DNA of 64,000 nucleotides from Chloroflexota bacterium (lineage in GTDB: Bacteria; Chloroflexota; UBA11872; VXOZ01). The notes beneath the pieces were generated by a model that saw only the letters and a program-made list of their open reading frames with translations, was not told where the DNA came from and ran no database searches. The DNA lies in contig OY760183.1 of NCBI GenBank assembly GCA_963663275.1, positions 3,040,001-3,104,000 of the forward strand, in the 5' to 3' direction. Positions 1 through 64,000 of this stretch are shown piece after piece. Both the position numbers and the translations under genes were made by a program. Positions within the stretch are counted from its first letter, which is position 1; each line of letters starts with the position of its first letter.

Positions 1-650
1 TAGAGGCCTTCCACAATGCCGGTCATGGCGTCGAAGAAATAGGCCCCAACCGCGAACACGGCCCCGATGACGCCGGCCAGGCGGCGCGACGGCAGCAAGG
101 CGGAGAGGAAGAGCGAAAAGCAATAGAAGAGCGCGCCCATGCCAAACGTGTTGAGCATGACAACGGCCAGCCGGTCGAACGCCAACGCGGCGCCCTCCAC
201 GAACCCGGCGCTCACCCAGAGCACGACTCCGATGATTACCAGCACAAGCGCCAGGCTCACAAGCGTCGCGATCGCCTTTTGCAGAACTACCTGGCTGCGC
301 GCTATGGGCAGGGAGAGGAGTGTGTCCATGGTGCCGCGTTCTTCCTCGCCGCGCAGCGCGCCGGTGCCCTCGATGATGGCGAAAATCGCCAGAATCAGCG
401 GCAGGATGATCAGGTACTGCGACACCAGATAGCCCTCGAATTCGGTGAGGGAAAGCACGCCGCCCGTGAACGCCTTGTATGCGTCCGGCAGGTTTTCCAT
501 CGCCTCTTCGAGATCGGCGCCGGCCTCCGCGAACGTGGGATAGATCGCCATCATCAGCAGCGCCAGCGCGCCCAGTCCCAGGCCGTAGGCCAGCACGGGA
601 ATGCGCTGATCGCGCAGCGTCTTAAGCAGAAGGTTCCGCAGCATGGCCAT
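1..650 (-). CDS. ABC transporter permease (truncated by window edge)
   Basis: Minus-strand frame from ATG 650 reads MAMLRNLLLKTLRDQRIPVLAYGLGLGALALLMMAIYPTF, is hydrophobic and overlaps the ABC ATPase stop. Confidence 0.85.
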   Translation of the reverse strand, partial: MAMLRNLLLKTLRDQRIPVLAYGLGLGALALLMMAIYPTFAEAGADLEEAMENLPDAYKAFTGGVLSLTEFEGYLVSQYLIILPLILAIFAIIEGTGALRGEEERGTMDTLLSLPIARSQVVLQKAIATLVSLALVLVIIGVVLWVSAGFVEGAALAFDRLAVVMLNTFGMGALFYCFSLFLSALLPSRRLAGVIGAVFAVGAYFFDAMTGIVEGL

Positions 651-1578
651 CCTCGCGGGTGTCGTAGTACTGGAGGAAGATGTCCTCCAGGCGTCGTTCC
701 TGGTACTCGATGTCCACCACCGTGTAGCGCGCCGCTTCCTTGAGCGCCCCGGCAAGATTGCTCTGCACCAGCGCCACCACCGTAGCGCCCTCCTGGGATT
801 CCTTCTGCACGCCGGGCACCGCCGTGAGGAAGTCCGCGGGCGGCGGTTCGCCGAATTCCAGCCGCAGCCTGCGCACCTGCTTCTCCTGAATCGCTTCCAG
901 GGTGTCGCTCAAGATGAGTGAGCCGTCGCGGATGACGCCCACCCGGTCGCAGATGCGTTCCACCTCGTCCAGGTAGTGGCTGGAGAAGAAAACCGTGCCG
1001 CCCTGCTGGCGGTACTCCTCCAAAATGCCGTAGAGTTCCTGCTGCATGAGGGGGTCGAGGCCGCTGGTGGCCTCGTCGAAGAGCACCAAGTCGGGCCGGT
1101 GCATCAGCGCCTGGAGCACGCCGATCTTCTGCTTGTTGCCCCGCGAAAGCGTGCCGATGCGCCGGTCGAGTGCCGCGTTCAGACGTTCGGCCAACTCGTG
1201 CGCGTAGGTCAGGTCCGCCACGCCGCGCACGGACCCGAAGAAGCGCAGCAGTTGCCTGCCGGTCAGATTGTCGTACATGCGCAGTTCGCCGGGCAGAAAG
1301 CCGACGCGGGCGCGGATGGCCTTCGACTGGCCCCGCGAGTCCATGCCAAGAATTGTCGCCGAGCCACGCGAGGCGCGGATGAAGTCGAGGAGCAGGCGTA
1401 CCGTGGTCGTCTTGCCCGCGCCGTTGGGGCCCACGAAACCGTAGATTTCGCCGCGCCGCACCTCGAGATCAAGGTCGACCACACCGCGGCTCTTGCCATA
1501 GTACTTCGTTAGCTGCCGCGTTTCAATCGCCAGTTCCGATGCCACGGGCGGCGTCCTCTCCGCGTTCACTCTTGCCAC
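622..1578 (-). CDS. ABC transporter ATP-binding protein
   Basis: Walker A GPNGAGKTT, signature LSRGNKQK, Walker B VLFDEATSGLD, H-loop SSHYL. Confidence 0.95.
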   Translation of the reverse strand: MARVNAERTPPVASELAIETRQLTKYYGKSRGVVDLDLEVRRGEIYGFVGPNGAGKTTTVRLLLDFIRASRGSATILGMDSRGQSKAIRARVGFLPGELRMYDNLTGRQLLRFFGSVRGVADLTYAHELAERLNAALDRRIGTLSRGNKQKIGVLQALMHRPDLVLFDEATSGLDPLMQQELYGILEEYRQQGGTVFFSSHYLDEVERICDRVGVIRDGSLILSDTLEAIQEKQVRRLRLEFGEPPPADFLTAVPGVQKESQEGATVVALVQSNLAGALKEAARYTVVDIEYQERRLEDIFLQYYDTREDGHAAEPSA

Positions 1579-1929
1579 GGGCAGCTGGGCGGAAACACGT
1601 CCCGGTTAACCCGCTTACGCCCTGGCGTTGAGGCTCGATTCGTGGGTACTATAACATACGATGAGTGCGCGGGCTAGTATACTGTAAAGGGAGCGCGGCG
1701 CGGCCGGTTGCGAAAAGCCGGCGCGCCGCCGGGCCGGCCCTCCCGGCACGCTGGGAGCGCACTGGCTCTTGACTGCGCTTGCGAGCGCGAAACGCACACC
1801 GCTTAAGGCACTTCTCAGGTTGCGCGTATAGAATGGAGCGCGGCCAGACCGGTGAAACCGCCGCTCGACGCGGGCGGCAGGCACGGGCAAGAGTGGGTTC
1901 CAAGACGCGCGGCAACGGAGGTTTGCGCA

Positions 1930-2778
1930 ATGACTAATCTGGATAGACGAGCCTGGATCGGCATCTCCGCCCTAGCGGTGGGCGTGGTCATTCTGCTCAT
2001 CGTGATCTTTGCTTCCGTCCGCAACGCGGGCCAGCAGTTCCTCAACCTCTTCCGCGTCGAACAGGCGCAGACGATACAACTCACGCAAGAGTTCCTGGAT
2101 TCCCTGCCGGAGCCGGACAGCGAGATTATCCAGTGGGTGCAGGAGCCGTCCGATGAGTTCGAACCGCGTGAAGTTTCGCTTGAAGATGCCGAAGAGGAAC
2201 TCGGCTTCCGCTTGGCGCGGCTGACCGAGCCGCCGGACGTTCTCCAGACGGAGCCGGAAGTCTGGCTTACCGAAGCGGATGAAGCCACCTTTACGCTGGA
2301 CCTGCCCGGCGTGCGCAACTACATCTGGGCATTGGGCGGCGACGGCGCTATGCTCCCCGATAGCCTGGAAGGCGCGGTCTTCCGCGTCACCATGCCCCAG
2401 GTAGGGATGCTCTACTACGCAGCGAAAGACAACCCCGACCAGGGCGTGCGTCTCTTCCAGACCACCAGCCCCACGCTCGCGGTCCCTGACGGCATCGACA
2501 TGGACGCCATTCGCGACGAACTCCTGGAACTGGACATCCTGCCCCCGGAACTGGCCGCGCAACTGCGAGCGATAGAGGATTGGGAGAGCACCCTGCCGCT
2601 GCCGCTGGTGGAAGGCATGTCCGAGGAAGTAAGCGTTGGCTCCGCGACCGCGGTGCGGTTCTTCAACGTGGACGACGAAGACCGTATGCTCGTCTGGGTC
2701 GCTCAAAACCGTATCCACGTGCTGAGCACGAATGTGCCCGACCTGGACCTGGCCGCGCTGGCGGAGAGCGTCGAGTAG
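1930..2778 (+). CDS. Membrane-anchored hypothetical protein resembling the extracytoplasmic part of anti-sigma factors
   Basis: N-terminal TM helix then an acidic domain (QFLNLFRVEQ, LRAIEDWESTLPLPL); GGAGG before ATG 1930. Confidence 0.6.
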   Translation: MTNLDRRAWIGISALAVGVVILLIVIFASVRNAGQQFLNLFRVEQAQTIQLTQEFLDSLPEPDSEIIQWVQEPSDEFEPREVSLEDAEEELGFRLARLTEPPDVLQTEPEVWLTEADEATFTLDLPGVRNYIWALGGDGAMLPDSLEGAVFRVTMPQVGMLYYAAKDNPDQGVRLFQTTSPTLAVPDGIDMDAIRDELLELDILPPELAAQLRAIEDWESTLPLPLVEGMSEEVSVGSATAVRFFNVDDEDRMLVWVAQNRIHVLSTNVPDLDLAALAESVE

Positions 2779-2873
2779 GACTCTAGTGGGGTTGGATAGG
2801 GAGATCCCCTAGGTCCTAATCCACGATTTCGAGCGAACCACATCGTGATACTGTGCAAACCATACCGTGAAGT

Positions 2874-3218
2874 CGAACGACCCGTACCGTTCGCCCTGAG
2901 CATCGTCGAAGGGTGAACGGTAGGGGAAAACGGGCAAAAGTTTCCAAAGCGCCGCCCTCTCCGTTCATGCTTCGACAGGCTCAGCACGAACGGAGAGAGG
3001 CGCCCTGACCCTTATCCACGATAACGTGCGAACCATTCCGCGTAGATGAACGAAGCATTTCCCGTAGACGAGCGACCCCTACCGTGACGACGAACGACCC
3101 ATCCCGTTCGCCCTGAGCATCGTCGAAGGGTGAACGGTACGGGTAATCAGTAAGAGTTCCCAAGACGCCGCTCTTTCCGTTCGTGCTGAGCCTGTCGAAG
3201 CATGAACGGAAAGAGCGG
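2874..3218. repeat. Two REP family A doublets (CCGTTCGCCCTGAGC..GTCGAAGGGTGAACGG type)
   Basis: Near-duplicate units at about 2874-2998 and 3092-3218; the family recurs at about 28799, 39123, 39185, 44866, 44926 and 45052. Confidence 0.85.
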
Positions 3219-3433
3219 CGTACATTACACTGGGAATAAACAGGACAAGACTCCGTCGTTGCCTCACCCAGTCCGTCATTCCCGCTCACTCAGTCCGTCA
3301 CTCCGGCGCAAGCCGGAATCCAGCTTCCGCTCGCGTCACGGATTCCCTCCCGCGCGGGATGCGCCGACCGCCTGCATTAAGGTACCCTGATGCCGGTAGA
3401 TTATGTCCGCTCATCTTGGAAGAGGAGACCTCA

Positions 3434-4108
3434 ATGAATTACGAGATTCTGCACCGGCCGTCGTACGCGCTGTTGAAGGTTGACCTAGCCGCCGGTGAGA
3501 GCGTGAGCGCCGAATCCGGCGCGATGGTCAGCATGTCCGACGGCATTGAGATCGAAACCAGTATGCGCGGCGGCCTCTTGGGCGGATTGAAGCGCAAGGT
3601 CCTGGGCGGCGAGTCGTTCTTCGTGAACACATTCAACGCTTCGCAAGACGGCGAGGTGAACTTCGCCCCCAGCCTGCCCGGCGACGTCTACGCGGTGGAA
3701 CTGCGCGGCGAGACCATCTACGCGCAATCCGGGGCCTACATCGCCTCCACCGCCGGCATCGACGTGGACACCTCCTGGGGCGGCGCCAAGACCTTCTTCT
3801 CCGGCGAAGGCTTCTTCATGCTCAAGATCAGTGGCAGCGGCACGGTCTTCCTCTCCAGTTATGGCGCGATTCACGAAGTCGAACTGGCGGCCGGCCAGAC
3901 CTACACCGTGGATACCGGTCACATGGTCTCTTTCGCCGAAGGCGTGGGCTACAACGTGCGGCGCGTGGGCGGAATGAAGTCCACCTTCTTCAGCGGCGAA
4001 GGCCTGGTGGTGGAACTCACCGGCCCCGGCACGATCACCATCCAATCCCGCAGCACCGACGCCCTGCTGGCATGGCTCATACCCCACCTGCCAGACAAGT
4101 CGGGATAA
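3434..4108 (+). CDS. TIGR00266/AIM24 family protein
   Basis: AESGAMVSMS, GGESFFVNTF, FFSGEG repeats, VDTGHMV; GAGGAG RBS before ATG 3434. Confidence 0.92.
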   Translation: MNYEILHRPSYALLKVDLAAGESVSAESGAMVSMSDGIEIETSMRGGLLGGLKRKVLGGESFFVNTFNASQDGEVNFAPSLPGDVYAVELRGETIYAQSGAYIASTAGIDVDTSWGGAKTFFSGEGFFMLKISGSGTVFLSSYGAIHEVELAAGQTYTVDTGHMVSFAEGVGYNVRRVGGMKSTFFSGEGLVVELTGPGTITIQSRSTDALLAWLIPHLPDKSG

Positions 4109-5375
4109 CGGCAGACTCTTCAAAACTGTCCTCCAGACAAGCTGGGTTCCGTTCAACGGATCCGTCGAGTACGCGGCTAAGCGCCAAAGAGATAGGGAAG
4201 ACTTCCTACTAACGTAGGGACTCTTGATGTTGTTGATAGAGTGCGCAGGCCATGTGTGCCCAGAAGATTGGCAAAGGCTCAGGCCGACGAACATTGAGAT
4301 TGTGCCCAAGGCTGGCATGTCAGACGCTCCCGCGCTACTTCAACGCTGAGACTAGAAGACCCATGCCCTTCGCCAGGCAGCAAAGGCCTGCCTCTCGGGT
4401 TTCCGTATGTCAGTATTTGCGCTTCAGGCGCCCCTGGTTACGGATACTCACTTAGAGTCATTGCAAGCCGCGGTAGATCGTGGCACGAGATTGCCCTGAC
4501 CGATGGTCGCAAGAGCGTGCAGTCTGATACAATGCACATTAGGGACATTGGAGCGGCAGTAAAGAAAGGAGTGGCTACTAGCGCATAACATCAATAGCTG
4601 CTGGTGTCTCTGCATCCTTATTGACACCCCTTGCATGCGAAGTCCAATTCATAAAACCGTGGGAGATTCTTCCCTCCGTTTTAGCGAAAGGACGCGCGAT
4701 GCCCAGCGGAAATGTAACTGACCGCAAGCCCATATATAGAATTATAGATTTGTGGCGAAAGATCGTGCCGGGTAATGCTGTGGGCACTTCGAAGTGTAAC
4801 CCAGAGCCGCTTCTGAAGAGAGTGCGCAATAACAATATAATGACGTTCATTTGGGAGCACAAGATGGGCTGCATATGTTTTCTGGAATTTGTTCTCCTAA
4901 TGTTGGATGTATTTGACAGGTTCAAGTAAGAATCGGTGGTAGAGCCCGTTAATCCGGGAGCCATTGAGTACGCCTTGAACCAATTTTGGACGCGCTTCAA
5001 CCGCGGGCGCTGATGGAAAGTGCTTCGCAAAGCAAGGGTACGATAGGTCGAGGGCCGCCGAGCTTGGAGCATTCAATGTCCCAGGCAAGGCGGCTCTTGG
5101 CGTCGGTAGGCGCGCCGGCTGTCTGCTCTCTGTTTTGGGGGCAAGCCCCTAACTCTCAACGTAAAGGCAAGTCGTGTAGAGTGCTGCGGAGGACACTCCC
5201 GGTTCTCAGGGAAGGCAATGACCTCGGCCGCGCTCGTGCCGACATCCTAGCTGTCCACCGTGGGTAGCTACGTTGTCTTCGCGCACCTGTAGACTGACGT
5301 TCTCTGTGAGTACCTCAGATCGTATCCTGCGCGCGGTCAATTATGCCCTTTTGCCAATGAACTGGCTAAAGACGC

Positions 5376-5404
5376 TTGCGCATGGGGCAACACTGTGCTA
5401 AAAT
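5376..5404 (+). promoter_or_regulatory. Sigma70-like promoter (TTGCGC, TGn-TAAAAT)
   Basis: -35-like TTGCGC, 17-bp spacer and extended -10 upstream of the HEPN leader. Confidence 0.5.
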
Positions 5405-5529
5405 CCCTACGGATAAGCAAAGTCCAGAAGGAGGTGTGCTATGGTTTAGCAAACGGCATTGGAATTTTTGAAGTGTGAAGAAACATTTAAATTCCAATCT
5501 TTCTGAACAGCGGAATCAAGCAAAGCACT

Positions 5530-5551
5530 AGCACCTGTCGGTGCTTTTTTT
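5530..5551 (+). terminator. Intrinsic terminator in the leader of the HEPN gene
   Basis: AGCACC-TGTC-GGTGCT hairpin followed by a T run. Confidence 0.7.
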
Positions 5552-5587
5552 AATTTTGCTTACCGTATGGCAAGGAGTGTATTTGCC

Positions 5588-6076
5588 ATGGCCACAATTC
5601 GAAACCGTTCTACGCTGAGTTCTGACCTTCTCTTGGACGAGGCGCTAAGGGCGTGCCAACGGGGCCTCGCGAAGTACTGCTCACGCAAGTTGGTGCCGCC
5701 TTACTTTCGGCCCGATGAACTTGGCGATTTCGTGTTCGCTGTCGTCGGTCATCGATTGAATTTCCGGGGCTCCGATCCGGACCGCCTTTTCGAGCGCATG
5801 GATGAGGACTCCCTCCTCATGTTCATTGATAAGGCAGACTGGAGGATGGCCGATTTCTTCAGTGAGTTGACCCATTACGAGAGAGGGTTTGTCAAGAGCC
5901 TGCTCGTCCAGACCCGCTACTTTCGCGGCCTCTATGCTCACCGGCAGGAGATTCCGATAGACGACCAAGAATACTTCCTTGCAGGGCTCATTCGCCTACT
6001 GAGGATGGTTGAGGCGCACGAGGAAGCGGTTGAGGTCGAAGGCATTCGGATGAGGGCTAGGAGCGCGTCTCACTGA
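5588..6076 (+). CDS. Stand-alone Swt1-like HEPN domain protein (putative RNase)
   Basis: All-helical pattern LDEALRACQRGLAKY..MDEDSLL..W..FF..ERGFVKSL..RGLYAHRQEIPIDD..LIRLL fits the Swt1-like HEPN pattern with R-x4-H; AAGGAG RBS before ATG 5588 (alternative start 5567). Confidence 0.7.
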   Translation: MATIRNRSTLSSDLLLDEALRACQRGLAKYCSRKLVPPYFRPDELGDFVFAVVGHRLNFRGSDPDRLFERMDEDSLLMFIDKADWRMADFFSELTHYERGFVKSLLVQTRYFRGLYAHRQEIPIDDQEYFLAGLIRLLRMVEAHEEAVEVEGIRMRARSASH

Positions 6077-6369
6077 GAAGCTAGCCGTTGGCGCCGGTTG
6101 AGAGGGCACTAACGACTGCCGGTTTCCTCGTAGGCTAGAGGCCAACGGGCAAAAGGCCGTCGCGATTGGATCAATTGGTGATCCGGGCGCGGCGGCCATT
6201 TGCGTCTGTAGCGGGCGCGTCGGCTGCCCGCCCTTTGTTCATGGGCAAGCCAGATCAGCTTAAGGCTTGAGTAACCGGTGTTTGGCGCCCCAGAGAACGT
6301 CCCATTGCTTGAGGAGAGTGCTCCAAGTCGGTGTCGCGTTCAGTGCAAATTCTGAGTAGCGGCGTTCGG

Positions 6370-6615
6370 CTACAGTTCCGTTTCTAAGGTTCTGGCATGC
6401 GTGAGGTCTGCACCGGTTACGGGACGCGCCTGTGAGGGCAGAACCGTTGCAATGGCCACGGTCTCGCCGTCCAAGAACATGAACTCCACCACGAAGGCCT
6501 CGCTGCCGGGGTGCACGTGGACGATCGTGCCAACGTCGCCTGGCTGCAATTCCTCTCCGGCATCGCCAGAAACGGCAGAGAGGAGTACGATTTGTTCGTG
6601 CTCCTTGACTACTAT
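6370..6615 (-). pseudogene. DUF4926 domain protein with non-canonical or lost start (ATA)
   Basis: Frame IVVKEHEQIVLL..LQPGDVGTIVHVHPGSEAFVVEFMFLDGETVAIATVLPSQARPV; absent from the ORF track because it lacks a standard start. Confidence 0.7.
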
Positions 6616-6740
6616 TTCATGTTCCTCCTGGGCTTTGCCGCATTAAGTCTTGAGTATTCGCTGTCCTGTTCAATCCGCCAGCCGGTCACGACGCGCTGGC
6701 CTCGTCCTTCCAGCGTCCTATTCTCACCCTCGTCGTAGTG
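6612..6740 (-). pseudogene. Degenerate C-terminal remnant of a DUF6883-like gene
   Basis: HYDEGENRTLEGRGQRVVTGWRIEQDSEYSRLNAAKP resembles the C-terminus of the usual DUF4926 partner; stop overlaps the DUF4926 start. Confidence 0.5.
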
Positions 6741-7047
6741 TCAAGAACTATGGACGGCATGAGAGCAGCATTCGCAACCTCGTGGACTGCGTGATGTACT
6801 GCTATGACATCTGAAGAGTCTGCCAAGGCGCAGCAAGCATCCGATTCGACAGTCTTGGCCACTTGGTTCGACCGCTTGTGCCGTCGTAAAGTGCAAGTGG
6901 CCCATCTTTGGAAGCAAGAAGTGGCAATAGGAGATGTGCGACTGGATACAGCCCCTGAGCGTCAACGACTGAAAGCCTCCATGGATTTTTATCTAAAACC
7001 AAACGGGACTGGCGATACAGCACCAGTCCCGTTCATCTTGTAACGAA

Positions 7048-7287
7048 TCAATCAGTCTGCTGACGCTTCTCCTGTTCCTCTTTCCGCATCGGGTCCAACC
7101 CTGAACGGATTGCAGATAGGCTCCGAGCAAAGCAGTAGGGAATCACGGCTACGCACAAGGCGATAGCGGCAGCGGCGGCCTCCTGCGGGGAACTTTCGGC
7201 AGCAGATACACCGATTGCGAATACCCCACAGCCCGCCAGAGAAGCCAGCAGAGCGAATAGCCAAGCCAGTGAGTTAAGGATACGCAT
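7048..7287 (-). CDS. Small two-TM membrane protein
   Basis: Two hydrophobic helices around AESSPQEAAAAAIALCVAVIPYCFAR; 11 bp downstream of the secreted-protein gene. Confidence 0.75.
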   Translation of the reverse strand: MRILNSLAWLFALLASLAGCGVFAIGVSAAESSPQEAAAAAIALCVAVIPYCFARSLSAIRSGLDPMRKEEQEKRQQTD

Positions 7288-7298
7288 TGAAGCACCGC

Positions 7299-7940
7299 CT
7301 AGTTGCCAGCCGGAACTGGAACGAATCCCCGATCCATAGCGCGGAATTCAATGCGGGTGAGAGTAACCTGCTCGTTTACGTCGAAGATGGCAAGGCACGA
7401 CAGCGACCCAAGAGGCGATATCTGCTCGTCACAACCGATGATATCGACTGGCTCGAACTGTCGCCCGACTGCGTCAAAGCCTATCAGCCCTTCGTCATGA
7501 GAGAATGTGTCCAGATCGCCAACGTGAAACTTGCTCGGGCCAATGCCAACATTGGTGAGACGGAGTCCGACAAGGAGTAACTTGTGGTTATCCGCACTTG
7601 GGGTATATGTCTTGCCCCAAAAGCCGCTTGTCTCGAAGGATTCCCGTCTCTGAACTCCTAGCACCTCAAAAGCAAAGTTGCCAATGCGCGTGCCGGAATC
7701 GAAGGACAGGGAACTATCTGACAGCGGCAGTTTTGAATCTATCTCAATGGTGACGGGTACCTCGATCTGGTACTCGACTCCGTCGTAAGTGAACGTCAGC
7801 AGGGCCGTACTGCTGACTGAGGCTTCAATAGTTACTTTGCCGCCCTCGACCGTGACGCTTCCCTCGTTGGCAAATAGCGTCGGCACAAACAAGAACAGCA
7901 GTATACTCAGGGCAAGAGAACGAACGATCAGCCTACGCAT
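7299..7940 (-). CDS. Secreted beta-rich protein (DUF4352-like Ig fold)
   Basis: Signal peptide MRRLIVRSLALSILLFLFVPTLFA; LLLVGLRLTNVG..DAVGRQF..ISPLGS..AIFDV; AGGAGG RBS. Confidence 0.7.
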   Translation of the reverse strand: MRRLIVRSLALSILLFLFVPTLFANEGSVTVEGGKVTIEASVSSTALLTFTYDGVEYQIEVPVTIEIDSKLPLSDSSLSFDSGTRIGNFAFEVLGVQRRESFETSGFWGKTYTPSADNHKLLLVGLRLTNVGIGPSKFHVGDLDTFSHDEGLIGFDAVGRQFEPVDIIGCDEQISPLGSLSCLAIFDVNEQVTLTRIEFRAMDRGFVPVPAGN

Positions 7941-8076
7941 AGCGGTGCCTCCTCGCGACACAAACTTGAACTTTGGTCGCGACACCTAAGCACCTGAGCG
8001 AGCCGCGAGGAGACAAGTGTCCCTCGGCTCAAGCTTGTGCCTCGAAGCTCGCTCCAAATACCGTATAGGTGTCGCA
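7941..8076 (-). ncRNA. Candidate structured cis-regulatory 5' leader, copy 1
   Basis: Homologous to 8182-8319; stems GCGACACCT/AGGTGTCGC and GCGAGC/GCTCGC; anti-SD TGTCTCCTCGCG. Confidence 0.6.
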
Positions 8077-8082
8077 AGCAGC

Positions 8083-8174
8083 ATCGTATCAGGAGGCGAA
8101 ATTCACGTCAATTCTATGTCTACTTATTTCGCATGAGCCCATCATTGACGCAATTCTTCCCACTATGCTAATGT
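8083..8174. promoter_or_regulatory. Back-to-back sigma70 promoters
   Basis: Minus strand TTGACG(8111-8106)-17-TACGAT; plus strand TTGACG(8145-8150)-18-TAATGT; both have a TGn extended -10. Confidence 0.7.
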
Positions 8175-8181
8175 AACGCCA

Positions 8182-8319
8182 CGCGACACCTTAAGAGGCC
8201 CTGGCGAGCTTCGGGCACACACCTTGAGCTATTGGTTTAATTTGTCTCCTGGCGGCTCGCACGTGCGCTTGAGGTGTCGCGACCAAGAGCTCATCGTAGT
8301 GTCGCGAGGAGGCGTCATT
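8182..8319 (+). ncRNA. Candidate structured cis-regulatory 5' leader, copy 2
   Basis: CGCGACACCT 8182-8191 pairs AGGTGTCGCG 8272-8281; GCGAGC 8204-8209 pairs GCTCGC 8255-8260; TGTCTCCT 8243-8250 is complementary to SD AGGAGG 8307-8312. Confidence 0.6.
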
Positions 8320-8562
8320 GTGGGTACTACTGAGATTCTCATTCTCTCTCTCGTCGTAGTCGCCGGCTACTTCATCCCGCTCATTGTTGCACTGGTCCGG
8401 CGCAAGACCGGGCGCATGCAGGTCTTCATCGTCAACCTCTTCTTCGGTTGGACGTTCATCGGTTGGGTTATCGCATTGGTCATGGCATTCGGCTCAGACA
8501 GCGTCACTGTGGTGCACACAGTAGACCAGGGTACAAGGTCTGAAACGAAGGACGGTGAGTAA
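8320..8562 (+). CDS. Superinfection immunity protein (Imm_superinfect family)
   Basis: YFIPLIVALVR..VFIVNLFFGWTFIGWVIALVMA signature; GTG start after AGGAGG. Confidence 0.88.
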   Translation: MGTTEILILSLVVVAGYFIPLIVALVRRKTGRMQVFIVNLFFGWTFIGWVIALVMAFGSDSVTVVHTVDQGTRSETKDGE

Positions 8563-9185
8563 TGCGGGATACCAACGAGCAAATCGCCATTGAGCGCATT
8601 GACCCCGGCCAGGATAAGGAACTGTTGGCGCACATAGCCAACGAAGTTAGCGCGATTCTCACCGAGAACGAGCAATTCCAATACATCGCGCATCAGAATT
8701 GGACGGCTTTCGGTCAACGCAAGGATGCCCTCGTTGCCACCAACAACCGCTTGATCATCTATCAACGCCATTGGTTCGGGCAGTTAACGTTCCACGACTT
8801 TCTTTGGGAGGATGTCAAGAACGTCACGATCCGCGAGGGATTCATAGCCGCCCACATTTCATGCGAACTGACCGATGGCTGGACACACTTTGCCGGCGGC
8901 CTGGTGAAGACTCAGGCCCGCGCGCTCTATGCTATCTGCCAGCAGAAAGAACAAGAGTGGCGCGAGCGTCGCCGCGTGCGCAAAATGGAAGAAGAACGCG
9001 CCCGCGCGGGCGGCACTCAGATTACGGTGCCCGGCAGTCAAATGACGGCACCGAGTAGCGAGGCACCTAACGAAGGTGGATCCTCCCTAGACAAACTGAC
9101 GCAAGCGAAGCAAATGTTCGACCAAGAGTTAATCTCTGAATCGGAGTACGAGACGTTGAAGGCGAACATCCTTAGCAAGATGTGA
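8562..9185 (+). CDS. Bacterial PH-domain protein with C-terminal SHOCT
   Basis: ALVATNNRLIIY; C-terminal LDKLTQAKQMFDQELISESEYETLKANIL; TAATG coupling to the upstream gene. Confidence 0.85.
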   Translation: MRDTNEQIAIERIDPGQDKELLAHIANEVSAILTENEQFQYIAHQNWTAFGQRKDALVATNNRLIIYQRHWFGQLTFHDFLWEDVKNVTIREGFIAAHISCELTDGWTHFAGGLVKTQARALYAICQQKEQEWRERRRVRKMEEERARAGGTQITVPGSQMTAPSSEAPNEGGSSLDKLTQAKQMFDQELISESEYETLKANILSKM

Positions 9186-9424
9186 CCATTAAAACATCAT
9201 GCCGCTGCCTGAACTTCAAGACGTGCAAGAGTAAAACCACACTCGCTGGATGTGCGACTGACAAGATTGGTATTCTTGTGCACTTCCCATATGGGTCTCG
9301 CTCAGCGTGGTTTACGCGAAGGCGCATTGCCCAAGCGAGCACTCCCCTGCTACCCCCGCTCTTGAGCGTGTCTACTAAGTGTTGCGAGCGTGCCGTGGAT
9401 GTCGCTGGTCAGCCCTTAACTCAA

Positions 9425-10126
9425 TTAGGACGTTTCGCCGTTTTCGCTGTTCCAGGCGCGGCTGCCTTTGACGCGCAGATAGGCTGCGCCGGCTTCGATC
9501 CAGGCTTCGCGGTAGGCGTAGAGGGTTTTCTCGTTCGCGCCGGCCACGCTGCGCACCTCTTCCGCGGTCTGATGCAGCCAGGGCACGTTGTCCGCTACCT
9601 CGTCGGGGCGCTCCAGCAGGAAGCGGCGCATCTCCGCCAGCTTGGTCAGGCCGCCGGGCACGTCCGGTCCGGTGATCTCCCGCATCTCCTCCGCCGCGGC
9701 CAGCAGCGCGTCGGCGGCTTCCTTGTAGACCTCCCAGCGGCGCTGCATGCGTTCCATCATGTGCTGGATGTCGTCCAGCAGCGCCTCCACGTGCGCCGCG
9801 TCTGTGCCCACCCGCGCCGGTTCTTCCTCCTCGATGCGCTTCAGTTCGTCGATGCTGCCGCAGACGTCGGTATAGTGAGTCTGGCGCGCGGCGCCTTCCG
9901 CCGTCATGTCCGGCACGAACTGGTTGGCCCCGGCCCAGCGCACCCGGGGCAACTCCATCATGCCGCCGTCCTCGAAATACACCAGCGGCGGTTGGTTGTG
10001 GCCGGCCTCTTCCACGTGGGCCCGGCCCAGGGCGATTTTTTCCAGTATCTTCTCGCGGTGCGGCGACGGCGGCAGCCACCGCTCGTCAATACCAGCAACG
10101 GCAACTCTCTCTTCTACCTGGCTCAT
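9425..10126 (-). CDS. Hypothetical protein
   Basis: Long GC3-biased ORF; GAGGAG RBS before MSQVEE. Confidence 0.8.
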   Translation of the reverse strand: MSQVEERVAVAGIDERWLPPSPHREKILEKIALGRAHVEEAGHNQPPLVYFEDGGMMELPRVRWAGANQFVPDMTAEGAARQTHYTDVCGSIDELKRIEEEEPARVGTDAAHVEALLDDIQHMMERMQRRWEVYKEAADALLAAAEEMREITGPDVPGGLTKLAEMRRFLLERPDEVADNVPWLHQTAEEVRSVAGANEKTLYAYREAWIEAGAAYLRVKGSRAWNSENGETS

Positions 10127-10221
10127 CCTGAATGCTCCTCTTCCTGAATTACGTTCTACTGCGGCGCGCAAGGACTGGCGCTCTCCCTGCACTTCCGCAT
10201 TTTCCTTAGTATACTACGCTC

Positions 10222-10866
10222 ATGAATGACGTAATCCCGGAACTGCGCTTCGATAGCAGCCGTCGGATCGCGGCCCTGCGGAGCCATGGCGTCACCCTGC
10301 GCGGCGGCGCGGTGACCCTGCGGCCCATGACGGAAGGCGATTGGGACGTGCTGCTCACGTGGAACAACGATCCCGTCGTGATGGCGCTTGCCGACCACAG
10401 CCCCTTTGAAGAAACCGCGTTGGCCGAGTTGCAGACCATCTACCGCTGGATTTCCACTCACGCCCACTGCTTCATCATGGAAGTGGCGGGCGCGCCCATC
10501 GGCGAGTGCTGGCTGCAACGCATGAACCTGCAGCGGCTCGTAGACCAATTTCCCGACCAAGACCTGCGCCGCATCGACCTGATGATCGGCGAAAAAGAGC
10601 TTTGGGGACGCGGCTACGGCACGGAAACCATCGGGCTGCTGGTGGACTTTGGCTTCCGCGTGGAGCAGGCGGACGCCATCTGCGCCCTGGTTGCGGAAGA
10701 TAACCGCCGCAGCCAACGCGCCTTCCACAAGAACGGCTTCACCCGCCACGCCACCCTCCAAGAGCCGGATGGAACGGTAATCACCGATCTGGTCCTGCGG
10801 CGGACGGCATACGAGGCCGCGAGAGCAGGAGAGTCATCGCGGCAAAGTGGCGGGGATGGCGCGTGA
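10222..10866 (+). CDS. GNAT family N-acetyltransferase (RimJ/RimL-like)
   Basis: IGEKELWGRGYGTE, NRRSQRAFHKNGF. Confidence 0.9.
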   Translation: MNDVIPELRFDSSRRIAALRSHGVTLRGGAVTLRPMTEGDWDVLLTWNNDPVVMALADHSPFEETALAELQTIYRWISTHAHCFIMEVAGAPIGECWLQRMNLQRLVDQFPDQDLRRIDLMIGEKELWGRGYGTETIGLLVDFGFRVEQADAICALVAEDNRRSQRAFHKNGFTRHATLQEPDGTVITDLVLRRTAYEAARAGESSRQSGGDGA

Positions 10867-10910
10867 ATTTGCCCCCAAGAGTAGACGTGGGCTCCTTGCC
10901 GCGTGCCGGG

Positions 10911-12008
10911 CTATGCCGGCGTTACGGAGATCCCGCTGCCCTCGCTCACGCTGCCGATGATCCAGCAGGGCTCGTTGGCGGCGCGGAAGGCTGCTTCCAG
11001 TTGGGCCTGCCGTTGGGGCGGTACGGCTGCCAGGAGGCCGCCGCTGGTCTGGGGATCGAAGAGCAGCGCGGCAAGCGCAGGCGGGATTGCCGCGTCCAGC
11101 GTCAGCAGTCCTTCGTCCAGCAGGTGCGCGCGGTTGCGGTCCAGGCCGCCGGGAACCACGCCGTCGCGAGCGTAGTCCAGCGCGCCGGACAGCAGCGGGA
11201 CGGCTTGGGCGTCGATGATGAACCGGACGTTGCCGTGGCGCGCCATCTCCATGGCGTGGCCGAGCAGGCCGTAGCCAGTGACGTCGGTGCAGGCGTGGAT
11301 TCCGTTCGCCACTCCCACACCGTCCGTCTCTCCCGCGCAAGCGGTAGTCCCGGCGCCCAACCTCTGAAACAGCCGCGCGGCGCCGGCGTTCAGGCGGCAC
11401 ATGCTCGCGATGGCCTCCTCCAAGTGCGCCGGCGCCACGCAATCGCGCTTGTGGGCCGTGGTTATTACGCCGGTGCCGATCGGTTTCGTCAGCGCCAGCA
11501 GATCGCCTGGTTGCGCGCCGGACTTCGTGAAGATGCGGTCGGGATGCACCTGGCCGGTCACCGCCAGGCCGTACTTCGGCTCCTCGTCGGTCACCGTATG
11601 CCCGCCGGCGATCACCGCGCCGGCTTCCAGTACCTTGTCCGCGCCGCCCAGGAAGATGCGGCCCAGGATGTCCAGGTCCAGGTCGTCCGGAAAGCCCGCC
11701 AGGTTCAGGGCAAAGAGCGGCTCGCCGCCCATGGCGTAGACGTCGCTCAGGGCATTGGCGGCGGCAATTTGGCCGTAGGCGTAGGGGTCGTCCACCACGG
11801 GAGGAAAGAAGTCCGCCGTGCCGATGATGGCCCGCTCGTCGCTGATCCGATAGACGGCGGCGTCATCGGGCGCGGTGAGACCGACCAGCAGGTTGCTATT
11901 GGCTTGGGAGGGAAAGGCGCGCAGCACCTGCGCGAGCTCGGCGGGGCCGAGTTTGCCCGCTCACCCGGCGCAGTCGGCCAAGGCGGTCAATCGTACCGGT
12001 GTTGTCAT
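10911..12008 (-). CDS. selD: Selenide, water dikinase SelD with in-frame UGA (Sec16)
   Basis: MTTPVRLTALADCAG-UGA(11963-11961)-AGKLGP joins in frame to DDAAVY, NALSDVYAMGG, GGHT, TDVTGYGLLGH and DPQTSGGLL. Confidence 0.93.
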
Positions 12009-12093
12009 GCGGTCGTTCCTCGCAGGCCGCAAGAGGCCTTCATGGCAGGAAATGCCCAGCGGCGGCGTGTCCAATCCGTGGCGCGCGCGGCGG

Positions 12094-12609
12094 CTACACG
12101 TCGTCACCGTTCCCCATGCGCGCGAACAAGCCTTGGAACAGCCCCTCGATGCGCGACACGCGCTCGCTCAAGTCGGCAACGCGCTCACCCAAAGCGGCAA
12201 CGTGGGATTCCAGTGTGGAGACGCGTGTTTCCAGTGCAGAAAAGCGCGTTTCCAGCGCAGTAACACTCGATTCTACTTCAGAGAAGCGCTTTTCTAGTCC
12301 AGAGAAGCGCTGCTCCAGCCCAGAAAAGCGCGCTTCTAGCTCAGAATAGCGCTGCTCCAGCCCAGAAAAGCGCGCTTCTAACTCAGAATAGCGTTGCTCC
12401 AGCCCAGAAAAGCGCTGGTCAAGTTTGGTGAGGCGATCTTCCAGCCCAGAAAAGCGCTGCTCAAGTTTGGTGAAGCGATCTTCCAGCCCAGAAAAGCGTT
12501 GCTCATTGTGACGTTCGAGCGCGCGAATCTGCGCGATGATGATCCCACCAATTGCCGACATCGCAATGAGGATAGTCGCCAACAAGCCAATGAACTGTAC
12601 GTTATCCAT
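12094..12609 (-). CDS. TM-anchored coiled-coil heptad-repeat protein
   Basis: N-terminal TM then (RFSGLEQ/RYSELEA)n encoded by 21/42-bp tandem repeats; ends SRIEGL. Confidence 0.8.
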   Translation of the reverse strand: MDNVQFIGLLATILIAMSAIGGIIIAQIRALERHNEQRFSGLEDRFTKLEQRFSGLEDRLTKLDQRFSGLEQRYSELEARFSGLEQRYSELEARFSGLEQRFSGLEKRFSEVESSVTALETRFSALETRVSTLESHVAALGERVADLSERVSRIEGLFQGLFARMGNGDDV

Positions 12610-12794
12610 TGTGCCCTCGCTCTCCCACGCTCTTTCAGCTAGCGCCATTAGTATACTACACACTCACAGGAGAGCGTTGCAGCCAGTCGCAAAACCCGCC
12701 GCACCGCAGTACCGTATAACCGGCGCGGCGTCAACGTTCCTGCCAGGAATCGAGCCGCTACGCGGCAATTGCGCCACCCGCATCAAGGGCCAAA

Positions 12795-13643
12795 CTAAGC
12801 AAAGTCCCGCCATGAGTACTGCGCCGCAAAGCCCAGTTCGCGTTTCGCTTTGGCGTTGCTGATGCCGGACTCTGCGCCGGTAAGATGAGCGGCCATGTCG
12901 CCGATGCCGGGGAACGCCAGCGGCGCGGCTTCGGCCACGGGCACGGAGCAGAAGGCGTCGTCGGCCACGATGTAGTACGCGCCCTGCACGGCGGATTCCG
13001 TCTCCAACGCCAGGCGAAAGCCCACGGCCAGGTCGCGCACGTCCGCATAGCCCCAAATGCCGCCGTAGTAAGCGTTGAAGTCTGCCTCCAGCGCCGCCAG
13101 ACGATCCGGCCAGGTTTCCGGCATTACCACGTGCGACGGACGGATGGACACCGCGGGTATGCCCGTGCGCCGGTGGGCCATGTCCACGGTGTCCTCACCC
13201 ACCACCTTGGAGAGGGCGTAGGGATCTTGCGGCAGATCGGGATGGTTTTCGTCCAACGGCAGATAGTGCGGGGCAAAGTCCCGGTAGCGAAAGCTCATGC
13301 CGAGCACGTTGATGCTGCTGGTGGCCACGATCTTGCGCAGGCCCAGGGTGGCGGCGGCCTCGCACACGTTGTACGTGCCCATCACGTTCGTGCGGAAGAC
13401 GTACGCGTTGGCGTGGGTTCCCGGCGAGGGAATGGCCGAAAGGTGCACCACCGCCTCGGCCGGGGCCAGCAGTTCGAAGATCGTGCCCTCATCCTCATGG
13501 TCGCCCAGGCGATAGCGCACGCCGGGCTCCGGTTCCGGCGGGGCTACCCGATCGAACGAGACGACTTCGTGCCCGTGCCGCACAAGTTCGCGCACCACGT
13601 AGCGTCCGATATTGCCGCTGCCGCCGGTCACAACCACTTTCAT
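12795..13643 (-). CDS. NAD-dependent epimerase/dehydratase
   Basis: TGGSGNIG and YALSK motifs. Confidence 0.92.
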   Translation of the reverse strand: MKVVVTGGSGNIGRYVVRELVRHGHEVVSFDRVAPPEPEPGVRYRLGDHEDEGTIFELLAPAEAVVHLSAIPSPGTHANAYVFRTNVMGTYNVCEAAATLGLRKIVATSSINVLGMSFRYRDFAPHYLPLDENHPDLPQDPYALSKVVGEDTVDMAHRRTGIPAVSIRPSHVVMPETWPDRLAALEADFNAYYGGIWGYADVRDLAVGFRLALETESAVQGAYYIVADDAFCSVPVAEAAPLAFPGIGDMAAHLTGAESGISNAKAKRELGFAAQYSWRDFA

Positions 13644-13910
13644 GCCGTTTTCCTCCTCTTGGGCTGAATACTCGTGCTACGCTATGGTAACAGGCGCGCC
13701 CGTAGACCCGCCTGCTTGCGCATAGTTGACTGCCGCGTGCACGTTAGTATAGCGTGGGACACAACACTGGGCTGACCTCGCGCCTCGCGGAGCAATTGCA
13801 GGGGCGGCAAAAAGCAATTGACTTCGCGCCTCGCGCAGGCTGCGGCCGGTAGGGGCAGTTTCGCGACCTGCCTGGTAAAGTCACGAAGAAGAACTAAAGA
13901 GGAAGCGACA

Positions 13911-14768
13911 ATGAGTACGATTGCCATCGTTACCGACAGCACGAGCGATCTCGATCCCGCGGTTGCGGCGGAGCAGCACATTACCCTGGTGCCGGCGCAC
14001 GTGCGTTTCGGCGACGTCGACTACAAGGACGGCGTGGACATCACCGGCGAGCAGTTCTACGCCATGCTTACCGAGGCGCGGGACTTGCCCCAGACCTCGC
14101 AGCCTTCCGTGGGGGAATTTGCCGAGGTCTACGAACGGCTCGCCCAAGACCATGAGCACATCGTCTCGCTCCACGTCTCCGGCAAGCTGAGCGGCACCAT
14201 GCAGTCGGCGCTCACCGCCGCGCAGCAGTTCGAGGGAGAGTCGTCCTGCCAGATTCACGTGGTTGACACCCAATCGGCCTCGATTGGCTTGGCCTACATG
14301 GCGCGGGAAGCGGCGCGGCTGGTAGGGAAAGGCAGCGAAGCCGACCAGATCGTGAATCACATCAAGTACGTGGCGGGCCTCATGCATCTGGCCTTTACCC
14401 CGGATACGCTGGAGTACCTGCGGCGCGGCGGACGGCTGGGCGCGGCGTCCCACTTGCTGGGTTCGCTGCTCCGCATCAAGCCGGTGCTCATCCTCGAAGA
14501 CGGCGCGATCGAAGCGCTTGATAAGGTGCGCACGCGCTCACGCGTAGTGGAGCGCATGGTGCGCTACGTGGAATCCGTGGCCGGCGCCGACGCTACCCTC
14601 ACCCACCTGGGCGTGATGCACGCGAACGATCCGGATTTCGCGGCGGAGTTGCAGGAGGCAATCTTGGGCCGCGTCTCCGCCCAGAGCGTCTTGAACGGCT
14701 CGATCGGCCCGGCCATCGGCACCCATGCCGGCCCCGGCGCCGTTGGCATTTCATTTCATAAGGAGTAG
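13911..14768 (+). CDS. DegV family fatty acid-binding protein
   Basis: IVTDSTSDL, TSQPS, SGKLSGT, LRRGGR, IGTHAGPG. Confidence 0.95.
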   Translation: MSTIAIVTDSTSDLDPAVAAEQHITLVPAHVRFGDVDYKDGVDITGEQFYAMLTEARDLPQTSQPSVGEFAEVYERLAQDHEHIVSLHVSGKLSGTMQSALTAAQQFEGESSCQIHVVDTQSASIGLAYMAREAARLVGKGSEADQIVNHIKYVAGLMHLAFTPDTLEYLRRGGRLGAASHLLGSLLRIKPVLILEDGAIEALDKVRTRSRVVERMVRYVESVAGADATLTHLGVMHANDPDFAAELQEAILGRVSAQSVLNGSIGPAIGTHAGPGAVGISFHKE

Positions 14769-14777
14769 GTCACGTCT

Positions 14778-16136
14778 ATGCGCGAACGCATCGAAGACGC
14801 GCTCAAGCAACATACGGCGGATTTCGTGGAAGTCCGCATCGCGGAAACGGCGACTACCAGCATTACCTACCGCGGCCAGGAACTCGAAGAAGTGGGCACC
14901 ACCACGGAACTGGGCGGCTGCGTGCGCGCGGCGGTGAACGGCGGCTGGGGCTTCGTCTCCTTCAATCGCATCGCCAACCTGCGCGACAAGGTGAACCAAG
15001 CCGTTAGCCAGGCCCGGCTGGTAGGCGCGGAGAAGACGGAATTGGCGGACGTGCCGACAGTGCAGGACGCGGCGGCCCTCTCCATGCGGCGCGACCCCCG
15101 CGAGGTCCCGCTGGCGGAAAAGAAGCGCCTCATGGACTCCTACGTGGAGGAAATCTGGCGCGCCCCCAAAATCCAGACCTCCACCGTCCGCTATGGCGAC
15201 GGCTACCGCAAGCAGTACTACGGCAACTCGACCGGAACCTACGTCGAGCAGGAGCGCGGCCGGGTGACGGCGCACTTTGGCGTGGTGGCGCGGGATAACG
15301 GCAACGTGCAGCAGTCCCGGGCGGGCTTTGCCAGCGGCGACGACTACGGCGTGGTGGAAGGCCACCATGACGAGGTGCGCGAGACTGCCCAGAAAGCCGT
15401 GGCCATGCTCGACGCCACGCCGCCCAAAGGCGGCGAGTTCATGGTGATACTGGATTCCACCCTGGCCGGTGTCTTTGCCCACGAGGCGTTTGGGCACCTG
15501 TCGGAAGCCGACCACGTCTACGAAAACGACAAGCTCAAGGAGATGATGGTCCTGGGCCGCACCTTTGGCGGCAAGTATCTCAACATCACCGACAGCGGCA
15601 AGGTGCCCGGCCTTACCGGCTCCTTCGCTTACGACGACGAGGGCGTACCGACCGGCAAGCAGTACCTCATCCGCGAGGGCGAACTGGTGGGGCGGCTGCA
15701 CTCGCGGGAAACGGCGGGCAAGATGAACGAAGCCCCCACCGGCAACGCCCGCGCCCAGAGCTACCGCGTGCCGCCGCTGGTGCGCATGCGCAATACCGCC
15801 ATCGAGCCGGGCGAAACGCCGCTGGAGGACATGCTGGCCGAGGTGAAAGACGGCGTCTACTGCAAGAATTGGTACGGCGGCCAGACCAGCATGGAGATGT
15901 TCACCTTCTCCTGCATGGAAGCCTACGCCATCCGCGACGGCAAACTGGCGGAGCCGCTGCGCGGGGTAAACCTCTCCGGCAACGTCTTTACCACGCTGGA
16001 AAACATCGTCGCCGTCGGCAACGACTTCGCCTGGGACCCGGCCGGCGGGACGTGCGGCAAGGGCGGCCAGTCGGCGCCGGTGGGCGACGGCAGCCCCCAC
16101 GTGCTCATTAGCAAGTGCCTGGTGGGAGGACAGTAA
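14778..16136 (+). CDS. tldD: TldD metalloprotease
   Basis: HEAFGH, YDDEG, RMRNT, CGKGGQ. Confidence 0.93.
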   Translation: MRERIEDALKQHTADFVEVRIAETATTSITYRGQELEEVGTTTELGGCVRAAVNGGWGFVSFNRIANLRDKVNQAVSQARLVGAEKTELADVPTVQDAAALSMRRDPREVPLAEKKRLMDSYVEEIWRAPKIQTSTVRYGDGYRKQYYGNSTGTYVEQERGRVTAHFGVVARDNGNVQQSRAGFASGDDYGVVEGHHDEVRETAQKAVAMLDATPPKGGEFMVILDSTLAGVFAHEAFGHLSEADHVYENDKLKEMMVLGRTFGGKYLNITDSGKVPGLTGSFAYDDEGVPTGKQYLIREGELVGRLHSRETAGKMNEAPTGNARAQSYRVPPLVRMRNTAIEPGETPLEDMLAEVKDGVYCKNWYGGQTSMEMFTFSCMEAYAIRDGKLAEPLRGVNLSGNVFTTLENIVAVGNDFAWDPAGGTCGKGGQSAPVGDGSPHVLISKCLVGGQ

Positions 16137-16140
16137 GCGT

Positions 16141-17463
16141 ATGCTTGAAGAGCTATTGGCCAAAGCCGCGAAGACGGCTGACGTGGCGGAAGCGTTCCAC
16201 TATGAGTCCGCGGAACTGCCGATCTCCTTCGAGGCCAACCGCATCAAGTCCATCAACGCCCGCGAGTCCAGCGGCATGGCGTTGCGCATCGTCAAAGACG
16301 GGCGCATCGGGCTGGGCTACTCCTCCAAGCTGGGCGCGCCGGGCGATCTGGACGCGCTGGTGGCGAGCGCGGTGGAGTCCGCGCAATTCGGCGCGCAGGC
16401 GCGGTTCACGCTGCCCAGCGCCTACACCACTAACGGAGTCACCATCTTCGACCCGGACGTGGACGCGCTGACGCTGGATAATCTGGTGGCCCTTGGCGCC
16501 GAAGCGCTCGACCTGCTGCGCAATCACGATAAGGAATTCCTGTGCGACGTGGGCGCAAGCAAGCGCGTTTCCCGCATCCGCCTGCTCAATTCCCACGGCG
16601 GCGGCACCGATTACCGCAAGTCGGTGGTCTCTCTGGGCGGCAGCGTCAACCTGACCCGGGATGACGACATCCTGGACGTGTGGCACTACGCGGTCTCCTG
16701 CCGGACGGACGTGGATCCCCAGGCGGTAGCGCAACGCATCATCCAGCGGGTGGAAGACGCGCGGCAGCAAGGGAACGTGCAAACCAAGCACATGCCGGTG
16801 CTCTTCACGCCCCAAGGACTTGGCTCTACGCTGATGCTGCCGCTGCGGCAGGCGTTCAGCGGTAAGACCGTGCTGGAAGGCGCGTCGCCCTTGAGCGAGC
16901 GATTGGGCGAACAGGTGTTCGACGAGAAGCTGAGCGTCTACGACGACGGCACGCTCGCTTACGCCGTCGGTTCCTCACCCACCGACGACGAGGGCATTCC
17001 GCTGCGGCGCACGCCGCTGGTGGAGAACGGCCACGTGCGCACCTTCGTCTACGACCTGCAAACGGCGGGCCTGGCCGGCGCGGAGCCGACCGGGAACGGC
17101 GAACGCTCGGCGGACTCCTTGCCGTCCCCCGGCTATCACAACGTGGTCGTAACGCCCGGCGACGGCGGCAGCCTGGAAAACCTGATCGGCGGCATTGACG
17201 AAGGCATCTTGGTCGAGTACACCCTGGGCGCATCGATGGGCAATCTCTTCTCCGGCGACTTCTCCGGCAACGTGCACCTGGGCTACAAGATCGAGCACGG
17301 CAAACTGGCCGGCCGGGTGAAAGACACCATGGTGGCCGGCAATACTTATGACGCGCTCAAGAATATCGCGGCCCTCGGCAGCGAACCGGAATGGGTCGGC
17401 GGCAGTTTCTACGCGCCGCCAATCCTGGTGGCGGACCTGAGCGTAAGCACGCGGGAAGGCTGA
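16141..17463 (+). CDS. pmbA: PmbA/TldE protein
   Basis: Directly follows tldD; TDDEG and SGDFSG present, no HExxxH. Confidence 0.9.
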   Translation: MLEELLAKAAKTADVAEAFHYESAELPISFEANRIKSINARESSGMALRIVKDGRIGLGYSSKLGAPGDLDALVASAVESAQFGAQARFTLPSAYTTNGVTIFDPDVDALTLDNLVALGAEALDLLRNHDKEFLCDVGASKRVSRIRLLNSHGGGTDYRKSVVSLGGSVNLTRDDDILDVWHYAVSCRTDVDPQAVAQRIIQRVEDARQQGNVQTKHMPVLFTPQGLGSTLMLPLRQAFSGKTVLEGASPLSERLGEQVFDEKLSVYDDGTLAYAVGSSPTDDEGIPLRRTPLVENGHVRTFVYDLQTAGLAGAEPTGNGERSADSLPSPGYHNVVVTPGDGGSLENLIGGIDEGILVEYTLGASMGNLFSGDFSGNVHLGYKIEHGKLAGRVKDTMVAGNTYDALKNIAALGSEPEWVGGSFYAPPILVADLSVSTREG

Positions 17464-17618
17464 AGAGAGACAACACGTGGGAGCAAACGACGCAGGAGCT
17501 TTATCGCACCGTATTGGTTCTCATGGGTACTCTTTAATGGAGTAGCGCCTTCCGGATCTGGAATCGGCAATGTATAGTTTGGGTGACAAGTCATATCATG
17601 ATGTGATATACTTTCCTT

Positions 17619-17873
17619 GTGAGACGGAAGCATCGTAGAACACTGGCGGCGCTATTCCGCCGCCCTACGCAGTCAGGTATCCGCTGGGATGACATTGAGT
17701 CGCTGCTATTGGCCTGCGGAGCCTACGTGGAGGAGCGGAGCGGCTCCAGGGTGTATATCGAGTTGAACGACATTGTTGCGCACTTTCACCGACCGCATCC
17801 TGAAAAAGAGGTGAGAAAAGGCGCGGTAGAGGCCATGAGGAAATATCTGAGCAAGGCGGGGGTCGAGCCATGA
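17619..17873 (+). CDS. hicA: HicA family toxin
   Basis: IRWDDIESLL..EERSGSRV..FHRPHPEKE. Confidence 0.9.
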   Translation: MRRKHRRTLAALFRRPTQSGIRWDDIESLLLACGAYVEERSGSRVYIELNDIVAHFHRPHPEKEVRKGAVEAMRKYLSKAGVEP

Positions 17874-18199
17874 TGAAGTACAAGGGATACAACGCGGCCG
17901 TGAGTTTCGACTATGCGGCGGGTGTCTTCCACGGCGAGGTGGTAGATACACGCGACGTCATCGTCTTTGAGGGAGACTCCGTGGCGCAACTGGAAAGAGA
18001 GTTTCGGTTCTCGATTGACGATTACTTGGCGGTCTGCGCCGAAAGAGGCAGGACGCCGGACCGGCCTTTCTCGGGGCGAGTTCCGCTGCGCTTGTCGCCG
18101 GATGTTCATCGCGCCGCCACGTCCGCGGCAAAGTCGGAAGGCAAGAGCCTGAACGCATGGCTGTCCGAAACGATCAAGAGAGCGGCAATAGGCTCATAG
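17870..18199 (+). CDS. hicB: HicB family antitoxin
   Basis: MKYKGY..FHGEV..SIDDYL..PFSGRVPLRL..SLNAW; ATGA overlap with hicA; upstream palindrome ATATCA-N5-TGATAT at about 17593-17609. Confidence 0.9.
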   Translation: MMKYKGYNAAVSFDYAAGVFHGEVVDTRDVIVFEGDSVAQLEREFRFSIDDYLAVCAERGRTPDRPFSGRVPLRLSPDVHRAATSAAKSEGKSLNAWLSETIKRAAIGS

Positions 18200-18260
18200 C
18201 GCATCTCTTTCCGCGCACCTTGAGCAGTTACTTTGCAAGGCGTATACAGGAGACCGACCA

Positions 18261-19106
18261 ATGGCGGCAGGCGGCACGGGTGAACACCAACGCGGCGCAT
18301 TCCTCGACGGGCTATTCGGCCTGGACGGAGAAGTGGCGGTGGTTGGCGGCGGCACGGGCATTCTGGGCGGCGTGATCGCCGAGTATCTCGGCGCGGCCGG
18401 CGCAAAGGTGGCGGTGCTGGGGCGCAACCAGGAGCAGGGCCAGCGCCGGGTGGAGACCATCACGGCTGGCGGCGGCGAGGCAATTTTCGTGCCCTACGTC
18501 GCTACCGACGCCGCCTCGGTCGCGGAGGCCCATGCGCGTGTGCGGGAAGCGTTCGGCGCGGTGACGGTGACGGTGAACGCCGTGGGCGGCAACCAGCCGT
18601 CGGCGGTCGTCAGCCCGGATCAGGCTTTCGAGGAGATTACGCTGGACGCCGTGCGCGACAATCTCGACCTCAATCTCACGTCGGCCTGGCTCGCCTGCCG
18701 GGAATTCGGGCCGGCGATGCTCGCCAACGGGCGCGGCAGCGTGATCAACATCGGCTCCATGGCCGGCGGCGAACGGCCTCTCTCGCGGGTGCCGGTCTAC
18801 GCTATCGGCAAGTCGGGCGTGGCCACCCTGACGTACTTCCTGGCGCGGGAGTGGCAAGGCACGGTGCGGGTCAACATGATCGTGCCCGGCTTCTTCGAAA
18901 CCACCCAGAACCGCGCCCTGCTGCGCAACCCGGACGGCAGCCTGAGCGAACGCGGCGCGCAAATCGTCGAACACACCCCCATGGGCCGCTTTGGCGAACC
19001 GGAGGAAGTCGGCGGCGCGGCGGTCTACCTCGCGTCCCAGGCCAGCGCCTTCACCACCGGGCTGGCCTTCGTCATCGACGGCGGCTTCTCGGTGCAGTCG
19101 ATCTGA
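18261..19106 (+). CDS. SDR family oxidoreductase (D-mannonate oxidoreductase-like)
   Basis: GGGTGILG, NAVGGNQP, YAIGK, TPMGRFG, IDGGF. Confidence 0.9.
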   Translation: MAAGGTGEHQRGAFLDGLFGLDGEVAVVGGGTGILGGVIAEYLGAAGAKVAVLGRNQEQGQRRVETITAGGGEAIFVPYVATDAASVAEAHARVREAFGAVTVTVNAVGGNQPSAVVSPDQAFEEITLDAVRDNLDLNLTSAWLACREFGPAMLANGRGSVINIGSMAGGERPLSRVPVYAIGKSGVATLTYFLAREWQGTVRVNMIVPGFFETTQNRALLRNPDGSLSERGAQIVEHTPMGRFGEPEEVGGAAVYLASQASAFTTGLAFVIDGGFSVQSI

Positions 19107-19264
19107 GGTACTGCGGCACCACCATGCTTCCAAGAGTTCCCGCTTTAGTTGGTCCACTCAGTTGCTAGTGTATAGTCCAATTTGGCCAGAAACTTATCTT
19201 GGACCATTCCGCTCTTTCTGACTAGACTCTTTTTGTCTTGGGTCTGATGCTGAGAAGAAACCCA

Positions 19265-19918
19265 CTAATGCGAACGCCACTCACGCCCAATAAATCCATA
19301 CACCTTTTCCCAAAAGAACTGCCTAGCATGCCGACCATCGGGAACCTCATCAGGGTTGAAGCGAGGTTTTGCTCTCTCGTAACTTGCTGGTGACCAAATC
19401 CCCGTTGAGTTTGTGCTAGGCCGCGGTATCGAAGAAGGATTCCTTCGCCTTCCGCTGGTCATTTTCGGAGATGAGTTTGACAATACCGATGAACTTACGC
19501 TAGGCTCCGGTATCGAAGAAGGATTCCTCTGCGTGCTGCTGGTCTTCTTCAGAGATGAGTTTGACAATACTGATTTCTCATGTTGTTGATCCTTGGCATG
19601 CTCCGAGCGCTGGCGGTCGCTTCTGGATTTCGTGACTTCAGTTTTGTCCTCACTCTTGGTGGCGGGCACTAAAGACCGCAGCAACAACCAAGGTATCGGT
19701 ATGGCGAGCATGGCCCACGGGTTGAAGATCGCCGCGAGCGCTAGTGTCCCGACTGCAAATAGCAAGATGGGAACCCATCGGTCAGACCCTTTAGCTGCAA
19801 CTGCCCATTTCCCCAACGCAAACAGAGCTATCACGTTGACCACAGACCATGGGCCGAAAGACTGCCAGAGGATGTATGAACCGATAGCAGAAGTCGCAAA
19901 CAGAGTGAGCCTTATCAT
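19265..19918 (-). CDS. Hypothetical membrane protein with an internal 28-aa duplication
   Basis: Hydrophobic N-terminal half; 84-bp duplicated unit; lower GC. Confidence 0.6.
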   Translation of the reverse strand: MIRLTLFATSAIGSYILWQSFGPWSVVNVIALFALGKWAVAAKGSDRWVPILLFAVGTLALAAIFNPWAMLAIPIPWLLLRSLVPATKSEDKTEVTKSRSDRQRSEHAKDQQHEKSVLSNSSLKKTSSTQRNPSSIPEPSVSSSVLSNSSPKMTSGRRRNPSSIPRPSTNSTGIWSPASYERAKPRFNPDEVPDGRHARQFFWEKVYGFIGREWRSH

Positions 19919-20173
19919 ATCTGCTCCCTCTATTCAGGTGCTCCGCACACAATCACAGTTTCTGCGTGAAGTATGCCACTATCAATGCAGCGGGGTCAAT
20001 ACCAGCCGGCCGACTCGGAGGCTGAGAATGCTCTCCAAATGGGGCTGCCTTTCATGTACTAATCTGCTTTTCAGTAGGTAGAGTGCGCCTTTTAGATTTA
20101 CTAATGGGAGGCTGGTGTCTCATTGACGGATGTTTTCTTGGTTGCCTATAATCATAGTGTGGCGTTACCACAA

Positions 20174-20261
20174 GCCGAAGTGGCGGAATTGGAAGACGCG
20201 CTAGCTTGAGGGGCTAGTGGGCATTACGCTCGTAAGGGTTCGAGTCCCTTCTTCGGCACCA
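20174..20261 (+). tRNA. tRNA-Leu(GAG)
   Basis: GCCGAAG/CTTCGGC acceptor stem, CTAGC-TTGAGGG-GCTAG anticodon arm, long variable arm, GGTTCGAGTCC, encoded CCA. Confidence 0.97.
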
Positions 20262-20426
20262 CAGCATTACCGGCAGAAAAACCCCCACCCGCGAATCCTC
20301 GCTAGCAGGAGAATAAACTCCCTCTCCCTGGGGAGAGGGCCGGGGTGAGGGGGAATCAGAGAGACTCCTGCATCTCTACGCCCTGAAGCGCCGCGTGCAC
20401 CGCACCGGCCTGAGAGCGCCCGCCCC

Positions 20427-21140
20427 TTAGCGCGCCGTGAAGAGCAGCCGGCCGCAGTTATCGCAGTAGACGAGTTCCTGGCTCTGCTGTGCACGGCGCA
20501 GTTGCGTATCCGGCAGCGCGATATGGCAGAAGGTGCAGCGGCCCTGCGAAACGGCTACCAGCACCTGACCGCCCAGGCGCGCCCGCAGCGACTCGTACGT
20601 CGCCACCAGGGCGCGGTCGTTCTGTTCCCGCAAACCGGCCCGGTCCGCTTCCCGCGCCGGGACTTCCCCCGCCAATTCTCGCAGCCGCGCGCCCCACTCC
20701 TTCCGCTTGGCGGCGAACGCGGTTTCGAGCGATTCGAGCCGCTCGTGCTGCGCGGCGCGAGCCTCTTCGGCCTCCTCCGCGGCCACCATGGCCTGCAAGG
20801 CGCGGTCTTCCCGCACGGAACGCTGTTGCATCAGTTGATCGATGTCGGCCTGCAGGGCTTCCAACTCTCGCGAGCTTACCACGCTGCCGCTGTAGAGGCG
20901 CTGCGACTTCCGCTCTACCTCGGCGGTAAGGGTTGCCAGGGCGAGTTCGGCATCGCGCAAGACGACGCTCGTTTGCTCCTGGGTCCTGGTCAACGACGCC
21001 AGCAACCGCCGCGCCGTTTCGATTTCGCCCTGATCGGCCAGAGCGGCCTCCAGGCGCGCCGACTCCGCGCGGAGAGCGTCTAACTGTAGATCTACCGCCT
21101 GCAATTGTTGCAGGCTGCCAAACGCGAGTGGAGGCATCAC
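20427..21140 (-). CDS. C4-type zinc ribbon coiled-coil protein (DUF164/zf-RING_7)
   Basis: LQQLQAVDLQLD coiled coil; CTFCH..CDNCGRLL. Confidence 0.9.
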   Translation of the reverse strand: MMPPLAFGSLQQLQAVDLQLDALRAESARLEAALADQGEIETARRLLASLTRTQEQTSVVLRDAELALATLTAEVERKSQRLYSGSVVSSRELEALQADIDQLMQQRSVREDRALQAMVAAEEAEEARAAQHERLESLETAFAAKRKEWGARLRELAGEVPAREADRAGLREQNDRALVATYESLRARLGGQVLVAVSQGRCTFCHIALPDTQLRRAQQSQELVYCDNCGRLLFTAR

Positions 21141-21565
21141 GCCGATCCTCTGCCAAGACTTCCGGTTCCCCTGCCATTATACAGTTCTCATCACCGTTGG
21201 AGTGTGCTATGCTCTCTGGGAGCGGATAGCGCGCCGGCCCGCGCCGTCGTGCCGTCCCGCGCCGGGCAGCCTGGGCAGGGCGGAACTACCCCCTGCGAGG
21301 GAGGCTGAGCGCCCCGCACGTTGGCGCGCGGCCGCAGCGGACCGGGCAAGAGCGGAGAGCGGCCACGTGGGCCGAGCGAAACGGCGGGCGATACTCGGCG
21401 CGTCGAGGCGCAAGCGGCATCGTGCCGCGCGACTGGACGGGCCGCTTGTGATTCTCGTATTGTTGGCATACCATTGGTAGACGACACTCGAAAACTGGGA
21501 GATCGACCACACGCGACAAAGCGCGCCATAGTCGGCGGCGCCGGCTGGAGCATACAGGAGGAACC

Positions 21566-22489
21566 ATGAGACGGCTGCAGATTCCATATATCTACCGGAT
21601 TGCGATCCTGAGTCTTGCCCTGCTCATCGCGGGCGCGGCCTGTGGTGTGCAAGAGCAAGAGGCAAGAGAAACGGACTACAGAGCCGATCCCGGCTTGGTA
21701 GCCACGGCGCAAGCCCGCGCCATCGCCGAGGCGGAAGAGAGTAGACGCGACTTGCCGTTGCGCATGGAAGTGAGCGGCGCGGCGGAAGACTCCGAGGTGA
21801 GCTTGGCGCTGAACTCCCACAAGGGATCCGTGTTCGTAAACGGTCGCCGCATGGCTCCGCCCTCGGCCTTCGGCGGCAATACCTTCGTCGTCTGGATCGG
21901 CAACGACGACGGCGGTACGCTCAGATTCGAGAACGGCGGCGCGCTCATCGCCGACATCTCGCGCATCGCCACCCTCTGGACCTATACCACGTTCGATACG
22001 GTGAAAGCGGTCTACGTGACCGCCGAAGAGCACGCCATGGTGGAAACGCCGTCAATCTCCATCGAGGACTCGCCCATGAAACTTATCCTGTCGCGGCCGA
22101 TGCTCATGCGACCGGGCAGGACGTTCCAATTGCAGCCCGCCGAGATTAGCGGCGACGTGAGTACGATTGTGCGCGTCGGCGTCAACGGCGGCCTATCCAT
22201 CACTTTCTCCGGCCTCAAGCAGCCCCGCGAGTACGGCGATAAGTTCCTGCTGCTGTGGGTGCTGGATACGCTGAGCGAAGAACCCACAACCTACAATGGC
22301 TCGTGGCTGACGGTAACGCCAAACGGCGATTCCCAGATCGTCATGCCGACGCCGCCTGAAACCAAGGGCATGAGGCAGTATAACCGCTTGCTCATTACCG
22401 CCGAGAACCTTACGGACGTGAGGGGCCCCAACGACCAGTTGGTCATCTTCACGCTGGATAGCGCAACCCCGTTCTGGGAGACGATCTAG
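21566..22489 (+). CDS. Hypothetical lipoprotein
   Basis: Lipobox-like AGAAC; AGGAGG RBS. Confidence 0.7.
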   Translation: MRRLQIPYIYRIAILSLALLIAGAACGVQEQEARETDYRADPGLVATAQARAIAEAEESRRDLPLRMEVSGAAEDSEVSLALNSHKGSVFVNGRRMAPPSAFGGNTFVVWIGNDDGGTLRFENGGALIADISRIATLWTYTTFDTVKAVYVTAEEHAMVETPSISIEDSPMKLILSRPMLMRPGRTFQLQPAEISGDVSTIVRVGVNGGLSITFSGLKQPREYGDKFLLLWVLDTLSEEPTTYNGSWLTVTPNGDSQIVMPTPPETKGMRQYNRLLITAENLTDVRGPNDQLVIFTLDSATPFWETI

Positions 22490-22517
22490 GCGCGCAGGCG
22501 CACCGAGGTACGCACCG

Positions 22518-23780
22518 ATGGCAACACTTCCCCGCATGGTTCACGTGCGGCAGCGCTTCCCTACGGATCAGATCGACGACCTGCCCGGCACAATTCGCGC
22601 CGAACTGGGGCGGGTAGGGTTGGAAAACGTCATCCGGCCCGGCATGGAGGTGGCCATTACGGCCGGCAGCCGGGGCATTACCCGCATTCCGGAGATCATC
22701 CGCACGGTGGCGGATGCGGTTAAGGCCGCCGGCGCGACGCCCTTCATCGTGCCCACCATGGGCAGCCACGGCGGCGCGATTGCCGAAGGCCAGGCCGCCG
22801 TGCTGCGCGACTACGGCATCACCGAGGAAGCCACCGGCGCGCCAATCCGCGCCACGATGGACGTGGTGGACGTGGGCAAGACCGCCAACGGGGCCACAGT
22901 CTACTTCGACCGCAACGCCTACCACGCCGACGCCGTAATCGTGGCGGCGCGGGTGAAGCCTCACACCAGCTTTCGCGGCCCGGTGGAGAGCGGCCTCTGC
23001 AAGATGATTACCGTGGGCCTGGGCAAGCAGAAGGGCGCGGAGCAGATGCACGCCCACGGCCTGGCGGAGACCATCCCCCAAGCCGCCGCCATCGCGATCG
23101 AGAATTCGAATATCGTGCTCGGGTTGGGCGTCGTCGAAAACGGCTACGACCAGCCGCACACGATCAAAGCGGCGCTGGCGCAGGACATCTACGCGGTTGA
23201 TGCAGAGCTACAAACGCTCTCCAAGACCCTGCTGCCCCGGGTGCCGTTCGACGAACTCGACCTGCTCATCGTGGACGTGATGGGGAAAAACATCTCCGGC
23301 GCGGGGATGGACCCGAACGTCATCGGGCTGAACCGGGGCATGACCATGGACCGGCATCCCAACTACCAGCGGGTGCTGGTGCGCGACCTGACGCCGGAAT
23401 CACACGGCAACTCGGTGGGCATCGGCCACGCCGACTTCGTGACGAAACGCCTGGCCGACAAGATCAACTACTACGACCTCTACATGAACGCCCTCACCGC
23501 CAACAACCCGGCGGTCGCGAAAATTCCCATCACCCTGGAGAACGACAAGGTTGCCGTCGAGACGGCCTTCAAGTCCGCCTGCGCCGGCGCGGCGGAACCG
23601 CGCGTCGTCCGCATCTACAGCACGCTCCACCTGGAATACCTCCTCTTCTCCGAGGCGCTCATCCCGGCGGCGCGGGAGAACCCCAACCTGGAAATCCTCG
23701 ACGCGCCGTATGACTGGAATTTCGACGCCAGAGGCAACCTGGTCGACGAGGGACTGCTCCACCAACCGCAGAGCGCCTAG
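22518..23780 (+). CDS. LarA-like (lactate racemase domain/DUF2088-DUF362) protein
   Basis: AGSRGI, PTMGSHGGA, RVKPHTSF, ESGLCKM, GKNISGAGMDPNV. Confidence 0.85.
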   Translation: MATLPRMVHVRQRFPTDQIDDLPGTIRAELGRVGLENVIRPGMEVAITAGSRGITRIPEIIRTVADAVKAAGATPFIVPTMGSHGGAIAEGQAAVLRDYGITEEATGAPIRATMDVVDVGKTANGATVYFDRNAYHADAVIVAARVKPHTSFRGPVESGLCKMITVGLGKQKGAEQMHAHGLAETIPQAAAIAIENSNIVLGLGVVENGYDQPHTIKAALAQDIYAVDAELQTLSKTLLPRVPFDELDLLIVDVMGKNISGAGMDPNVIGLNRGMTMDRHPNYQRVLVRDLTPESHGNSVGIGHADFVTKRLADKINYYDLYMNALTANNPAVAKIPITLENDKVAVETAFKSACAGAAEPRVVRIYSTLHLEYLLFSEALIPAARENPNLEILDAPYDWNFDARGNLVDEGLLHQPQSA

Positions 23781-24091
23781 GCTGCCGTATCGGGACGCTC
23801 ACCTTTTGCGTGAAGTGAAGCGGTATTGGGCATCACTCTCAGCCCCGTCTTCAATCTGCTGTGACCGCACTTCGACTTTGCCGTTCTAAGTGGCCTGGCG
23901 TCTACTCTTGAACTACACAGTATGATGGGACCCTCGCACATTGCATGATTCCAGATCGCATTGAATTGCACAGAGAGGATAGCCAAGCGGGTACCTTGCT
24001 TCATACAGCAGGTACTCATGGGTAGCTTGCCGGTGTACAATGGAGAGTGTGCGCCTACGCATTCGTGTGTACTCAAGAGGGGACGAGGGCC

Positions 24092-24349
24092 ATGCAACCA
24101 GCGACTCTCGAGTCTAACATCGCTGCCTTCGAGGCTCAGCGAGGGCAGTTAGAGTGTGAGCACTTAGGTAAGTGGGTAGTTTTCTACAACGAAGAGTTGA
24201 TTGGCATCTACGAAGACCTTGAAGATGCAGCGCAAGCAGCACTGGATAGGTTCGGAAGAGGCCCTTATCTCATACGGCAGATCACAAATACGCCAACGCG
24301 GCTCCCAATCTCTTTGACGATCGGCGGGGGCCAGAATGCCGCCCACTAA
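24092..24349 (+). CDS. Small DUF5678-like protein
   Basis: EHLGKWVVFYNEELIGIYED..A..RFGRGPYLIRQI. Confidence 0.7.
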   Translation: MQPATLESNIAAFEAQRGQLECEHLGKWVVFYNEELIGIYEDLEDAAQAALDRFGRGPYLIRQITNTPTRLPISLTIGGGQNAAH

Positions 24350-24788
24350 CGCGGGCTTTATCAACAAGAGCCTGCTCATGCAACATGGTCCCACGCTGTG
24401 GGTTCAGGTCGGATTTGACGTCAACTACAGGGCTGGAGGTGTGCCTGAACTGCCGGGTGACGAATTGCCGGCGCTCATTGATTCGGGCGCTCTGCAAAGC
24501 TGCATTGATCTTGATCTTGCAGTTCGTTTAGGGCTTCTCAGGGTGGATGTCCTTCCAATCATTGGCGTACATGGCGCACAAGACACACCATTCTACATAG
24601 CGCACATTCGCGTGCCGGCATTGCGGCTAACTCGGCGTGGCAAGTTAGCGGGTCTGCCGTTGCAGCGGAGTGGCTTTTCCCACTCAGTCTTGCTGGGGCG
24701 GGATTTCTTAGCCAACGTCAACATGCTGTATCTCGGCGACGTAGGCTCGGTAGAAGTCACTCTGGCAGGCGAGCAGCCTTCTCGCTGA
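24336..24788 (+). CDS. Retropepsin-like aspartyl protease
   Basis: ALIDSGA catalytic motif and VLLGRDFL; overlaps the upstream small ORF. Confidence 0.85.
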   Translation: MPPTNAGFINKSLLMQHGPTLWVQVGFDVNYRAGGVPELPGDELPALIDSGALQSCIDLDLAVRLGLLRVDVLPIIGVHGAQDTPFYIAHIRVPALRLTRRGKLAGLPLQRSGFSHSVLLGRDFLANVNMLYLGDVGSVEVTLAGEQPSR

Positions 24789-24904
24789 GTGCCCCCCATC
24801 TATTCCAAGTGGGAAATTTCCCGTGTCAAGCCAGGATTGCACGCCACTATTCGACCTGTACCGCGAGAATCGGGTACGCGGCATGATATACTGGACATGT
24901 ACAC

Positions 24905-25264
24905 GGGGATGAGTGGATTCGACAGGGTTGGGAGGCCTGAAACTGCGAGCCGAGGCGCTATCACCCTCGTTAATCAGATAGCAACTTTCTTAAGTGCCAA
25001 CAAGCACGATTTTGCTCTCGCGGCTTAACTAAAGCTGTGACGTCCACCCCCGCTTCCTCCGGCGAGCGCGGCTTGGGCGACCTATCAGCCGGGGCGCCGC
25101 GGTTAGCCAGCCTTCGGCGACCGCGAAAGACAAACGGAGGCTAGTCGTCAGGGTTTTTCGTCCGCTCGTGCCCTGAAGGCGAAACCCAAAAGCGGTCTAC
25201 GCTCGTAGAGGTTACAGGAAGAACATCTCTGGACGGGGAGTTCGACTCTCCCCCATCTCCACCA
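24905..25264 (+). ncRNA. ssrA: tmRNA
   Basis: 5' GGGGATG..GGATTCGAC; tag reading frame ANKHDFALAA-stop at 24996-25028; 3' T-arm and CATCTCCACCA. Confidence 0.96.
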
Positions 25265-25309
25265 AAGACAACACTACTCATCTGTAAATTGTAGAAAGAG
25301 AGCGCTAAC

Positions 25310-25621
25310 GTGATTACGGTTTCGGATATGGCGGCGGCGGAGTTGCTGCGGCTGATGGCGGATAACGACCTGGCGGACGCCAAGCTGCGCATCTTCGTGC
25401 AGAGCGAGTGCGGCTGCGGCAAGGTGAACTTCGGCATGGGCTTCGACCAGGAAGTCGAAGACAACGACCAAGTGGTGGATTCCGCCGGCGTCGGCGTGGT
25501 GATGGACCCGCAGGCGTTCGCGGCGCTGGACGGCGCCGCGGTGGAGTACGTGAACGAGGGCGCCCGCCGGGGCTTCAAGATAAGCGGGGTGGATGCCGCT
25601 GGCTGAGGCGGCGGATCCTAG
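25310..25621 (+). CDS. HesB/IscA-like Fe-S assembly protein, probable selenoprotein (ends at 25606 if UGA is a stop)
   Basis: MITVSDMAA..LRIFV..CGCG..FGMGFD..VEY..GFKI; UGA 25604-25606 followed by GGGS-TAG and a hairpin. Confidence 0.8.
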
Positions 25622-25882
25622 AGAGCCCGTGCCGGCTCTCACCATCGTAATAGTGGACGATGCGGGGCGTTCCGCGCTTCCTGGTTAGCCAGGGAGGCGG
25701 AGCGCCCCTCTTGTTTTGCCTGGAGTCAGCGAGTCTGTGCCGCGCGGCGATCCGCGCGCAGGTGTGCGCTGTACCCTCACGGGGCGCTCGCGCGGGCTGC
25801 TCCCGCGGGATTGCCAAACTCTCATCCCCGATTTGCGGTACAGTGGAGGGGGAACCATCCGGTAGTTGGGGGCAGAGAGCCA

Positions 25883-27031
25883 ATGGTCCAAGGGGCGTTA
25901 CCGCTCTTTCGTCTGGCGGGCATCGCGGTGCGCCTCCATTACACGTGGTTCCTGGCATTCTTCCTGATCGCCTGGTCGCTGCCGCGCGCGGTCTTTCCCC
26001 TTGGCTATCCGGGTTGGTCCGAGGCCAACTATTGGGTCGCGGGCAGCGCGGCGGCGCTGCTACTCTTCGCGTCGGTGCTGTTTCACGAGTTCGCGCACTC
26101 GTTCATGGCGCTCGCGCGCGGTTTGAAGGTAGATAGCATCACGCTCTTCGTGTTTGGCGGCGCCGCCGCGCTCACGTCCGAGCCGCGGCGGCCAAGCGAC
26201 GAATTTCTCATCGCCGTGGTCGGACCCGCCAGCAGCCTGCTCCTGGCCGTCGTCTTCTTCATACTCAGCGGCCTCATTCCCCTGGACGTGCCGGCGCGCG
26301 CGCTCGCCATCTACCTAGCGCTGGCGAACGGCGGCCTTGCCGTTTTCAACTTGCTGCCCGGCTTTCCGCTGGACGGCGGCCGGTTGTTCCGCTCCATCGT
26401 CTGGGCGGTTACCGGCAGCATGAAGAAGGGGACAACCATTGCCACCATTGTGGGGCAGGTCTTCGCCTTCGGCCTCATCGCTCTAGGCATCTACCTGGTC
26501 TTCAACGGCGGCCTCCTGTTCGGTATCTGGAATATCTTCATCGGCTGGTTCCTGAATGGCGCCGCCGCCGCCAATCGCCGCCAGATGACGCAGGACGAGG
26601 CGCTGCGCGGCATCGACGCCGCCAGCCTCATGCGCGCCAATCCACCTGTGGCGCATCCCGACGAGACGATGGACAGTGTGGTGCTGACCATGCTCGCCGA
26701 TGAAGGCGTCCGCGCCCTGCCGGTGGTGCGGGAGGGCCAGGTGGCGGGCATCATCACCATCAGCGACGTGCGCGGCGTGCGCCAAACCGACTGGTACCGC
26801 ACACCCGCGGCCCGCGTCATGACGCCCGCGCCGCTCGTCACCGTGGCGCCAAACGAACCTATCCTGCGCGTCTTCGAACTGCTGGAAGAACATCACATCC
26901 ACCACGTGCTCGTAATGGACGGCAGCGCCCTGGCGGGCGTGCTGAGCCGGAGCGACATGGTACGCTGGCTCGAACTTTCCGGTTCGCCGGCGGCCAACAG
27001 CCCACACGCCCGGCGGGAGAGAGAGCGCTAG
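25883..27031 (+). CDS. Site-2 protease (M50) with CBS domains
   Basis: HEFAH, NLLPGFPLDGGR, two CBS domains. Confidence 0.93.
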   Translation: MVQGALPLFRLAGIAVRLHYTWFLAFFLIAWSLPRAVFPLGYPGWSEANYWVAGSAAALLLFASVLFHEFAHSFMALARGLKVDSITLFVFGGAAALTSEPRRPSDEFLIAVVGPASSLLLAVVFFILSGLIPLDVPARALAIYLALANGGLAVFNLLPGFPLDGGRLFRSIVWAVTGSMKKGTTIATIVGQVFAFGLIALGIYLVFNGGLLFGIWNIFIGWFLNGAAAANRRQMTQDEALRGIDAASLMRANPPVAHPDETMDSVVLTMLADEGVRALPVVREGQVAGIITISDVRGVRQTDWYRTPAARVMTPAPLVTVAPNEPILRVFELLEEHHIHHVLVMDGSALAGVLSRSDMVRWLELSGSPAANSPHARRERER

Positions 27032-27166
27032 CCCGCGCGCCGGTCGCTACGGCAGAAAAGAGAGTTCCGCCACCGTCCGGCGGCGCGCGCGTCAGCCGGG
27101 CGTACCGCCGGCCGGGCCAGGCGCAGGCTAGGCAATGTCAACCACGCACCAACGGGAGTACATCAC

Positions 27167-28765
27167 ATGAGCAGCGAAACCGGCCTTCTGGCGCACTGGA
27201 AGTTCAATGGCGACTGCCGGGACTCATCCGGCAACGGCAACCACGCCACCAACCGGGGCGCGGATCTCGCCGCCCTGGGACGCGACGGCAATGCCTACGG
27301 CGCAGCGCGCTTCGACGGCCGCGCCGCTTATGTGGAAGCGCCACACAGCGACTCGCTGGCCCTCGGCGGCGGCGATTTCACGCTCTCCGCCTGGGTGCAA
27401 CTGCCGCCCGACGGCGCGAACCTGCACGGCGACATCATCAGCAAGTACGATCCCGCCACCCGCAGCGGCCTGAACTTCGGCACGCTAAACTACGCCGGGG
27501 TCACCGCCGCCCAGGCCCATCACCGCAACCTGCACTTCGGCATCGACGACGGCGCGCAAACGCCGCCATGGGCAGACTGCGGCCGGCCGGGCAACAACCT
27601 GCGCGTCTACTCCCTGGCCGTCTACAACGGCGAACTCTACACCGGCACCTTCGAGTGGGGCGCGGACGAGGCCGGGCACGTGTACCGCTACGCGGGCGGC
27701 GAGACCTGGGAAGATTGCGGCAGTCCGGACACGTGCAATACCGTGGCGTCGCTGGCCGTGTTCAGGGGCGAACTCTACGCCGGCACGTCCCGCTATAAAG
27801 CCGGCGGCTCCGCGCTGGAAGACTCGCCGAACAAGCACCCCGGCGGCGCAATCTACCGCTACCGGGGGGACGCGGCCTGGGAGTACTGCGGGCGCTTGGA
27901 AGGCGCGGATTCCATCGCCGGCATGGCCGTGTACAACGGCGAACTCTACGCCATACCGCTCTACAGCCAGGGTGTCTTCCGCTACCTGGGCGGGCAGGAC
28001 TGGGCATACTGCGGCACGCCCGGCCGCCGCATGATGGCAATCACCGTCTTCAAAGGGCATCTCTACGGCGCGGGCAACGAAGGCGGCGGCGTCTTCCGCT
28101 ACGACGGCGGCGCCGACTGGACGCCCTGCGGCTTTCAGGAAGGCGTCACCCAGGTGTACTCCTTTGCCGCCTACCGGGGCGACCTCTACGTGGGCACGTG
28201 GCCCAACGGCACGGTCTTTCGCTGGGACGGCCGGGAAACGTGGGAGAGCGTGGGCCGCCTGGATGACGAGAAGGAAGTGATGGCCATGGCGGTGTACAAC
28301 GGCAAGCTCTACGCAGGCACGCTGCCGCTGGCGAACGTCTATCGCTACGAGGGCGGGACAACCTGGACGAACACCGGACAACTGGACACCACGCCGGACG
28401 TAAAATACCGGCGGGTTTGGTCGATGGCAATCTATCGGGGCAAACTCTTCGGGGGCACGCTGCCGTCGGGCCGGGTCTACGCCCTGCAAGCCGGCGCGAA
28501 CGTAACCTACGAACACGCCCTGGCGCCGGGCTGGCGGCACCTGGCCGCAGTGAGGGAGTCCGACCGGCTGCGGCTCTACGTAGACGGCGCGCCGGTGGCC
28601 ATTTCTGACGAATCGGCCCGCGTTCCTCCCGACATCGCGAACTCCCAACCGCTGCGCATCGGCTTCGGCCAGCACACCCACTTCAACGGCAGCATGGCCG
28701 ACGTGCGCGTGCATGGCCGCGCCCTCAGTACGGAGGATATCGCCGCGCTTCAGCAAGCGCCTTAG
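27167..28765 (+). CDS. LamG-like jellyroll protein with an inserted beta-propeller
   Basis: HWKFNG..DSSGNGNH..FTLSAWV at the N-terminus and WRHLAAV..LYVDG..FNGSMADVRV at the C-terminus flank about 7 repeats of (LAVYNGELYxGT..VYRY.G..W..CG). Confidence 0.85.
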   Translation: MSSETGLLAHWKFNGDCRDSSGNGNHATNRGADLAALGRDGNAYGAARFDGRAAYVEAPHSDSLALGGGDFTLSAWVQLPPDGANLHGDIISKYDPATRSGLNFGTLNYAGVTAAQAHHRNLHFGIDDGAQTPPWADCGRPGNNLRVYSLAVYNGELYTGTFEWGADEAGHVYRYAGGETWEDCGSPDTCNTVASLAVFRGELYAGTSRYKAGGSALEDSPNKHPGGAIYRYRGDAAWEYCGRLEGADSIAGMAVYNGELYAIPLYSQGVFRYLGGQDWAYCGTPGRRMMAITVFKGHLYGAGNEGGGVFRYDGGADWTPCGFQEGVTQVYSFAAYRGDLYVGTWPNGTVFRWDGRETWESVGRLDDEKEVMAMAVYNGKLYAGTLPLANVYRYEGGTTWTNTGQLDTTPDVKYRRVWSMAIYRGKLFGGTLPSGRVYALQAGANVTYEHALAPGWRHLAAVRESDRLRLYVDGAPVAISDESARVPPDIANSQPLRIGFGQHTHFNGSMADVRVHGRALSTEDIAALQQAP

Positions 28766-28849
28766 ACCCTGCTAACGATCGTTTGTCCGCACGAGGGTCG
28801 TTCGCCCTGAGCCTGTCGAAGGGTGAGTGGAGCCGCCGCTAAATCCCCG

Positions 28850-28873
28850 GTAGCGCAGGTTTGCAACCTGCGC
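28850..28873. repeat. GTAG-type REP family E (GTAGCGCAGGTTTGCAACCTGCGC)
   Basis: Palindrome with a GTAG foot; second copy at 51335-51358. Confidence 0.75.
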
Positions 28874-28923
28874 AAACCCGTTTGCGGTTCTTTCCCCGGC
28901 GCCATTACCCTGAACGGCGCACG

Positions 28924-29649
28924 TCAGATGCGCAGCGTCTCCCCCGGCCGCAGCGCGCAGATTTCCAGATTGCTAATATCCCGCGCCGCGGCCTGGAACG
29001 CTTCCGGCGTCCCCGTGAGCAGGGGAAAGGTGCCGTAGTGGCACGGAATCACCCGCTTCACGCCAAGCAGCCGGCAGGCTTCCGCCGCGTCGTCCGGCCC
29101 CATGGTGAAGTGGTCGCCGATGGGCAGGAGCGCCGCGTCGGGCCGGTAGCGGCGGCCGATCAAGGCCATGTCGCCAAAGAGCGCCGTATCCCCGGCGACA
29201 TAGAGCCGCAGTCCGGTGGAAAACGTCACCACGTAGCCGACGCTCTCGCCCGCCGGGATGAGCGTGTCGCCGTCCATGATGGTGCTGGTGTGTTCGGCGT
29301 GCACCATCATCACGGCAAGGCCCGCCGCGTGAATCGTGCCGCCCTTGTTCATCCCCACAATGTTCGCGACTCCTTGCTCTGCCAGCCAGTGGGAGATGTC
29401 GGCCGTCGTCACCACGGCCTCCGGCCGGGCGCGCCGCGCGATGGGCACGGCATCCCCCAGGTGGTCGCCGTGGCCGTGCGTGATGAGAATGACGTCCACA
29501 GTCTCAGGGTCCTTTAGGTCGTCGGGGCACGCCGGATTGCCCGTCAGGAACGGGTCGATGAGCACGACCTTGTTCTCCGGCGTTACGATGCTGAACGCGG
29601 CGTGTCCCAGCCAGGTAATCGCAGTACTGTTCTGGCCCACAATCTCCAC
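28924..29649 (-). CDS. Metal-dependent hydrolase, MBL fold (UPF0173)
   Basis: TWLGHA, THGHGDH, AGDT, LPIGDHFTMGP, PCHYGTF. Confidence 0.93.
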   Translation of the reverse strand: MEIVGQNSTAITWLGHAAFSIVTPENKVVLIDPFLTGNPACPDDLKDPETVDVILITHGHGDHLGDAVPIARRARPEAVVTTADISHWLAEQGVANIVGMNKGGTIHAAGLAVMMVHAEHTSTIMDGDTLIPAGESVGYVVTFSTGLRLYVAGDTALFGDMALIGRRYRPDAALLPIGDHFTMGPDDAAEACRLLGVKRVIPCHYGTFPLLTGTPEAFQAAARDISNLEICALRPGETLRI

Positions 29650-29761
29650 CTCTCTTTCATCTCATACTTGAACGTGCTCTCTTCTCAACCGCAGGCGCCA
29701 GCTTCATCCATCGCATCACGCTGTTGCTACCATTCTAGTGTAGGAGGCAATCGCCAATTGT

Positions 29762-30769
29762 CTACCACACGTCGCCAAAGCGACGCCCGATCCAGCGGAA
29801 GAGGAAGAGAGCGACGAACGTGGCGAGCACGAGCAGCGTTGCCAGGACGATGGCGGTCTGCAGGTCGGATTCCAACGCCGTCATGATCGCCAGCGGCATG
29901 GTCTGGGTGCGGCCGGTGAAGTTTCCGGCAAACATGATGGTAGCGCCGAACTCGCCCAGCGCCCGTGCCCAACTCAGCACGGCGCCGCCCACCAGCGCCG
30001 GCCACGCCAGCGGTACGGTGACGTAGCGCAGCGTCTGCCAGGTCGATGCGCCCAGCGTGACGGCAATTTCCTCCAGTTCCGGGTCGACGCGCGTAAAGCC
30101 GATCTTGGCCGAGCGCACGTAGAAAGGCGCGGCGACGAAGACCTGCGCCAGCACCACCGCCAGCGTCGTAAACGCGATTTCGACGCCCAGCGGATGCAGC
30201 CACTGTCCGACCACGCCCAGACGGCCAAAGACCAGCAGCAGCGCCACACCGACCACCACCGGCGGCAGCGCCAGCGGCACGTCGATGAAGGTATCCAGTA
30301 CCCGCTTGCCGGGAAACGCGCTCCGCGCCAGCAGGTAGGCCGCGGGCGTGCCGACCAGCACGATAATGAGCAGCGACGCCGCGCTGGTGAGGGCGCTGAG
30401 CCGGAGGGCGCTCAGGACAAGCGGCTGCGTGAGTTGGTGGAGCAAGTCTCCCGTCATGACGGCGCGCGCGACCAAGGCGAGCAGCGGCAGGGCCACGAAG
30501 ACCGCCAGGATGAGCGCGGGGACGAGGAAGAGCGTCCGCAGGCCGGTTTCGCGCGCCGCTGGGGAAGCGCGGCTGGATTCCCGCCTGCGCGGGAATGACG
30601 GCGGCTCGGAAGGCTTCTCCGTGGATGATGGCAGCTTGGCAGGATTGTCCTTGGGTGACGGCGCCCTGGCAGGTTTGCCCTTGGGTGACGACGCCTCGGC
30701 TGGCTTCTCCCCGGATGACTGCGGAGACTGCTCGCGGGAGGATTGCGGCGGGGTGGACGCGCGGTTCAT
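29762..30769 (-). CDS. modB: Molybdate ABC transporter permease with a repeat-derived N-terminal extension
   Basis: PLALPPVVVG, WARALGEFGATIMFAGN, TQTMPLAI; overlaps the modA stop. Confidence 0.92.
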   Translation of the reverse strand: MNRASTPPQSSREQSPQSSGEKPAEASSPKGKPARAPSPKDNPAKLPSSTEKPSEPPSFPRRRESSRASPAARETGLRTLFLVPALILAVFVALPLLALVARAVMTGDLLHQLTQPLVLSALRLSALTSAASLLIIVLVGTPAAYLLARSAFPGKRVLDTFIDVPLALPPVVVGVALLLVFGRLGVVGQWLHPLGVEIAFTTLAVVLAQVFVAAPFYVRSAKIGFTRVDPELEEIAVTLGASTWQTLRYVTVPLAWPALVGGAVLSWARALGEFGATIMFAGNFTGRTQTMPLAIMTALESDLQTAIVLATLLVLATFVALFLFRWIGRRFGDVW

Positions 30770-31578
30770 GGCGTTCCCGCCGCTTGCAGGCCGGTCTGCC
30801 GCACGATTGCTTGCGCCGCCGGAGACTGCACGAAAGCGATGAAACGGCGCGCGAGCGCCTCCTGTTTAGAGGCCGCAAGCAGGGCGATCGGATACTCCGC
30901 CTTGACGTTGGCGTGCGCCGGAATCTCCAGCGTTGCGATTTCAGCCGTTCCCGCGGCCGCGTCGCTCACGTAGACGATTCCCGCGTCGGCTTCACCCAGC
31001 GCCACCTTGGCGAGCACCTGGCGCACGTTGAGTTCCTCCGACCGCACGTTGGCGCGCACGGCCGCGCCAAACGCGCTGCCGTACGCGGCCTCCGCGCTCA
31101 GATTGGCAAGCATCCGGCGGGTGTAGCGGCCCACGGGCACGTTCTCCTGGCCGATGACGATGCGCACGCCCGGACGCGCCAGGTCGCGCAGCGTGCGCAC
31201 GTCCGCCGGGTTCGCCGCCGGCAGCGCCACGATCAGGCGGTTCTCGGCAAAGATTACGGGGTCATCCGCCAGCAGGTTCATCTCCCGCAGGCGATCCACG
31301 TGTATAGTATCGGCGGCGGCAAAGAGGTCGGCCGCCGCGCCGTGTTCGATCTGCGTGCTGAGCGCCTGCGAGCCGGCGAAGTTGAAAACGACCCGCACAC
31401 CGGCGTGGCGCTCCTCGAACGCCGCGCCGATAGCCGTAAACGCCTCCGTGAGCGATGACGCGGCGTAGACCACGAGGGTCGTCGCCTGCGAGGAACCGCA
31501 ACCCACCGCCAGCACGGGCGTACCGCACAGCAAGCCGATCAAGAGGCACGCCTCCCACAACCGAAACCGGCAAGGCAT
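30766..31578 (-). CDS. modA: Molybdate ABC transporter substrate-binding lipoprotein
   Basis: VYAASSLT, FAGSQAL, VPVGRY, EADAGIVYVSD; lipobox AVGC; start uncertain (31578 or 31620). Confidence 0.92.
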   Translation of the reverse strand: MPCRFRLWEACLLIGLLCGTPVLAVGCGSSQATTLVVYAASSLTEAFTAIGAAFEERHAGVRVVFNFAGSQALSTQIEHGAAADLFAAADTIHVDRLREMNLLADDPVIFAENRLIVALPAANPADVRTLRDLARPGVRIVIGQENVPVGRYTRRMLANLSAEAAYGSAFGAAVRANVRSEELNVRQVLAKVALGEADAGIVYVSDAAAGTAEIATLEIPAHANVKAEYPIALLAASKQEALARRFIAFVQSPAAQAIVRQTGLQAAGTP

Positions 31579-31839
31579 GTCTCCGCCTCCGCTGGAACCT
31601 GTGGCTTGTCGGACTCGCATAGTGTCTTCCTGAGCCGGCGCTCGCAGCACGGGAAATCCTTCAGAACGTTGCCCACCGGCGGTACCGGCCAGCGTTCTCT
31701 TGTCCCACGGTGACCCGTAGCGCGGGGGCTCGTCCCCCGCAGCATGGCACAACGACCCAGCATCGTTTCGGACGCGACGCTTAGTAGTATAATAGTGCCA
31801 AATGCAGCGGGCTGCGCATACCGCAAAGGAGAATGCCGC

Positions 31840-32856
31840 GTGGCGATTGTGCTGGACGCAATGGGCGGCGATAAAGCGCCTGAGGCCATCGTCGCCGGAG
31901 CGGTGCAGGCCGCGCGTTCCTCCCCGTTTCCCATCATCCTGGTCGGTCAACAGGACGCGCTGGAGGCGGAACTGGGCGCGCACGACACCGCCGGCCTGCC
32001 GCTGACAATCCACCACGCGCCGGACGTCATCACTATGGACGACCACGCCACCGCCGTGCGCCAACGACCGGAATCTTCCATCCGCGTCGCGTCCGACCTG
32101 GTGAAGCAAGGCGAAGGCACGGCGTTGGTCAGCGCCGGCCATACCGGCGCGACCATGGCGGCGGCGCTGATGGGTTTCGGCCGCATTGCCGGTATCAGCC
32201 GTCCGGCGCTGATTGCCCTGGTTCCCAGCCCCAAGACCAACCCCACGCTCCTGATCGACATGGGCGCGAACGCCGACTGCAAGCCGCGCCAACTCCAACA
32301 ATTCGGCCTCATGGGCAGCGTTTACTCGGAGCAGGTATACGGCGTTGCCAATCCCCGCGTCGGCCTGCTCTCCATCGGCGAGGAGCCCGGCAAGGGCAAC
32401 GAACTTTCCCTGGCGGCCTACGCGCTGCTAGAGGACGCGCCGCTCAACTTCGTGGGCAACGTGGAGGGCCGCCATATCCTGGACGGCTCGGTAGACGTGG
32501 TGGCGTGCGACGGGTTCACCGGCAACGTGGCGCTGAAGTCGATCGAAGGCACCGCCGAGGCGGTCGGCGGGCTGCTGCGGGACGCGCTGCGAGCCAACCC
32601 GCTCACCATGCTCGGCGCGCTGCTGGCAAAACCGGCCTTCGACCGCGTCCGCACGCGCATGGATTACGAGGAGTACGGCGGCGCGCCGCTGGTGGGACTG
32701 AACCACGCCGTCATCATCGCCCACGGCCGCTCCAACGCCAAGGCCATCGCCAGCACCCTGCGCCTGGCCCAGCAGACCGTTGCCATGGACGTGACCGGCA
32801 AGATCAACGAGCGTGTGGCGGCGCTGCTGGGCGGCAGCGAAACTTCACCCGCGTAG
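31840..32856 (+). CDS. plsX: Phosphate acyltransferase PlsX
   Basis: DAMGGD, SAGHTGA, DMGANAD, GNVEG, DGFTGN, GGAPL, HGRS. Confidence 0.97.
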   Translation: MAIVLDAMGGDKAPEAIVAGAVQAARSSPFPIILVGQQDALEAELGAHDTAGLPLTIHHAPDVITMDDHATAVRQRPESSIRVASDLVKQGEGTALVSAGHTGATMAAALMGFGRIAGISRPALIALVPSPKTNPTLLIDMGANADCKPRQLQQFGLMGSVYSEQVYGVANPRVGLLSIGEEPGKGNELSLAAYALLEDAPLNFVGNVEGRHILDGSVDVVACDGFTGNVALKSIEGTAEAVGGLLRDALRANPLTMLGALLAKPAFDRVRTRMDYEEYGGAPLVGLNHAVIIAHGRSNAKAIASTLRLAQQTVAMDVTGKINERVAALLGGSETSPA

Positions 32857-33010
32857 AGAGCAAGGCTGCTGATCGCCGGCGGCGCGTTGCACAACGCCCA
32901 GCGGCCCGCGGCGCAGACGTCACTCTTGGCGTGCGCCCCGATCGGATACTGGGTTTCAAGCAGAATTCGTGCAACCGCTATCGAGCGCGCGCATCCCTGA
33001 TCGAGAAGCC

Positions 33011-33682
33011 TTATTCCCTTGGTCTCTTGACCAGACTCTTCCAGACTGTGTCTACGGTCTCCTCGATGAGTTTCCTTGACTCCGGGACTCCCATAATGTG
33101 TCTCGCCAATATCGACCCAACCATCGCTTGAATTGCGACTTCAAAATTGGCATCGGCGTGTATTTCACCGCGTTCCACACCGCGTTGCAGCACCTTCATC
33201 GCGTCGTCCCGGCGAGGCCGCATGACCCGTTCGCGAAACAGCTCGAATAACTCAGGGTTGCGCCGTTCCTCAACGAGCAGCGCGCCAAGCATGGCATACC
33301 CCGGGCCACGCGCCAACGAGGATTCGGCCAAGGCTAATAGCTCAACCATATCGTCGCGCGCGCTGCCAGTGTCCGGCGGCGGCCCCCAAGAGTCCCGCAG
33401 AGAGGCTAAAGCGGCAGCGGTCAATTCCGCTTTGGACGCATAGCGCCGGTAGATGGCGGTCTTGCCGACGCCGGCTGCGGACGCGACCCGCTCGATGGAC
33501 GCGCCGGCATAGCCTTCTGACGTGAGCACACGCAGCGTGGCTTGCAAAATGGCACGATCGACCGCGGGATCGCGCGGTCGGCCGGGCCTGGCGGACTCCT
33601 GCCCTGCCGTCGACCCCGGCGACGCATTCTCGTCCGGCGGTTCTCTCGCGTGAGGCGACGTGTTCGCGCCGGGCGCGGTCAT
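33011..33682 (-). CDS. TetR/AcrR family regulator
   Basis: GRPRD..AGVGKTAIYRRYASK HTH. Confidence 0.93.
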   Translation of the reverse strand: MTAPGANTSPHAREPPDENASPGSTAGQESARPGRPRDPAVDRAILQATLRVLTSEGYAGASIERVASAAGVGKTAIYRRYASKAELTAAALASLRDSWGPPPDTGSARDDMVELLALAESSLARGPGYAMLGALLVEERRNPELFELFRERVMRPRRDDAMKVLQRGVERGEIHADANFEVAIQAMVGSILARHIMGVPESRKLIEETVDTVWKSLVKRPRE

Positions 33683-35262
33683 CGTGCCGCCTCTGCCGGG
33701 GTTTCAAGCGTGTCGACTGCGGCGCGCTCAGCGGACTCCGCGCTCTGCGCAACCGGCAGATGGCGCGCCGGCATGAAACGCACAACGAGTATCGCCCCGA
33801 TTAGAGCCGCGGTCGCTGAAACCAGCACCGCCACGTTGAGCGCGTCACTGAACGCCATGCTAGCCGCATCCATGAGGCGGCTGGCCGCCTGGGCGGGCGC
33901 CAGCGAGGCCACTCTGGCTGCGGCCCCGATGGAATCGCTGGCAGCGGCCGCGGCCTCCGGCGGCAAACCGCCTACAGAGTCTGCCATGCTGCGGCTGTAT
34001 ACGGTGTTGATGGCGGACCCAATGATGGCTACTCCAAAGGCGCCGGCCACCTGCCGCGTCACGTCATTCATGGCCGAGGCTACCCCCGCGTTCGCTTCAG
34101 GAACCGCCCCCATAACCGCATCGGTGGCCGGCGCCATGGCACTGCCCAGGCCGACGGCGAGTAGAAATACGGTAGTGCCCACGATCCAATACTCAGTATC
34201 CGGCCGCCAAAGCGCCATTGAAACGAACACTGCGGATGCCAGCAGCAGGCCCAGCGTCACGACCTTGTTGGTGCCCAGCCTTGCCACCAGGCGATGGCTA
34301 TTGCCCGCGCCAACCACAACGCCCAAGGCCAATGGTACCATTCTCACGCCGGCCTCCAGCGGTGTGTAGCCTTGGACGAATTGCAGGAATTGGGTCAGGC
34401 CGAATATCATGCCGAACATGGCGAAGAAGGCGATCGCGATCGCGCCGGCGCCTGCGGAGAAACGTGGGTTCTTGAAGAACGTAAGGTTGAGCATTGGGTG
34501 CGGGGTTCTCACTTCCCACGCGACGAAAGCGGCAGCCAGAATCGCGCCGCCCACGAAGCACGCCAGCACCACACCATCCGTCCAGCCGCGCACCGGGGCT
34601 TCGATGATGGCGAACACCAGGGCTGTTACGGCGCCTATGGACAGGGCAGCGCCGAGAATGTCTAGGCGCGCCGGGTGGGGATCGCGGCTCTCCGGAATGA
34701 TCACGAGTCCGCCGACTATGGCAAGCGCCGCGATCGGGATGTTGATGAGGAACACGGAACCCCACCAGAAGTTCTCCAGCAAGAGGCCGCCCGTAATCGG
34801 GCCGAGACCAATGCCGAGCCCGGCAACGCCGGCCCAAATGCTAATGGCCCGGCCCCGTTCCTCCCGTGGAAAGACGTTGGTAAGGATCGATAACGTGGAC
34901 GGCATGATGAGGGCGCCGCCAATACCCATCAAGGCGCGGGCAGCGATGAGTTGCGCAGTGGAGTCCGCATACGCCGCAAACAAGCTTGAAAGACCAAATA
35001 GCACAATGCCAAGTTGCAGCGCGCGCTTGCGGCCGAACCGGTCCCCCAGCGATCCCATCGTGAGCAGCAGGCCGGCAAACACGAGAATGTAGGCGTCTAC
35101 CATCCACTGCAATTCGGTTGCGCTGGCATCGAACTCCCGCTGCAGCGTGGGGATGGCAACGTTGAGGATGGTGTTATCCAGGCCGATGATGAGCAGGCTC
35201 ATGGCGAGCAGACCCAGGATCCACCACCGCTTGCGATATGCGTCCGAGTTTGCGGTATTCAC
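33679..35262 (-). CDS. DHA2 (EmrB/QacA) MFS efflux transporter
   Basis: LDNTILNVA, GDRFGRKR, WGSVFLINIP; 14-TM pattern. Confidence 0.93.
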   Translation of the reverse strand: MNTANSDAYRKRWWILGLLAMSLLIIGLDNTILNVAIPTLQREFDASATELQWMVDAYILVFAGLLLTMGSLGDRFGRKRALQLGIVLFGLSSLFAAYADSTAQLIAARALMGIGGALIMPSTLSILTNVFPREERGRAISIWAGVAGLGIGLGPITGGLLLENFWWGSVFLINIPIAALAIVGGLVIIPESRDPHPARLDILGAALSIGAVTALVFAIIEAPVRGWTDGVVLACFVGGAILAAAFVAWEVRTPHPMLNLTFFKNPRFSAGAGAIAIAFFAMFGMIFGLTQFLQFVQGYTPLEAGVRMVPLALGVVVGAGNSHRLVARLGTNKVVTLGLLLASAVFVSMALWRPDTEYWIVGTTVFLLAVGLGSAMAPATDAVMGAVPEANAGVASAMNDVTRQVAGAFGVAIIGSAINTVYSRSMADSVGGLPPEAAAAASDSIGAAARVASLAPAQAASRLMDAASMAFSDALNVAVLVSATAALIGAILVVRFMPARHLPVAQSAESAERAAVDTLETPAEAAR

Positions 35263-35285
35263 AACATACCTCCTTGTAGCATTAC

Positions 35286-35301
35286 GATACCGTCTCGTAT
35301 C
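35286..35301. promoter_or_regulatory. Putative TetR operator (GATAC-N6-GTATC)
   Basis: Inverted repeat between the promoter region and the RBS of the MFS-TetR operon. Confidence 0.5.
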
Positions 35302-35357
35302 TATATACTAGCCATTAGGAGGTACGGGTGTCAATTCTGCGGCAACTTCCTGGCCTT

Positions 35358-37130
35358 CTACACCCACGGAAAACTGAGCGTAGGCTGGTTGGCGTAGCGT
35401 TGCATGGTGAGCGTGACGCGCTCGCCCGCGCCGGGCGCGAGCCGCACGACGAGGTGCGGGCCGTTGACCTCAGTCGTGATGCCCCCGGCCGTGGCGCTGA
35501 TAAACTGGTGTTCGGCATACGCGCCACCCTGCACGATGATTGTCCGTTCCTCCACCGGATGGAGGTTTACGAGCGTCACGCCGACCTCGGAAGCGGTCAG
35601 GTGGTCCACCAGCGCCGCCACGTCTGCCGGCAGTCCGGCGCGGCGGCGCGCGGGATCGAAGTAGCGCAGGCGGCAATAGAGCGGCCCGCCGTCGCGTCCC
35701 GTGGGAAAGCCGCCGAGCGTTAGTCGAGTGAGCGCGTCGGTGATGGCGGGATTGAAGGCGTTCATGTCGTCGGAGAGGCGCGTATCCGGCGTGGTGGCGT
35801 CCAGCCGCACCTTCTGGCTGCGCTGCCGCACCTCGGCGTAGTCGCGCTGCAGCGCCGCCACCGGATAGTTGGGATTGTTGCCGGCCAGGAAGTCGTACCA
35901 CGGGTCGTGCGGCGCGCGCGCCAGGTCCTGCGGGTCCATGGTCAGGTAGTACATCTCATGCGCGCCCGCCGCGAACGGCGCCGGCCGGTAGTCGTACCAC
36001 CCTTCTTCACCAAGCGCGTCGCCGTACATGTGGGGATAGGTGGCCGCGCCGTCGCTGTCCTGGGCATTGGCGTTCACGGCGTCCAGCATCTCGCGCCAGA
36101 CCGCAAGATAACCCTGGTCGCCGGTGAGCATCAGCGCGTTGCCAAAGCCGTAGACGGCGCGTTGCTGCCATGCCGGCCGGTGCGCCAGCTTGCCGGTATT
36201 GTGGTCGATCACCGAGAAACCCCAGCCGTAGACGCCGCCGTACCACTTGCCGTCGCACGCGCCGCCAATCGTGCCGTCCAGCCCGATGTTGGTGGGGATG
36301 ATGCCGTTGTTCGCCTTGGTATGCGCCACCCAGCCGTCCACGTAGCGCAGGATCCAATCGCGGTACTTCGCTTCGCCGGTGAGGGCGTAGGCGGTGAGCG
36401 CGACAGTGGTGGTACTGAGGTTCAGGGGATGATCGCCCGCCACGTCGTTGTAGTCGCGGAAATGGTCGAGCATCTGGGCGAAGCTGTTTTCGCCGTGCTT
36501 GGCGTCGAAGCGCCCCGCCACCTCGATTGGGTCGCCGGCCCAATCGAGCGCGGTCGACTTGCGCAGCAGCGGCCCCCGGCTGCCGTTGAACATGCTGCGG
36601 ATGAGGTTGTGCTCCGGGTCGTAGTTCGGCGCCTGCGGGTCTTCATCCATGTAGAAGCCGGCGTAGCGGCGGATGCGCTGCTCGTAGACGCGGCTTGCCG
36701 GGTCGCTGAGCGGCTCCAGGATGAAGGGCGAAATCCATTCGCCGTGGTGCATCCAATCGAACATCACCGAGAACTCTTTGTAGTACATGCCCTCCCGCGC
36801 CATGGGCACGTACTCGCTCTTGGCCTCGGTATACTGGCGCAGATGCCCGTCCCAGCCGTGCTTGTACATTGCCAGGACGCTATCCGCTGCCCCCAGCGCG
36901 TGGAGCATGGGCCAGTTGAGCAGGTTCTCGCCCGCGTCGTCCGGGCCGTCGTTGCCGCCCCAGCGCGGGATGCAGAGCAGGTAGCCCCGCTCGTCGAAGT
37001 ACTTGGCGTAGAACGCCGCGCACGCCGCCTCCTGCGCCCGCAACAACTCCCGCTCCAACAACGCCCAATGCGGCGGGGCGAGCGGCGTCTTCAGGTATAC
37101 TAGAGGCGAACGGCCATCTACACTGCTCAT
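35358..37130 (-). CDS. Hypothetical protein (possible alpha/alpha-barrel enzyme)
   Basis: About 590-aa GC3-biased ORF, aromatic-rich (DGPDDAGEN, DWMHHGE); GGAGG RBS before MSSVD. Confidence 0.75.
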   Translation of the reverse strand: MSSVDGRSPLVYLKTPLAPPHWALLERELLRAQEAACAAFYAKYFDERGYLLCIPRWGGNDGPDDAGENLLNWPMLHALGAADSVLAMYKHGWDGHLRQYTEAKSEYVPMAREGMYYKEFSVMFDWMHHGEWISPFILEPLSDPASRVYEQRIRRYAGFYMDEDPQAPNYDPEHNLIRSMFNGSRGPLLRKSTALDWAGDPIEVAGRFDAKHGENSFAQMLDHFRDYNDVAGDHPLNLSTTTVALTAYALTGEAKYRDWILRYVDGWVAHTKANNGIIPTNIGLDGTIGGACDGKWYGGVYGWGFSVIDHNTGKLAHRPAWQQRAVYGFGNALMLTGDQGYLAVWREMLDAVNANAQDSDGAATYPHMYGDALGEEGWYDYRPAPFAAGAHEMYYLTMDPQDLARAPHDPWYDFLAGNNPNYPVAALQRDYAEVRQRSQKVRLDATTPDTRLSDDMNAFNPAITDALTRLTLGGFPTGRDGGPLYCRLRYFDPARRRAGLPADVAALVDHLTASEVGVTLVNLHPVEERTIIVQGGAYAEHQFISATAGGITTEVNGPHLVVRLAPGAGERVTLTMQRYANQPTLSFPWV

Positions 37131-37330
37131 AGCTTCCTCCGTGTTTTGGGACTGAATTGCCATCGGAGCTTTGGTCAGTCTTGGGGCTGTTGAGCAAGAG
37201 TGTCTCACTATTCTCTCCATTTGGCAATGAAGCCTACAAGAGACCGTAGGCGCTGCGCGCCCGGCACTTGCGCGTGGCCGACGCTCAGGGACGATTTGCA
37301 GTGCGTGGACGGTAGCTAGTAGGAGTTGCA

Positions 37331-38068
37331 ATGATACGCGGAATCGTCTTCGACCTGGACGGCACGCTGCTCGATCATGACGGCACCGAATACAGGGCGT
37401 TGCGAAAACTCTATCCTACGCTGCTCGCCGATGAGGGTGAGCCGCGGCGGTGGCCTGCTTTTCCGGAGTTTGCCGCCGCGTGGCATGAAGCGGCCGAGCA
37501 AAGCTGGCGGCTTTATGTGGAAGGCGAGTTGACCCTTGCCGAGCAGCGAACCTGGCGCGTGCAGCAGGTGCTCGCGATGCGGCAAGGGTCCGGTTGCGGC
37601 GATGACCCGCTTTCGGAGGAAGACGTTGAAGGTATTCTCGATCGCTACCTTCCACTCTATGAGGAGAGTTGGTTTCTCTATCCAGATACCGTTCCCTGCC
37701 TCGAGGCGTTGTCAGCGTATCCTCTGGGCATGGTCACCAACGGCGACGGCAGGCAGCAACGGCAAAAGCTCCGGTTCACGGAGATTGAGCAGTACTTTCG
37801 TTCCGTAGTGGTCTCAGGCGACGTTGGCGTGCGGAAGCCGCAGCGAGAAATCTTCGATACGAGCGCCGGAGAGATGGGTCTCACATCCGGCGAATTGCTC
37901 TTCATTGGCGACAATCCCCACGCCGACGTGCAGGGAGCGCTCCAAGCCGGTTGGCGCGCCGTCTGGCTGAATCGCACCGGCGCCGAACAGGCAGTGCGGG
38001 CCCCTACCATCGCCTCGCTCTCAGAATTGCCGCCTCTGATCGTGGGAGGGAATCTTGACCGCGTGTAG
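37331..38068 (+). CDS. HAD-superfamily hydrolase
   Basis: FDLDGTL, VTNG, KP, GDNPHADV. Confidence 0.93.
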   Translation: MIRGIVFDLDGTLLDHDGTEYRALRKLYPTLLADEGEPRRWPAFPEFAAAWHEAAEQSWRLYVEGELTLAEQRTWRVQQVLAMRQGSGCGDDPLSEEDVEGILDRYLPLYEESWFLYPDTVPCLEALSAYPLGMVTNGDGRQQRQKLRFTEIEQYFRSVVVSGDVGVRKPQREIFDTSAGEMGLTSGELLFIGDNPHADVQGALQAGWRAVWLNRTGAEQAVRAPTIASLSELPPLIVGGNLDRV

Positions 38069-38113
38069 AGCCGGGCTTTTCGCTGGCAATCGCTCTCAAG
38101 GACTTACGCAACT

Positions 38114-39088
38114 ATGATTCGCTGTTTTATCGGCCATAGCAAAGGCACCGTCGAGGCGGAAATCGCCAAACTCACGGTGGAGAGAGACGCGATTGCCGAC
38201 CTCAATCGGGCCGTGTTGGACGGCGACGAAATCGACCTGGAGACCTTGCGGACGCATTGCGACACCTTGCCGTTCATGGGCGGCGGCAAGCTGGTCGTCG
38301 TGCGGGGCTTGCTGAGCCGCTGCCTGAAGGAGAAGCCGCTGCGCGAGGGGTTGCTGGCGTACCTGCCGGGACTGCCGGACCACTGTACGCTCGTGCTGGC
38401 GGATAGCGCCCTGCCCCGGGGGAGAGAGACGACCGCGCTCACCAAAGCGTTGCGCAAATTGCCGGACGCAACCGTGGACATTGCCGATCAACGCAAAGGC
38501 GCGCCGCAGATTGGGTGGATCGTCGAAAACGCCCCGCGCTTTGGCTGCGGCATCACGCGCCGCGCGGCGGAACACCTGGCGGCGGTGCTGCCCGACCGCG
38601 ACACGATCGAACAAGAATTGACCAAGCTGGCGAATTACCGCAATCGCACCGGCACGATCAGCGAGGAAGACGTGCACCTGCTGGTACCCCAATCGCGGGA
38701 ATCGAATATCTTTGCCTTTGCGGACGCCGTTTCCGACGGGCGGCGCCGCCAGGCGCTCGCGCTGCTGCACGACCTGCCCAACCAGGAACCCGGCTACGTG
38801 CTCGTGATGATTGCCCGCCAGTTCCGCCTCATCCTCCAGGCGAAACACGCCCTCCGCACGGTGCAAGCGCCCAACGAGGTGGCCCGCGCCGTCGGCCTCA
38901 CCCGCGCGCCGCCCCACGCCGTCAGGCGCGTCATCGCCCAGGCGCGCCGCTTCAGCGTCGACCAACTGGCGGCCATCCACGCCCACGTCGCCCGCACCGA
39001 CTTCGCCATCAAGCGCAGCAAGATGGACCCGGCCACGGCGTTGGACCTGCTGGTCGTCGGGCTGTGTTCCATCGCCAGCCGGCGTTAG
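38114..39088 (+). CDS. holA: DNA polymerase III subunit delta
   Basis: TLPFMGGGKLVVV, QELTKLANY, NIFAFADA; adjacent to rpsT. Confidence 0.9.
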   Translation: MIRCFIGHSKGTVEAEIAKLTVERDAIADLNRAVLDGDEIDLETLRTHCDTLPFMGGGKLVVVRGLLSRCLKEKPLREGLLAYLPGLPDHCTLVLADSALPRGRETTALTKALRKLPDATVDIADQRKGAPQIGWIVENAPRFGCGITRRAAEHLAAVLPDRDTIEQELTKLANYRNRTGTISEEDVHLLVPQSRESNIFAFADAVSDGRRRQALALLHDLPNQEPGYVLVMIARQFRLILQAKHALRTVQAPNEVARAVGLTRAPPHAVRRVIAQARRFSVDQLAAIHAHVARTDFAIKRSKMDPATALDLLVVGLCSIASRR

Positions 39089-39258
39089 AGCCTGTTTACG
39101 ATCGTTCTGTTTGCACGAGGAACGTTCGCCCTGAGCTTGTCGAAGGGTGAACGGAACCGCCGCATATTGGCGAATAGCCTTTCATACTTCGACAAGCTCA
39201 GCACGAACGGTTTGCGACGGCTTCGCAGACACCCTCTAAGCAGATCGCAAACAGGCTC
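39088..39258. mobile_element. MITE (IS5-like) carrying a REP A doublet
   Basis: 16-bp TIRs GAGCCTGTTTACGATC / GATCGCAAACAGGCTC (1 mismatch) flanked by a TTA duplication. Confidence 0.7.
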
Positions 39259-39411
39259 TTAGGAGAACGCGCCGCGGCGGGCGTTAACCGGCGGCGCGAA
39301 CGCCAACCCTTCGTGTGGAGAAGATTCCGCAAAAGGCAAACCCCGCGCTTCCCGTTTAGCGGTTGGCGCGAGGCGTAAAACCCCCGCAGACGGTTGGCAG
39401 CACGAGGTACT

Positions 39412-39687
39412 CTAGGCTGCTCCGCTGAACGCCTGGTTGTAACGGCGCGTGAGTTGCGACTTGTGCCTGGCGGCGTTATTGGTGTGAATAACGCCCTTGC
39501 GGGCGGCGCGGTCGTAGCGGGCGCAGGCCAACGCCACGGCATCCTGCGCCGTCTCTTGGTCGCCGTCCGCGATGGCTTCGGACGCTTTACGGCTGAAGGT
39601 CTTCAAGCTACTGCGCACCGAGCGGTTGCGCAGGCGGCGCCGCTCCTGGCGGCGGACGCGCTTGAGATTGGCTCGTCTCTTGGGCAA
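39412..39687 (-). CDS. rpsT: 30S ribosomal protein S20
   Basis: KRVRRQERRRLRNRSVRSSLKT..DRAARKGVIHTNNAARHKSQL. Confidence 0.97.
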   Translation of the reverse strand: MPKRRANLKRVRRQERRRLRNRSVRSSLKTFSRKASEAIADGDQETAQDAVALACARYDRAARKGVIHTNNAARHKSQLTRRYNQAFSGAA

Positions 39688-39832
39688 TGTCTTGCGTCTC
39701 CTCGACTCTTTCTACCAGACCATGGCGACATAGTACGCCTGTTTCGCCCATTATACCAACTTCCGCCGTGCCGCGCCCGTTGTGAACTCCCATTGGAGCC
39801 CCTTGCGCAACCTCGCCAGTGGGTATTGAGAC

Positions 39833-39946
39833 TCCCTCTCCCTGGGGAGAGGGCCGGGGTGAGGAAAATCCCCATAGACTCCCTCTCACTTCGCAAGATT
39901 TGGGCATGCTTCGCCGCGCAATCTCCCCTCACCCTAACCCTCTCCC
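39833..39946. repeat. REP family C doublet (REPIN-like; CCCTCTCCCTGGGGAGAGGGCCGGGGTGAGG)
   Basis: Reverse-complement homolog at about 43645-43760; single copy at about 20319-20352. Confidence 0.8.
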
Positions 39947-39950
39947 GGCG

Positions 39951-40090
39951 TAGACCTTTGCGTAACCCCTTCCCCATTGGGGGGAAGGTTGGGATGGGGG
40001 GTGAAATGGCTTGACACCATGCACTTTTTAGTTGTAAAAGCACTCTGGATTCCGGTTTTCACCGGAATGACAGAGTTATGCAAAGGTCTC
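39951..40090. mobile_element. MITE with AGACCTTTGC ends inserted in a REP C hairpin
   Basis: AGACCTTTGCGTAAC / GTTATGCAAAGGTCT termini with CGGCG on both flanks; internal REP copies. Confidence 0.6.
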
Positions 40091-40134
40091 CGGCGGGAGA
40101 GGGGACAAGGCGCGCGCCACGCTGCCGCACCGGC

Positions 40135-40437
40135 CTAGCCGTCGGCGTCTTCCGCACTCTCCAGTTTGTACAGTTGCGTGGACGTATCGCGGCAGGTGGC
40201 CGTGCGCAGCACCGCGTCGCGGGAAACGTTGGTAAGGCTGGCCCAGCGTCCCCAGTGCGGTTGGCCCTTGGTCGCGTTGCCTTGCTCGCGCGCCAGCTTG
40301 TGGAGCACAGCAGTCGCGCGATTGGCGACGTTCGCCAGCATCATGGCCGCCGCGGCCGGCGGCAGTTCCGCGGCCATCCCTTTGAGCAGCGCGTCTACCT
40401 CTTTCGGCACCGCGCGGGGCTTGACGTCGATCTCCAT
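40135..40437 (-). CDS. Hypothetical protein
   Basis: 100-aa ORF with GAGGAG RBS and GC3 bias. Confidence 0.7.
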   Translation of the reverse strand: MEIDVKPRAVPKEVDALLKGMAAELPPAAAAMMLANVANRATAVLHKLAREQGNATKGQPHWGRWASLTNVSRDAVLRTATCRDTSTQLYKLESAEDADG

Positions 40438-40704
40438 CGTACTTCTCTCCTCATTGGTTCTTGGTCGGCATATGTGGTTTGCACTCTTCCACCGTGTCCG
40501 GCGCGGCTCCAGGCGCGCGCCTGCCCTGAATCATACCAAACGGCGGCGCGGAAGCCGCAAGGCGGCCGGCGGCGCACACCACGCGGCGATGCGAGGTTTC
40601 TGCACCGTGCCGGGCGCGTGCAAACGAGACCGTGAACGAGTATAGTAGCGTGGAACGCGTATAAACACAGACGCTTGCCAAACACGGGGAGGAACCGCGC
40701 GCTT

Positions 40705-41994
40705 ATGGGCAATGAAGAGCAACCGGAGAACGCCGCGCCCGCGCCCGTAGGGCCGGTCACCCGCGCCGCGCGCATCGACGTCATCGACATCCTGCGCGGG
40801 TTCGCTCTGTTCGGCATCCTGCTGGTCAACATGGAGCTTTTCAGCTACCCGTTCCAGCAGGTACTGCTCGGGCACGGCGAACTGGCGTCGTTTGCCGACC
40901 GGCTGGCCGTCTGGGGCATCGAGCTTTTGGCCGAAACGAAGTTCTACCCCATCTTCTCGTTCCTCTTCGGCCTCGGGTTCGCGCTGCAGATCCAACGCGC
41001 CGAGCAGCGGGGCACGCGCTTCGTGCCGTTCTATCTGCGGCGTCTGTTCATCCTGCTCTTGATCGGCCTCGCCCACGCCGTCTTCATCTGGGTGGGGGAC
41101 ATTCTGGTGCTCTATTCCCTGCTCGGCGCGATTCTGCTGCTCTTCTTCCGCAGCCGCGCGCCGCGCACGCTGCTGATCTGGGCCGGAGTCATGCTGGCGG
41201 TGTCGGCAATTATCATCGGCGGGCTTTCCGGTCTGGCTCTGCTCGTACAGTCGGCGCCGGAAGGCGCGGCGCAGATGGAAAAGCAGTTTGCCGAAACGGA
41301 GGCCGAACTCCGCGTGGCCGCCGCGCAAGCCCGGGAAATTTACACTACCGGCTCATTTGGCGAAGTCACGGCGCAGCGCCTGCGCGACCTCGGCCAGGCG
41401 TATAGCCTCGCCGTCTTCCTCGGCTTCAACGCATTTGCCATGTTCCTGCTCGGTCTCTACGCCGGCCGGCGCGGCATCTTCCGGGACATCGCCGCGCACG
41501 CGCCGCTCTTCCGCAGGATTCTCTGGTGGGCGCTTCCCATCGGCTTCGGCAGCCAGGTGGTGTTCGTGGTGTTGAGCGAAGGCTCCAGCCAACTCCAGCC
41601 GACGGTGGGCAGCCTGGTTGCCGGCGTGGCGCAAACCCTGGGCGCGCCGGCGTTGGCGCTGGGCTACGTGGCGGCAATGACGCTGCTCGTCCAGCGCGAG
41701 GCCTGGCTAAACCGGCTGCGGCCATTGTCCGCGGTCGGGCGCATGGCCTTGACCAACTATCTCCTGCAATCGCTGGTTGCCACCACCATCTTCTACGGCT
41801 ACGGTTTCGGGCTATTCGGACAGGTGGGGCCGGCCGTCGGCCTGCTCATCACCATTGCCATCTTTGTAGCGCAGATACCGTTCAGCGTGTGGTGGATGAA
41901 CCGGTTTCAGTTTGGCCCGGTGGAGTGGCTCTGGCGCACCTTGACCTATATGCGCCCGCAGCCGTTTCGACTGCCGCGCACAACAGAACGCTAG
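40705..41994 (+). CDS. DUF418 (YeiB-like) membrane protein
   Basis: RIDVIDILRGFALFGILLVN, GDILVLY, GRMALTNYLLQS, GPVEWLWR. Confidence 0.93.
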   Translation: MGNEEQPENAAPAPVGPVTRAARIDVIDILRGFALFGILLVNMELFSYPFQQVLLGHGELASFADRLAVWGIELLAETKFYPIFSFLFGLGFALQIQRAEQRGTRFVPFYLRRLFILLLIGLAHAVFIWVGDILVLYSLLGAILLLFFRSRAPRTLLIWAGVMLAVSAIIIGGLSGLALLVQSAPEGAAQMEKQFAETEAELRVAAAQAREIYTTGSFGEVTAQRLRDLGQAYSLAVFLGFNAFAMFLLGLYAGRRGIFRDIAAHAPLFRRILWWALPIGFGSQVVFVVLSEGSSQLQPTVGSLVAGVAQTLGAPALALGYVAAMTLLVQREAWLNRLRPLSAVGRMALTNYLLQSLVATTIFYGYGFGLFGQVGPAVGLLITIAIFVAQIPFSVWWMNRFQFGPVEWLWRTLTYMRPQPFRLPRTTER

Positions 41995-42054
41995 CGCCGT
42001 TGCCAGGTGGGCTTGTAAGGTAACCGGCTCCGGTTAATCCCCTCTCCCCGAGGG

Positions 42055-42213
42055 CTGACAGGGGTAGGCACGTGTCATTCCGAGCGGAGCGAGGAATCTA
42101 GAACCGACGTTTTTGCAGCGAAAGCCTTAGATTCCGCGCTCTTAGCGACTCTCCGCTGCGCTCCGCTCGGAATGACACGGTGAAGTCGGATGTAGAATGC
42201 CTACCCCTGTCAG
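42055..42213. mobile_element. MITE with 16-bp TIRs and an 11-bp target duplication, carrying a REP B doublet
   Basis: Perfect IR CTGACAGGGGTAGGCA / TGCCTACCCCTGTCAG; CTCCCCGAGGG at 42044-42054 and 42214-42224. Confidence 0.8.
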
Positions 42214-42377
42214 CTCCCCGAGGGTGAGGGTGAGAGTGAAACTGTGTTGCTCCCCGAGGAGACTTTTGCGAAACCTCGCTGAGAGACGAACAGTTCCCTC
42301 TCCCTTTGGAGACTCTTGCGTAACCGGAGAGGTAGCAGACGAAGCCCAGCGCGCGTCTCTTGTCCCCTCTCCTGGGA

Positions 42378-43643
42378 TGTACAGTCCGGGGACATGGGTA
42401 ACAGTTATTCAGGGAGATAGGTTACACATTTTGTTCACTGAGGTCTACCGTTCTTATCGGATTGACAGCGAAGTAGACGTTCCAAACGCCGTCGGTTTGC
42501 GTGGGTCGCAGGGCGACGCGGGTGTGGGCGAAAGCTCGCCCCACGCGGAGGGTCTTGCCCTGGAACGAGATGCGGCCGCTGACGTCGACGGCGCGCACCT
42601 GGTCGTCGGGAGCGTAGGTGATGGGGGGCAGCGTTTCGGGAAAGGGCTGTGGACTGGGCGTGTACCGGCTGACGGGCGTGTTGAGCGTGAGGGCGTGGTG
42701 CGGGCGTTCCCGGTTGTAGAAGTGCCGCCAAGCGTCGAAGGCGCGCTGGCAGTGCTCCAGGTTGGTGAAGGTGCGACCGGCCAGGACTTCGCTTTTCAGG
42801 GAGCGGTGGAAGCGTTCCAGCTTGCCGAGGGTCTGGGGATGGTAGGGACGGCTGTGAAGCACCTTGATGCCCAGGCGCATGAGCCAGACGGTGAGCGGCG
42901 TGAAGGGATGGGCGCTGTCGTTGCCCCAGGGGGCGCCGTTGTCCATGAGCATGGCCGCAGGCAGGCCGTAGCGCCGAAAGACGCGGGTGAGGCGCTCCTG
43001 GACGGTCTGACCCCGCTCGTCGGCGCAGGCCTCCACAGCCAGGTTGTAGCGGGAATGGTCGTCGAGCACGGTGAGCGGATGGCAGCGGTCGCGAGACATG
43101 GCGAAATGCCCCTTGAAGTCCATCTGCCAGAGTTCGTTGGGCAGCGGGCGCTCAAAGCGAATGAAGGGCATGCGCTTGGCGCTCTCGGCCGGGTCGATCA
43201 ACCCGTGGCGCTTGAGAATGGCGTTGATGGTGCTCCTGGCGGGCACGTCGGCGTAGCCGCGGTTCCGCAGCATCCGGCCCAGCGCGTCCGCGCCCTTCCC
43301 CGGATGTGCCAGGCGCAAGGCGATGATGTGCCGCTCCATCTCTGGACGCGTGCGCTGTGGGCTGGTGTGCGGACGCCGCGACCGGTCCCCCAGGTTCTCC
43401 ATCCCGCCCTGCCTGTAGCGCGTGCGCCACTTGTAGCCGGTCTTGCGGCTGATGCCCATACGCTTGCACAGTGCGCTCATGCTCACCTCACCCGTCAGCA
43501 TCACGGCTATAAACTCTTCCCGCTCAGACATAGGTGTACTCACTTTCCACGACATGGTCGTCCTCCTCTAGTGACGAATTCCCATGCCTTATGGTGTAAC
43601 CTATGTCCCTGAAAATGTGTTACCTATGTCCCCGGGCTCTACA
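42378..43643 (-). mobile_element. IS481-family insertion sequence
   Basis: TGT...ACA ends with about 49-bp imperfect TIRs containing repeated GGGACATAGGTAACA; near-perfect 6-bp flank duplication ctggga/gtggga. Confidence 0.92.
42422..43555 (-). CDS. IS481-family transposase
   Basis: SRKTGYKW HTH, WQMDFKG, DDHSRY, MDNG, PQTLGKLERFHRSLK. Confidence 0.96.
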   Translation of the reverse strand: MSWKVSTPMSEREEFIAVMLTGEVSMSALCKRMGISRKTGYKWRTRYRQGGMENLGDRSRRPHTSPQRTRPEMERHIIALRLAHPGKGADALGRMLRNRGYADVPARSTINAILKRHGLIDPAESAKRMPFIRFERPLPNELWQMDFKGHFAMSRDRCHPLTVLDDHSRYNLAVEACADERGQTVQERLTRVFRRYGLPAAMLMDNGAPWGNDSAHPFTPLTVWLMRLGIKVLHSRPYHPQTLGKLERFHRSLKSEVLAGRTFTNLEHCQRAFDAWRHFYNRERPHHALTLNTPVSRYTPSPQPFPETLPPITYAPDDQVRAVDVSGRISFQGKTLRVGRAFAHTRVALRPTQTDGVWNVYFAVNPIRTVDLSEQNV

Positions 43644-43948
43644 GTGGGAGAGGGTTAGGGTGAGGGGAGATTGTGCAGCGAGTTGTGCCCAAACCTTGCG
43701 GAGTGGGGCCGAACCGACGAGGATTCCCCCTCACCCCGGCCCTCTCCCCAGGGAGAGGGAGCTTCAATGCGCGCCGACCAGGGTTACGCAAAGGTCTCCC
43801 CAGGGAGAGGGAGCTTCAGTGCGCGCGCTGCGGATTCGGAACGCGCGGAGAGCCGCGCCGGGACGAAGAATGCCAAACGAGCGCCAATGGTTATATAATC
43901 GCCATTGGTTGATGTTGATATAATGCACGCCCCTTGGGAGGAACACCC

Positions 43949-44824
43949 GTGGTCATAGACGCCCATCATCACCTTGGACAGGAAGCCGACTACGCCGACA
44001 AGCTCATCGACACCATGGCCAAGCTCGGCGTTGACAAGACCGTCTTGCTGGCTACCGGCACCAGCGGGCCCGGCAGCAGCAACGAGGAAATCGAGAAGGC
44101 CATCAAGAAGCACGCCGACAAGCTGATCGGCTTCGGCTGGGTGGACCCGGCGCTGGATCCCAACGCGGTTGACACCGTTCAGCAACTCTACGACCAAGGC
44201 TTCCGGGGCCTGAAGTTCATCAAGACCCGCAAAGCCTACGACGACCGCTCCTACATCCCCACGTACCAGAAGGCCGCCGACCTGGAAATGCCCATTCTCT
44301 TCCACCAGGGCATCGTGGCGCGCCACGCCGACGACATCGCGAACGACGTGCACTCCGGCCGCATGATGCCCGTGCACCTCGACTACATCGCGCGCCAGGT
44401 GCCCGAACTCGTCATGATCGGCGCGCACCTGGGCAATCCGTGGTGGTACGAGGGCGGCATGGTGCTGCGCTGGAACCCCAATCTCTACATGGACATCACC
44501 GGCTCCACCCTGAAGATGCTGGCGCCCGAGGACGTGGGCAAGATTCTCTGGTGGCGGCGCGACAGCCAGTACCGCGATCCCTGGGGTCGCGACGCCTGGG
44601 AAAAAATCGTTTTCGGCACCGACGTGCCCTACTTCCTGATGGAAGACGTGATGAACGACTACCGCAACTGCATGGACGTGCTCGGCGTGCCGCCCGACAT
44701 CCAGCAGGGCGTCTGGGGCGATACGATGGAGAAAGTCCTGAGCTACGAACTCTCCGAAAAACACCGCCCGTTCGACGACCAGGGCGGCCACTACCCGCAC
44801 GCTATTCCCCAAGGGGAGAAGTAA
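43949..44824 (+). CDS. Amidohydrolase_2 family protein
   Basis: IDAHHH, GFRGLK, ILFHQG, AHLG, FGTDVP. Confidence 0.9.
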   Translation: MVIDAHHHLGQEADYADKLIDTMAKLGVDKTVLLATGTSGPGSSNEEIEKAIKKHADKLIGFGWVDPALDPNAVDTVQQLYDQGFRGLKFIKTRKAYDDRSYIPTYQKAADLEMPILFHQGIVARHADDIANDVHSGRMMPVHLDYIARQVPELVMIGAHLGNPWWYEGGMVLRWNPNLYMDITGSTLKMLAPEDVGKILWWRRDSQYRDPWGRDAWEKIVFGTDVPYFLMEDVMNDYRNCMDVLGVPPDIQQGVWGDTMEKVLSYELSEKHRPFDDQGGHYPHAIPQGEK

Positions 44825-45109
44825 GCAGAGGACATTGTAGAAAGTGTTCGCAAAGCCCGAGAGAACCGTTTGTGCTGAGCCTGCCGAAAGGTGAACGGTG
44901 GTTCGGTTGTGGCGCGCTGTGCTACCCGTTCATACTTCGACAAGCTCAGCACGAACGGGTAGCACAGCGCTCATTAATTCTTTACTATGCGGCCGCATTA
45001 GGGCTTGTCCCTTGCTTCCCCGTGTCGGGGCGACAACGTATACCATCGGTTCCGTACGTACTTCGACAAGCTCAGCACGAACGGATTCTTGAAACGGAGG
45101 ACCCTACGC

Positions 45110-45997
45110 ATGGAGACGCGCAGACTGGGCCGGACCGACATGGACGTGCGTTGGCTGGGATTCGGCGCGGCGCGCATCGCCACCGACGCCGGTTCGCCGG
45201 CGGAAACCGCAAACATGCTCAACACGCTCCTAGACAGCGGCGTCAACTACATCGACACCGCGCTCTGCTACGGGGAGAGCGAAGAGACCCTGGGCAAGCA
45301 CATCAGCCACCGCCGGGACGAGTATTGGCTCACCACCAAGTGCGGACACGTTGACGGCGACGTGACCGCGCCGGAGTGGACGGCGGAGGCGGTGACGCAA
45401 GGTATCGACCAGTCCCTGCGCCGCATGAAGACCGACCGTCTCGATCTGGTGCACGTTCACACCTGCGAGGTGGACGTGCTGCGCCGGGGCGACGTGGTGC
45501 GCGCCCTCCAGGACGCCCAGCGCGCCGGCAAGACCCGCTACTTCGGCTACAGCGGCGATAACGAGGCGGCGCTGGAAGCCATCGGCATGGGGGTGTTCGC
45601 GACCCTGCTGACGTCGTTCAACGTGGTCGACCAGCGCGCGCTTGACACGGTGTTTCCCAGTGCTGAAGCGGCCGGTATGGGCATCATCGCCAAGCGCCCC
45701 ATCGCCAACGCGGCCTTCAACCGGCCTGCCTCGCCGTACGACTATGCCGATGGGTACTGGCAGCGAGCGCAGCACTTCTCGGTGCCGGAGGATGCCCCGC
45801 AGGACGGCGTGGCGCTGGCGCTGCGCTTCTGCCGCTCGTTCGACTACGTCGATACGGCCATCGTCGGCATCGATACCGTGGCGCAACTGCGCGCCAATTT
45901 GCGCGACGTAAACACCGGGCCGCTGCCGCCGTCCGCCCTTGCCTCGCTGCGGGAGCAATTCCAGCAGCACGGCCGGGACTGGCCGCAGCTACTCTGA
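45110..45997 (+). CDS. Aldo/keto reductase
   Basis: IDTALCYG, TKCG, SLRRMKTDRLDLVHVH, GKTRYFGYS. Confidence 0.92.
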   Translation: METRRLGRTDMDVRWLGFGAARIATDAGSPAETANMLNTLLDSGVNYIDTALCYGESEETLGKHISHRRDEYWLTTKCGHVDGDVTAPEWTAEAVTQGIDQSLRRMKTDRLDLVHVHTCEVDVLRRGDVVRALQDAQRAGKTRYFGYSGDNEAALEAIGMGVFATLLTSFNVVDQRALDTVFPSAEAAGMGIIAKRPIANAAFNRPASPYDYADGYWQRAQHFSVPEDAPQDGVALALRFCRSFDYVDTAIVGIDTVAQLRANLRDVNTGPLPPSALASLREQFQQHGRDWPQLL

Positions 45998-47266
45998 GAC
46001 TGTGTTGCGCGGCAGGCCGAAGTACCAGAAGAAGAGCAACGCGCTGACGCCGGTGAGCATCGCGCTGCCCAGGAAGAAGGGTTGGTAGCCGTAGACGCCG
46101 ACCAGGTAGCCGCCGGCGAAACCCATCGTGCCCCAGCCGATCCCCGCCACCATGTTGGCCACGCCCGCGGCGGTCTCCCGCCAGCGCGCCGGCACCACTT
46201 CCATCGTGTGGCGCAGGCTGCACGGGCGCTGGATGTACGTAAAGCTGACCAGTCCCGCGTAGCCGATCGCCGCCCCGGCCCAGTGCGGCAGCAAGGCGAA
46301 CGCCACCGTGCTCAACGCCATGCCCAGACTGGCCCAAACGATTACCGGCTCAAGCCCCCACCGCCGCGCGAAATAGGGCGAAAGCAGCGCCGCGAAACCG
46401 CCCACAAGCTGGCCGCAGGCGGCCAACATGCCGATCTGCGCCGTGGGCATGGCGAGAATCTCGTCCAGATAGACGTTGAAGAAGGTGCGTTGCGCGCCCT
46501 CTGAGGCAATGCGCAGCATGATGACCAGGCCCATCACGGTAATGATCAGGATTGGCATCGCCGACGAGGAAGATCTGGCGGCGCGCACCGGTGGCTCCTC
46601 TCTCTCCACGGTAACCGTAGCCGGTGTGGTACTGCAGAGCGCCACCACGCCCACGAGCAGCGCGAACGCCGCCACCAGCAGCGCCAACGCAAACGAGGCC
46701 GTATCCGTGATGGGGAACAGCCGTGCCAGCGTCCCCGGCAGGAATCCGCCCACCAAAGCGCCCACGAACGCCGCGATGGGACTCATGCCCACCCGCAGGG
46801 AATAGAGGTACATGCGCTCCCGGGGCGTTGTCGATTGGAGCATGAACGGGTTGCTGTTGACGAAGTAAGCGTCCAGCCCCATGGACGTAACCGTGTACGC
46901 CGCCGCGATCCACGCCACCTGTACGGCGCCCGAGAGGAACTGCGCGGCCGGCAGCAAGCCGGTGCCCAACGCCGCCAGCACGAATCCCACCTGCAACATG
47001 CGCCGCGTGCCAAAGCGCGCCCCCAGTGCCCCGGCGGGCAGGCTGAATACGGCGTACGCCACGAAACCCATGCCGTTGACCAGCCCGACTACCGTGGGTC
47101 CGTAGCCCAGGCGCAGCAGATAGAGATTGAGGAGCACGGCATAGATGCCGAAGAAGGCAAAGCCGAGCAGCAGCGCGCTGAGAATGAAGATGCGCACGTT
47201 GCGGTTGAAGAGCCGCAACGCCTGGAAATAGCCGGTCACCGCCACCGTGTCTTGCGCCGCCTGCAC
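45989..47266 (-). CDS. MFS transporter
   Basis: 12 hydrophobic segments; GALGARFGTRR motif A. Confidence 0.88.
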   Translation of the reverse strand: MQAAQDTVAVTGYFQALRLFNRNVRIFILSALLLGFAFFGIYAVLLNLYLLRLGYGPTVVGLVNGMGFVAYAVFSLPAGALGARFGTRRMLQVGFVLAALGTGLLPAAQFLSGAVQVAWIAAAYTVTSMGLDAYFVNSNPFMLQSTTPRERMYLYSLRVGMSPIAAFVGALVGGFLPGTLARLFPITDTASFALALLVAAFALLVGVVALCSTTPATVTVEREEPPVRAARSSSSAMPILIITVMGLVIMLRIASEGAQRTFFNVYLDEILAMPTAQIGMLAACGQLVGGFAALLSPYFARRWGLEPVIVWASLGMALSTVAFALLPHWAGAAIGYAGLVSFTYIQRPCSLRHTMEVVPARWRETAAGVANMVAGIGWGTMGFAGGYLVGVYGYQPFFLGSAMLTGVSALLFFWYFGLPRNTVSE

Positions 47267-47676
47267 GAAGCCCTCTGTTCCCTACACAACAAACGCGCGC
47301 CGCCAGAAACGGCGCGCGACTACCAACCATGTGCCGGGAATATCGTACCACGCCCGCGAATCACGCCGCTGCGGGCAAAAGCCGGCGGCCCTTTGCGCGC
47401 GTTGATGGGAAACGGCCCTCACCTGCGCTTCCCAGCCTGTTCGATGATTGTGCGACGATGCGAACTGCAACAGATAGGGCCGTATAGCTAGAGTATCCAA
47501 GCCCTGGGCCATCACTTCAGGTGTACCGGACTGTCAAATCACGGGAAGGGTGCTCAGCGGCTAGGCCGTTTCAACCTAACGGGGTCATTGCATGGCACAA
47601 CGGCTGCCGTTACAGTTAAACGGATTGGAATAACTGCCAGCAACTGTATCAACTAACTGAGCCGGGAGGGCGTAAG

Positions 47677-48339
47677 ATGTGGTCGCCAAGAAGCAAGCAA
47701 TCTCAATATCTGAAGTGCGGGAAAGAGACGTTTCGCGACCGGGCAGAGGGTGTTGGTTTTGACATTTTCAAGTTTTGGCGCTGGGCGCACTCCGACTTGC
47801 TGGGCAATGCCGCTCGCGGCGTCTTGGCCGAGTACCTGGTCGCCCGCGCGCTCAACTATACGTGTGAGCCGCGTCATGAGTGGGATGCTGTCGATGCTGA
47901 AACCAAGAGTGGACTCAAGGTTGAGGTAAAGAGTGCAGCCTACGCTCAAAGTTGGCCACGGGACAAGCCGTCAGTGATCAGCTTCAATATCGCCAAGAAG
48001 AAAGTATCGTGGAACGCAAAGACGGACAAGTATGAGAAGTACTGCCCACCCAAGCGTGTAGCGGACGTGTACGTCTTCTGTCTACTTATCGGTCAGTCCG
48101 ATTACCCTGGCCCCAAACCCGATCCTGACCCCGACCCCTTGGACCTGAGCCAGTGGGAGTTCTACGTGCTGCCTACCAAGAAGCTTCCGAATCAGAAGAC
48201 GATTAGTTTCAACCCGCTCAAAGATCTCGTGAAACGCGCGACAGGAAGAAGCGCGACACCGTATGAAGAGTTGGAAGACGTCATAGAGGAGTTGGGTAAA
48301 GGCAGCAAGGCCGCTACCGAAGACACATGCTGCTGCTAG
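47677..48339 (+). CDS. Hypothetical protein with a PD-(D/E)XK nuclease-like motif
   Basis: RGVLAEYLV..WDAVD..KVEVKSAAY; lower GC. Confidence 0.65.
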   Translation: MWSPRSKQSQYLKCGKETFRDRAEGVGFDIFKFWRWAHSDLLGNAARGVLAEYLVARALNYTCEPRHEWDAVDAETKSGLKVEVKSAAYAQSWPRDKPSVISFNIAKKKVSWNAKTDKYEKYCPPKRVADVYVFCLLIGQSDYPGPKPDPDPDPLDLSQWEFYVLPTKKLPNQKTISFNPLKDLVKRATGRSATPYEELEDVIEELGKGSKAATEDTCCC

Positions 48340-48557
48340 GCCCCGGTTGATCTCTCAAGTCCAGCTACAATCCTCGGCAGCGGACCAACAGCTTCTCGCT
48401 GAGAAACAGGGATTTCATGCAGCAGGCTGACAATGCTATTTCACTTATTGACAATAGCAGGGGAACTATAGGAATCGTCCACTCCGGGAAGAGCAATCTG
48501 CAGTCACTCACCGCCAAGGGCTTCACGCACAAACCGTGGCAACCTGCGTGAGCGTTC

Positions 48558-49250
48558 CTAGAGCCGACCGCGATTGAGTTCTGCCAAAGACAGCTTCCGG
48601 TCCGGATTGCGATAGAGCCACGTCTCGAAGTTCCGCTTGATGGCGGGCCACTCGCTGTCCAGCATGGCGAACCACGCGGTATCGCGATTGCGGCCTTTGC
48701 GAATCATGTGCTGGCGGAAAATGCCTTCAAAGCTAAAGCCAAGTCGCAGGGCCGCCGCCCGCGACTTTGCGTTCAGGGAGTCGCATTTCCACTCGACCCG
48801 CCGGTAATTGAGTCTGTCGAAGGCCTCGCACAGCATTAGATACGCAGCCTCCGTATTCGCCTGTGTCCGCTGGACATCCGGCGTATACCAGATGTTCCCG
48901 ATTTCCAGGCGGCGCATCTCCTCAGCAATGTTGATAATGCTTACCATCCCCACGCGCCGCTGGGATTCGTGGTGATGGACGGTAAAGAAAAGCTGATCGT
49001 CCGACGCTGCCTGCTCCGCAAGCCACGCTTGCATGCTCTCAATGCCGTCAAATGGACCGTACGGCAAATACGTCCAAACCTGCTCCCTGCTTCTAGAACC
49101 GTGAGTGCCCGCGTAGAGTTGCCCGACGTCTGCTTTGGGATCGACCGGCGACAGCGTGACAAACCGGCCGCAATAGTCCGCCCTGCGCGGCAATCCTACC
49201 GGGCCAACCGCCTTTACCACATTCCCAACCGGGAGAGACGAGCGTGCCAT
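48558..49250 (-). CDS. GNAT family N-acetyltransferase
   Basis: LEIGNIW, YRRVEWKCDSLNAKSRAAALRLGF, RDTAWFAM. Confidence 0.92.
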   Translation of the reverse strand: MARSSLPVGNVVKAVGPVGLPRRADYCGRFVTLSPVDPKADVGQLYAGTHGSRSREQVWTYLPYGPFDGIESMQAWLAEQAASDDQLFFTVHHHESQRRVGMVSIINIAEEMRRLEIGNIWYTPDVQRTQANTEAAYLMLCEAFDRLNYRRVEWKCDSLNAKSRAAALRLGFSFEGIFRQHMIRKGRNRDTAWFAMLDSEWPAIKRNFETWLYRNPDRKLSLAELNRGRL

Positions 49251-49283
49251 AGGTGTTCCTGGAAGTTTTGGACGCAAGGAGCG

Positions 49284-49613
49284 CTATTTCCACTCGTCGT
49301 CCGTCGGCCAGATGTTGGAACTCCCCGCGCCCGCGCCGGCTCCCGGGGGACGCTCTTCCATCCAGTCCTTGACCGTGTCCCGCCACTTGATGAAGTGCGG
49401 CGCTTTCAGGTGCTCCTGAAAGGCGGCCTCGTCCACGTAGACTTCGTAGAGCCAGATACGGTTCGGGTCGGCGCTGTCCTGGACCACGTCGAACCGCAGG
49501 CAACCGGGCTCGTCGTTCACCGAGCCCTTGGCGTCCCCCAGCATCGCCTCGATGAAGGCGTCCTTATAGCCCTCCTTGATCTTGATCGGCGCGACGATGA
49601 TGTACATGCTCAT
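49284..49613 (-). CDS. Putative quinol monooxygenase (ABM/LsrG-like)
   Basis: EPGCLRFDV..LYEVY..HLKAPHF. Confidence 0.9.
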   Translation of the reverse strand: MSMYIIVAPIKIKEGYKDAFIEAMLGDAKGSVNDEPGCLRFDVVQDSADPNRIWLYEVYVDEAAFQEHLKAPHFIKWRDTVKDWMEERPPGAGAGAGSSNIWPTDDEWK

Positions 49614-49908
49614 GCCTCCTCATGCTGTTTCGGCGTCACGTCTCTTCCGCCATTGCCTTGTCCATGATAATGCGGGCGCCATGCTTCGTACAGAGCGAGA
49701 CCCTATGCAGTTAATCCCGCCTAGGTCGACATCCTGGACTCTGCTCACCTTTGACAACAGCCGGCTTCCGTACTAGAGTGATATAAATTCCAGCCTGAGT
49801 CCAGTCCCAATTGCAATACAACGAAGATACACTACAAGAGTAAAGTACCCTATCACATAGGGCTGCGCCGGCAGCGGACAGCAGCATTACAGGAGGTCAC
49901 CAACGACA

Positions 49909-51297
49909 ATGATACGGCTAACCGACGCGCAGATGCGCGACTTCATTCGCAACGGGTTTGTCGCGATTAAGACCGGGCTTTCCCGCGAAGAGAATCAAGA
50001 CATCTGGAACCAGACGGAGGCTCTCTTCGAAGAGGACGGCAACCCCGGCAACAACCTGATGGCCAGAATCCCCGCCATTCGGCAGGTACTCGACGATCCG
50101 AAAGTGGACGGCGCATTGTCCGGCGTGCTGGGCAACAACTACTTCATTCACCCGCACCGCCACTGCCATTACCGGCCGCCCCACAGCGAGGGTCAGCAAA
50201 TCCACCGGGACTCCTTCACCCGGCGACGCCACCGCACCCGCTGGCTGCTGGCCATGTACTACCCGCAGGATACCACCGTCGAAATGGGCCCGACCGGCGT
50301 GCTGCCGGGCACGCACTACTTCAACTGGCTGGTAGGCCCGATCGGCCTCAACATGCGCCTGGACACCACCGAGGGCGAGGTGCCGGTGGTGGTGGAAGCC
50401 GGGACCATCCTGATGGTCCACTACGACCTCTGGCACCGGGGCATGGGCAACACCACGGACAAGAAACGTTACATGATGAAGTTCATGTTCGCCCGCATGG
50501 AAGAGCCGCGGGAGCCGAGTTGGGACAGCAGCGACAGCGAGTGGATTGCCGAGGACGATAGCGGCCTGAACGGCGTGTGGAGCCATATGTGGCGCTGGTA
50601 CACCGGCGCGGCCAACAACGGCGCGTCGTCCGCCAATGGCAACGGCGCCGGCTCGATACCGGAACTGATTGCGAACCTCAAGGTTGACGACGAAGCCACC
50701 TGCCTGGCGTCCGCCTACCAGCTTGGCTCAATGGGCGAGGCCGCCGTGCCCGCGTTGATCGATACGCTCCAGCACGAAAATGAAGCCGTGCGCCGCAACG
50801 CCAGTTACGCTCTGAGCGACATCGGCGCCGCGGCCGTGCCCGCCCTGCTGGACGCCAGCCGGGACGACAACGTGGATACGCGCATCATGGCGGTAGAGAC
50901 GTTGGCCGACCTGGGCTTTCTCGGCGATGAGGTCATGCCGTATCTCCGCGTGGCGCTGGAGGATGAATCAATTGAGGTGCGCCGCCATACGGTGGACGCG
51001 CTGGGCATCTGCATGCAGCATTCCGACAACGGCGTGCCGGCCCTGGCCGAAGCCCTCGGCGATGAGGACGAATTCATGCGCCGGGGCGCGGCGCTTGCCC
51101 TCTGCCGCATCGGCGCGCAGGCGGAAGAAGCGACGCCCGCCCTCGCCCAGGCCCTCAACGATGAAAATCGCTACGTGCGCGGCAAGGCCGTCCACGCCCT
51201 GCGCCGCATCGGCACACCCGAGGCCCAGGACGCCCTGGTGCACTTCCTGCTAACCTCCCAATGGTGCTACTCCACCACCAAGGATAGCCTGTACTAG
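49909..51297 (+). CDS. PhyH-like Fe(II)/2OG dioxygenase fused to HEAT repeats
   Basis: IHRDS, MGPTGVLPGTH, LWHRG; C-terminal AVPAL..L.DE..VR repeats. Confidence 0.88.
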   Translation: MIRLTDAQMRDFIRNGFVAIKTGLSREENQDIWNQTEALFEEDGNPGNNLMARIPAIRQVLDDPKVDGALSGVLGNNYFIHPHRHCHYRPPHSEGQQIHRDSFTRRRHRTRWLLAMYYPQDTTVEMGPTGVLPGTHYFNWLVGPIGLNMRLDTTEGEVPVVVEAGTILMVHYDLWHRGMGNTTDKKRYMMKFMFARMEEPREPSWDSSDSEWIAEDDSGLNGVWSHMWRWYTGAANNGASSANGNGAGSIPELIANLKVDDEATCLASAYQLGSMGEAAVPALIDTLQHENEAVRRNASYALSDIGAAAVPALLDASRDDNVDTRIMAVETLADLGFLGDEVMPYLRVALEDESIEVRRHTVDALGICMQHSDNGVPALAEALGDEDEFMRRGAALALCRIGAQAEEATPALAQALNDENRYVRGKAVHALRRIGTPEAQDALVHFLLTSQWCYSTTKDSLY

Positions 51298-51412
51298 TAT
51301 CTAGGCACGTATCTATTTGTAGACGGGATATCCGGTAGCGCAGGTTTGTAACCTGCGCCCATGGGTGGACAACCAGTATCACACAGATGGCGGTCATTGC
51401 CGACAGGAGGGC

Positions 51413-52576
51413 ATGATGGCGCAATACCACGACGCAGAATCAGGCATCAGCTTGGACAACGAGTTCGAGTGCGCCAGTGCGCGGGCGTTCAGCAAGCTCG
51501 GCCCCGGGCATTACCAGGTCGAGTTGCTCATCGAAAACTACAGCCCGGACTACCCGGTCGTCTGGGAGTACATGTTCTGCTTCCGGGTGCGGTCGCAGTC
51601 AGACCAAGCGCAAACGGTGACGTTTCGCGTCATGCAGGGGCGCGGCGGCATCAGCTACTTGGACGGGCCGCACTTCACAAAGCGCAATGGCAAGTGGGAC
51701 CTGGTGCCCCGCTGCCAGACGGAAATGAGCAAAGACTACGTCGAAGTCACGCTCGACGTGGCAGCAGGCGACGAGTTTCTGCTCGGCAACCATCCGTTCC
51801 CTACTCCTGCAGAGGTGGAGTCCGCGATGCACGCCACCGCGGCAGCGTTGGACGACTTTTCTGTGCGCGAATACGGACGCACACCGGAGGATCGTCCGCT
51901 TCTGGCGCTGGAGAGCCAGCCCCGCGACAAGACCGTTATCGTCTTCACCACCATGCAACCGGCCGAGCCGGGCGACGTGCCTATCCTATTCCTGGCTCAT
52001 TGGCTCAGCAGCCGATCGGCAGAGGCGGAGAGACTACTGGCAGAGTACCAGTTCTGCCTCATGCCAATGACGAACCCGGATGGGGCCGTACACGGTCATT
52101 CGGTAACCAACGCCGCCGGCGAGGTGCCGCGCTGCCACTTCGAGGACGCCAAATTGGGTAAGGACGTTCCCGCCGAGGCCGCCGTCATTTGGAAATACGT
52201 GGCGGAAAAGAAACCCACCATGTTCATCGAATTTCACATTCATTACCTCGTACACGCCCCGCACAAGCTAGTTGGCGTCCACGTAAACGAGCCCTCGGAT
52301 GAACGGGGTGTCGTTGCCCTGCCTGCGGCTACGGTCCTCTGGGGCGAAATGCTCAAACTCAACAGCCACTGGCGGGCGCGTCTCATCGAGGCCGAGAGCG
52401 AGACGTTCCGCAATGCCTTGGACGGAACGCTGGCGCGGGACTTCGGCACTCTTGCTTATGTCTATCAAATCTACGCTCCCACCGTGGAGGCCGCCTGCGC
52501 TCATGCCGTGGACGTGGTGCGCGCGACGGTGAACGGAGCGCAAGCAGCCGCCGCGCTCAATCTTCGCAACGCCTGA
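51413..52576 (+). CDS. M14 zinc carboxypeptidase-like protein
   Basis: YGRTPEDRPL, PMTNPDG, FIEFHIH; first Zn motif altered to MQPAE. Confidence 0.75.
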   Translation: MMAQYHDAESGISLDNEFECASARAFSKLGPGHYQVELLIENYSPDYPVVWEYMFCFRVRSQSDQAQTVTFRVMQGRGGISYLDGPHFTKRNGKWDLVPRCQTEMSKDYVEVTLDVAAGDEFLLGNHPFPTPAEVESAMHATAAALDDFSVREYGRTPEDRPLLALESQPRDKTVIVFTTMQPAEPGDVPILFLAHWLSSRSAEAERLLAEYQFCLMPMTNPDGAVHGHSVTNAAGEVPRCHFEDAKLGKDVPAEAAVIWKYVAEKKPTMFIEFHIHYLVHAPHKLVGVHVNEPSDERGVVALPAATVLWGEMLKLNSHWRARLIEAESETFRNALDGTLARDFGTLAYVYQIYAPTVEAACAHAVDVVRATVNGAQAAAALNLRNA

Positions 52577-52833
52577 ACCCGTGTTGTGACAATTCTGGCA
52601 TTAAGGGTGAGTTTTTTGCCTTTAAGTATAGACAGGCATGTCTCCCTGATGTAGCCTACAAGCAAGCGGTGATAGGAACGGCAGAGAGCGGGGAACGCGG
52701 GGCAACACCGCATCCTGCCCTGCAAACGGAGTGTGCAGGCAAGATCCAGAAGGAGGTGCAGAAGACAACAGCATCGTTCCGTATTCCCCATTCCCGGTTA
52801 CAGCAGTGATACGACAGAGAAAGGACGAAGAGA

Positions 52834-54270
52834 ATGGTAATTCGCAATCGTCATCTCACCCGTAGGAGTGTCCTTGCCGGTCTTGCCGGGTCGCTGAGCA
52901 TCGTAGCGGCTGCCGCGTGCGCACAGGGAGTCGCGACAGAGATGCCGGCGGAAGAAGAGAAGCCTGCCGAGGAGCCCAAGCAGGCCGAAGAAGCGCCCGC
53001 GATGGAGATGGTAACGGTGCGCGCCGGTTGGATTTCCAACGATGCCGCGGTGATCGAGCCATTCTACGGCGATCTGCTCGTCGCCAGCTTCGAAGAGGCT
53101 CATCCGAACATCAAGGTGGAGTGGGAAGGCGCGCCGGCCAGAGAACACCATGCCAAACTCGCGACCCAGTTGGCGGCCAACGAAGCGCCGGACGTGTTCC
53201 ATAGCGACGGCGTCCGCTATGCGCTCTTCCGCGATTCCGGTTACATCAACGACCTCGCGCCCTTCTTGAAGCGGGACGCCGGTACGCTGCAAGGCGTAAT
53301 CGGCCCGGAATTCTTCCGCGATCCCGACGGCAGCACGTGGGGTATTTCCAGCAGCATCGGCGGCGTCGCCACGGCCTTCAACACGGCGCACTTCGATAAA
53401 TTTGGTGTCAACCGGCTGCCGGAGAACGGCATAAACTGGAATCCCACCGACGGCGGGGAGTTCCTGGAAATAGCCCAAGAACTCACCCAGCGCGGCAGCA
53501 CCGAGGCGGACCCGGTGTGGGGCTTCTTCAACAACAAGCAGATTACGGGCGACGTGCTGAGCCTGCTGGTGCAAAACGGCACGAATTTCCTCACTGACGA
53601 CTACCGCCGTTCGCGCATCCACGAGCCGGAATTCATGGAAGTGGTGGAATTTCTGCACAACCTGGAGTTCAAGTGGCAAGTATCGCCCAACCCCGACCAA
53701 GTAGCGCTGTTGCGCGAGGCCATACCTGAAGGGCAGACCTACCACGCGCCGTTTGCATTTCAGCGGACGGCGATGATGAACCTGCTCATGGGCCAGTCCG
53801 GCCGCTGGGGCGGCCCTGATCCGGAAAGCTTGCCAATTGTGGCCGTGAAGTTCCTGAACGGGCCCCAGAACGACAAGGTGCCAAGCGGGGGGCGCGTCAT
53901 GGAGCATTGGGGCAGTTCACAACAGCCCGATGAAGCCTGGGACCTCATGCGCTTCTTCCTGACCGATCACGAGGTGAATATCGCGACCTTTACTATTCTG
54001 AAGTCCGGTTTGCCGCCCAACACGAACTTCTGGGATGACGAACGCCTCTACGTGAAGGCCGGCCGCCCGCCACGCGAGATCGAGGCCTATATGGCCACGC
54101 TGCGCGAGGGCAAGGGTTACTACTGGCAGGTGAACGGCGTCTGGAGCGCCTGGATTGGGGCATACCGCTCCGGCCAGGCTGCGATATGGGCCGGCGAAGC
54201 CAAGGTAGAGGAGGCCATGCAGCAAGCCAGCAAGGAGGCCCAAGCGGCCTTAGACGAGTATTACGGGTAA
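52834..54270 (+). CDS. ABC extracellular solute-binding lipoprotein (family 1), Tat signal
   Basis: LTRRSVL twin-arginine motif, AAAC lipobox, APDVF. Confidence 0.88.
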   Translation: MVIRNRHLTRRSVLAGLAGSLSIVAAAACAQGVATEMPAEEEKPAEEPKQAEEAPAMEMVTVRAGWISNDAAVIEPFYGDLLVASFEEAHPNIKVEWEGAPAREHHAKLATQLAANEAPDVFHSDGVRYALFRDSGYINDLAPFLKRDAGTLQGVIGPEFFRDPDGSTWGISSSIGGVATAFNTAHFDKFGVNRLPENGINWNPTDGGEFLEIAQELTQRGSTEADPVWGFFNNKQITGDVLSLLVQNGTNFLTDDYRRSRIHEPEFMEVVEFLHNLEFKWQVSPNPDQVALLREAIPEGQTYHAPFAFQRTAMMNLLMGQSGRWGGPDPESLPIVAVKFLNGPQNDKVPSGGRVMEHWGSSQQPDEAWDLMRFFLTDHEVNIATFTILKSGLPPNTNFWDDERLYVKAGRPPREIEAYMATLREGKGYYWQVNGVWSAWIGAYRSGQAAIWAGEAKVEEAMQQASKEAQAALDEYYG

Positions 54271-54320
54271 GGAGAATACGGTTCCGTCGCACCCATCTAA
54301 GCATAGAGACACGCGACTCC

Positions 54321-54357
54321 ATACACGCCGCTTCTCGCTATGAGAAGCGGCGTGTAT
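54321..54357. terminator. Strong hairpin between convergent genes
   Basis: 16-bp perfect stem ATACACGCCGCTTCTC / GAGAAGCGGCGTGTAT. Confidence 0.7.
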
Positions 54358-54431
54358 CTCTCTCCGGTCTCAGGGATCCTCATTTCAATGGAACCCAAAG
54401 ATACCCTGTCTTCGCTGCGCTGCAACGCAGG

Positions 54432-55838
54432 CTACGGTACTGCCGCCTGGGCCGCGGCCCCTGCCGCCAAGCGTACGTCCGCCCGGAAGAACAGCGCACC
54501 TGCTTGCCTCTGTTGCTCAGAGAGTTGGCCGCGCGGATCGCAGACCACTACCACGCTCTCCTTGCCCTCCGGTATGCGGAAGGGAACTTCGCAATCCGAC
54601 TCTTCCCGCCCAACAACCAAAGGCACGAGCGCGTGGCCGAGTTGCACGCCGCCGCCTTCATCGAGCGGCCCATCGAAGACCATCACCGCCGCCTCGCGCG
54701 CGTCGATTACGCCTCTATTCGCCAAAGTGACTCGCACACGACCGATCTCTCGCTCTAATGCGGAAACCTCAACGGCGGCAATTTCGAGCTCGCACTCCAC
54801 GCGGTCAACCGCCACGGCGGCGCGCGCGTCGATGAGGCCGTGTCCAAGAAACGGATTCCAGCCGGAACCGGCGGGCTGGTACGCCGTGTTGCGCATCACC
54901 ATCCGCACCTCGTCCGCGGTCAGGCCCGGCTGCCGCGACCACACCAAGGCCGCAAGAGCCGACACGTGCGGAATCGCCATGCAGCCGCCGGACCACTCCA
55001 CGTAGCCGCCGTGCGCGCCGGAAATCGTGCTCAGTGTCCCGTAGGGCGCCTGCGGATGCGCGCCCAGCGCCGCCGCCATCACGCCCTCCTCCGCCAGCGG
55101 CAGGATGCGCCGCCCGGGGTCGTTTTCCAGGTCGTAGGCGCGCCAGCCGGACGGTGCCGCCACCTCGGTCAGGTCGCCGTAGTCGCTGAAGTCCGCCATG
55201 CGGCCGCTATTGTCGGCGGAGGCCACGTTCACCACGCCCGGACAAAGCGCCGGGTACTTGGCCACGTTGTGCGCCTGGTTGCCGCCGGTGGCGTTCACGA
55301 TCAGCACGTTGTGCCGCTGCGCATACAGGCACGCCTCCAGCAGATCCTCGGCGTGCGGCGGCGTCCAGGCGCTGAAGATCGTCGGCAGGCCGTGCTTGAC
55401 GGTGTACATGTAGCCCACGTCGCTCAGGTTGATCACCCGCGCGCCGTTGTCCACCGCAAACCGGATGCCCCGCGCAATCTCCGCATCATCGTACGTATTT
55501 ACCCGCACCGGCAGGATGCGGCACTCCGGCGCGACCCCGGCGATGCCGACGCCGTTATCGGCGCGCGCGGCGATGATGCCGCTGACGTGCGTGCCGTGGT
55601 CGGTAGAATCCTTGTGCTTGCGGGGCCGCGAGGTGTCGTCCAGGCTGTCGTCATCGTCCCACAGGTCCCAACCCGGCAGGAACTGTCCCGCCAGGTCCGG
55701 ATGCCCCACGTCTATGCCCTTCTCGATGACCGCCACCACCACGTCCGGGCTGCCGCGCGTCACCTCCCACGCCGAAGGTGCATTGATGAGTTGCAGCCCC
55801 CACTGGTGGCGAAAGAGCGGATCGTTCAGAGGTACCAT
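54432..55838 (-). CDS. S8 subtilase homolog with a non-canonical triad and a C-terminal Ig/CARDB-like domain
   Basis: NDPLFRHQWGL, VAVIEKGID, HGTHVSGII, GARVINLS, SGGCMAIPHVSALAAL, GHGLIDA. Confidence 0.88.
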   Translation of the reverse strand: MVPLNDPLFRHQWGLQLINAPSAWEVTRGSPDVVVAVIEKGIDVGHPDLAGQFLPGWDLWDDDDSLDDTSRPRKHKDSTDHGTHVSGIIAARADNGVGIAGVAPECRILPVRVNTYDDAEIARGIRFAVDNGARVINLSDVGYMYTVKHGLPTIFSAWTPPHAEDLLEACLYAQRHNVLIVNATGGNQAHNVAKYPALCPGVVNVASADNSGRMADFSDYGDLTEVAAPSGWRAYDLENDPGRRILPLAEEGVMAAALGAHPQAPYGTLSTISGAHGGYVEWSGGCMAIPHVSALAALVWSRQPGLTADEVRMVMRNTAYQPAGSGWNPFLGHGLIDARAAVAVDRVECELEIAAVEVSALEREIGRVRVTLANRGVIDAREAAVMVFDGPLDEGGGVQLGHALVPLVVGREESDCEVPFRIPEGKESVVVVCDPRGQLSEQQRQAGALFFRADVRLAAGAAAQAAVP

Positions 55839-56164
55839 CGTCTCGTTCCTCCCGGCTCCAGGCTCCGCCCGCTTTGCGGGGCGTGCCTCTCCGCCTGTGC
55901 GATACGTATTGCATTCACTATGTAACGCCAACGGCACGATGTCAATTGATGCAAAGGGCCGCTCACTCGGTTGACTTGACTACTAAGCCTCGCATAGTAC
56001 ACTATCAGCAGAGAGGATTGCAGTATTGCAGAATGCCTCGGATTCTCGTATGAAAGGAGGTTGAGGCGCATACAACGGCAATTCTGCGTTAGTGTGGCTG
56101 GCGTACGTCTCTCACTGTACGCTTGGCCGCAAAACCAGACACATTCATCCAGTAGGGGGAAGAG

Positions 56165-57592
56165 ATGACGATTACTCGACGACGCATGTTGGCTGGTACC
56201 GGCGGGGTGCTGGGCGCAATCGCGCTGGCGGCCTGCGGCACAGCCATGCCGGCGGGCGACGGTGACGCGCCGGAGAAGATGGAAGAAGCGCCCAAGGCCG
56301 AAGAACAGAAGCCAATGGAGAAGGTCACCGTATCGGTACGGTGGATTTCCAACGACCTCACCCTGGTCGAGCCGTTCTACGAGAATCTCGTTGTGGCGCG
56401 ATTCTACGAGAACTACGACAACATCGAGCTTGATTGGGTGGGCGACACGTACCGCGACACCATGAGCCAGCTCAATACGCAGTTGGCCGCCGGTGACGCG
56501 CCGGACGTATTCCACAACGACGGCGTGTTCTTTGCACGCAACCGCGATGTTGGCTACATTCGCTCGCTGACCGAGTACACCAAGCGCGATGGCGCACAAC
56601 TCGAGGGCATTCGCGGTCCGGAGTTCTTCAGTGATGAGAAGCAGGACGTGTATGGCGTCTCCATGGGTGTTGGTTGCGCGGCCTTAGCCTACAACACCGA
56701 CATCTTCGACCGCTACGGCATCAACCGCTTGCCGCCTGAAGGCATTGATTGGAATCCGGGCGACGGCGGCACGTTGCTGGAAATTGCCTCCGACATAACT
56801 GCCAAGGGTCAGAACGAAGATCCCAGGATCTGGGGATGGTTCAATAACAAGCAGGCCACTTTCGACATTCTTGGCATGCTGCTTCAAAACGGCACAAACT
56901 TCCTTTCCGATGACTATCGCCGTTCGAGAGCGCACGAGGCAGAGTTCATTGACGTTATCCAGTTCCTGTGGGACTTGGAGTTCAAACATCGGGTCGCGCC
57001 AGATCCCGATGAACGCGCTGAGTTCAACGCTTCGATTCCTGAGGGCACGACGTATCATGGCCCGTTCGCCTGGCAGCGGTCAGCCATGATGAACCTCGGC
57101 CTTGGCCAGTCCGGTTCCTGGGGTTCGCCTGAACCGGAAAAACTGCCGATCGAAGCGGTACAGTACATCCAGGGCCCGGCAAATAACAAGGTGCCCGGTG
57201 GCGGACGCGTAGTCGAGATGTGGGGCAGCACCGAGGTGCCCGACGAGGCCTGGGAAGTGATGAAGTTCCCCTTGGTCGACCATGAGATTCAGGTGGGGGT
57301 CTTCTCGATCCTGCGCGACGGCTTGCCGGCCAACACCAACACGTGGGACGATCCGCGACTGCTTGAGAAGAGTGGTCGACCGCCGCGTGAGGTGGAAGCG
57401 TACATGGCCCCGCTTAGGGAAGGTCGTGGCCAGTATTGGCAAGTTAATGGCGTGTGGCTGGAATGGTGGCGCGCATTCCGTGGCAACATGAACCGCGCTT
57501 GGGCACTAGAGGTCACCGTCGAGGAAGCCATGCAGCAAGCAAGCAAAGAGTCGCAGGCTGTCCTGGACGAGTACTACGCCAGCCAGGACTAG
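56165..57592 (+). CDS. ABC extracellular solute-binding lipoprotein (family 1), Tat signal; paralog of 52834-54270
   Basis: ITRRRML, LAAC; long shared blocks WISND, LQNGTNFL.DDYRRSR and WQVNGVW. Confidence 0.88.
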   Translation: MTITRRRMLAGTGGVLGAIALAACGTAMPAGDGDAPEKMEEAPKAEEQKPMEKVTVSVRWISNDLTLVEPFYENLVVARFYENYDNIELDWVGDTYRDTMSQLNTQLAAGDAPDVFHNDGVFFARNRDVGYIRSLTEYTKRDGAQLEGIRGPEFFSDEKQDVYGVSMGVGCAALAYNTDIFDRYGINRLPPEGIDWNPGDGGTLLEIASDITAKGQNEDPRIWGWFNNKQATFDILGMLLQNGTNFLSDDYRRSRAHEAEFIDVIQFLWDLEFKHRVAPDPDERAEFNASIPEGTTYHGPFAWQRSAMMNLGLGQSGSWGSPEPEKLPIEAVQYIQGPANNKVPGGGRVVEMWGSTEVPDEAWEVMKFPLVDHEIQVGVFSILRDGLPANTNTWDDPRLLEKSGRPPREVEAYMAPLREGRGQYWQVNGVWLEWWRAFRGNMNRAWALEVTVEEAMQQASKESQAVLDEYYASQD

Positions 57593-57613
57593 GCTTCTGT
57601 CACTTTGGCGTCA

Positions 57614-57645
57614 AAACGAGGAGGGTCTGCCGGCCCTCCTCGTTT
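57614..57645 (+). terminator. Intrinsic terminator-like hairpin
   Basis: AAACGAGGAGGG / CCCTCCTCGTTT. Confidence 0.65.
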
Positions 57646-57866
57646 CCCGTTGTACTCCTGCCAGGCTTTCATCCACACGTCATTCCGAGCGCAGGGAGGA
57701 ATCCAGGGCGATGGAGCAAGACTCCCTTGCGCATCGCTCCACAGCTTGGCGGCTTGTGCAACGCCGCCTGCGCGCAACATGCCGCAGACGAGCGGCCGCT
57801 GCCGGTGTACACTTAAGCAATGACCGGTCGGAAGTGTCCGCGCTGCGTTAGGAGGTTAGCAGCACC

Positions 57867-58580
57867 GTGACGCCTCTCCTTACCGCACTCATCGCGTTCG
57901 GTGCCGGCATCGCCTCGTTTCTCTCGCCGTGCGTGTTGCCGCTGGTGCCGGCCTACATCGGCCACCTGGCCGGCACGAGTGTGTCGGAAGAGCAAGACGC
58001 CCAGGCAACCATGCGTACGGTCGCCCACGCCGCGTTCTTCGTGCTGGGCTTCTCGGCCGTCTTTGTGCTGCTATGGGCGTCAATCGGCCTTTTGGGCTAT
58101 GCCATTCAGGGATATACCTACTACCTGCGCTACGCCGGCGGGGCGATTCTCGTCGTCTTGGGTCTGCACGTTGCCGGAATATTTCGCCTGCGTTGGCTCA
58201 ATCAGGAGCGGCGCGTCTACGTTGACCGCGGCCGCCCCCGGAACTTTCTCACCTCATGGCTCGTGGGCATAACTTTCGCCGCCGGGTGGACGCCCTGTGT
58301 CGGCCCGATTCTCGCCGGCATCATCGCCCTTGCCTCAACGCGCGACACGGTCGGCCAGGGCTCGCTGCTCCTGGCCCTCTACTCCGCCGGTCTCGGCATC
58401 CCGTTCCTGCTGACGGCCATCGGCCTCTCGCGCGCCGTCCCCATTCTGCGCTGGATGAACCGCCACGCCCACACGGTCGAGGTGGCCAGCGGCGGCCTGC
58501 TCATCGTCATCGGCGTCATGATGTTCATGAACACCTTCGCCCAACTCGCCCGCTACTTCACCTGGATACCGGTGTTCTAG
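57867..58580 (+). CDS. ccdA: Cytochrome c biogenesis protein CcdA
   Basis: SFLSPCVLPLVPAY and GWTPCVGPIL. Confidence 0.93.
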   Translation: MTPLLTALIAFGAGIASFLSPCVLPLVPAYIGHLAGTSVSEEQDAQATMRTVAHAAFFVLGFSAVFVLLWASIGLLGYAIQGYTYYLRYAGGAILVVLGLHVAGIFRLRWLNQERRVYVDRGRPRNFLTSWLVGITFAAGWTPCVGPILAGIIALASTRDTVGQGSLLLALYSAGLGIPFLLTAIGLSRAVPILRWMNRHAHTVEVASGGLLIVIGVMMFMNTFAQLARYFTWIPVF

Positions 58581-58657
58581 TAATCGACCATTGAGTTTGT
58601 TTTCCAGAAGGTGGTACAGGTCTTTACCAGCAATCAAGAAGTCAACAGGAGCAATGC

Positions 58658-58948
58658 ATGAGCACACGTCCAGTCTTTCACCTAAGACTTGAGAAGACTT
58701 ACTACAATCGAGGATTCTTCAACATAAAGCGCAAGTTCGATCACTACGCAGGAGACGAGGGTCCCGTGACTTTGATACTCCGTGGGGGATGCACGATTGA
58801 GGCACGAGTGAACCGGAGTGCTCAAGGGAATGAAACTGCGCGAATCATGGGCGGACGAAAACTCCGTGACTGGTTTCAGAAGATGTACTCGGAGGGCGAT
58901 ACTGTCCCAGTGCGTTTCGACACGCCACGCCGGTTCTACCTGGGATAA
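58658..58948 (+). CDS. Hypothetical protein
   Basis: 96-aa ORF with AGGAG RBS, lower GC. Confidence 0.6.
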   Translation: MSTRPVFHLRLEKTYYNRGFFNIKRKFDHYAGDEGPVTLILRGGCTIEARVNRSAQGNETARIMGGRKLRDWFQKMYSEGDTVPVRFDTPRRFYLG

Positions 58949-58987
58949 CCAAACGCCACAGATGCTGCGCTGTGTGGACAAGAGCAT

Positions 58988-59061
58988 GTCATTCCGAGCG
59001 CAGCGAGGAATCTAGAATGCACGCATACTAGATTCTTCGTCGCTGCGCTCCTCAGAATGAC
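58988..59061. repeat. REP family B doublet (GTCATTCCGAGCG..GAGGAATCT)
   Basis: Inverted pair; relatives at about 3275-3360, 30574-30599, 40045-40071, 42074-42177 and 57680. Confidence 0.8.
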
Positions 59062-59179
59062 AGTTGTGATACCGTCAATTGACTGCCAGAGTGTCTCGCG
59101 GCGCACATTAAAAGGGACAACGCGGGGCATGAAACCCCGCGCTCTTTAACCTTCGCCTTCTTCTCCCGCGCCCATCAGG

Positions 59180-61963
59180 TCACGGCACCCGATAGACCTC
59201 CGCCGCCGGCTTCACCGGGCGCGGCATCCACAGCGGCCGCCGCAGCGCGTTGCTGCCCTCCGCCGGACGCGCTTTCTTCAGCCACTCAAGATACACTTCA
59301 TGCGACTTATTGGTATCCACGAACACGTCGCCGTACTGGTCGTCGGCCGCCGCCGTCTCCACCCGCACCTTCTGGTGCCAGCAGTGCATACCGCTCACCG
59401 GGTCCGGATGCACCGGGAACGTCAGATTCTGGTGCACGCCCGAATCTTTCCACCACACCCGGTCGGAATCCGGATCCGGGCTCTCGAACGGCCCCACGCC
59501 TTCGATCTGGCGCATGAACCACTGCCCGTCCTTCACTTGCTTCAAATCCACGTGCGCAGTAGACCAGCGTTCGCCGCCGCTCTCCTTGGAAAGCCGCCAG
59601 CGTCCCAGGTGGTGGGAGCACGCCACGATGCCCGGGCGAATGCCCTCCGTCACCCACACCCGTATCACAAAGTGCCCGATCTCCGTACAAACCCTGGCAA
59701 GGTCGCCCGTATCGAACTCCAGGCGTTCCGCGTCCTGCGGGTGCACCCACAGCGGATTGGTATGCGAAATCTCATAGAGCCACTTGGCGTTGCCCGCCCG
59801 CGTGTGGATGAGCGTCGGCAGGCGGAACGTCGGCAGCAGCACGTACTCGCCCTTGCCGTGGTCGATGTTCTCCCGGTGCACGTGGCTCTTGATGTACGTC
59901 GGCACGGCGTATTCCGACCACTTGAAGTCCCGCAGCGTTTCGGAGAAGAACTCCAGCTTGCGCGACGGCGTATGGAACCCTTCCACCGCCGTTCCGTCCA
60001 CCTCCACGCCGATCACCTCGCCGTTGCTGCTCACCTTGCCGCTTTCAGGATCGACCTCCGCGCCGTCCAACTCCTCGGCGGTCAAGGGATTCTCATGCAC
60101 CGCGTAGGTATCGCGCTTCACCTCGAACGCGCCGTACTTGCGCATGTACGCCAGCGGCGCAAGTTCCTCTTTGGCCGCCGCTTCCGGCAGACCCGGCACA
60201 CTGTTTTCGAATATCCACTGGTAGTATTCGCTGATGGTCAGCTTCTCACCGGGGCGGTAGGGCGACTCGAAGAACTCCCGCACGCCCAGGCTGCCGTCCG
60301 GGTCGATGCGCCACGAAAGCTCGATCCAGAATTCGTCCTCTTCCCACACCTCGCCGGGATTGGCCTCGTAGGTGAACTCGACAGCGTCGCCGTTCTTCTC
60401 GCGCGCCACCCGCATCACCGGCTGGCGGAACGCGATCCACGCGCCCGCCTGGGTCTCCTGGCTCATCAGGTCGTGCCGTTCCGCGCCGTTGCCCATGGGC
60501 AGCACGTAGTCCGCGAACCAGGCCGTTTCGCTCCACACCGGCGTCAGCGCGGCGTGCACGCCAATCTTTGCTTCATCGCTCAGCATCTCAATCCAGGAGG
60601 CCCCGTCGGGATTCGTCCACACCGGGTTGTAGACGCGAGTAAAGTAGGTATCCACTTTGCCGCGCCCCTCTTTGAGGAAGTGCGGCAGCAGAATGCTCAT
60701 CTCGTGGTGCGCCAGCGGATACTCGCGCGGCCACAGGAGTTCGCTCCACACCTGCTGCGGCGGCGGCTTGATGTACGGCGCGGGGGCGAATTTATTCCAA
60801 CTGTTCGGGGACGTGCCGCCGCGCGTGCCGATGCTGCCGGTCAACACGCCGAGGAACGTCAAACAGCGCGAGACCTGCCAACCGCCTTCATTGCCGGAGG
60901 CCGCGCTGCGCCACACGTGGCTGGCAAACGCCGTGCCCGCCCTGGCGATCTCCCGCGCCACCGCGACGATCTGGGCGGCTTCCACGCCGCTCTCCTGCTC
61001 GGCAAATTCCGGCGTGTACGCGGCGTAGAAATCCTTGATAGCGTCAATGAAGTTATCGAACGTGGCCTCCACGTCCGGGTGCTCGCTGCGCATGAACTGC
61101 TGCCAGTTGAGCCACTTCTCCATGAAGTCGCGGTTATAGCTTTCTTCCCGCAGGATGACGTTCGCCATAGCCAGCAAAATCGCCGGTTCCGAGCCGGGCC
61201 ACGACGAGAGCCAGTAGTCCGCCCGCGAGGCGGTGTTGGAGAGGCGCGTGTCGATAACGGCAATCTTCGCGCCGGCGAGTTTGCCCTCGACGATGCGCTG
61301 GGCATGGGGATTGAAATAGTGTCCCGTCTCCAGGTGGGCGCTGATGAGCAGCATGAAGCGGGAATTCGCGTGGTCGGGCGAGGGCCGGTCCGCTCCCTGC
61401 CAGAGGGTGTAGCCCAGCCGCGCGGCGGAGGAACAGACGTTCGTATGGCTGTTGTGGCCGTCCACGCCCCAAGCCTGGAGCACCCGGTCCATGTAGCCGT
61501 CGTGGCCGGGACGCCCCACGTGGTACATCACTTCCGTGCGGCGGTCTTCCTGCAAGGCCGTGCGAATGCGCGCCGCGAGCGTGTCGAGCACCTCATCCCA
61601 GGTGGTGCGTTCCCACTCGCCGGAGCCGCGCGGCCCGCTGCGCTTCATGGGGTAGAGGATGCGCTCCGGGTCGTGCACCTGGTTGATCGTGGCCGGGCCT
61701 TTGGCGCAGTTGCGGCCCCGGCTGCCGGGATGCGCCGGATTGCCCTCGAACTTGCGGATGCGCATGTCCTCTTTGTCGATGTACGCCAGCAGCCCGCACG
61801 CGGCCTCGCAGTTGAAGCAGACCGTCGGCACCAACATGTAGTTCTTGGAGACGCGCTTCGGCCATGCTTCCGGGTCGTACTCGGTCCAATCGTCCCACTG
61901 GTCTACCGGCGGATAGTTCGCCAGTTGGCCCGATTCCGGAAACTGTGGCTTGAAAATCGACAT
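59180..61963 (-). CDS. Molybdopterin-dependent oxidoreductase, catalytic subunit (Psr/Ttr-like group)
   Basis: CFNCEAACG..NCAKG 4Fe-4S motif, HTNVCSS, SETAWFADYVLP, C-terminal Mo-binding domain. Confidence 0.92.
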   Translation of the reverse strand: MSIFKPQFPESGQLANYPPVDQWDDWTEYDPEAWPKRVSKNYMLVPTVCFNCEAACGLLAYIDKEDMRIRKFEGNPAHPGSRGRNCAKGPATINQVHDPERILYPMKRSGPRGSGEWERTTWDEVLDTLAARIRTALQEDRRTEVMYHVGRPGHDGYMDRVLQAWGVDGHNSHTNVCSSAARLGYTLWQGADRPSPDHANSRFMLLISAHLETGHYFNPHAQRIVEGKLAGAKIAVIDTRLSNTASRADYWLSSWPGSEPAILLAMANVILREESYNRDFMEKWLNWQQFMRSEHPDVEATFDNFIDAIKDFYAAYTPEFAEQESGVEAAQIVAVAREIARAGTAFASHVWRSAASGNEGGWQVSRCLTFLGVLTGSIGTRGGTSPNSWNKFAPAPYIKPPPQQVWSELLWPREYPLAHHEMSILLPHFLKEGRGKVDTYFTRVYNPVWTNPDGASWIEMLSDEAKIGVHAALTPVWSETAWFADYVLPMGNGAERHDLMSQETQAGAWIAFRQPVMRVAREKNGDAVEFTYEANPGEVWEEDEFWIELSWRIDPDGSLGVREFFESPYRPGEKLTISEYYQWIFENSVPGLPEAAAKEELAPLAYMRKYGAFEVKRDTYAVHENPLTAEELDGAEVDPESGKVSSNGEVIGVEVDGTAVEGFHTPSRKLEFFSETLRDFKWSEYAVPTYIKSHVHRENIDHGKGEYVLLPTFRLPTLIHTRAGNAKWLYEISHTNPLWVHPQDAERLEFDTGDLARVCTEIGHFVIRVWVTEGIRPGIVACSHHLGRWRLSKESGGERWSTAHVDLKQVKDGQWFMRQIEGVGPFESPDPDSDRVWWKDSGVHQNLTFPVHPDPVSGMHCWHQKVRVETAAADDQYGDVFVDTNKSHEVYLEWLKKARPAEGSNALRRPLWMPRPVKPAAEVYRVP

Positions 61964-62061
61964 CGCGCCGTAGCTCCTCTCGCTAAGCGCCCGGACCTGG
62001 TTAACGTGAAACCGCTAACGCGCACTCAATCTCTGTCAAAATAACCGTATCCATTCAAACC

Positions 62062-62258
62062 GTAGCGCGGGGGCTCGTCCCCCGCCTCCTGGCCTGCCAA
62101 TGCGCGCCCAAATGTCACCCATCTCTATCGCGTAGCGCGGGAGCTTGTCCCCCGCCTCTTGGCCTGCCATTGCGCGCTCATCTATCCCCTATCATCACGT
62201 AGCGCGGGGGCTCGTCCCCCGCCTCTCATCTCACGTAGCGCGGGGGCTCGTCCCCCGC
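62062..62258. repeat. Four tandem GTAG-type REP family D copies (GTAGCGCGGGGGCTCGTCCCCCGC)
   Basis: Copies at 62062, 62132, 62199 and 62235; another at 31717-31740. Confidence 0.85.
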
Positions 62259-62274
62259 CTCTTGAACAACGCGC

Positions 62275-63864
62275 TTAACTCAACGGCTCTGCCTGTCCCG
62301 CTCGCACCCAAATATCCTCAAAGAGCAACAATCCCGCCAAGGCGCACGCCCCGGCCGCGATGGCCGCCACCGGCGCCAGCCCCAACGGTATGGCGAGCAG
62401 CAGCGCCACCGGCGCCGCGTGCCCCACACCGACCACCCCGGCCCAGAAACGCTGGGCGAACCGGCCGCGCACGATCATCCGCACGGCTGCGGCCGCGTCG
62501 CGCGTGCCGTGGGGCAGCCAGAGTTCGCCCACCACGATGATGAAGAGGTTGGCGATCAGACTCCACAGCAGCACGGTGCGCAGAAACTCCTCGGTCTGCG
62601 CCGTCGTCTCCACCACCGACCCCAGTATCGCCAGCGACGCCGCGCCCGCCAACGCCGCCTGCACCAGCAGGTGCACCGGCAACGCGGGGCTCAGCCACAG
62701 GTCGCGCGCTTTCGATTGCGCAAAGAGAAAACCGGTGTAGATCGCGGCGAGAATAGCTAAGACGCCGCCCGGCCACCAGAGTATCCGCATCAAGCCGTCC
62801 GCGCCCGTGAGCGCCGCTAGTATGCTCAAGCCGACGAATGCGCCGAAAAACAGCAAGATGAACGTGCCAAGCGCGACCCACGAGCGCCACTGCGGACGGA
62901 TGAGAATGGTGTAGAAGCGGTCGGGGCGCTTGAGGTCCCAGATCAACAAGCCCGCCGTGATCGCCAGGAATATCAGCGCCAGAATGGGGCCGCCCCACGC
63001 CAAGAGCGGGTTATCGCTCACCAGGCCCAGCGCCAAGCCCGCCGCCGGCAGCAGAAACGCGCCCGCGGCGATAGATTTCGTCCAGATGTACGCGCTCACC
63101 TTCCAGCCCCAGGGCGAGGGATGCTCCACGTCGTAGACCGTCTTGGCGGACTTGGCTACCAGGTCCTGCAGCAAGGTTTCACTGTCTATGAGGCCGGACG
63201 CGCCGTTGCCGTTGGCGCTGCCGTTCCCGTTGGCGTTGGCGTTTGCGTTGGCGTTCGGCATCTCGTTCCAGATGCCGTACTCACCGGCCGGCGTCGCCGC
63301 CGACGGGGTGAGCGTGCTCTCGTCGGCGTCGATGTAGAAGAGCTTGGGCACCGTGCCTTTCTCCGGCTTGCGCACCTGCACCGGCTCCCGCGAGATAAGC
63401 TGGGAGATATGGGCCGTCGGGTCGTCCAAGTCGCCGGAGACAATGGCCTGCGTCGGGCAGACCACCTGGCACGAAGGTTCCAATCCGACCTCTACCCGGT
63501 GCGCGCAGAAGTTGCACTTCGCGGCGGTGTGCGTATCGGGATCGATGTGCAGCGCGTCGTACGGACAGGCCTGCAAACACATCTTGCAGCCAATGCACCG
63601 CTCAGGATCGAAGTCCACGATGCCGTCCTGCGTGCGGCGGTACAACGCCGTCACCGGACACGCCGTGATACAGGGCGCGTCGTCGCAGTGGTTGCAGCGG
63701 AGCACCGTAAAGTGGCGGCGGTTATGGGGGAACTGCCCGGTCTCGACGTACTTCACCCAGGTGCGGTAGACGCCCAAAGGCACGTCATGCTCCGACTTGC
63801 ACGCCACCGTACAGGCGTGGCAGCCGATGCACTTGCGATTGTCGATGAGAAAGCCAAGTCTCAT
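62275..63864 (-). CDS. Fused 4Fe-4S dicluster / NrfD-PsrC membrane anchor
   Basis: CIGCHAC, CNHC..C...CP, CIGCKMC...CPY, KCNFC..C...CP; then WGWKVSAY and DLKRPDRF TM domain. Confidence 0.92.
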   Translation of the reverse strand: MRLGFLIDNRKCIGCHACTVACKSEHDVPLGVYRTWVKYVETGQFPHNRRHFTVLRCNHCDDAPCITACPVTALYRRTQDGIVDFDPERCIGCKMCLQACPYDALHIDPDTHTAAKCNFCAHRVEVGLEPSCQVVCPTQAIVSGDLDDPTAHISQLISREPVQVRKPEKGTVPKLFYIDADESTLTPSAATPAGEYGIWNEMPNANANANANGNGSANGNGASGLIDSETLLQDLVAKSAKTVYDVEHPSPWGWKVSAYIWTKSIAAGAFLLPAAGLALGLVSDNPLLAWGGPILALIFLAITAGLLIWDLKRPDRFYTILIRPQWRSWVALGTFILLFFGAFVGLSILAALTGADGLMRILWWPGGVLAILAAIYTGFLFAQSKARDLWLSPALPVHLLVQAALAGAASLAILGSVVETTAQTEEFLRTVLLWSLIANLFIIVVGELWLPHGTRDAAAAVRMIVRGRFAQRFWAGVVGVGHAAPVALLLAIPLGLAPVAAIAAGACALAGLLLFEDIWVRAGQAEPLS

Positions 63865-64000
63865 GGCTGCTCCTGTGCCTGCGGACCGATTTCCGTTGCC
63901 CAATTATACAATAGCGCCCGCGATGCTACCACCCTGACGCATCCACTGGGTTCAGTCTTCCCGCTCGCAGTAGACGCGCCCGTCCGGATAGGCTTGCTCA

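Follow-up and report, generated by a model that had tools for sequence, protein, structure and literature searches.

A stand-alone Swt1-like HEPN gene behind a structured, predicted terminated leader RNA in a defence hot spot of a Chloroflexota genome

In the 64-kb window (the whole stretch of DNA analysed here, from a Chloroflexota bacterium), a small gene for a Swt1-like HEPN protein lies directly behind a structured leader, and both are part of an insertion next to a gene for an AIM24 protein. An earlier note on this DNA had described a promoter-like site, an AT-rich leader with a 10-bp stem, a terminator and a small ORF with the motif RGLYAH, and direct reading of the sequence recovers every one of these at the coordinates listed here.

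4109–6369, no strand assigned: strain-specific insertion of 2.26 kb, flanked by the genes for AIM24 and DUF4926 (sister comparison).
5376–5404, plus strand: putative promoter-like site with an extended −10, read by eye.
5411–5551, plus strand: predicted terminated leader RNA of ~141 nt, drawn from folds, with both ends putative.
5411–5425, plus strand: 5' hairpin GGAU/GUCC with the loop AAGCAAA in the fold, with the RNA presumed to start near 5411.
5428–5436, plus strand: Shine–Dalgarno-like AAGGAGGTG, perfect over 9 nt (sequence reading).
5441–5449, plus strand: two-codon mini-ORF ATG GTT TAG, 4 nt past AAGGAGGTG (sequence reading).
5458–5498, plus strand: central hairpin with a perfect 10-bp outer stem and a second stem continuing inside (repeat scan and fold).
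5530–5551, plus strand: intrinsic terminator AGCACC-TGTC-GGTGCT followed by seven T, with a 6-bp stem and a 4-nt loop (terminator scan).
5555–5562, plus strand: TTTGCTTA, complementary to both AAGCAAA copies, at 5414–5421 and 5518–5524 (complement scan).
5566–5590, plus strand: 9-bp hairpin of −9.8 kcal/mol (fold).
5588–6076, plus strand: gene for the 162-aa stand-alone Swt1-like HEPN protein P0003 (ORF and homology).
5924–5941, plus strand: codons of R113-G-L-Y-A-H118, the R-x4-H motif (alignment).

Besides the leader and the HEPN gene, the insertion contains 1.27 kb of ORF-poor DNA, and its G+C content is 54%, compared with 63% for the window. None of 16 genomes of the same genus has a DNA match to 4109–6369, and the AIM24 (3359–4108) and selD (10911–11927) genes are linked in all 16, at distances of 1.7–7.0 kb. 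In the seven sister intervals that were fetched for this slot (loci L154–L160), counterparts are confined to positions 4042–4107, 6380–6608 and 9425 onwards of the window, and the spacer between the AIM24 and DUF4926 genes in the sisters is ~100 nt. The segment 4109–6369 is classified as a strain-specific insertion because the only genes common to the window and all seven intervals are the DUF4926 gene and a gene for a 233-aa protein. The DUF4926 gene was considered as a partner of the HEPN gene and was ruled out, being kept in all seven sister intervals, which are devoid of HEPN.

The cargo of the slot varies among the sister genomes. Gene matches identify CBASS (cyclase, patatin, E2, HTH and M78 peptidase) in G013 and G001, IetA/IetS (IetAS) in G006, and PDC-M24A/B with DUF4926 in G002 and G013; the same three ORFs as in PDC-M24A/B plus DUF4926 are seen, by eye only, in G007 and G010. 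Judging by this gene content, the AIM24–selD interval is an anti-phage defence hot spot in the genus, and the defence setting proposed earlier for the cassette holds to that extent. The window carries further strain-specific cargo at 7048–9185, where the genes encode a small DUF5325-like membrane protein, an unassigned 227-aa protein, a superinfection-immunity protein (Imm_superinfect) and a protein with bacterial PH and SHOCT domains; none of these genes has a PADLOC match.

For the ORF-poor part of the insertion (4109–5375), comparisons with plasmids, with phages and with the remainder of the genome gave no match. A protein gene in this stretch is rejected for now, given that there is no Pfam match and that even the longest ORF does not resemble a protein (atlas recognition 1185). 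Over 4480–5375, the fold of the plus strand has a z of −3.3 (0 of 20 shuffles) compared with −1.1 for the minus strand, and the terminator-like sites within 4000–7000, eight in number, are all on the plus strand. The stretch may encode a long RNA with structure, or it may be cargo that has decayed.

The open frame of the HEPN gene spans 5567–6076. The first in-frame ATG, at 5567, is not preceded by a ribosome site, and AAGGAG is located 10 nt upstream of the ATG at 5588, which is most likely the translation start, yielding 162 aa: in addition to the AAGGAG, the protein collection has the exact 162-aa form, and the start of the closest relative falls within 1–2 codons of this position. An exhaustive phmmer search against 1.84 billion representatives returned two relatives only, both singletons from metagenome assemblies, namely P0001 (160 aa, 92% identical to P0003) and P0002 (158 aa, 44% identical, E 6e-24), and a word-index profile search yielded nothing beyond the three known sequences. 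On its own, P0003 scores 16.3 bits against PF18731, under the Pfam cut-off of 27.5 bits, which P0002 passes with 33.4 bits. The Swt1 family model missed P0003 in its own genome, a profile search of PDB sequences has no match at E ≤ 10, and PADLOC has no family for P0003 or P0002. When the three-member family is compared by hhalign with 22 Swt1-like HEPN domains from related genomes, the probability is 96% (E 4.4e-9, 115 columns), with a match at every invariant column (D, W, F, R, A and H). R113 and H118, invariant in the three members, align with the invariant R and H, and the upstream acidic residue D72 aligns with the invariant D. The clusters nearest to P0003 in the protein atlas are Swt1-like HEPN (0.94, 191 of 256 features). 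By these alignments, P0003 is a divergent Swt1-like HEPN domain that keeps the R, the H and the acidic residue, which agrees with the earlier assignment to Swt1-like HEPN proteins with R-x4-H.

According to the 2013 survey of HEPN proteins, helix 3 ends with the R-x4-6-H motif; the survey lists the R and H as residues shown to be essential, and describes the residue after R as typically N, D or H, with a role in catalysis in KEN (PMC3710099). In all three members of the family this residue is glycine (G114 in P0003; RGLYAH or RGLWAH), so that RNase activity may be weak or altered. Conceivably, the HEPN domain could be catalytically feeble or inactive, with G replacing the polar residue, and the protein could be an RNA-binding protein or a sensor and not a toxin; this would accord with the presence of N or D after R in 18 of the 22 compared domains (our own count on the alignment) and with the opinion in the same survey that the eukaryotic Swt1 HEPN is inactive (PMC3710099). 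Such a role is improbable considering that the family retains R, H, D72 and the A preceding H, that the first two of these are the essential residues of the survey (PMC3710099), and that 4 of the 22 domains also lack N or D after R.

All three known members are ~160 aa long, in line with the earlier description of the protein as stand-alone. In the 98 genomes of the class, the 38 matches to PF18731 are all in open frames of at least 268 aa, mostly over 1000 aa, and across 401 genomes of the phylum, 90 of the 95 matches (a count that includes one unpublished genome, G403, from which no conclusion is drawn) are in open frames longer than 220 aa. Frames of 202 aa or less account for five of the 95; three of them are incomplete or run to the edge of a contig, and one is in G403. 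The 185-aa Swt1-like HEPN of G232 was ruled out as a comparable cassette because it adjoins an integrase and has no upstream terminator or leader. The protein atlas holds clusters of 144–154-aa Swt1-like HEPN proteins with 52, 78 and 489 members. The earlier statement that this domain is usually fused to larger proteins is thus valid in the phylum but does not extend to these clusters elsewhere; on the sequences searched, small Swt1-like HEPN forms do exist elsewhere, and the family of P0003 itself is very rare. In plasmids, tblastn finds no match to P0003 and, with P0002, just Swt1 family proteins of ~1100 aa beside DUF1156 and helicase genes. Phages gave no match by DNA and none with P0002, and searches of genome_contigs, metagenome_contigs and viral_contigs found no relatives, nor the contigs of P0001 and P0002.

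The AlphaFold model of P0003, built on just three sequences, is all-helical (pLDDT 74.7, pTM 0.70), and the R-x4-H motif is predicted to be at the end of helix 96–117, the third long helix. In VIA-align, the top row is PbAbiF bound to ncRNA (8vz6_B, Z 7.2, rmsd 3.9, 152 aligned) and the third row, 4pqz_A (Z 6.8, rmsd 3.4, 126 of 136 aligned), is the C-terminal domain of Swt1 from yeast, a Z of ~7 being in the range that the tool deems unspecific for helical proteins; 8xdj_A has a Z of 6.1, and other HEPN proteins rank below 8vz6_B and 4pqz_A. Foldseek with the P0003 model gives no match at E ≤ 0.001. The homodimer prediction scores 0.59 compared with 0.00 for the best control, with runs agreeing in at least 95% of the contacts and a partner pLDDT of at least 81; of the solved homodimers 20 of 30 pass the mark, and of the single chains 1 of 23. 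The predicted interface is formed by residues 97–114 and 125–136, that is, the motif helix and helix 4. This outcome fits the dimers known for HEPN proteins, although it may reflect only likeness to HEPN dimers already solved.

The putative promoter upstream of the gene consists of the −35 element TTGCGC (5376–5381), a 17-nt spacer and TGc followed by TAAAAT (5396–5404). The site is not listed by the consensus promoter scan because the −35 fits at just three of the six positions, and the promoter call is therefore an eye reading. The predicted leader RNA has a G+C content of 41%, compared with 63% for the 64-kb window, and folds at −41.5 kcal/mol with a z of −2.6 (1 of 200 shuffles is equally good); a second computation gave a z of −2.7. 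In the central hairpin, the arms ATTGGAATTT (5458–5467) and AAATTCCAAT (5489–5498) pair exactly, and given that a perfect stem of at least 10 bp appears in 9 of 1000 dinucleotide shuffles, this stem is unlikely to have arisen by chance. The Shine–Dalgarno-like AAGGAGGTG and the start-Val-stop mini-ORF within the leader may be a ribosome-loading or decoy element.

Two further regularities to which the earlier note had drawn attention are present in the sequence but stay within chance. The three AGCAAA copies in the leader begin at 5416, 5448 and 5519; some 6-mer reaches at least three copies in 587 of 5000 shuffles, so the repetition is not significant. The complement between TAAGCAAA (5414–5421) and TTTGCTTA (5555–5562), the latter existing in read-through RNA only, is exact, and TTTGCTTA pairs with the 5' end of the leader in the centroid fold, but an 8-nt complement between the leader and the post-terminator sequence is seen in 368 of 5000 shuffles (55 of 5000 when limited post hoc to 5405–5430).

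The terminator is better distinguished from its background. The site at 5530–5551 is the only hairpin followed by at least six T on either strand of the 64-kb window, under a criterion of at least 5 bp with at least 3 GC and then T ≥ 6, the window holding just four such T/A runs. It is not the terminator of a protein gene, as the nearest upstream gene on the plus strand ends at 4108, and the ORF listing has no upstream protein gene within 1.4 kb. The A-rich segment 5509–5528 is able to pair with the T-tract and with the downstream TTTTGCT (complement scan and fold). Between the terminator and the start codon, the consensus scan detects no promoter on the plus strand, and since this gap spans only 36 nt, too little to fit a promoter, expression of the HEPN gene would depend on read-through from a putative transcription start ~177 nt 5' of the ATG at 5588. 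In the read-through RNA, the hairpin at 5566–5590 encloses the entire start codon AUG at 5588 together with one half of the ribosome site AAGGAG.

A closely similar layout has been described for RCd22/AbiF of a Clostridioides difficile prophage, where a SigA promoter drives a 132-nt RNA with a terminator, transcription starts 168 nt before the ATG, an internal promoter is absent, the toxin gene is expressed by read-through, and the RNA neutralises the HEPN toxin in cis as well as in trans (bioRxiv 10.1101/2025.04.15.648962). Reviews describe the ncRNA of AbiF as blocking the active site of the HEPN protein, and name AbiF as a possible ancestor of Cas13 (PMC13064643, PMC12737573).

The signals around the terminator would also suit a leader that acts in cis only, with an attenuator and a translation-blocking hairpin keeping the HEPN RNase very low and with no antitoxin role in trans; the protein would then be a stand-alone effector RNase of defence or stress response, switched on by more read-through or by another signal. 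The position of the terminator so close to the start, the sequestered start codon (−9.8 kcal/mol), the alternative folds that 5509–5528 offers with the T-tract and TTTTGCT, which are typical of attenuators, the perfect Shine–Dalgarno sequence with its mini-ORF within the leader, and the absence of repeats and of a known antitoxin motif from the leader are all compatible with this arrangement, and a ‘riboswitch-like’ premature termination component is described for RCd22 as well (10.1101/2025.04.15.648962). What makes the cis-only leader somewhat doubtful is that it matches no ligand-binding or protein-binding RNA family in Rfam, that the closest characterised relatives with this layout, those of AbiF, use the RNA as an antitoxin too (PMC13064643, PMC12737573), and that a free HEPN toxin without a neutraliser would be unusual.

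The leader has no relative in any of the collections searched. Rfam assigns it to no family (E ≤ 1 over 2500–7500; E ≤ 10 over 5350–5620), the abiF motif RF03085 included; it is a single copy in its own genome, with none in the 16 sister genomes or in phages, and a 22-mer from it has 0 matches in genome_contigs. The stem pattern has 117 matches in metagenomes, none with shared flanks or a HEPN gene, and these are therefore regarded as chance AT-rich hairpins. In sponge-metagenome runs, the variants of the ORF begin at ~5596–5598 (X2 record 9, X4 record 19), the left-hand variant contig loses its likeness to the window at 5337 (X4 record 18), the contigs from run X1 leave 5307–5461 uncovered, and no variant contig covers the leader at a likeness of 80% or more. 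This pattern hints weakly at a lack of conservation of the leader, or it may reflect no more than assembly breaks.

The lack of variant contigs over the leader would be expected if the leader and the HEPN gene had no functional link, the former being a small RNA gene in its own right or left over from earlier cargo, and the latter a poorly expressed or decaying passenger. The G+C content of the leader is 41% compared with 56% for the ORF, so that the two may differ in origin, and the slot is full of remnants: the 1.27-kb ORF-poor stretch, the DUF4926 gene without a native start and a possible DUF6883 fragment (E 0.1). Such independence is nevertheless unlikely, because the ORF is intact, three members with identities as low as 44% all have ~160 aa and an invariant motif, the ribosome site is 10 nt before the ATG, the leader promoter is the only visible source of transcription for the promoterless HEPN gene, and the terminator is unique in the window.

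The cassette can be set against four known types of system. An RNA gene directly upstream of the HEPN gene, with a terminator between them and a promoter read by eye, constitutes a type III layout, and the order of promoter, antitoxin RNA, terminator and endoribonuclease gene is the same in ToxIN, CptIN and TenpIN. The antitoxins of these systems, however, are tandem repeats cut by the toxin, whereas the repeat scan of the leader detects no ToxI-like tandem repeats, only pairs of 8 nt and one of 15 nt that is 80% identical; a ToxIN-like type III system is ruled out on these grounds. The toxins of ToxIN, CptIN and TenpIN have a different, non-HEPN fold. Of the earlier type III proposal, then, the order of the elements stands, as a fit to AbiF-RCd22, and the ToxI-like repeats are missing. 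HEPN-MNT pairs likewise have a small HEPN RNase as the toxin, but the HEPN of those pairs is of another family and is accompanied by an adjacent nucleotidyltransferase gene. When the neighbouring ORFs were compared with Pfam, NCBIfam and PADLOC, no protein partner gene was found adjoining the HEPN gene and, as stated previously, no nucleotidyltransferase gene, so that a HEPN-MNT pair is ruled out. Proteins of the Ava_2192 type (PF18731) share a homologous HEPN domain with R-x4-H, but they are ~1100 aa long, with HEPN fused to a DUF499 AAA+ ATPase, and belong to R-M-like operons, near DUF1156 methylase and helicase genes; in contrast, P0003 has 162 aa, stands alone, is ~30% identical and has G after R.

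The closest likeness is to AbiF/RCd22, with which the cassette shares the succession of a promoter, a structured RNA of ~130–140 nt, an intrinsic terminator and a HEPN RNase gene expressed by read-through, a mobile or defence context, and the PbAbiF–ncRNA complex as the top structural row for P0003. Membership in AbiF is ruled out, since both an Abi_2 match and the abiF RNA motif (RF03085) are absent: a Pfam scan of P0003 at E ≤ 1 finds HEPN_Swt1 only and no Abi_2, the protein has 162 aa compared with ~300 aa, and the leader lacks the abiF motif. The link between RNA and protein belongs to AbiF, whereas the present cassette is known from its sequence. Table 1 of the 2013 survey puts AbiF and Swt1-like HEPN in one Abi2/Swt1 clade (PMC3710099).

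Because the layout fits AbiF-RCd22 and because AbiF and Swt1-like HEPN share a clade, an AbiF-like type III arrangement is favoured. Under this preferred reading, to which we assign a probability of roughly 40%, the locus would be a horizontally acquired single-gene toxin or defence cassette with the mode of action of AbiF-RCd22. That the cassette exists, is rare and has a location well suited to defence is clear; an RNA antitoxin is plausible, if unproven. The proposed mechanism, for which we infer the transcription ends, the RNase activity, the toxicity and the RNA–protein binding, would run as follows. The constitutive extended −10 promoter would produce mostly a structured RNA of ~141 nt that stops at the intrinsic terminator, and occasional read-through would yield the mRNA of the 162-aa Swt1-like HEPN endoribonuclease, in which the 9-bp hairpin would additionally bury the start codon. 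The active form of the HEPN protein would be a dimer whose interface includes the R-x4-H helices, and the abundant short RNA would bind this dimer and hold it inactive, in the manner of a type III antitoxin. A drop in the RNA supply, for example through a phage-induced shut-off, would free the RNase and arrest the cell.

In its boldest form, the AbiF-like reading would make P0003 a minimal, 162-aa RNase of the Swt1 clade that is restrained by its own upstream RNA of ~140 nt, and thus a second, independent lineage of HEPN proteins with RNA antitoxins beside AbiF; this is a tentative proposition that is more apt to fail than to hold. AbiF, a HEPN toxin neutralised by a cis-encoded RNA and the proposed ancestor of Cas13, is so far the sole protein family, with a single RNA motif, to which this logic is tied. 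A much smaller HEPN protein of the sister Swt1-like family, with an unrelated RNA in the AbiF layout, would broaden the type III systems, and RNA neutralisation would become a wider trait of the Abi2/Swt1 clade, the thought source of Cas13, with an RNA of a new fold. It would also offer a compact RNA-controlled RNase for study and would bear on the origin of RNA-guided nucleases. If the leader is an attenuator only, the locus would amount to no more than an orphan RNase of defence, kept under tight repression within a hot spot.

Downstream of the insertion, the DUF4926 gene (6370–6740, minus strand) has to be read from 6642 for its match to the Pfam model to begin at profile position 2, and 6642 is a position without an ATG, GTG or TTG start, and the DUF4926 forms of the sisters have 93–103 aa. 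The 42-codon frame upstream of it (6612–6740) bears a weak likeness to the C-terminal end of DUF6883 (E 0.1), a toxin reported to precede DUF4926 (bioRxiv 10.64898/2026.08.28.747851). From its sequence, 6370–6740 is probably a truncated immunity gene with a remnant of a toxin. Many contigs of 80–90% likeness from the sponge-metagenome runs X2–X4 stack on 6415–6530, within DUF4926, with unlike sequence on both sides, and the DUF4926 gene therefore occurs in many contexts within these runs.

On the other side of the AIM24 gene, 2951–3002 and 3164–3222 form long, near-perfect GC-rich hairpins that draw false microRNA matches in Rfam (E 0.015–0.4, far under the gathering scores); in appearance they are copies of an intergenic, palindromic repeat located between 2786 and 3359.

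Follow-up and report, generated by a model that had tools for sequence, protein, structure and literature searches.

Two divergent operons with unrelated genes begin with what looks like one and the same RNA leader, and this locus raises the question of how they came to share it and what it does for them. The original prediction, drawn from the window (the whole 64,000-nucleotide stretch of a Chloroflexota genome that was analysed), was of twin homologous leaders on back-to-back promoters forming a riboswitch-like, two-state translational switch. We confirmed that the two leaders, each of ~135 nt, are 78-80% identical, and that all of the sequence blocks listed for them recur in the same order, with 80% mean column identity in a pairwise alignment. 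When copy 2 was searched against the whole 3.53-Mb genome using blastn, copy 1 was recovered at 78% identity (E = 7.7e-15), and the remaining four matches had E values of at least 1.88. Both promoters were found as well: the first was called by a promoter scan, and the second, though under the scan threshold, is visible in the sequence and aligns with the first in the pairwise alignment.

7941-8076, minus strand: leader copy 1, followed by the ATG at 7940 (folding and alignment; 158.8 bits to covariance model R1)
8083-8111, minus strand: copy 1 promoter, TTGACG, 17 nt, TG-n-TACGAT (called by promoter scan)
8182-8319, plus strand: leader copy 2, followed by the GTG at 8320 (folding and alignment; 131.9 bits to covariance model R1)
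8145-8174, plus strand: copy 2 promoter, TTGACG (8145-8150), 18 nt, TG-n-TAATGT (read from the sequence)

The downstream genes proved to be as earlier described, with a secreted and a membrane-like protein on one side and an Imm_superinfect and a bPH_3/SHOCT protein on the other, the SHOCT and DUF5325 matches lying below their cut-offs.

7299-7940, minus strand: 213-aa exported protein, the cargo-type gene of copy 1, with a signal-peptide-like hydrophobic N-terminus and matching no Pfam family
7048-7287, minus strand: 79-aa small membrane-like ORF, second gene of the copy 1 operon (DUF5325, 23.8 bits, under the 25-bit cut-off)
8320-8562, plus strand: 80-aa Imm_superinfect protein, first gene of the copy 2 operon (PF14373, 58 bits)
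8562-9185, plus strand: 207-aa bPH_3 and SHOCT protein, second gene of the copy 2 operon (SHOCT, 24.2 bits, below Pfam's 27-bit cut-off)

The Imm_superinfect protein is 60% identical to the gene behind a homologous leader, G016a. By eye and unaligned, the protein directly after another leader, G067a, resembles bPH_3 plus SHOCT.

The twin leaders genuinely belong to a family of folded mRNA leaders that had not been catalogued before, which has at least 37 distinct members and is almost confined to one genus of uncultivated Chloroflexota. Covariance models R1 and R2 gave 39 forward-strand matches in 14 of the 17 genomes of the genus, whereas blastn with copy 2 across 61 relatives yielded just two partial matches, so that the models were needed to see the family. 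In a phylum sample of 151 genomes, seven had matches (four in the genus, two in the class and one weak match elsewhere). A scan of genome contigs with an exact pattern recovered 16 stretches, 15 of them in Chloroflexota or Dehalococcoidia MAG records and mostly at loci of the genus already known; a metagenome scan gave one GC-rich stretch of doubtful nature, which was left out of the counts, and a scan of viral contigs gave no match. One stretch of the genome-contig scan, in a Gemmatimonadota MAG, shows no P1 arms on inspection and was likewise left out. The lineage is apparently sponge-associated, the habitat hints being weak (small-share sequence holders and MAG titles). Our alignment of 37 members leaves out the identical duplicates L021, L026 and L028 and four further copies from genome G006, G014a (truncated at a contig end), G124a (matching weakly, E = 5.9e-4), the 37-nt partial match G013:C1:1269382 and reverse-strand echoes of the hairpins.

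Every homologue lies directly 5' of a start codon, as the prediction demanded, with the codon 4-9 nt past the Shine-Dalgarno (SD) core in all 37 members. An ORF of at least 45 aa follows in 30 of the 37 by script, or in 32 after correction of two mis-called GTG starts, and 22 of them encode a hydrophobic N-terminus. The genes include DUF4352 exported proteins, Imm_superinfect, bPH/SHOCT and small membrane ORFs, among others. A MITE or dispersed repeat, which would occur as numerous non-autonomous copies bearing TIRs and target duplications and without a tie to gene starts, was considered and set aside: the window's own genome has three leaders, two in the window and a third elsewhere, each directly 5' of an ORF. 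Nor does the leader match a catalogued RNA family, in keeping with the prediction, which recognized no known riboswitch class in it. Rfam 15 gave no relevant match, returning just two chance-level matches elsewhere for positions 7000-9500 at E values up to 10, and only the tmRNA and one tRNA for the whole window at the gathering score.

We then asked which of the proposed helices the family preserves. The elements of the two window copies are located as follows.

8066-8076, minus strand: copy 1, P1a
8046-8052, minus strand: copy 1, P2a
8040-8045, minus strand: copy 1, SD-mimic
8027-8039, minus strand: copy 1, pseudoknot loop arm
8002-8014, minus strand: copy 1, anti-SD
7978-7988, minus strand: copy 1, P1b
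7960-7977, minus strand: copy 1, linker arm
7947-7959, minus strand: copy 1, SD strand
8182-8192, plus strand: copy 2, P1a
8204-8210, plus strand: copy 2, P2a
8211-8243, plus strand: copy 2, apical region
8244-8256, plus strand: copy 2, anti-SD
8271-8281, plus strand: copy 2, P1b
8282-8300, plus strand: copy 2, linker arm
8301-8313, plus strand: copy 2, SD strand

A single long hairpin is predicted for each copy, at -62.6 kcal/mol (z = -3.88) and -65.3 kcal/mol (z = -3.75), and 0 of 200 shuffles folded as well for either. Across the 37 homologues, the predicted arrangement of P1 enclosing P2 was paired in 89.4% of 649 cells, with both-side changes at 15 of 18 pairs. This covariation was reached by 0 of 500 shuffles, and slid controls were 32-44% paired. 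The alternative pairing between the 3' strand of P2 (the anti-SD) and the SD was likewise borne out: 92.7% of 480 cells were paired when SD variants were tracked, both-side changes occurred at five of 13 pairs, and slid controls reached 42-57%. Double-change cells numbered 25, where shuffles gave 8.5 +/- 2.3 and 0 of 500 reached the observed count, although shuffle statistics of this kind overstate independence because the members are related to one another. The SD variants GGAGG, GGGGG and GGGAG are answered by the anti-SDs CTCC, CCCC and TCCC. Pairing of the SD-mimic with the same anti-SD as the real SD was seen by eye only.

The third proposed contact, between the apical loop and the linker after P1, proved to be cognate-specific. 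Duplexes between a member's own loop and linker averaged -15.4 kcal/mol, compared with -10.3 kcal/mol for unrelated members; the cognate linker was better than all foreign linkers in 18 of the 37, and in both directions in 15. In at least seven members this pairing is no better than with a non-cognate partner, and some of these look degenerate. The arms of the pseudoknot differ completely in sequence between members. Among the 37, 22 positions are conserved at 90% or more: P1, the anti-SD and the SD strand hold 21 of them and the spacer from SD to start the other one, with none in loops or junctions. The base of P1 (GCNACAG/CUGUNGC) keeps its sequence and not just its pairing. G-U pairs are frequent (for example, UG in 30 of 37 members at pair 119-194) and the opposite strand scores 33.7 bits, as opposed to 158.8 bits for the sense strand, with model R1, which together point to a sense RNA. 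Upstream complementarity that covaries with the SD, at a sense-strand site directly 5' of a start codon, is what characterizes a generic cis-regulatory leader that sequesters the SD, and the family displays both features.

Three further ideas were discarded. A pairing of P1a with GUGUCGC just 5' of the SD is possible in the window copies and, by eye, unconserved in the other members. Where the model begins, a conserved ATG overlaps the -10 hexamer, upstream of the predicted start site, which speaks against a leader peptide. A guide or bridge RNA is disfavored by the variable segments, which complement one another and not the ends of the element.

These findings bear on whether the structure acts in DNA alone, as subterminal transposase-binding repeats or a hairpin of a transposon with no RNA function. 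The leader does adjoin a terminal inverted repeat (TIR) in 20 of the 39 copies, and the two window copies together make a large imperfect DNA palindrome. However, the frequent G-U pairs would turn into A-C mismatches in the complementary strand, the helices take in an SD at fixed spacing to the start codon, and leaders with compensatory changes are conserved in a genome that has no transposase. Moreover, the IS1595 transposase carries a DDE-type Pfam domain, and DDE enzymes of this family work on TIRs that are double-stranded. We regard this reading as hardly credible.

The neighborhood of the leaders in related genomes indicates where the shared leader may have come from. A match to PF12762 lies within 4 kb of 25 of the 39 leaders (20 convergent, four tandem and one divergent). 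In relatives, the typical order is a TIR holding the -35, the leader, a cargo gene and the transposase, with a separate short leader serving the transposase gene at the other TIR and intact elements holding one or two extra ORFs. These copies show the features of the IS1595 family: a transposase with PF12762 (DDE_Tnp_IS1595, 114.7 bits) and an N-terminal zinc ribbon (PF12760, 33.2 bits), TIR pairs matching at 17-21 of 24 positions, and perfect 8-bp direct repeats around eight of nine IS copies. An 8-bp target duplication is typical of this family. The 213-aa protein behind copy 1 shares 37% identity (E = 2e-36) with a protein carried as passenger by an intact IS in a relative's genome (G008). 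On the other hand, 14 of the 39 leaders have no nearby transposase and 30 of the 55 transposase matches have no leader, so that the link to the IS is frequent and not obligatory.

The window copies themselves lack both a transposase and paired TIRs around the module. The whole genome has no PF12762 match despite its three leaders, tblastn over window positions 1-16000 found no transposase remnant below E = 0.2, and no TIR partner was found around the window copies, the best match being 16-17 of 24 positions. Two features of the surroundings may be noted.

8119-8131, minus strand: degenerate IS1595-type TIR remnant upstream of the copy 1 promoter, with three mismatches to the TIR start GGGAATTAGTAGA
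4000-9300, no strand: low-GC islet containing both modules, 51-57% GC compared with 60-69% around it

The remnant alone is not above chance (four TIR-start matches in the window, 5.6 expected). Intact elements show the same placement just upstream of the -35, and in intact IS copies the same -35 as that of copy 1 sits inside the TIR. With three leaders but no such transposase in this genome, the window copies appear to be orphaned cargo modules in the low-GC islet. The leader would then be a portable expression module of IS1595-family elements, whose cargo is mostly exported or membrane proteins, and the two window copies and the third copy would be orphaned modules retained without any transposase. 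Such an origin would explain why unrelated genes share one leader. The prediction had named a match to a mobile element (a MITE) among the results that would refute it; the IS1595 association in relatives touches on that point, yet the evidence for RNA structure stands.

Taking these results together, we favor, with moderate confidence, a cis-acting two-state leader that gates translation and travels as a portable module of IS1595-family elements. A promoter-driven transcript would begin a few bases before P1 and yield a structured, cis-acting 5' leader. In state A, with the ribosome site open, P1, an extension, P2 and an apical stem would form one long rod, in which the SD-mimic pairs with the internal anti-SD GTCTCCTYGCGGC and leaves the linker and the real SD single-stranded. 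In state B, with the ribosome site hidden, the real SD region GYCGCRAGGAGGC would be bound by the same anti-SD, in a helix of up to 13 bp, and the apical loop by the linker; the resulting pseudoknot would occlude the ribosome-binding site. By alternating between SD-mimic and real SD, the anti-SD would set or gate translation of the following ORF. The structural side of the predicted switch is thus well supported, with four features of the leader backed, the SD-mimic by eye only, and we infer that the two states interconvert in vivo.

Energy calculations leave the balance of the states delicate. By a crude sum that ignores pseudoknot penalties, the rod amounts to -52.1 kcal/mol and P1 plus pseudoknot plus anti-SD:SD to -53.7 kcal/mol. 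When folding excludes pseudoknots, the rod is more stable than a forced anti-SD:SD pairing by ~10.5 kcal/mol on average over the 37 members, and that pairing is the minimum-energy fold in only four of the 37; state B may therefore be rare at equilibrium unless P1 is kept in the pseudoknot. On geometric reasoning, it is doubtful that the pseudoknot can form with the loop:linker and anti-SD:SD helices at full length, as they are joined by only 0-9 nt. As to what flips the states, we would look to a macromolecular or intrinsic trigger rather than a metabolite, candidates being processing of the rod by a nuclease, binding of a protein, the 5' context of the transcript or slow refolding after synthesis.

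It is here that the label "riboswitch-like" gives way. If the leader were a true riboswitch, binding of an ion or small molecule would shift it between the rod and the SD-sequestering pseudoknot and make cargo expression conditional. The multi-helix fold, the pseudoknot and the competing anti-SD and SD-mimic do resemble the expression platforms of translational riboswitches, the states are near iso-energetic by the crude sum, and an A-rich, GAAUA-like bulge recurs after P1a in many members. Yet riboswitches are built on a conserved aptamer core, in which certain unpaired nucleotides are invariant, and serve a coherent set of genes for one compound, and this family has neither. P1, the anti-SD and the SD strand contain all but one of its conserved positions and none falls where a pocket could form, the pseudoknot arms have entirely different sequences from member to member, the distribution is essentially one genus, and the downstream genes are functionally heterogeneous, with no common metabolic or transport theme. 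A metabolite riboswitch is consequently unlikely, and we give the true-riboswitch reading as a whole little credence. A new, transposon-riding class of signal-responsive RNA switches, sensing a small molecule, an ion or a physical cue, seems to us unlikely.

The rod might instead serve the processing or stability of the mRNA, a reading that we consider rather unlikely. As a 5'-terminal structure of ~30 bp, it would protect the mRNA, be cut by a double-strand-specific RNase or be bound by a protein. Cleavage could remove the SD-mimic strand, free the anti-SD and stop translation, or act in reverse, and a transposase or host factor recognizing the base of P1 could act likewise. The rod is long and nearly continuous and begins within a few nucleotides of the predicted start site, and the P1 base, conserved in both sequence and pairing, suits recognition by a protein. 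Long rods are RNase III substrates, and 5'-terminal hairpins stabilize mRNAs. A transposase-dependent mode, however, cannot be general, since this genome keeps its leaders without any transposase.

An insulator against outside transcription, in which transcripts from the leader's own promoter are open and read-through transcripts are blocked by an upstream anti-SD-like copy, was also weighed, together with a thermosensor, in which temperature would tip the leader from one state to the other. IS10 is known for fold-back inhibition of read-through transcripts. In 12 of the 37 members, no more than 15 of 300 shuffles equal the pairing that the promoter and the 62 nt upstream make with the SD strand (mean z = -0.94), and copy 1 scores 0 of 300. 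Against this, the upstream copy is absent from copy 2 and from most members, part of the signal is supplied by the extended -10 motif, and the covariation of the internal anti-SD with the SD is left unexplained. We judge both forms very improbable.

If the favored two-state leader is correct, it would represent something rare, a complex regulatory RNA, backed by covariation, housed in the cargo module of a transposable element and not in a host operon, and would provide a simple account of how unrelated genes acquire one common leader. It would offer a portable promoter-plus-leader cassette from an uncultivated Chloroflexota lineage, and 37 natural variants of one bistable design would be handy for studies of SD, anti-SD and SD-mimic switching. 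In genome annotation, the covariance model flags IS1595 cargo modules and their orphaned remnants. Should the switch respond to a signal, cargo expression would be conditional wherever an IS1595 element lands, placing exported, membrane and superinfection-immunity-like proteins under a control that stays under selection after the transposase is lost.

Known systems resemble the leader in part. A literature search found no description of a conserved structured leader before an IS passenger gene, and excerpts of PMC7371123 and PMC9208149 held nothing bearing on the leader. Passenger-carrying ("transporter") IS of the IS1595 family are recognized in the ISfinder classification. The relatives' elements are like these in their DDE_Tnp_IS1595 and zinc-ribbon transposase, TIRs, 8-bp duplications and one or two extra ORFs, and differ in the structured leader before the passenger gene; the window copies have moreover lost the transposase and the TIR pair. 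IS10 fold-back inhibition and the 5'-UTR stem-loop of IS200 are ribosome-site-occluding structures of IS mRNAs, simple hairpins that control the transposase gene. Here too a structure beside an IS end is predicted to pair with the SD and limit translation, and some members may, like IS10, discriminate against read-through transcripts. By contrast, our leader precedes cargo genes and not the transposase, with a ~135-nt multi-helix fold of two proposed states, an SD-mimic and a loop:linker pseudoknot.

SAM-II and preQ1-II are translational riboswitches with SD-sequestering pseudoknots, and the leader is similar in using the region just 5' of the SD for a pseudoknot and in its competing SD pairings. 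It departs from them in having no Rfam match at E values up to 10, no conserved unpaired core and heterogeneous genes. The leaders of E. coli rpsO (bound by S15) and of phage T4 gene 32 are autoregulatory, protein-bound mRNA pseudoknots. They share with our family a bistable hairpin/pseudoknot arrangement around the ribosome-binding site, and there a macromolecule selects the form. Whereas those leaders precede the gene of the binding protein itself, the genes here differ from copy to copy, and any protein that binds this leader must therefore act in trans.

We confirmed that the window carries two divergent promoter-leader units with homologous leaders, and every block listed in the original prediction was present in the pairwise alignment of copy 1 with copy 2 (80% mean column identity).

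Promoters and leaders of the two units in the window
8111-8106 (-35) to 8083 (-10), minus strand: copy 1 promoter, TTGACG, 17 nt, TG-n-TACGAT
8076-7941, minus strand: copy 1 leader, with ATG at 7940
8145-8150 (-35) to 8174 (-10), plus strand: copy 2 promoter, TTGACG, 18 nt, TG-n-TAATGT
8182-8319, plus strand: copy 2 leader, with GTG at 8320

A blastn search of the whole 3.53-Mb genome with copy 2 returned copy 1 as the sole other significant match (78%, E = 7.7e-15). A single long hairpin was predicted for each leader, at -62.6 kcal/mol (z = -3.88) in copy 1 and -65.3 kcal/mol (z = -3.75) in copy 2, and none of 200 shuffles was as stable in either case. The downstream genes matched their earlier description on both sides in a Pfam search: the copy 1 operon encodes a 213-aa protein whose N-terminus is hydrophobic, followed by a 79-aa ORF (DUF5325 match, under the Pfam cut-off), and the copy 2 operon encodes Imm_superinfect followed by bPH_3/SHOCT, the SHOCT match lying under Pfam's cut-off. 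Both modules reside in a 5-kb islet of 51-57% GC, flanked by sequence of 60-69% GC. This islet also contains a small DUF4926 ORF (6370-6549, minus strand, 42.1 bits) and, at its left edge, a low-GC stretch of about 1.4 kb (4110-5560, 51-54%) with short overlapping ORFs only, in which a transposase remnant was sought and not found; this stretch might represent mobile DNA in decay or else encode a non-coding RNA.

The leaders match no family in Rfam 15, in line with the earlier failure to recognize a known class; at gathering score, Rfam matched nothing in the window except a tmRNA gene (24905-25264, plus strand, 170.3 bits) and a tRNA gene (20174-20258, plus strand). Searches of 61 relatives with copy 2 by blastn gave just two partial matches, of which the one in G016, a relative, displayed three compensatory changes in P1. 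A covariance model built from four sequences (R1) was run on 98 genomes; within the genus it matched 9 of 16 other genomes, and outside it a single genome from a different family in the class. A model built from 25 sequences (R2) matched 13 of those 16. With R2, the genome of the window proved to hold a third leader, more divergent than the other two (G000:C1:741481-741635, minus strand; locus L083 1501-1655), with GGGGG as Shine-Dalgarno (SD) and CCCC as anti-SD; the protein encoded behind it is exported and at least 301 aa long (its frame stays open for 501 aa, up to the locus end). In a phylum sample of 151 genomes, seven had matches: four in the genus, two elsewhere in the class and a weak one in another family. 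When 185,579 species genomes were scanned for the exact pattern, 16 stretches came back, 15 from MAG records of Chloroflexota or Dehalococcoidia and the last a chance-looking match; a metagenome scan gave one stretch of doubtful status, and a scan of viral contigs found none. The alignment analyzed below (A5) holds 37 distinct members, leaving out identical duplicates (L021, L026, L028 and four further G006 copies), G014a (contig end), G124a (weak), G013:C1:1269382 (37-nt partial) and reverse-strand echoes.

Helices in the alignment of 37 leaders
P1 (11 pairs) and P2 (7 pairs), 18 pairs in total: 89.4% of 649 cells paired, 15 pairs changed on both sides
Anti-SD with SD region, 13 pairs: 92.7% of 480 cells paired, 5 pairs changed on both sides

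These figures back the predicted P1 enclosing P2, for which double-change cells numbered 101 against 28.9 +/- 6.2 in shuffles (0/500) and slid controls were 32-44% paired. The proposed pairing of a P2 strand with the SD was likewise borne out as a covarying helix, with 25 double-change cells against 8.5 +/- 2.3 in shuffles (0/500) and slid controls 42-57% paired. The anti-SD, consensus GTCTCCTYGCGGC, is located within the 3' strand of the hairpin, and its partner in the SD region is GYCGCRAGGAGGC. The Y:R pair of this helix occurs as U-A in 21 members and as C-G in 10, and an SD of GGGGG or GGGAG goes with an anti-SD of CCCC or TCCC in the same members. By eye, an SD-mimic in the 5' strand of the apical stem (GGAGAC, AAGGGG or GGGAAC) tracks the same SD variants, suggesting that the anti-SD has two alternative partners; this helix has no formal count because MAFFT loses its register. 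Evidence in favor of the sense RNA comes from frequent G-U pairs and from the far lower score of the opposite strand (33.7 versus 158.8 bits).

The apical loop and the linker from P1 to the SD differ wholly in sequence among members and are complementary within each. Examined on 25 members and then on 37, the cognate loop:linker duplex averaged -15.4 kcal/mol versus -10.3 for unrelated ones (paired Wilcoxon p = 1.9e-7, the members not being independent); the cognate linker was better than all unrelated linkers in 18/37, and in both directions in 15/37. The predicted pairing of the P2 loop with the linker is thus cognate-specific on average, and in at least seven members it was no better than non-cognate pairing; several of these look degenerate, also having weak P1 and short ORFs.

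In pseudoknot-free folding, the rod (P1, extension, P2 and apical stem) was the minimum-energy structure in most members and the SD core was unpaired with a mean probability of 0.43. Imposing anti-SD:SD pairing, which leaves no room for P1, carried a mean penalty of about 10.5 kcal/mol; in 4/37 members this pairing was itself the energy minimum. A crude sum ignoring pseudoknot penalties gave -53.7 kcal/mol for P1 kept with a pseudoknot of the 3' tail with the loop and anti-SD, versus -52.1 for the rod. Because they are joined by 0-9 nt only, the full-length loop:linker and anti-SD:SD helices should, by our geometric reasoning, be unable to coexist; shortened helices (7-8 bp and 9-13 bp) might do so in a pseudoknot. 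Collectively, the comparative data show that evolution keeps the rod, anti-SD:SD and loop:linker pairings all together, as is characteristic of leaders whose alternative conformations expose or hide the ribosome-binding site.

The start codon lies 4-9 nt past the SD core in 37/37 members, and ORFs of at least 45 aa follow the leader in 30/37 by script (32 with two missed GTG starts corrected), 22 of them with a hydrophobic N-terminal stretch. Many exported passengers, including the protein behind the third leader of the window's genome, have a common N-terminal Cys-containing domain without a Pfam match, and DUF4352 was found in 3 of 10 further passengers tested (two matches above the 25.9-bit cut-off, one just under at 25.2 bits). 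Five members with ORFs of at most 32 aa are probably decaying. Behind one leader in a Dehalococcoidia MAG (locus L039 5700-5862, minus strand), the ORF is 500 aa long and its N-terminus is not hydrophobic, a departure from the usual exported cargo.

Leaders duplicated within one genome proved to be parts of whole repeated units. In the 1.6-kb unit of G002, a relative, the left terminal inverted repeat (TIR) includes the -35 box and is followed by the leader and then a membrane ORF of 51 aa; the opposite strand, read inward from the right TIR, encodes a transposase of 287 aa (PF12762, 114.7 bits, and PF12760). In nine copies, paired TIRs delimit a unit 1.6-3.2 kb long, and perfect 8-bp direct repeats flank eight of these, which indicates recent transposition. 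The contig G006:C1 carries a leader-bearing IS in five identical copies (e.g. locus L082 1501-1649), whose passenger is a 122-aa protein, PH-domain-like by eye; their identity indicates an element that is active at present. Genus-wide, a PF12762 match lies within 4 kb of 25/39 forward-strand leaders (20 convergent downstream, 4 upstream on the same strand, 1 divergent), the other 14 having none nearby, and a leader lies near 25/55 PF12762 matches; the leader is common to two transposase clades about 35% identical to each other. At locus L064 (G016:C1:3244500-3250100), a 20-nt perfect palindrome, TACTTGACACGTGTCAAGTA, contains the -35 just upstream of the G016b leader; farther upstream, on the same strand, is an IS1595 transposase gene. 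The palindrome may act as an operator or terminator.

In the window's genome, a genome-wide search for PF12762 gave zero matches, and no transposase remnant was found near the window leaders; a degenerate TIR-like stretch directly upstream of the copy 1 -35 is not significant alone. The 213-aa product behind copy 1 shares 37% identity with the passenger protein of a G008 element that is intact. The copy 1 leader is 87% identical to the G004a leader, with different genes behind them, and the copy 2 leader is 62% identical to copy 1 versus 50% to the G016 leader (multiple alignment), which precedes an ortholog of the copy 2 gene (proteins 60% identical). These disagreements between leader and gene likenesses suggest either that leaders and cargo were shuffled or that two adjacent inverted copies swapped sequence.

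We weighed several readings of the leader. With moderate confidence, we favor a trigger-agnostic translational switch that is part of the IS cargo module, in which the open state would be the rod and the closed state the anti-SD:SD pseudoknot. Among the serious rivals, a metabolite riboswitch ranks last: with a single exception, positions at 90% conservation or above fall in P1, the anti-SD or the strand of the SD, the pseudoknot arms are free to vary in sequence and the downstream genes lack a common theme, so the riboswitch-like label of the original prediction is not supported. The reading as a riboswitch borne on a transposon is likewise improbable. Two other possibilities are more likely: that a nuclease processes, or a protein binds, the long rod at the 5' end, whose base GCNACAG / CUGUNGC is kept in sequence besides pairing, or that refolding is intrinsic or context-dependent.

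Besides the switch itself, 12/37 members, including copy 1, have a further anti-SD-like stretch between -35 and -10.

Promoter anti-SD-like stretch in the window
8084-8110, minus strand: CCTCCTGA in copy 1 (CTCCTTGC in several others)

Pairing of the promoter region with the SD strand was beaten by at most 15 of 300 shuffles in these 12, and part of the signal coincides with the extended -10. Lying upstream of the predicted start site, the stretch would be present in read-through transcripts only, whose translation it may block, resembling the fold-back inhibition known for IS10.

Our searches of the literature and Rfam turned up no account of the combination seen here, namely a complex two-state fold backed by covariation, its position before IS1595-family passenger genes and its retention in a genome that lost the transposase. 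The kind itself is already known, from cis-acting SD-sequestering leaders and from the RBS-occluding structures of insertion sequences.

What the first reader, a model, noticed from the sequence alone, without database searches (positions are those of the whole stretch)
54432..55838. Subtilase with a Glu-His-Cys triad (natural thiol-subtilisin candidate)
Seen: the catalytic Asp motif reads VAVIEKG (GAG at 55724-55722), the His motif HGTHV is intact, and the nucleophile motif reads SGGCMAIPHV (TGC at 54983-54981) instead of SGTSMAxPHV. The oxyanion region is ATGGN. No signal peptide or propeptide is visible. Known: S8 peptidases use Asp-His-Ser, and engineered Ser-to-Cys subtilisins favour acyl transfer and ligation over proteolysis. 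Both changes are chemically conservative and the ORF is intact, suggesting altered catalysis rather than decay.
Basis: partly seen in the sequence, partly recalled or inferred. Interest (0 to 1): 0.75.

Follow-up and report, generated by a model that had tools for sequence, protein, structure and literature searches.

The report
Natural cysteine-nucleophile subtilase family
This intact bacterial gene encodes a subtilisin-type enzyme whose catalytic serine and aspartate are replaced by cysteine and glutamate, and because dozens of relatives keep the same swap, nature seems to have made the "thiol-subtilisin" that chemists first built by hand in the 1960s.

Summary
ORF 54432-55838 (-) encodes a 468-aa S8 subtilase domain plus a CARDB-like C-terminal domain, with no signal peptide or propeptide. 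It reads Glu39/His81/Asn187/Cys286 where subtilases have Asp/His/Asn/Ser.

The change is not private. Of 264 fetched homologues, 27 full-length proteins (39-90% identity; Chloroflexota, and in separate loci Phycisphaerae) keep E/H/N/C. No protein combines Glu with Ser. dN/dS is 0.09-0.19.

The same genome holds a second cysteine subtilase of another subfamily (Asp/His/Asn/Cys). That subfamily is large: 120 of 120 listed relatives have Cys, across several phyla and one archaeon. In a maximum-likelihood tree both subfamilies lie on one side of a well-supported branch.

The position matching subtilisin Pro225, which engineers mutate to Ala to rescue thiol-subtilisin, is Pro/Gly/Ala here and Gly/Ala/Ser in the second subfamily.

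Best reading: a cytoplasmic thiol acyl-enzyme peptidase/amidase. Neighbours are transporter binding proteins, M14/M24-like peptidases and sugar-active enzymes, so substrate and chemistry (hydrolysis or acyl transfer) stay open.

Seven literature searches found no description of natural cysteine subtilases. An earlier scan note (e1-1081368) reported an unrelated Cys-subtilase module on other DNA.

The parts
54432..55838 (-). Coding sequence of the Glu-His-Cys subtilase (468 aa plus stop), called type 1 here
   Evidence: ORF, translation. The start is fixed by homologue N-termini, a GGAGG 9 nt upstream and a promoter-like site. dN/dS is 0.09-0.19.
54837..55745 (-). Peptidase_S8 catalytic domain (residues 32-334)
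   Evidence: Pfam PF00082, E 5.7e-44. AF2 model has pLDDT 92.9 and pTM 0.93. Foldseek TM-score normalised to the target is 0.87-0.89 for thermitase.
55722..55724 (-). GAG, Glu39, on the catalytic Asp column
   Evidence: Glu occurs in 28 of 264 fetched homologues; 27 of these have Cys at the nucleophile column and P0263 has Gly there with a Cys one position earlier, so Glu is never paired with Ser. The codon is GAG or GAA in 15 of 15 orthologues. It is the last residue of strand 34-39 in the model.
55596..55598 (-). CAC, His81, the catalytic His
   Evidence: It is the second residue of helix 80-90 in the model.
55278..55280 (-). AAC, Asn187, the oxyanion-hole Asn (ATGGN)
   Evidence: Aligned with the Asn of thermitase AAAGN. 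Conserved in all E/H/C relatives.
54981..54983 (-). TGC, Cys286, on the nucleophile Ser column
   Evidence: Invariant in alignment A1. TGC in 15 of 15 orthologues. It lies at the N-terminus of helix 285-302.
54969..54971 (-). CCG, Pro290, four residues after the nucleophile (subtilisin Pro225 position)
   Evidence: Among 28 full-length E/H/N/C proteins this column is Pro in 16, Gly in 8 and Ala in 4. Passages of PMC7921005 state that P225A, or another small residue, restores thiol-subtilisin activity.
54459..54806 (-). C-terminal beta-sandwich domain (about residues 345-460), CARDB-like
   Evidence: All-beta in the model, strands 351-456. Pfam CARDB matches the Phycisphaerae homologue at E 3.6e-5. 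Nearest Atlas clusters carry CARDB on 15-86% of members. The domain is conserved in both Cys subfamilies (N374, G376, D379, D434).
55917..55945 (-). Promoter-like site (TTGACA-17-CATAGT) upstream of the gene
   Evidence: a consensus match only. Four such sites were found in the region against 0.3 expected.
54323..54357 (.). 16-bp GC-rich hairpin between the convergent ends of the binding-protein gene and the subtilase gene; probable bidirectional terminator
   Evidence: centroid -30.2 kcal/mol, z-score -6.3, and 0 of 200 shuffles fold as well. The pattern scan did not call it, because there is no T run.
52834..54270 (+). Context: solute-binding protein A (SBP_bac_1), convergent with the subtilase gene
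   Evidence: Pfam. The arrangement is kept in 11 of 13 same-genus loci. A functional link is not shown.
56165..57592 (+). Context: solute-binding protein B (SBP_bac_1; 56% identical to A), divergent from the subtilase gene
   Evidence: Pfam. Kept in 13 of 13 same-genus loci; identity. A functional link is not shown.
51365..52576 (+). Context: M14-like (zinc carboxypeptidase family) gene; its start is uncertain
   Evidence: Pfam PF00246, E 5.1e-7. Present in 12 of 13 same-genus loci. Other M14-like genes lie 3-3.5 kb from two type-1 paralogues.

Best explanation
The gene encodes a functional cytoplasmic enzyme of the subtilisin fold that uses a thiol instead of a hydroxyl as nucleophile.

Inferred mechanism: Glu39 orients His81. 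His81 deprotonates Cys286. The thiolate attacks the carbonyl of an amide or ester. Asn187 and the backbone NH at the start of helix 285-302 stabilise the oxyanion. The thioester acyl-enzyme is then resolved by water, or possibly by an amine.

The protein belongs to one subfamily ('type 1', Glu-His-Cys) of an undescribed clade of cysteine subtilases. The second subfamily ('type 2', Asp-His-Cys, motif GGCMA[SA]GF) is encoded elsewhere in the same genome. The clade carries changes that parallel the engineering of thiol-subtilisin into subtiligase: Gly before the nucleophile (subtilisin Thr220) and Gly/Ala/Ser or Pro at subtilisin position 225.

The most likely physiological role is hydrolysis of small imported peptides, glycopeptides or other amides. 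It would act beside M14- or M24-type metallopeptidases and ABC-transporter binding proteins.

Shown: residues, conservation, selection, fold, phylogeny and gene neighbourhoods. Inferred: activity, the mechanism steps, localisation and substrate.
For: Position of the residues. The catalytic columns are occupied by E/H/N/C in the thermitase alignment. In the AF2 model (pLDDT 92.9) they sit at the canonical ends of strand 34-39 and at the starts of helices 80-90 and 285-302.

Conservation. 27 of 264 fetched homologues are full E/H/N/C, at 39-90% identity. Glu never occurs with Ser. Further E/H/C genes occur in Phycisphaerae and as Chloroflexota paralogues.

Selection. dN/dS is 0.09-0.19, with synonymous GAG/GAA variation at the Glu codon.

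Type 2. Cys is present in 120 of 120 listed relatives and D/H/N/C in 117 of 120. The model has pLDDT 92.1 and a subtilisin fold.

Phylogeny. In the careful tree, type 1 has support 98/99 and type 2 100/100. Both, with three odd sequences, lie on one side of a 99/95 branch against other S8s and mycosins.

Position 225. Type 1 has P 16, G 8, A 4 of 28. Type 2 has G 98, A 9, S 5, P 0 in the 112 of 120 sequences covered by the printed motifs. Passages of PMC7921005 say small residues at 225 make room for Cys221.

Localisation. There is no signal peptide or propeptide, which fits a reducing compartment.

Neighbours. M14-like genes lie within 2-3.5 kb in three type-1 contexts. An M24/creatinase-N gene lies 63 nt upstream of type 1 in G398, and its 54%-identical orthologue lies directly upstream of type 2 in the window's genome.
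Against: No activity, inhibitor or expression data exist.

Coordinates of the model were not available, so S-N and O-N distances were not measured.

Engineered Ser-to-Cys subtilisin is a poor amidase (PMC7921005 passages; abstract of PMC6642262). An amide-hydrolysing role therefore needs compensations that are only inferred here.

Relative to thermitase, four residues of the segment after strand 3 are missing (thermitase SGTW), and there are two large insertions. By recall, that segment forms one wall of the peptide-binding cleft. Substrate binding probably differs from classical subtilases.

Gene neighbourhoods are heterogeneous. GFO/IDH/MocA genes, the commonest neighbours, are so abundant in these genomes (83 in 3.5 Mb) that their adjacency is only about twice chance.

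One Ser-bearing protein (P0132, D/H/N/S) nests inside the clade, so Ser and Cys may be interchangeable there.
Confidence: 0.65

Rival explanations
1. The physiological reaction is acyl transfer (transpeptidation, ligation, cyclisation, or N-acylation of an amine such as an amino sugar), not hydrolysis. That would make it a natural counterpart of subtiligase.
For: Thioester acyl-enzymes of thiol-subtilisin partition towards amine nucleophiles (PMC7921005 passages). The family shows the same position-225 relaxation. One relative, P0122, has Pro after the Cys, as in the M222P peptiligase lineage.

DegT-type sugar aminotransferases are neighbours in 6 of 20 type-2 loci and GFO oxidoreductases in 10 of 20. 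Both also sit beside the type-1 gene of L012.

Foldseek ranks peptiligase and omniligase crystals at ranks 2-7 for the type-2 model.
Against: No precursor peptide, ATP-grasp, NRPS or other donor-activating gene was seen next to any copy.

The most specific neighbours are hydrolases: M14, M24, CN_hydrolase, Amidohydro_2 and CE4-like.

The Foldseek E-values of ligase and ordinary subtilisin hits differ trivially (2.8e-18 against 3.4e-18). Sequence matching around the Cys helps those hits.
Confidence: 0.18
2. The protein is a non-catalytic pseudo-protease that only binds a ligand or partner, like the CspA/CspC pseudoproteases.
For: The canonical Asp and Ser are both absent. Part of the classical substrate-binding segment is deleted. 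Pseudoproteases exist in this family (abstract of PMC7200643).
Against: All four catalytic columns are held to one chemically competent set (E/H/N/C) over more than 60% sequence divergence. The sister subfamily holds D/H/N/C in 117 of 120. Pseudoenzymes normally drift at these columns. The Glu codon varies only synonymously.
Confidence: 0.12
3. The gene is a secreted or type VII secretion-associated (mycosin-like) serine protease with private mutations or sequencing errors.
For: The best NCBIfam hit is TIGR03921 mycosin at 207 bits. The GWNPxxGHG motif is shared with Rhodococcus and Mycobacterium mycosin-like genes.
Against: The score is below the model's cut-off of 278.75. There is no signal peptide or membrane anchor and no secretion genes nearby. 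Mycosin-like sequences fall on the other side of the 99/95 branch. The residues are conserved, not private.
Confidence: 0.02

Closest known systems
Thermitase and subtilisin-type S8 peptidases (clan SB), e.g. PDB 1tec/1thm, 1dbi, subtilisin BPN'
   Same: Same fold: phmmer E 2.7e-34 and Foldseek target-normalised TM 0.87-0.89. Same order and topology of catalytic positions. Same His and oxyanion Asn.
   Different: The nucleophile is Cys, not Ser, and the acid is Glu, not Asp. Gly stands before the nucleophile instead of Thr. There is no signal peptide or propeptide. Four residues are deleted in the segment after strand 3, and there are two insertions (about residues 140-165 and 233-278). A CARDB-like C-terminal domain is added.
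Engineered thiol-subtilisin, subtiligase (S221C/P225A), peptiligase and omniligase
   Same: A Cys nucleophile in a subtilisin fold. The 225 position is relaxed to Gly/Ala/Ser in most of the natural clade, as in the engineered enzymes (PMC7921005 passages). Peptiligase crystals are among the top Foldseek hits of the type-2 model.
   Different: This clade is natural, ancient and diversified. The window's own protein keeps Pro at that position. Asp to Glu, and Thr220 to Gly, are not part of the engineered lineage as far as the passages I read show. Its activity is unknown.
Picornain 3C-type cysteine proteases of the chymotrypsin fold (recalled, not tested here)
   Same: A natural Ser-to-Cys nucleophile switch within a classical serine-protease fold. 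In several members it is accompanied by a Glu as the third triad residue (His-Glu-Cys).
   Different: An unrelated fold (clan PA against clan SB). These are viral polyprotein-processing enzymes. The comparison is an analogy from memory only.
Sedolisins (family S53; recalled)
   Same: The other known case in which the subtilisin fold carries a non-canonical catalytic set.
   Different: Sedolisins keep Ser as nucleophile and use Glu/Asp in place of His/Asn. They are secreted and active at acid pH.
Intracellular subtilisin proteases (ISP; PDB 2x8j, 2wv7, 7xr8)
   Same: Cytoplasmic S8 enzymes without a classical prodomain. They are sequence relatives at E about 2e-19.
   Different: ISPs keep Asp-His-Ser and lack the CARDB-like domain.
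Type VII secretion mycosins (TIGR03921)
   Same: The best-scoring curated family. They share the GWNP..GHG motif.
   Different: The score is below the cut-off. Mycosins are D/H/S, secreted and anchored, and fall in a separate tree clade.

Membership tests
Peptidase family S8 (subtilases), clan SB | Subtilisin alpha/beta fold and significant match to the family profile | tested here: met
   PF00082 at E 5.7e-44, 151 bits against a 21.8 cut-off. Foldseek probability 1.00 and target-normalised TM 0.87-0.89 to thermitase and subtilisins.
Peptidase family S8 (subtilases), clan SB | Catalytic Asp in the D-[TS]-G motif | tested here: not met
   Glu39 (VIEKG) sits on that column. It is conserved as Glu in all 27 full-length type-1 relatives.
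Peptidase family S8 (subtilases), clan SB | Catalytic His in the H-G-T-H motif | tested here: met
   His81 in DHGTHV.
Peptidase family S8 (subtilases), clan SB | Oxyanion-hole Asn | tested here: met
   Asn187 aligns with the thermitase Asn and is conserved.
Peptidase family S8 (subtilases), clan SB | Nucleophilic Ser in G-T-S-M-A-x-P | tested here: not met
   Cys286 in GGCMAIP. Invariant in A1. The protein is therefore a homologue of S8 but not a serine peptidase.
Cysteine-subtilase clade proposed here (type 1 plus type 2) | Cys on the nucleophile column, His and Asn kept, a second invariant Cys (Cys106), and a CARDB-like C-terminal domain | tested here: met
   Cys106 is present in 100% of type-1 and type-2 rows against 13% of 87 other S8 rows. 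The clade branch has support 99/95.
Type VII secretion mycosin (TIGR03921) | Score above the curated cut-off; D/H/S triad; signal peptide and C-terminal anchor; ESX locus | tested here: not met
   207.1 bits against a cut-off of 278.75. E/H/C triad. No signal peptide. No ESX genes nearby.
Works like thiol-subtilisin or subtiligase | Thioester acyl-enzyme on the Cys; sensitivity to thiol reagents; high aminolysis-to-hydrolysis ratio | not testable with these tools
   This needs enzymology. Only the sequence parallels at positions 220, 221 and 225 were shown.
Active-site geometry of a catalytic triad | Cys S to His N and His N to Glu O within hydrogen-bond distance | not testable with these tools
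   The model is confident: pLDDT block means are 97-98 around E39, H81 and C286 and 93 around N187.
CARDB domain (PF07705) | Match to the profile | tested here: inconclusive
   There is no hit for the window protein at E 0.01. The 39%-identical Phycisphaerae homologue hits at E 3.6e-5. Atlas neighbours carry CARDB on 15-86% of members.

The most novel reading that the evidence does not exclude
Type 1 (Glu-His-Cys) and type 2 (Asp-His-Cys) together form a third catalytic class of the subtilisin fold: natural, widespread, cytoplasmic 'thiol-subtilases'. On this reading their thioester intermediates are used for amide-bond transfer, not just hydrolysis. Examples would be joining or cyclising peptides, or N-acylating the amino sugars made by the neighbouring GFO and DegT enzymes. 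They would then be nature's own subtiligases, and ready-made scaffolds for peptide ligation.
Probability: 0.18. Interest if true: 0.92.

Novelty: new variant of a known kind. Interest (0 to 1): 0.8.

Why it matters
Thiol-subtilisin is a classic of enzymology. Swapping the serine for cysteine by hand cripples amide hydrolysis, and it took further engineering (P225A and later changes) to turn it into useful peptide ligases.

As far as my seven searches of the held library show, the subtilisin fold has been treated as a serine-only scaffold. A conserved natural clade breaks that picture. It has cysteine as nucleophile, glutamate as the acid in one branch, and natural variation at the very position engineers had to change. 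This would show that evolution crossed the Ser/Cys divide in clan SB, as it did in the chymotrypsin fold.

The clade offers a set of natural sequence solutions to the steric and electronic problems of a thiol in this active site. These can be tested directly by reversion mutants (C286S, E39D, G285T).

It also offers new starting points for peptide ligases.

Finally, it flags hundreds of database entries now named 'S8 family serine peptidase' as mis-described.

Tried and rejected
**Sequencing error or private mutation.** Rejected.

**Longer GTG start at 55937, with a hidden signal peptide or propeptide.** Rejected. Homologues start at the NDP motif, and a promoter-like site lies inside the extension.

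**Mycosin or type VII secretion role.** Rejected.

**Anti-phage defence component.** PADLOC gave only a generic 'subtilase' match of 59.7 bits for type 1 and nothing for type 2.

**Fused forms.** The search of longer proteins (820-2340 aa) returned 60 hits. All 58 that aligned were D/H/S, and none was type-1-like.

**RNA element in the flanks.** There were no Rfam hits in 52000-58000.

**Expression.** No RNA holder was listed, so nothing can be said either way.

**Habitat.** Several metagenome runs held small shares of the words. The laid contigs of X2, X3 and X8 are 85-99% alike fragments of relatives. I draw no habitat conclusion from them.

**Type 1 in Planctomycetota.** The gene was found in only the query genome out of 401 sampled at E 1e-50, so no extra contexts were gained.

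**ESM Atlas.** It returned only generic S8 or S8+CARDB clusters.

**NCBIfam on the neighbours.** No family was found for the M14-like genes, the binding proteins or the CE4-like gene.

**GFO/IDH/MocA adjacency as a strong functional clue.** Weakened. These genes number 25-105 per genome in the genomes concerned.

Full report
**1. The observation**

The minus strand carries an open frame at 54432..55937. The conserved start is ATG 55838, giving a 468-residue protein, P0001.
- Every full-length homologue begins within a few residues of the same N-D-P motif.
- GGAGG lies 9 nt upstream.
- A sigma-70-like site at 55945-55917 sits inside the alternative longer frame.

Reading directly, four codons matter:
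- GAG 55724-55722 is Glu39 in VAVIEKG.
- CAC 55598-55596 is His81 in DHGTHV.
- AAC 55280-55278 is Asn187 in ATGGN.
- TGC 54983-54981 is Cys286 in SGGCMAIPHV.

Pfam assigns residues 32-334 to Peptidase_S8 (E 5.7e-44). The phmmer alignment with thermitase (1tec, E 2.7e-34) places Glu39 on the catalytic Asp column, Cys286 on the Ser column, and His81 and Asn187 on their canonical columns.

The same alignment starts at residue 4 of mature thermitase, so there is neither a signal peptide nor a propeptide.

**2. The change is conserved and under selection**

A word-indexed search found 25 close relatives at 59-90% identity. Below them identity drops sharply to ordinary S8 proteins at 44% or less. 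An exhaustive HMMER search of 1.84 billion cluster representatives added representatives at 39-46%.

I read the four catalytic columns in all 264 proteins fetched by these two calls:
- 27 are E/H/N/C: P0002-P0024, P0122, P0123, P0124 and P0126.
- One is D/H/N/C (P0128).
- Three fragments carry the Cys (P0025, P0026, P0180).
- One long-branch protein (P0263) reads E/H/E/G with a Cys one position earlier.
- The rest have Ser at the nucleophile column where it aligns. The exceptions are a few degenerate extra domains of multidomain proteins (P0130, P0147, P0181, P0184, P0187).

Glu on the acid column occurs in 28 of 264. It never occurs together with Ser.

Further E/H/C genes turned up elsewhere:
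- two Phycisphaerae genomes (L015 and L016, 39% identity);
- a second, divergent paralogue in the Chloroflexota genome that holds L012 (L108);
- genome G398.

Against 14 orthologous loci the gene shows dN/dS 0.09-0.19 at dS 0.66-1.64. The Glu codon alternates between GAG and GAA, while Cys is TGC in 15 of 15. Decay and error are excluded.

**3. A much larger clade**

The window's own genome (3.53 Mb, one contig) has only two S8 genes. The second is P0266, 452 aa, at G000:C1:1324643-1325998. It reads VAVIDLG / GHHAF / TADN / EGGCMASAF, that is Asp-His-Asn-Cys.

Its family is large. 120 relatives at 47-87% identity were listed. Source names include Armatimonadetes, Verrucomicrobia, Isosphaeraceae and Anaerolineae, and all are annotated 'S8 family serine peptidase' or hypothetical. 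Cys is present in 120 of 120 and D/H/N/C in 117 of 120. A Bathyarchaeota locus (L017) and an Armatimonadota locus (L018) belong to it.

A careful maximum-likelihood tree of 50 rows (a quick version is) gave these supports:
- type 1: 98/99;
- type 2: 100/100;
- one 99/95 branch separating type 1, type 2, P0128, P0263 and P0132 from 18 ordinary S8s and 4 mycosin-like sequences.

P0132 reads D/H/N/S and nests beside type 2. The nucleophile therefore changed at least twice on this tree: either one gain and one reversal, or two gains. The root is not inferred.

Both subfamilies share a second invariant Cys (Cys106; 13% in 87 other S8 rows), Arg233, Asn317 and the C-terminal domain.

**4. Structure**

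AlphaFold2 on an 82-row alignment gave pLDDT 92.9 and pTM 0.93. The catalytic residues sit where subtilisin's do, a placement I compare from memory:
- Glu39 ends strand 34-39.
- His81 opens helix 80-90.
- Cys286 opens helix 285-302.
- Asn187 follows strand 179-183.

Residues 351-456 form an all-beta domain.

Foldseek finds subtilases first, with target-normalised TM 0.87-0.89 for thermitase. The type-2 model (pLDDT 92.1) is also a subtilisin fold. Peptiligase and omniligase crystals stand at ranks 2-7, but their E-values barely differ from ordinary subtilisins.

Relative to thermitase the protein lacks four residues after strand 3 (thermitase SGTW). It carries insertions at about 140-165 and 233-278. 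By recall, the deleted segment is one wall of the peptide-binding cleft, so substrate binding is probably altered.

**5. Parallels with protein engineering**

Passages of PMC7921005 state three things:
- S221C subtilisin loses most activity.
- P225A restores it by relieving crowding around the larger sulphur.
- Small residues such as Gly or Ala at 225 favour synthesis, and M222P belongs to the peptiligase lineage.

In the natural clade the residue four positions after the Cys varies as follows:
- Type 1: Pro in 16, Gly in 8 and Ala in 4 of 28 full-length proteins.
- Type 2: Gly 98, Ala 9, Ser 5 and Pro 0, in the 112 of 120 sequences covered by the motifs printed.

The residue before the Cys is Gly in the window protein and in all of A1. 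Thermitase has Thr there. One relative, P0122, has Pro after the Cys.

These are sequence parallels, not proof of mechanism.

**6. Neighbourhood and likely role**

In the window the gene stands alone on the minus strand between two paralogous solute-binding-protein genes, 56% identical to each other. An M14-like gene lies one gene further on. A 16-bp hairpin separates the convergent gene ends. This layout is kept in same-genus genomes, which is weak evidence because they are close kin.

More distant type-1 copies give the following contexts.
- **L012 (61% identity):** an M14-like gene, a heparinase II/III-like gene, GFO/IDH/MocA genes on both sides, a DegT aminotransferase, an isochorismatase-like gene and an MFS transporter.
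- **The second paralogue of that genome (L121):** ABC permeases, a binding protein, an M14-like gene, Amidohydro_2 and an SDR lie upstream. A GH38-like gene overlaps its stop by 4 nt.
- **G398 (L122):** an M24/creatinase-N gene lies 63 nt upstream, with type 2 only 14 kb away, followed by a CN_hydrolase gene.
- **Phycisphaerae (L015):** two N-terminal-methylation-motif (N_methyl) proteins, a CBM_4_9 protein and a GHL6 glycosidase-like gene, all on one strand.

The M24 gene of G398 is 54% identical to the one directly upstream of type 2 in the window's genome.

For type 2, I clustered neighbours in the 20 loci of at least 4 kb, out of 38 loci available. Two of the 20 are near-identical. The counts were:

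| Neighbour family | Loci of 20 |
|---|---|
| GFO/IDH/MocA | 10 |
| URO-D-like | 9 |
| CE4-like deacetylase | 6 |
| DUF3604 / CehA-McbA-type metallohydrolase | 6 |
| DegT aminotransferase | 6 |

GFO genes are extremely common in these genomes (83, 65, 25, 29 and 105 matches in five genomes). Their adjacency is only about twofold above chance by my rough estimate.

Both types occur in the same 13 of 401 sampled Chloroflexota genomes: the window's genus (11 of 11, plus the window's genome) and one genome of another genus. Type 1 occurs in 1 of 401 sampled Planctomycetota, the query genome itself. The distribution is patchy.

The common theme is C-N bond hydrolases and uptake systems set in sugar-rich loci. 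My best guess is a cytoplasmic thiol peptidase or amidase for imported peptides, glycopeptides or related amides. Acyl transfer is the main rival.

**7. What is known**

Seven full-text searches found papers on chemically or genetically made thiol-subtilisin and its ligase descendants. None describes a natural subtilase with a Cys nucleophile.

What I saw of each paper:
- PMC7921005: I read passages.
- The bioRxiv paper 10.1101/2024.02.28.582624: I read passages. Its supplementary tables of nucleophile-bearing enzymes could not be seen and might list such a case.
- PMC6642262, PMC7200643 and PMC13288461: I saw only the start of each abstract in the search listings.

The library lacks most subscription journals and the MEROPS notes, so prior description cannot be excluded.

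The comparisons with picornain 3C (His-Glu-Cys in a chymotrypsin fold), with sedolisins, and the subtilisin residue numbers D32, H64 and N155 are recalled, not tested.

I did not test it. It suggests that further independent switches exist.

**8. Verdict**

The finding extends to a two-branch, multi-phylum clade of natural cysteine subtilases.

It is a new catalytic variant of a known fold. I do not file it as a serine peptidase of family S8, because two defining residues were tested and not met. It is clearly a homologue of that family.

Activity and substrate remain to be shown at the bench.

Noticed in passing
Own genome outside the window: G000:C1:1324643-1325998 (L048:8644-10002): A second cysteine subtilase of a different subfamily (Asp-His-Asn-Cys; motifs VAVIDLG, GHHAF, GGCMASAF). 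It is preceded by an M24/creatinase-N gene and followed by a CE4-like deacetylase gene. Its family has at least 120 clusters across several phyla, with Cys in 120 of 120.
   Followed up: yes
P0132 and P0263: Inside the cysteine clade, P0132 reads Asp/His/Asn/Ser (SGQSAAAPH). The long-branch P0263 has Glu, with the Cys shifted one position earlier (QGCGLAAAHV) and Glu on the oxyanion column. These may be a reversal and a degenerate member.
   Followed up: partly
window 55521-55523 (Cys106 codon, residues APECRIL): A second Cys is invariant in both cysteine-subtilase subfamilies but occurs in only 13% of 87 other S8 rows. Its role is unknown. By recalled topology it should lie at the start of the third strand, away from the triad.
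   Followed up: no
window 49909-51297 (+): One ORF fuses a PhyH-type (phytanoyl-CoA dioxygenase family) domain with a C-terminal array of HEAT repeats. The combination is unusual.
   Followed up: no
window 52834-54270 and 56165-57592 (+): Two paralogous SBP_bac_1 binding proteins (56% identity) flank the subtilase gene, with no permease gene beside them. Both N-termini look like twin-arginine/lipoprotein signals (RR...AAAC and RRR...LAAC). I judged this by eye, and the motif is recalled.
   Followed up: no
window 51365-52576 (+): The M14-like protein here is not BLAST-similar to the M14-like proteins next to the other type-1 copies. It does match (27% identity) the gene directly downstream of a type-2 subtilase in metagenome locus L078. 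By eye, the usual HxxE zinc motif seems to read QPAE. This was not tested.
   Followed up: partly
L121:10072-10674, overlapping L121:8675-10075: The divergent type-1 paralogue of genome G401 overlaps by 4 nt with a short GH38N/GH57-like gene, followed by a GH38C-like gene. This suggests co-translation with a split mannosidase-like enzyme.
   Followed up: no
L122 (G398:C1:1449500-1469400): Type 2 and type 1 genes lie 14 kb apart. Between them are CN_hydrolase, a xylose-isomerase-like TIM barrel, a 2-hydroxyacid dehydrogenase, GFO, a binding protein, three ABC permease genes and an isochorismatase-like gene. This may be one catabolic island.
   Followed up: partly
Whole genomes G000, G401, G404, G405: GFO/IDH/MocA oxidoreductase genes are extraordinarily numerous: 83 matches in 3.5 Mb, 65 in 3.0 Mb, 29 in 1.9 Mb and 105 in 6.1 Mb.
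   Followed up: no
window 54323-54357: A perfect 16-bp hairpin (centroid -30.2 kcal/mol, z -6.3) lies between the convergent gene ends. It has no T run, so the terminator scan missed it.
   Followed up: yes
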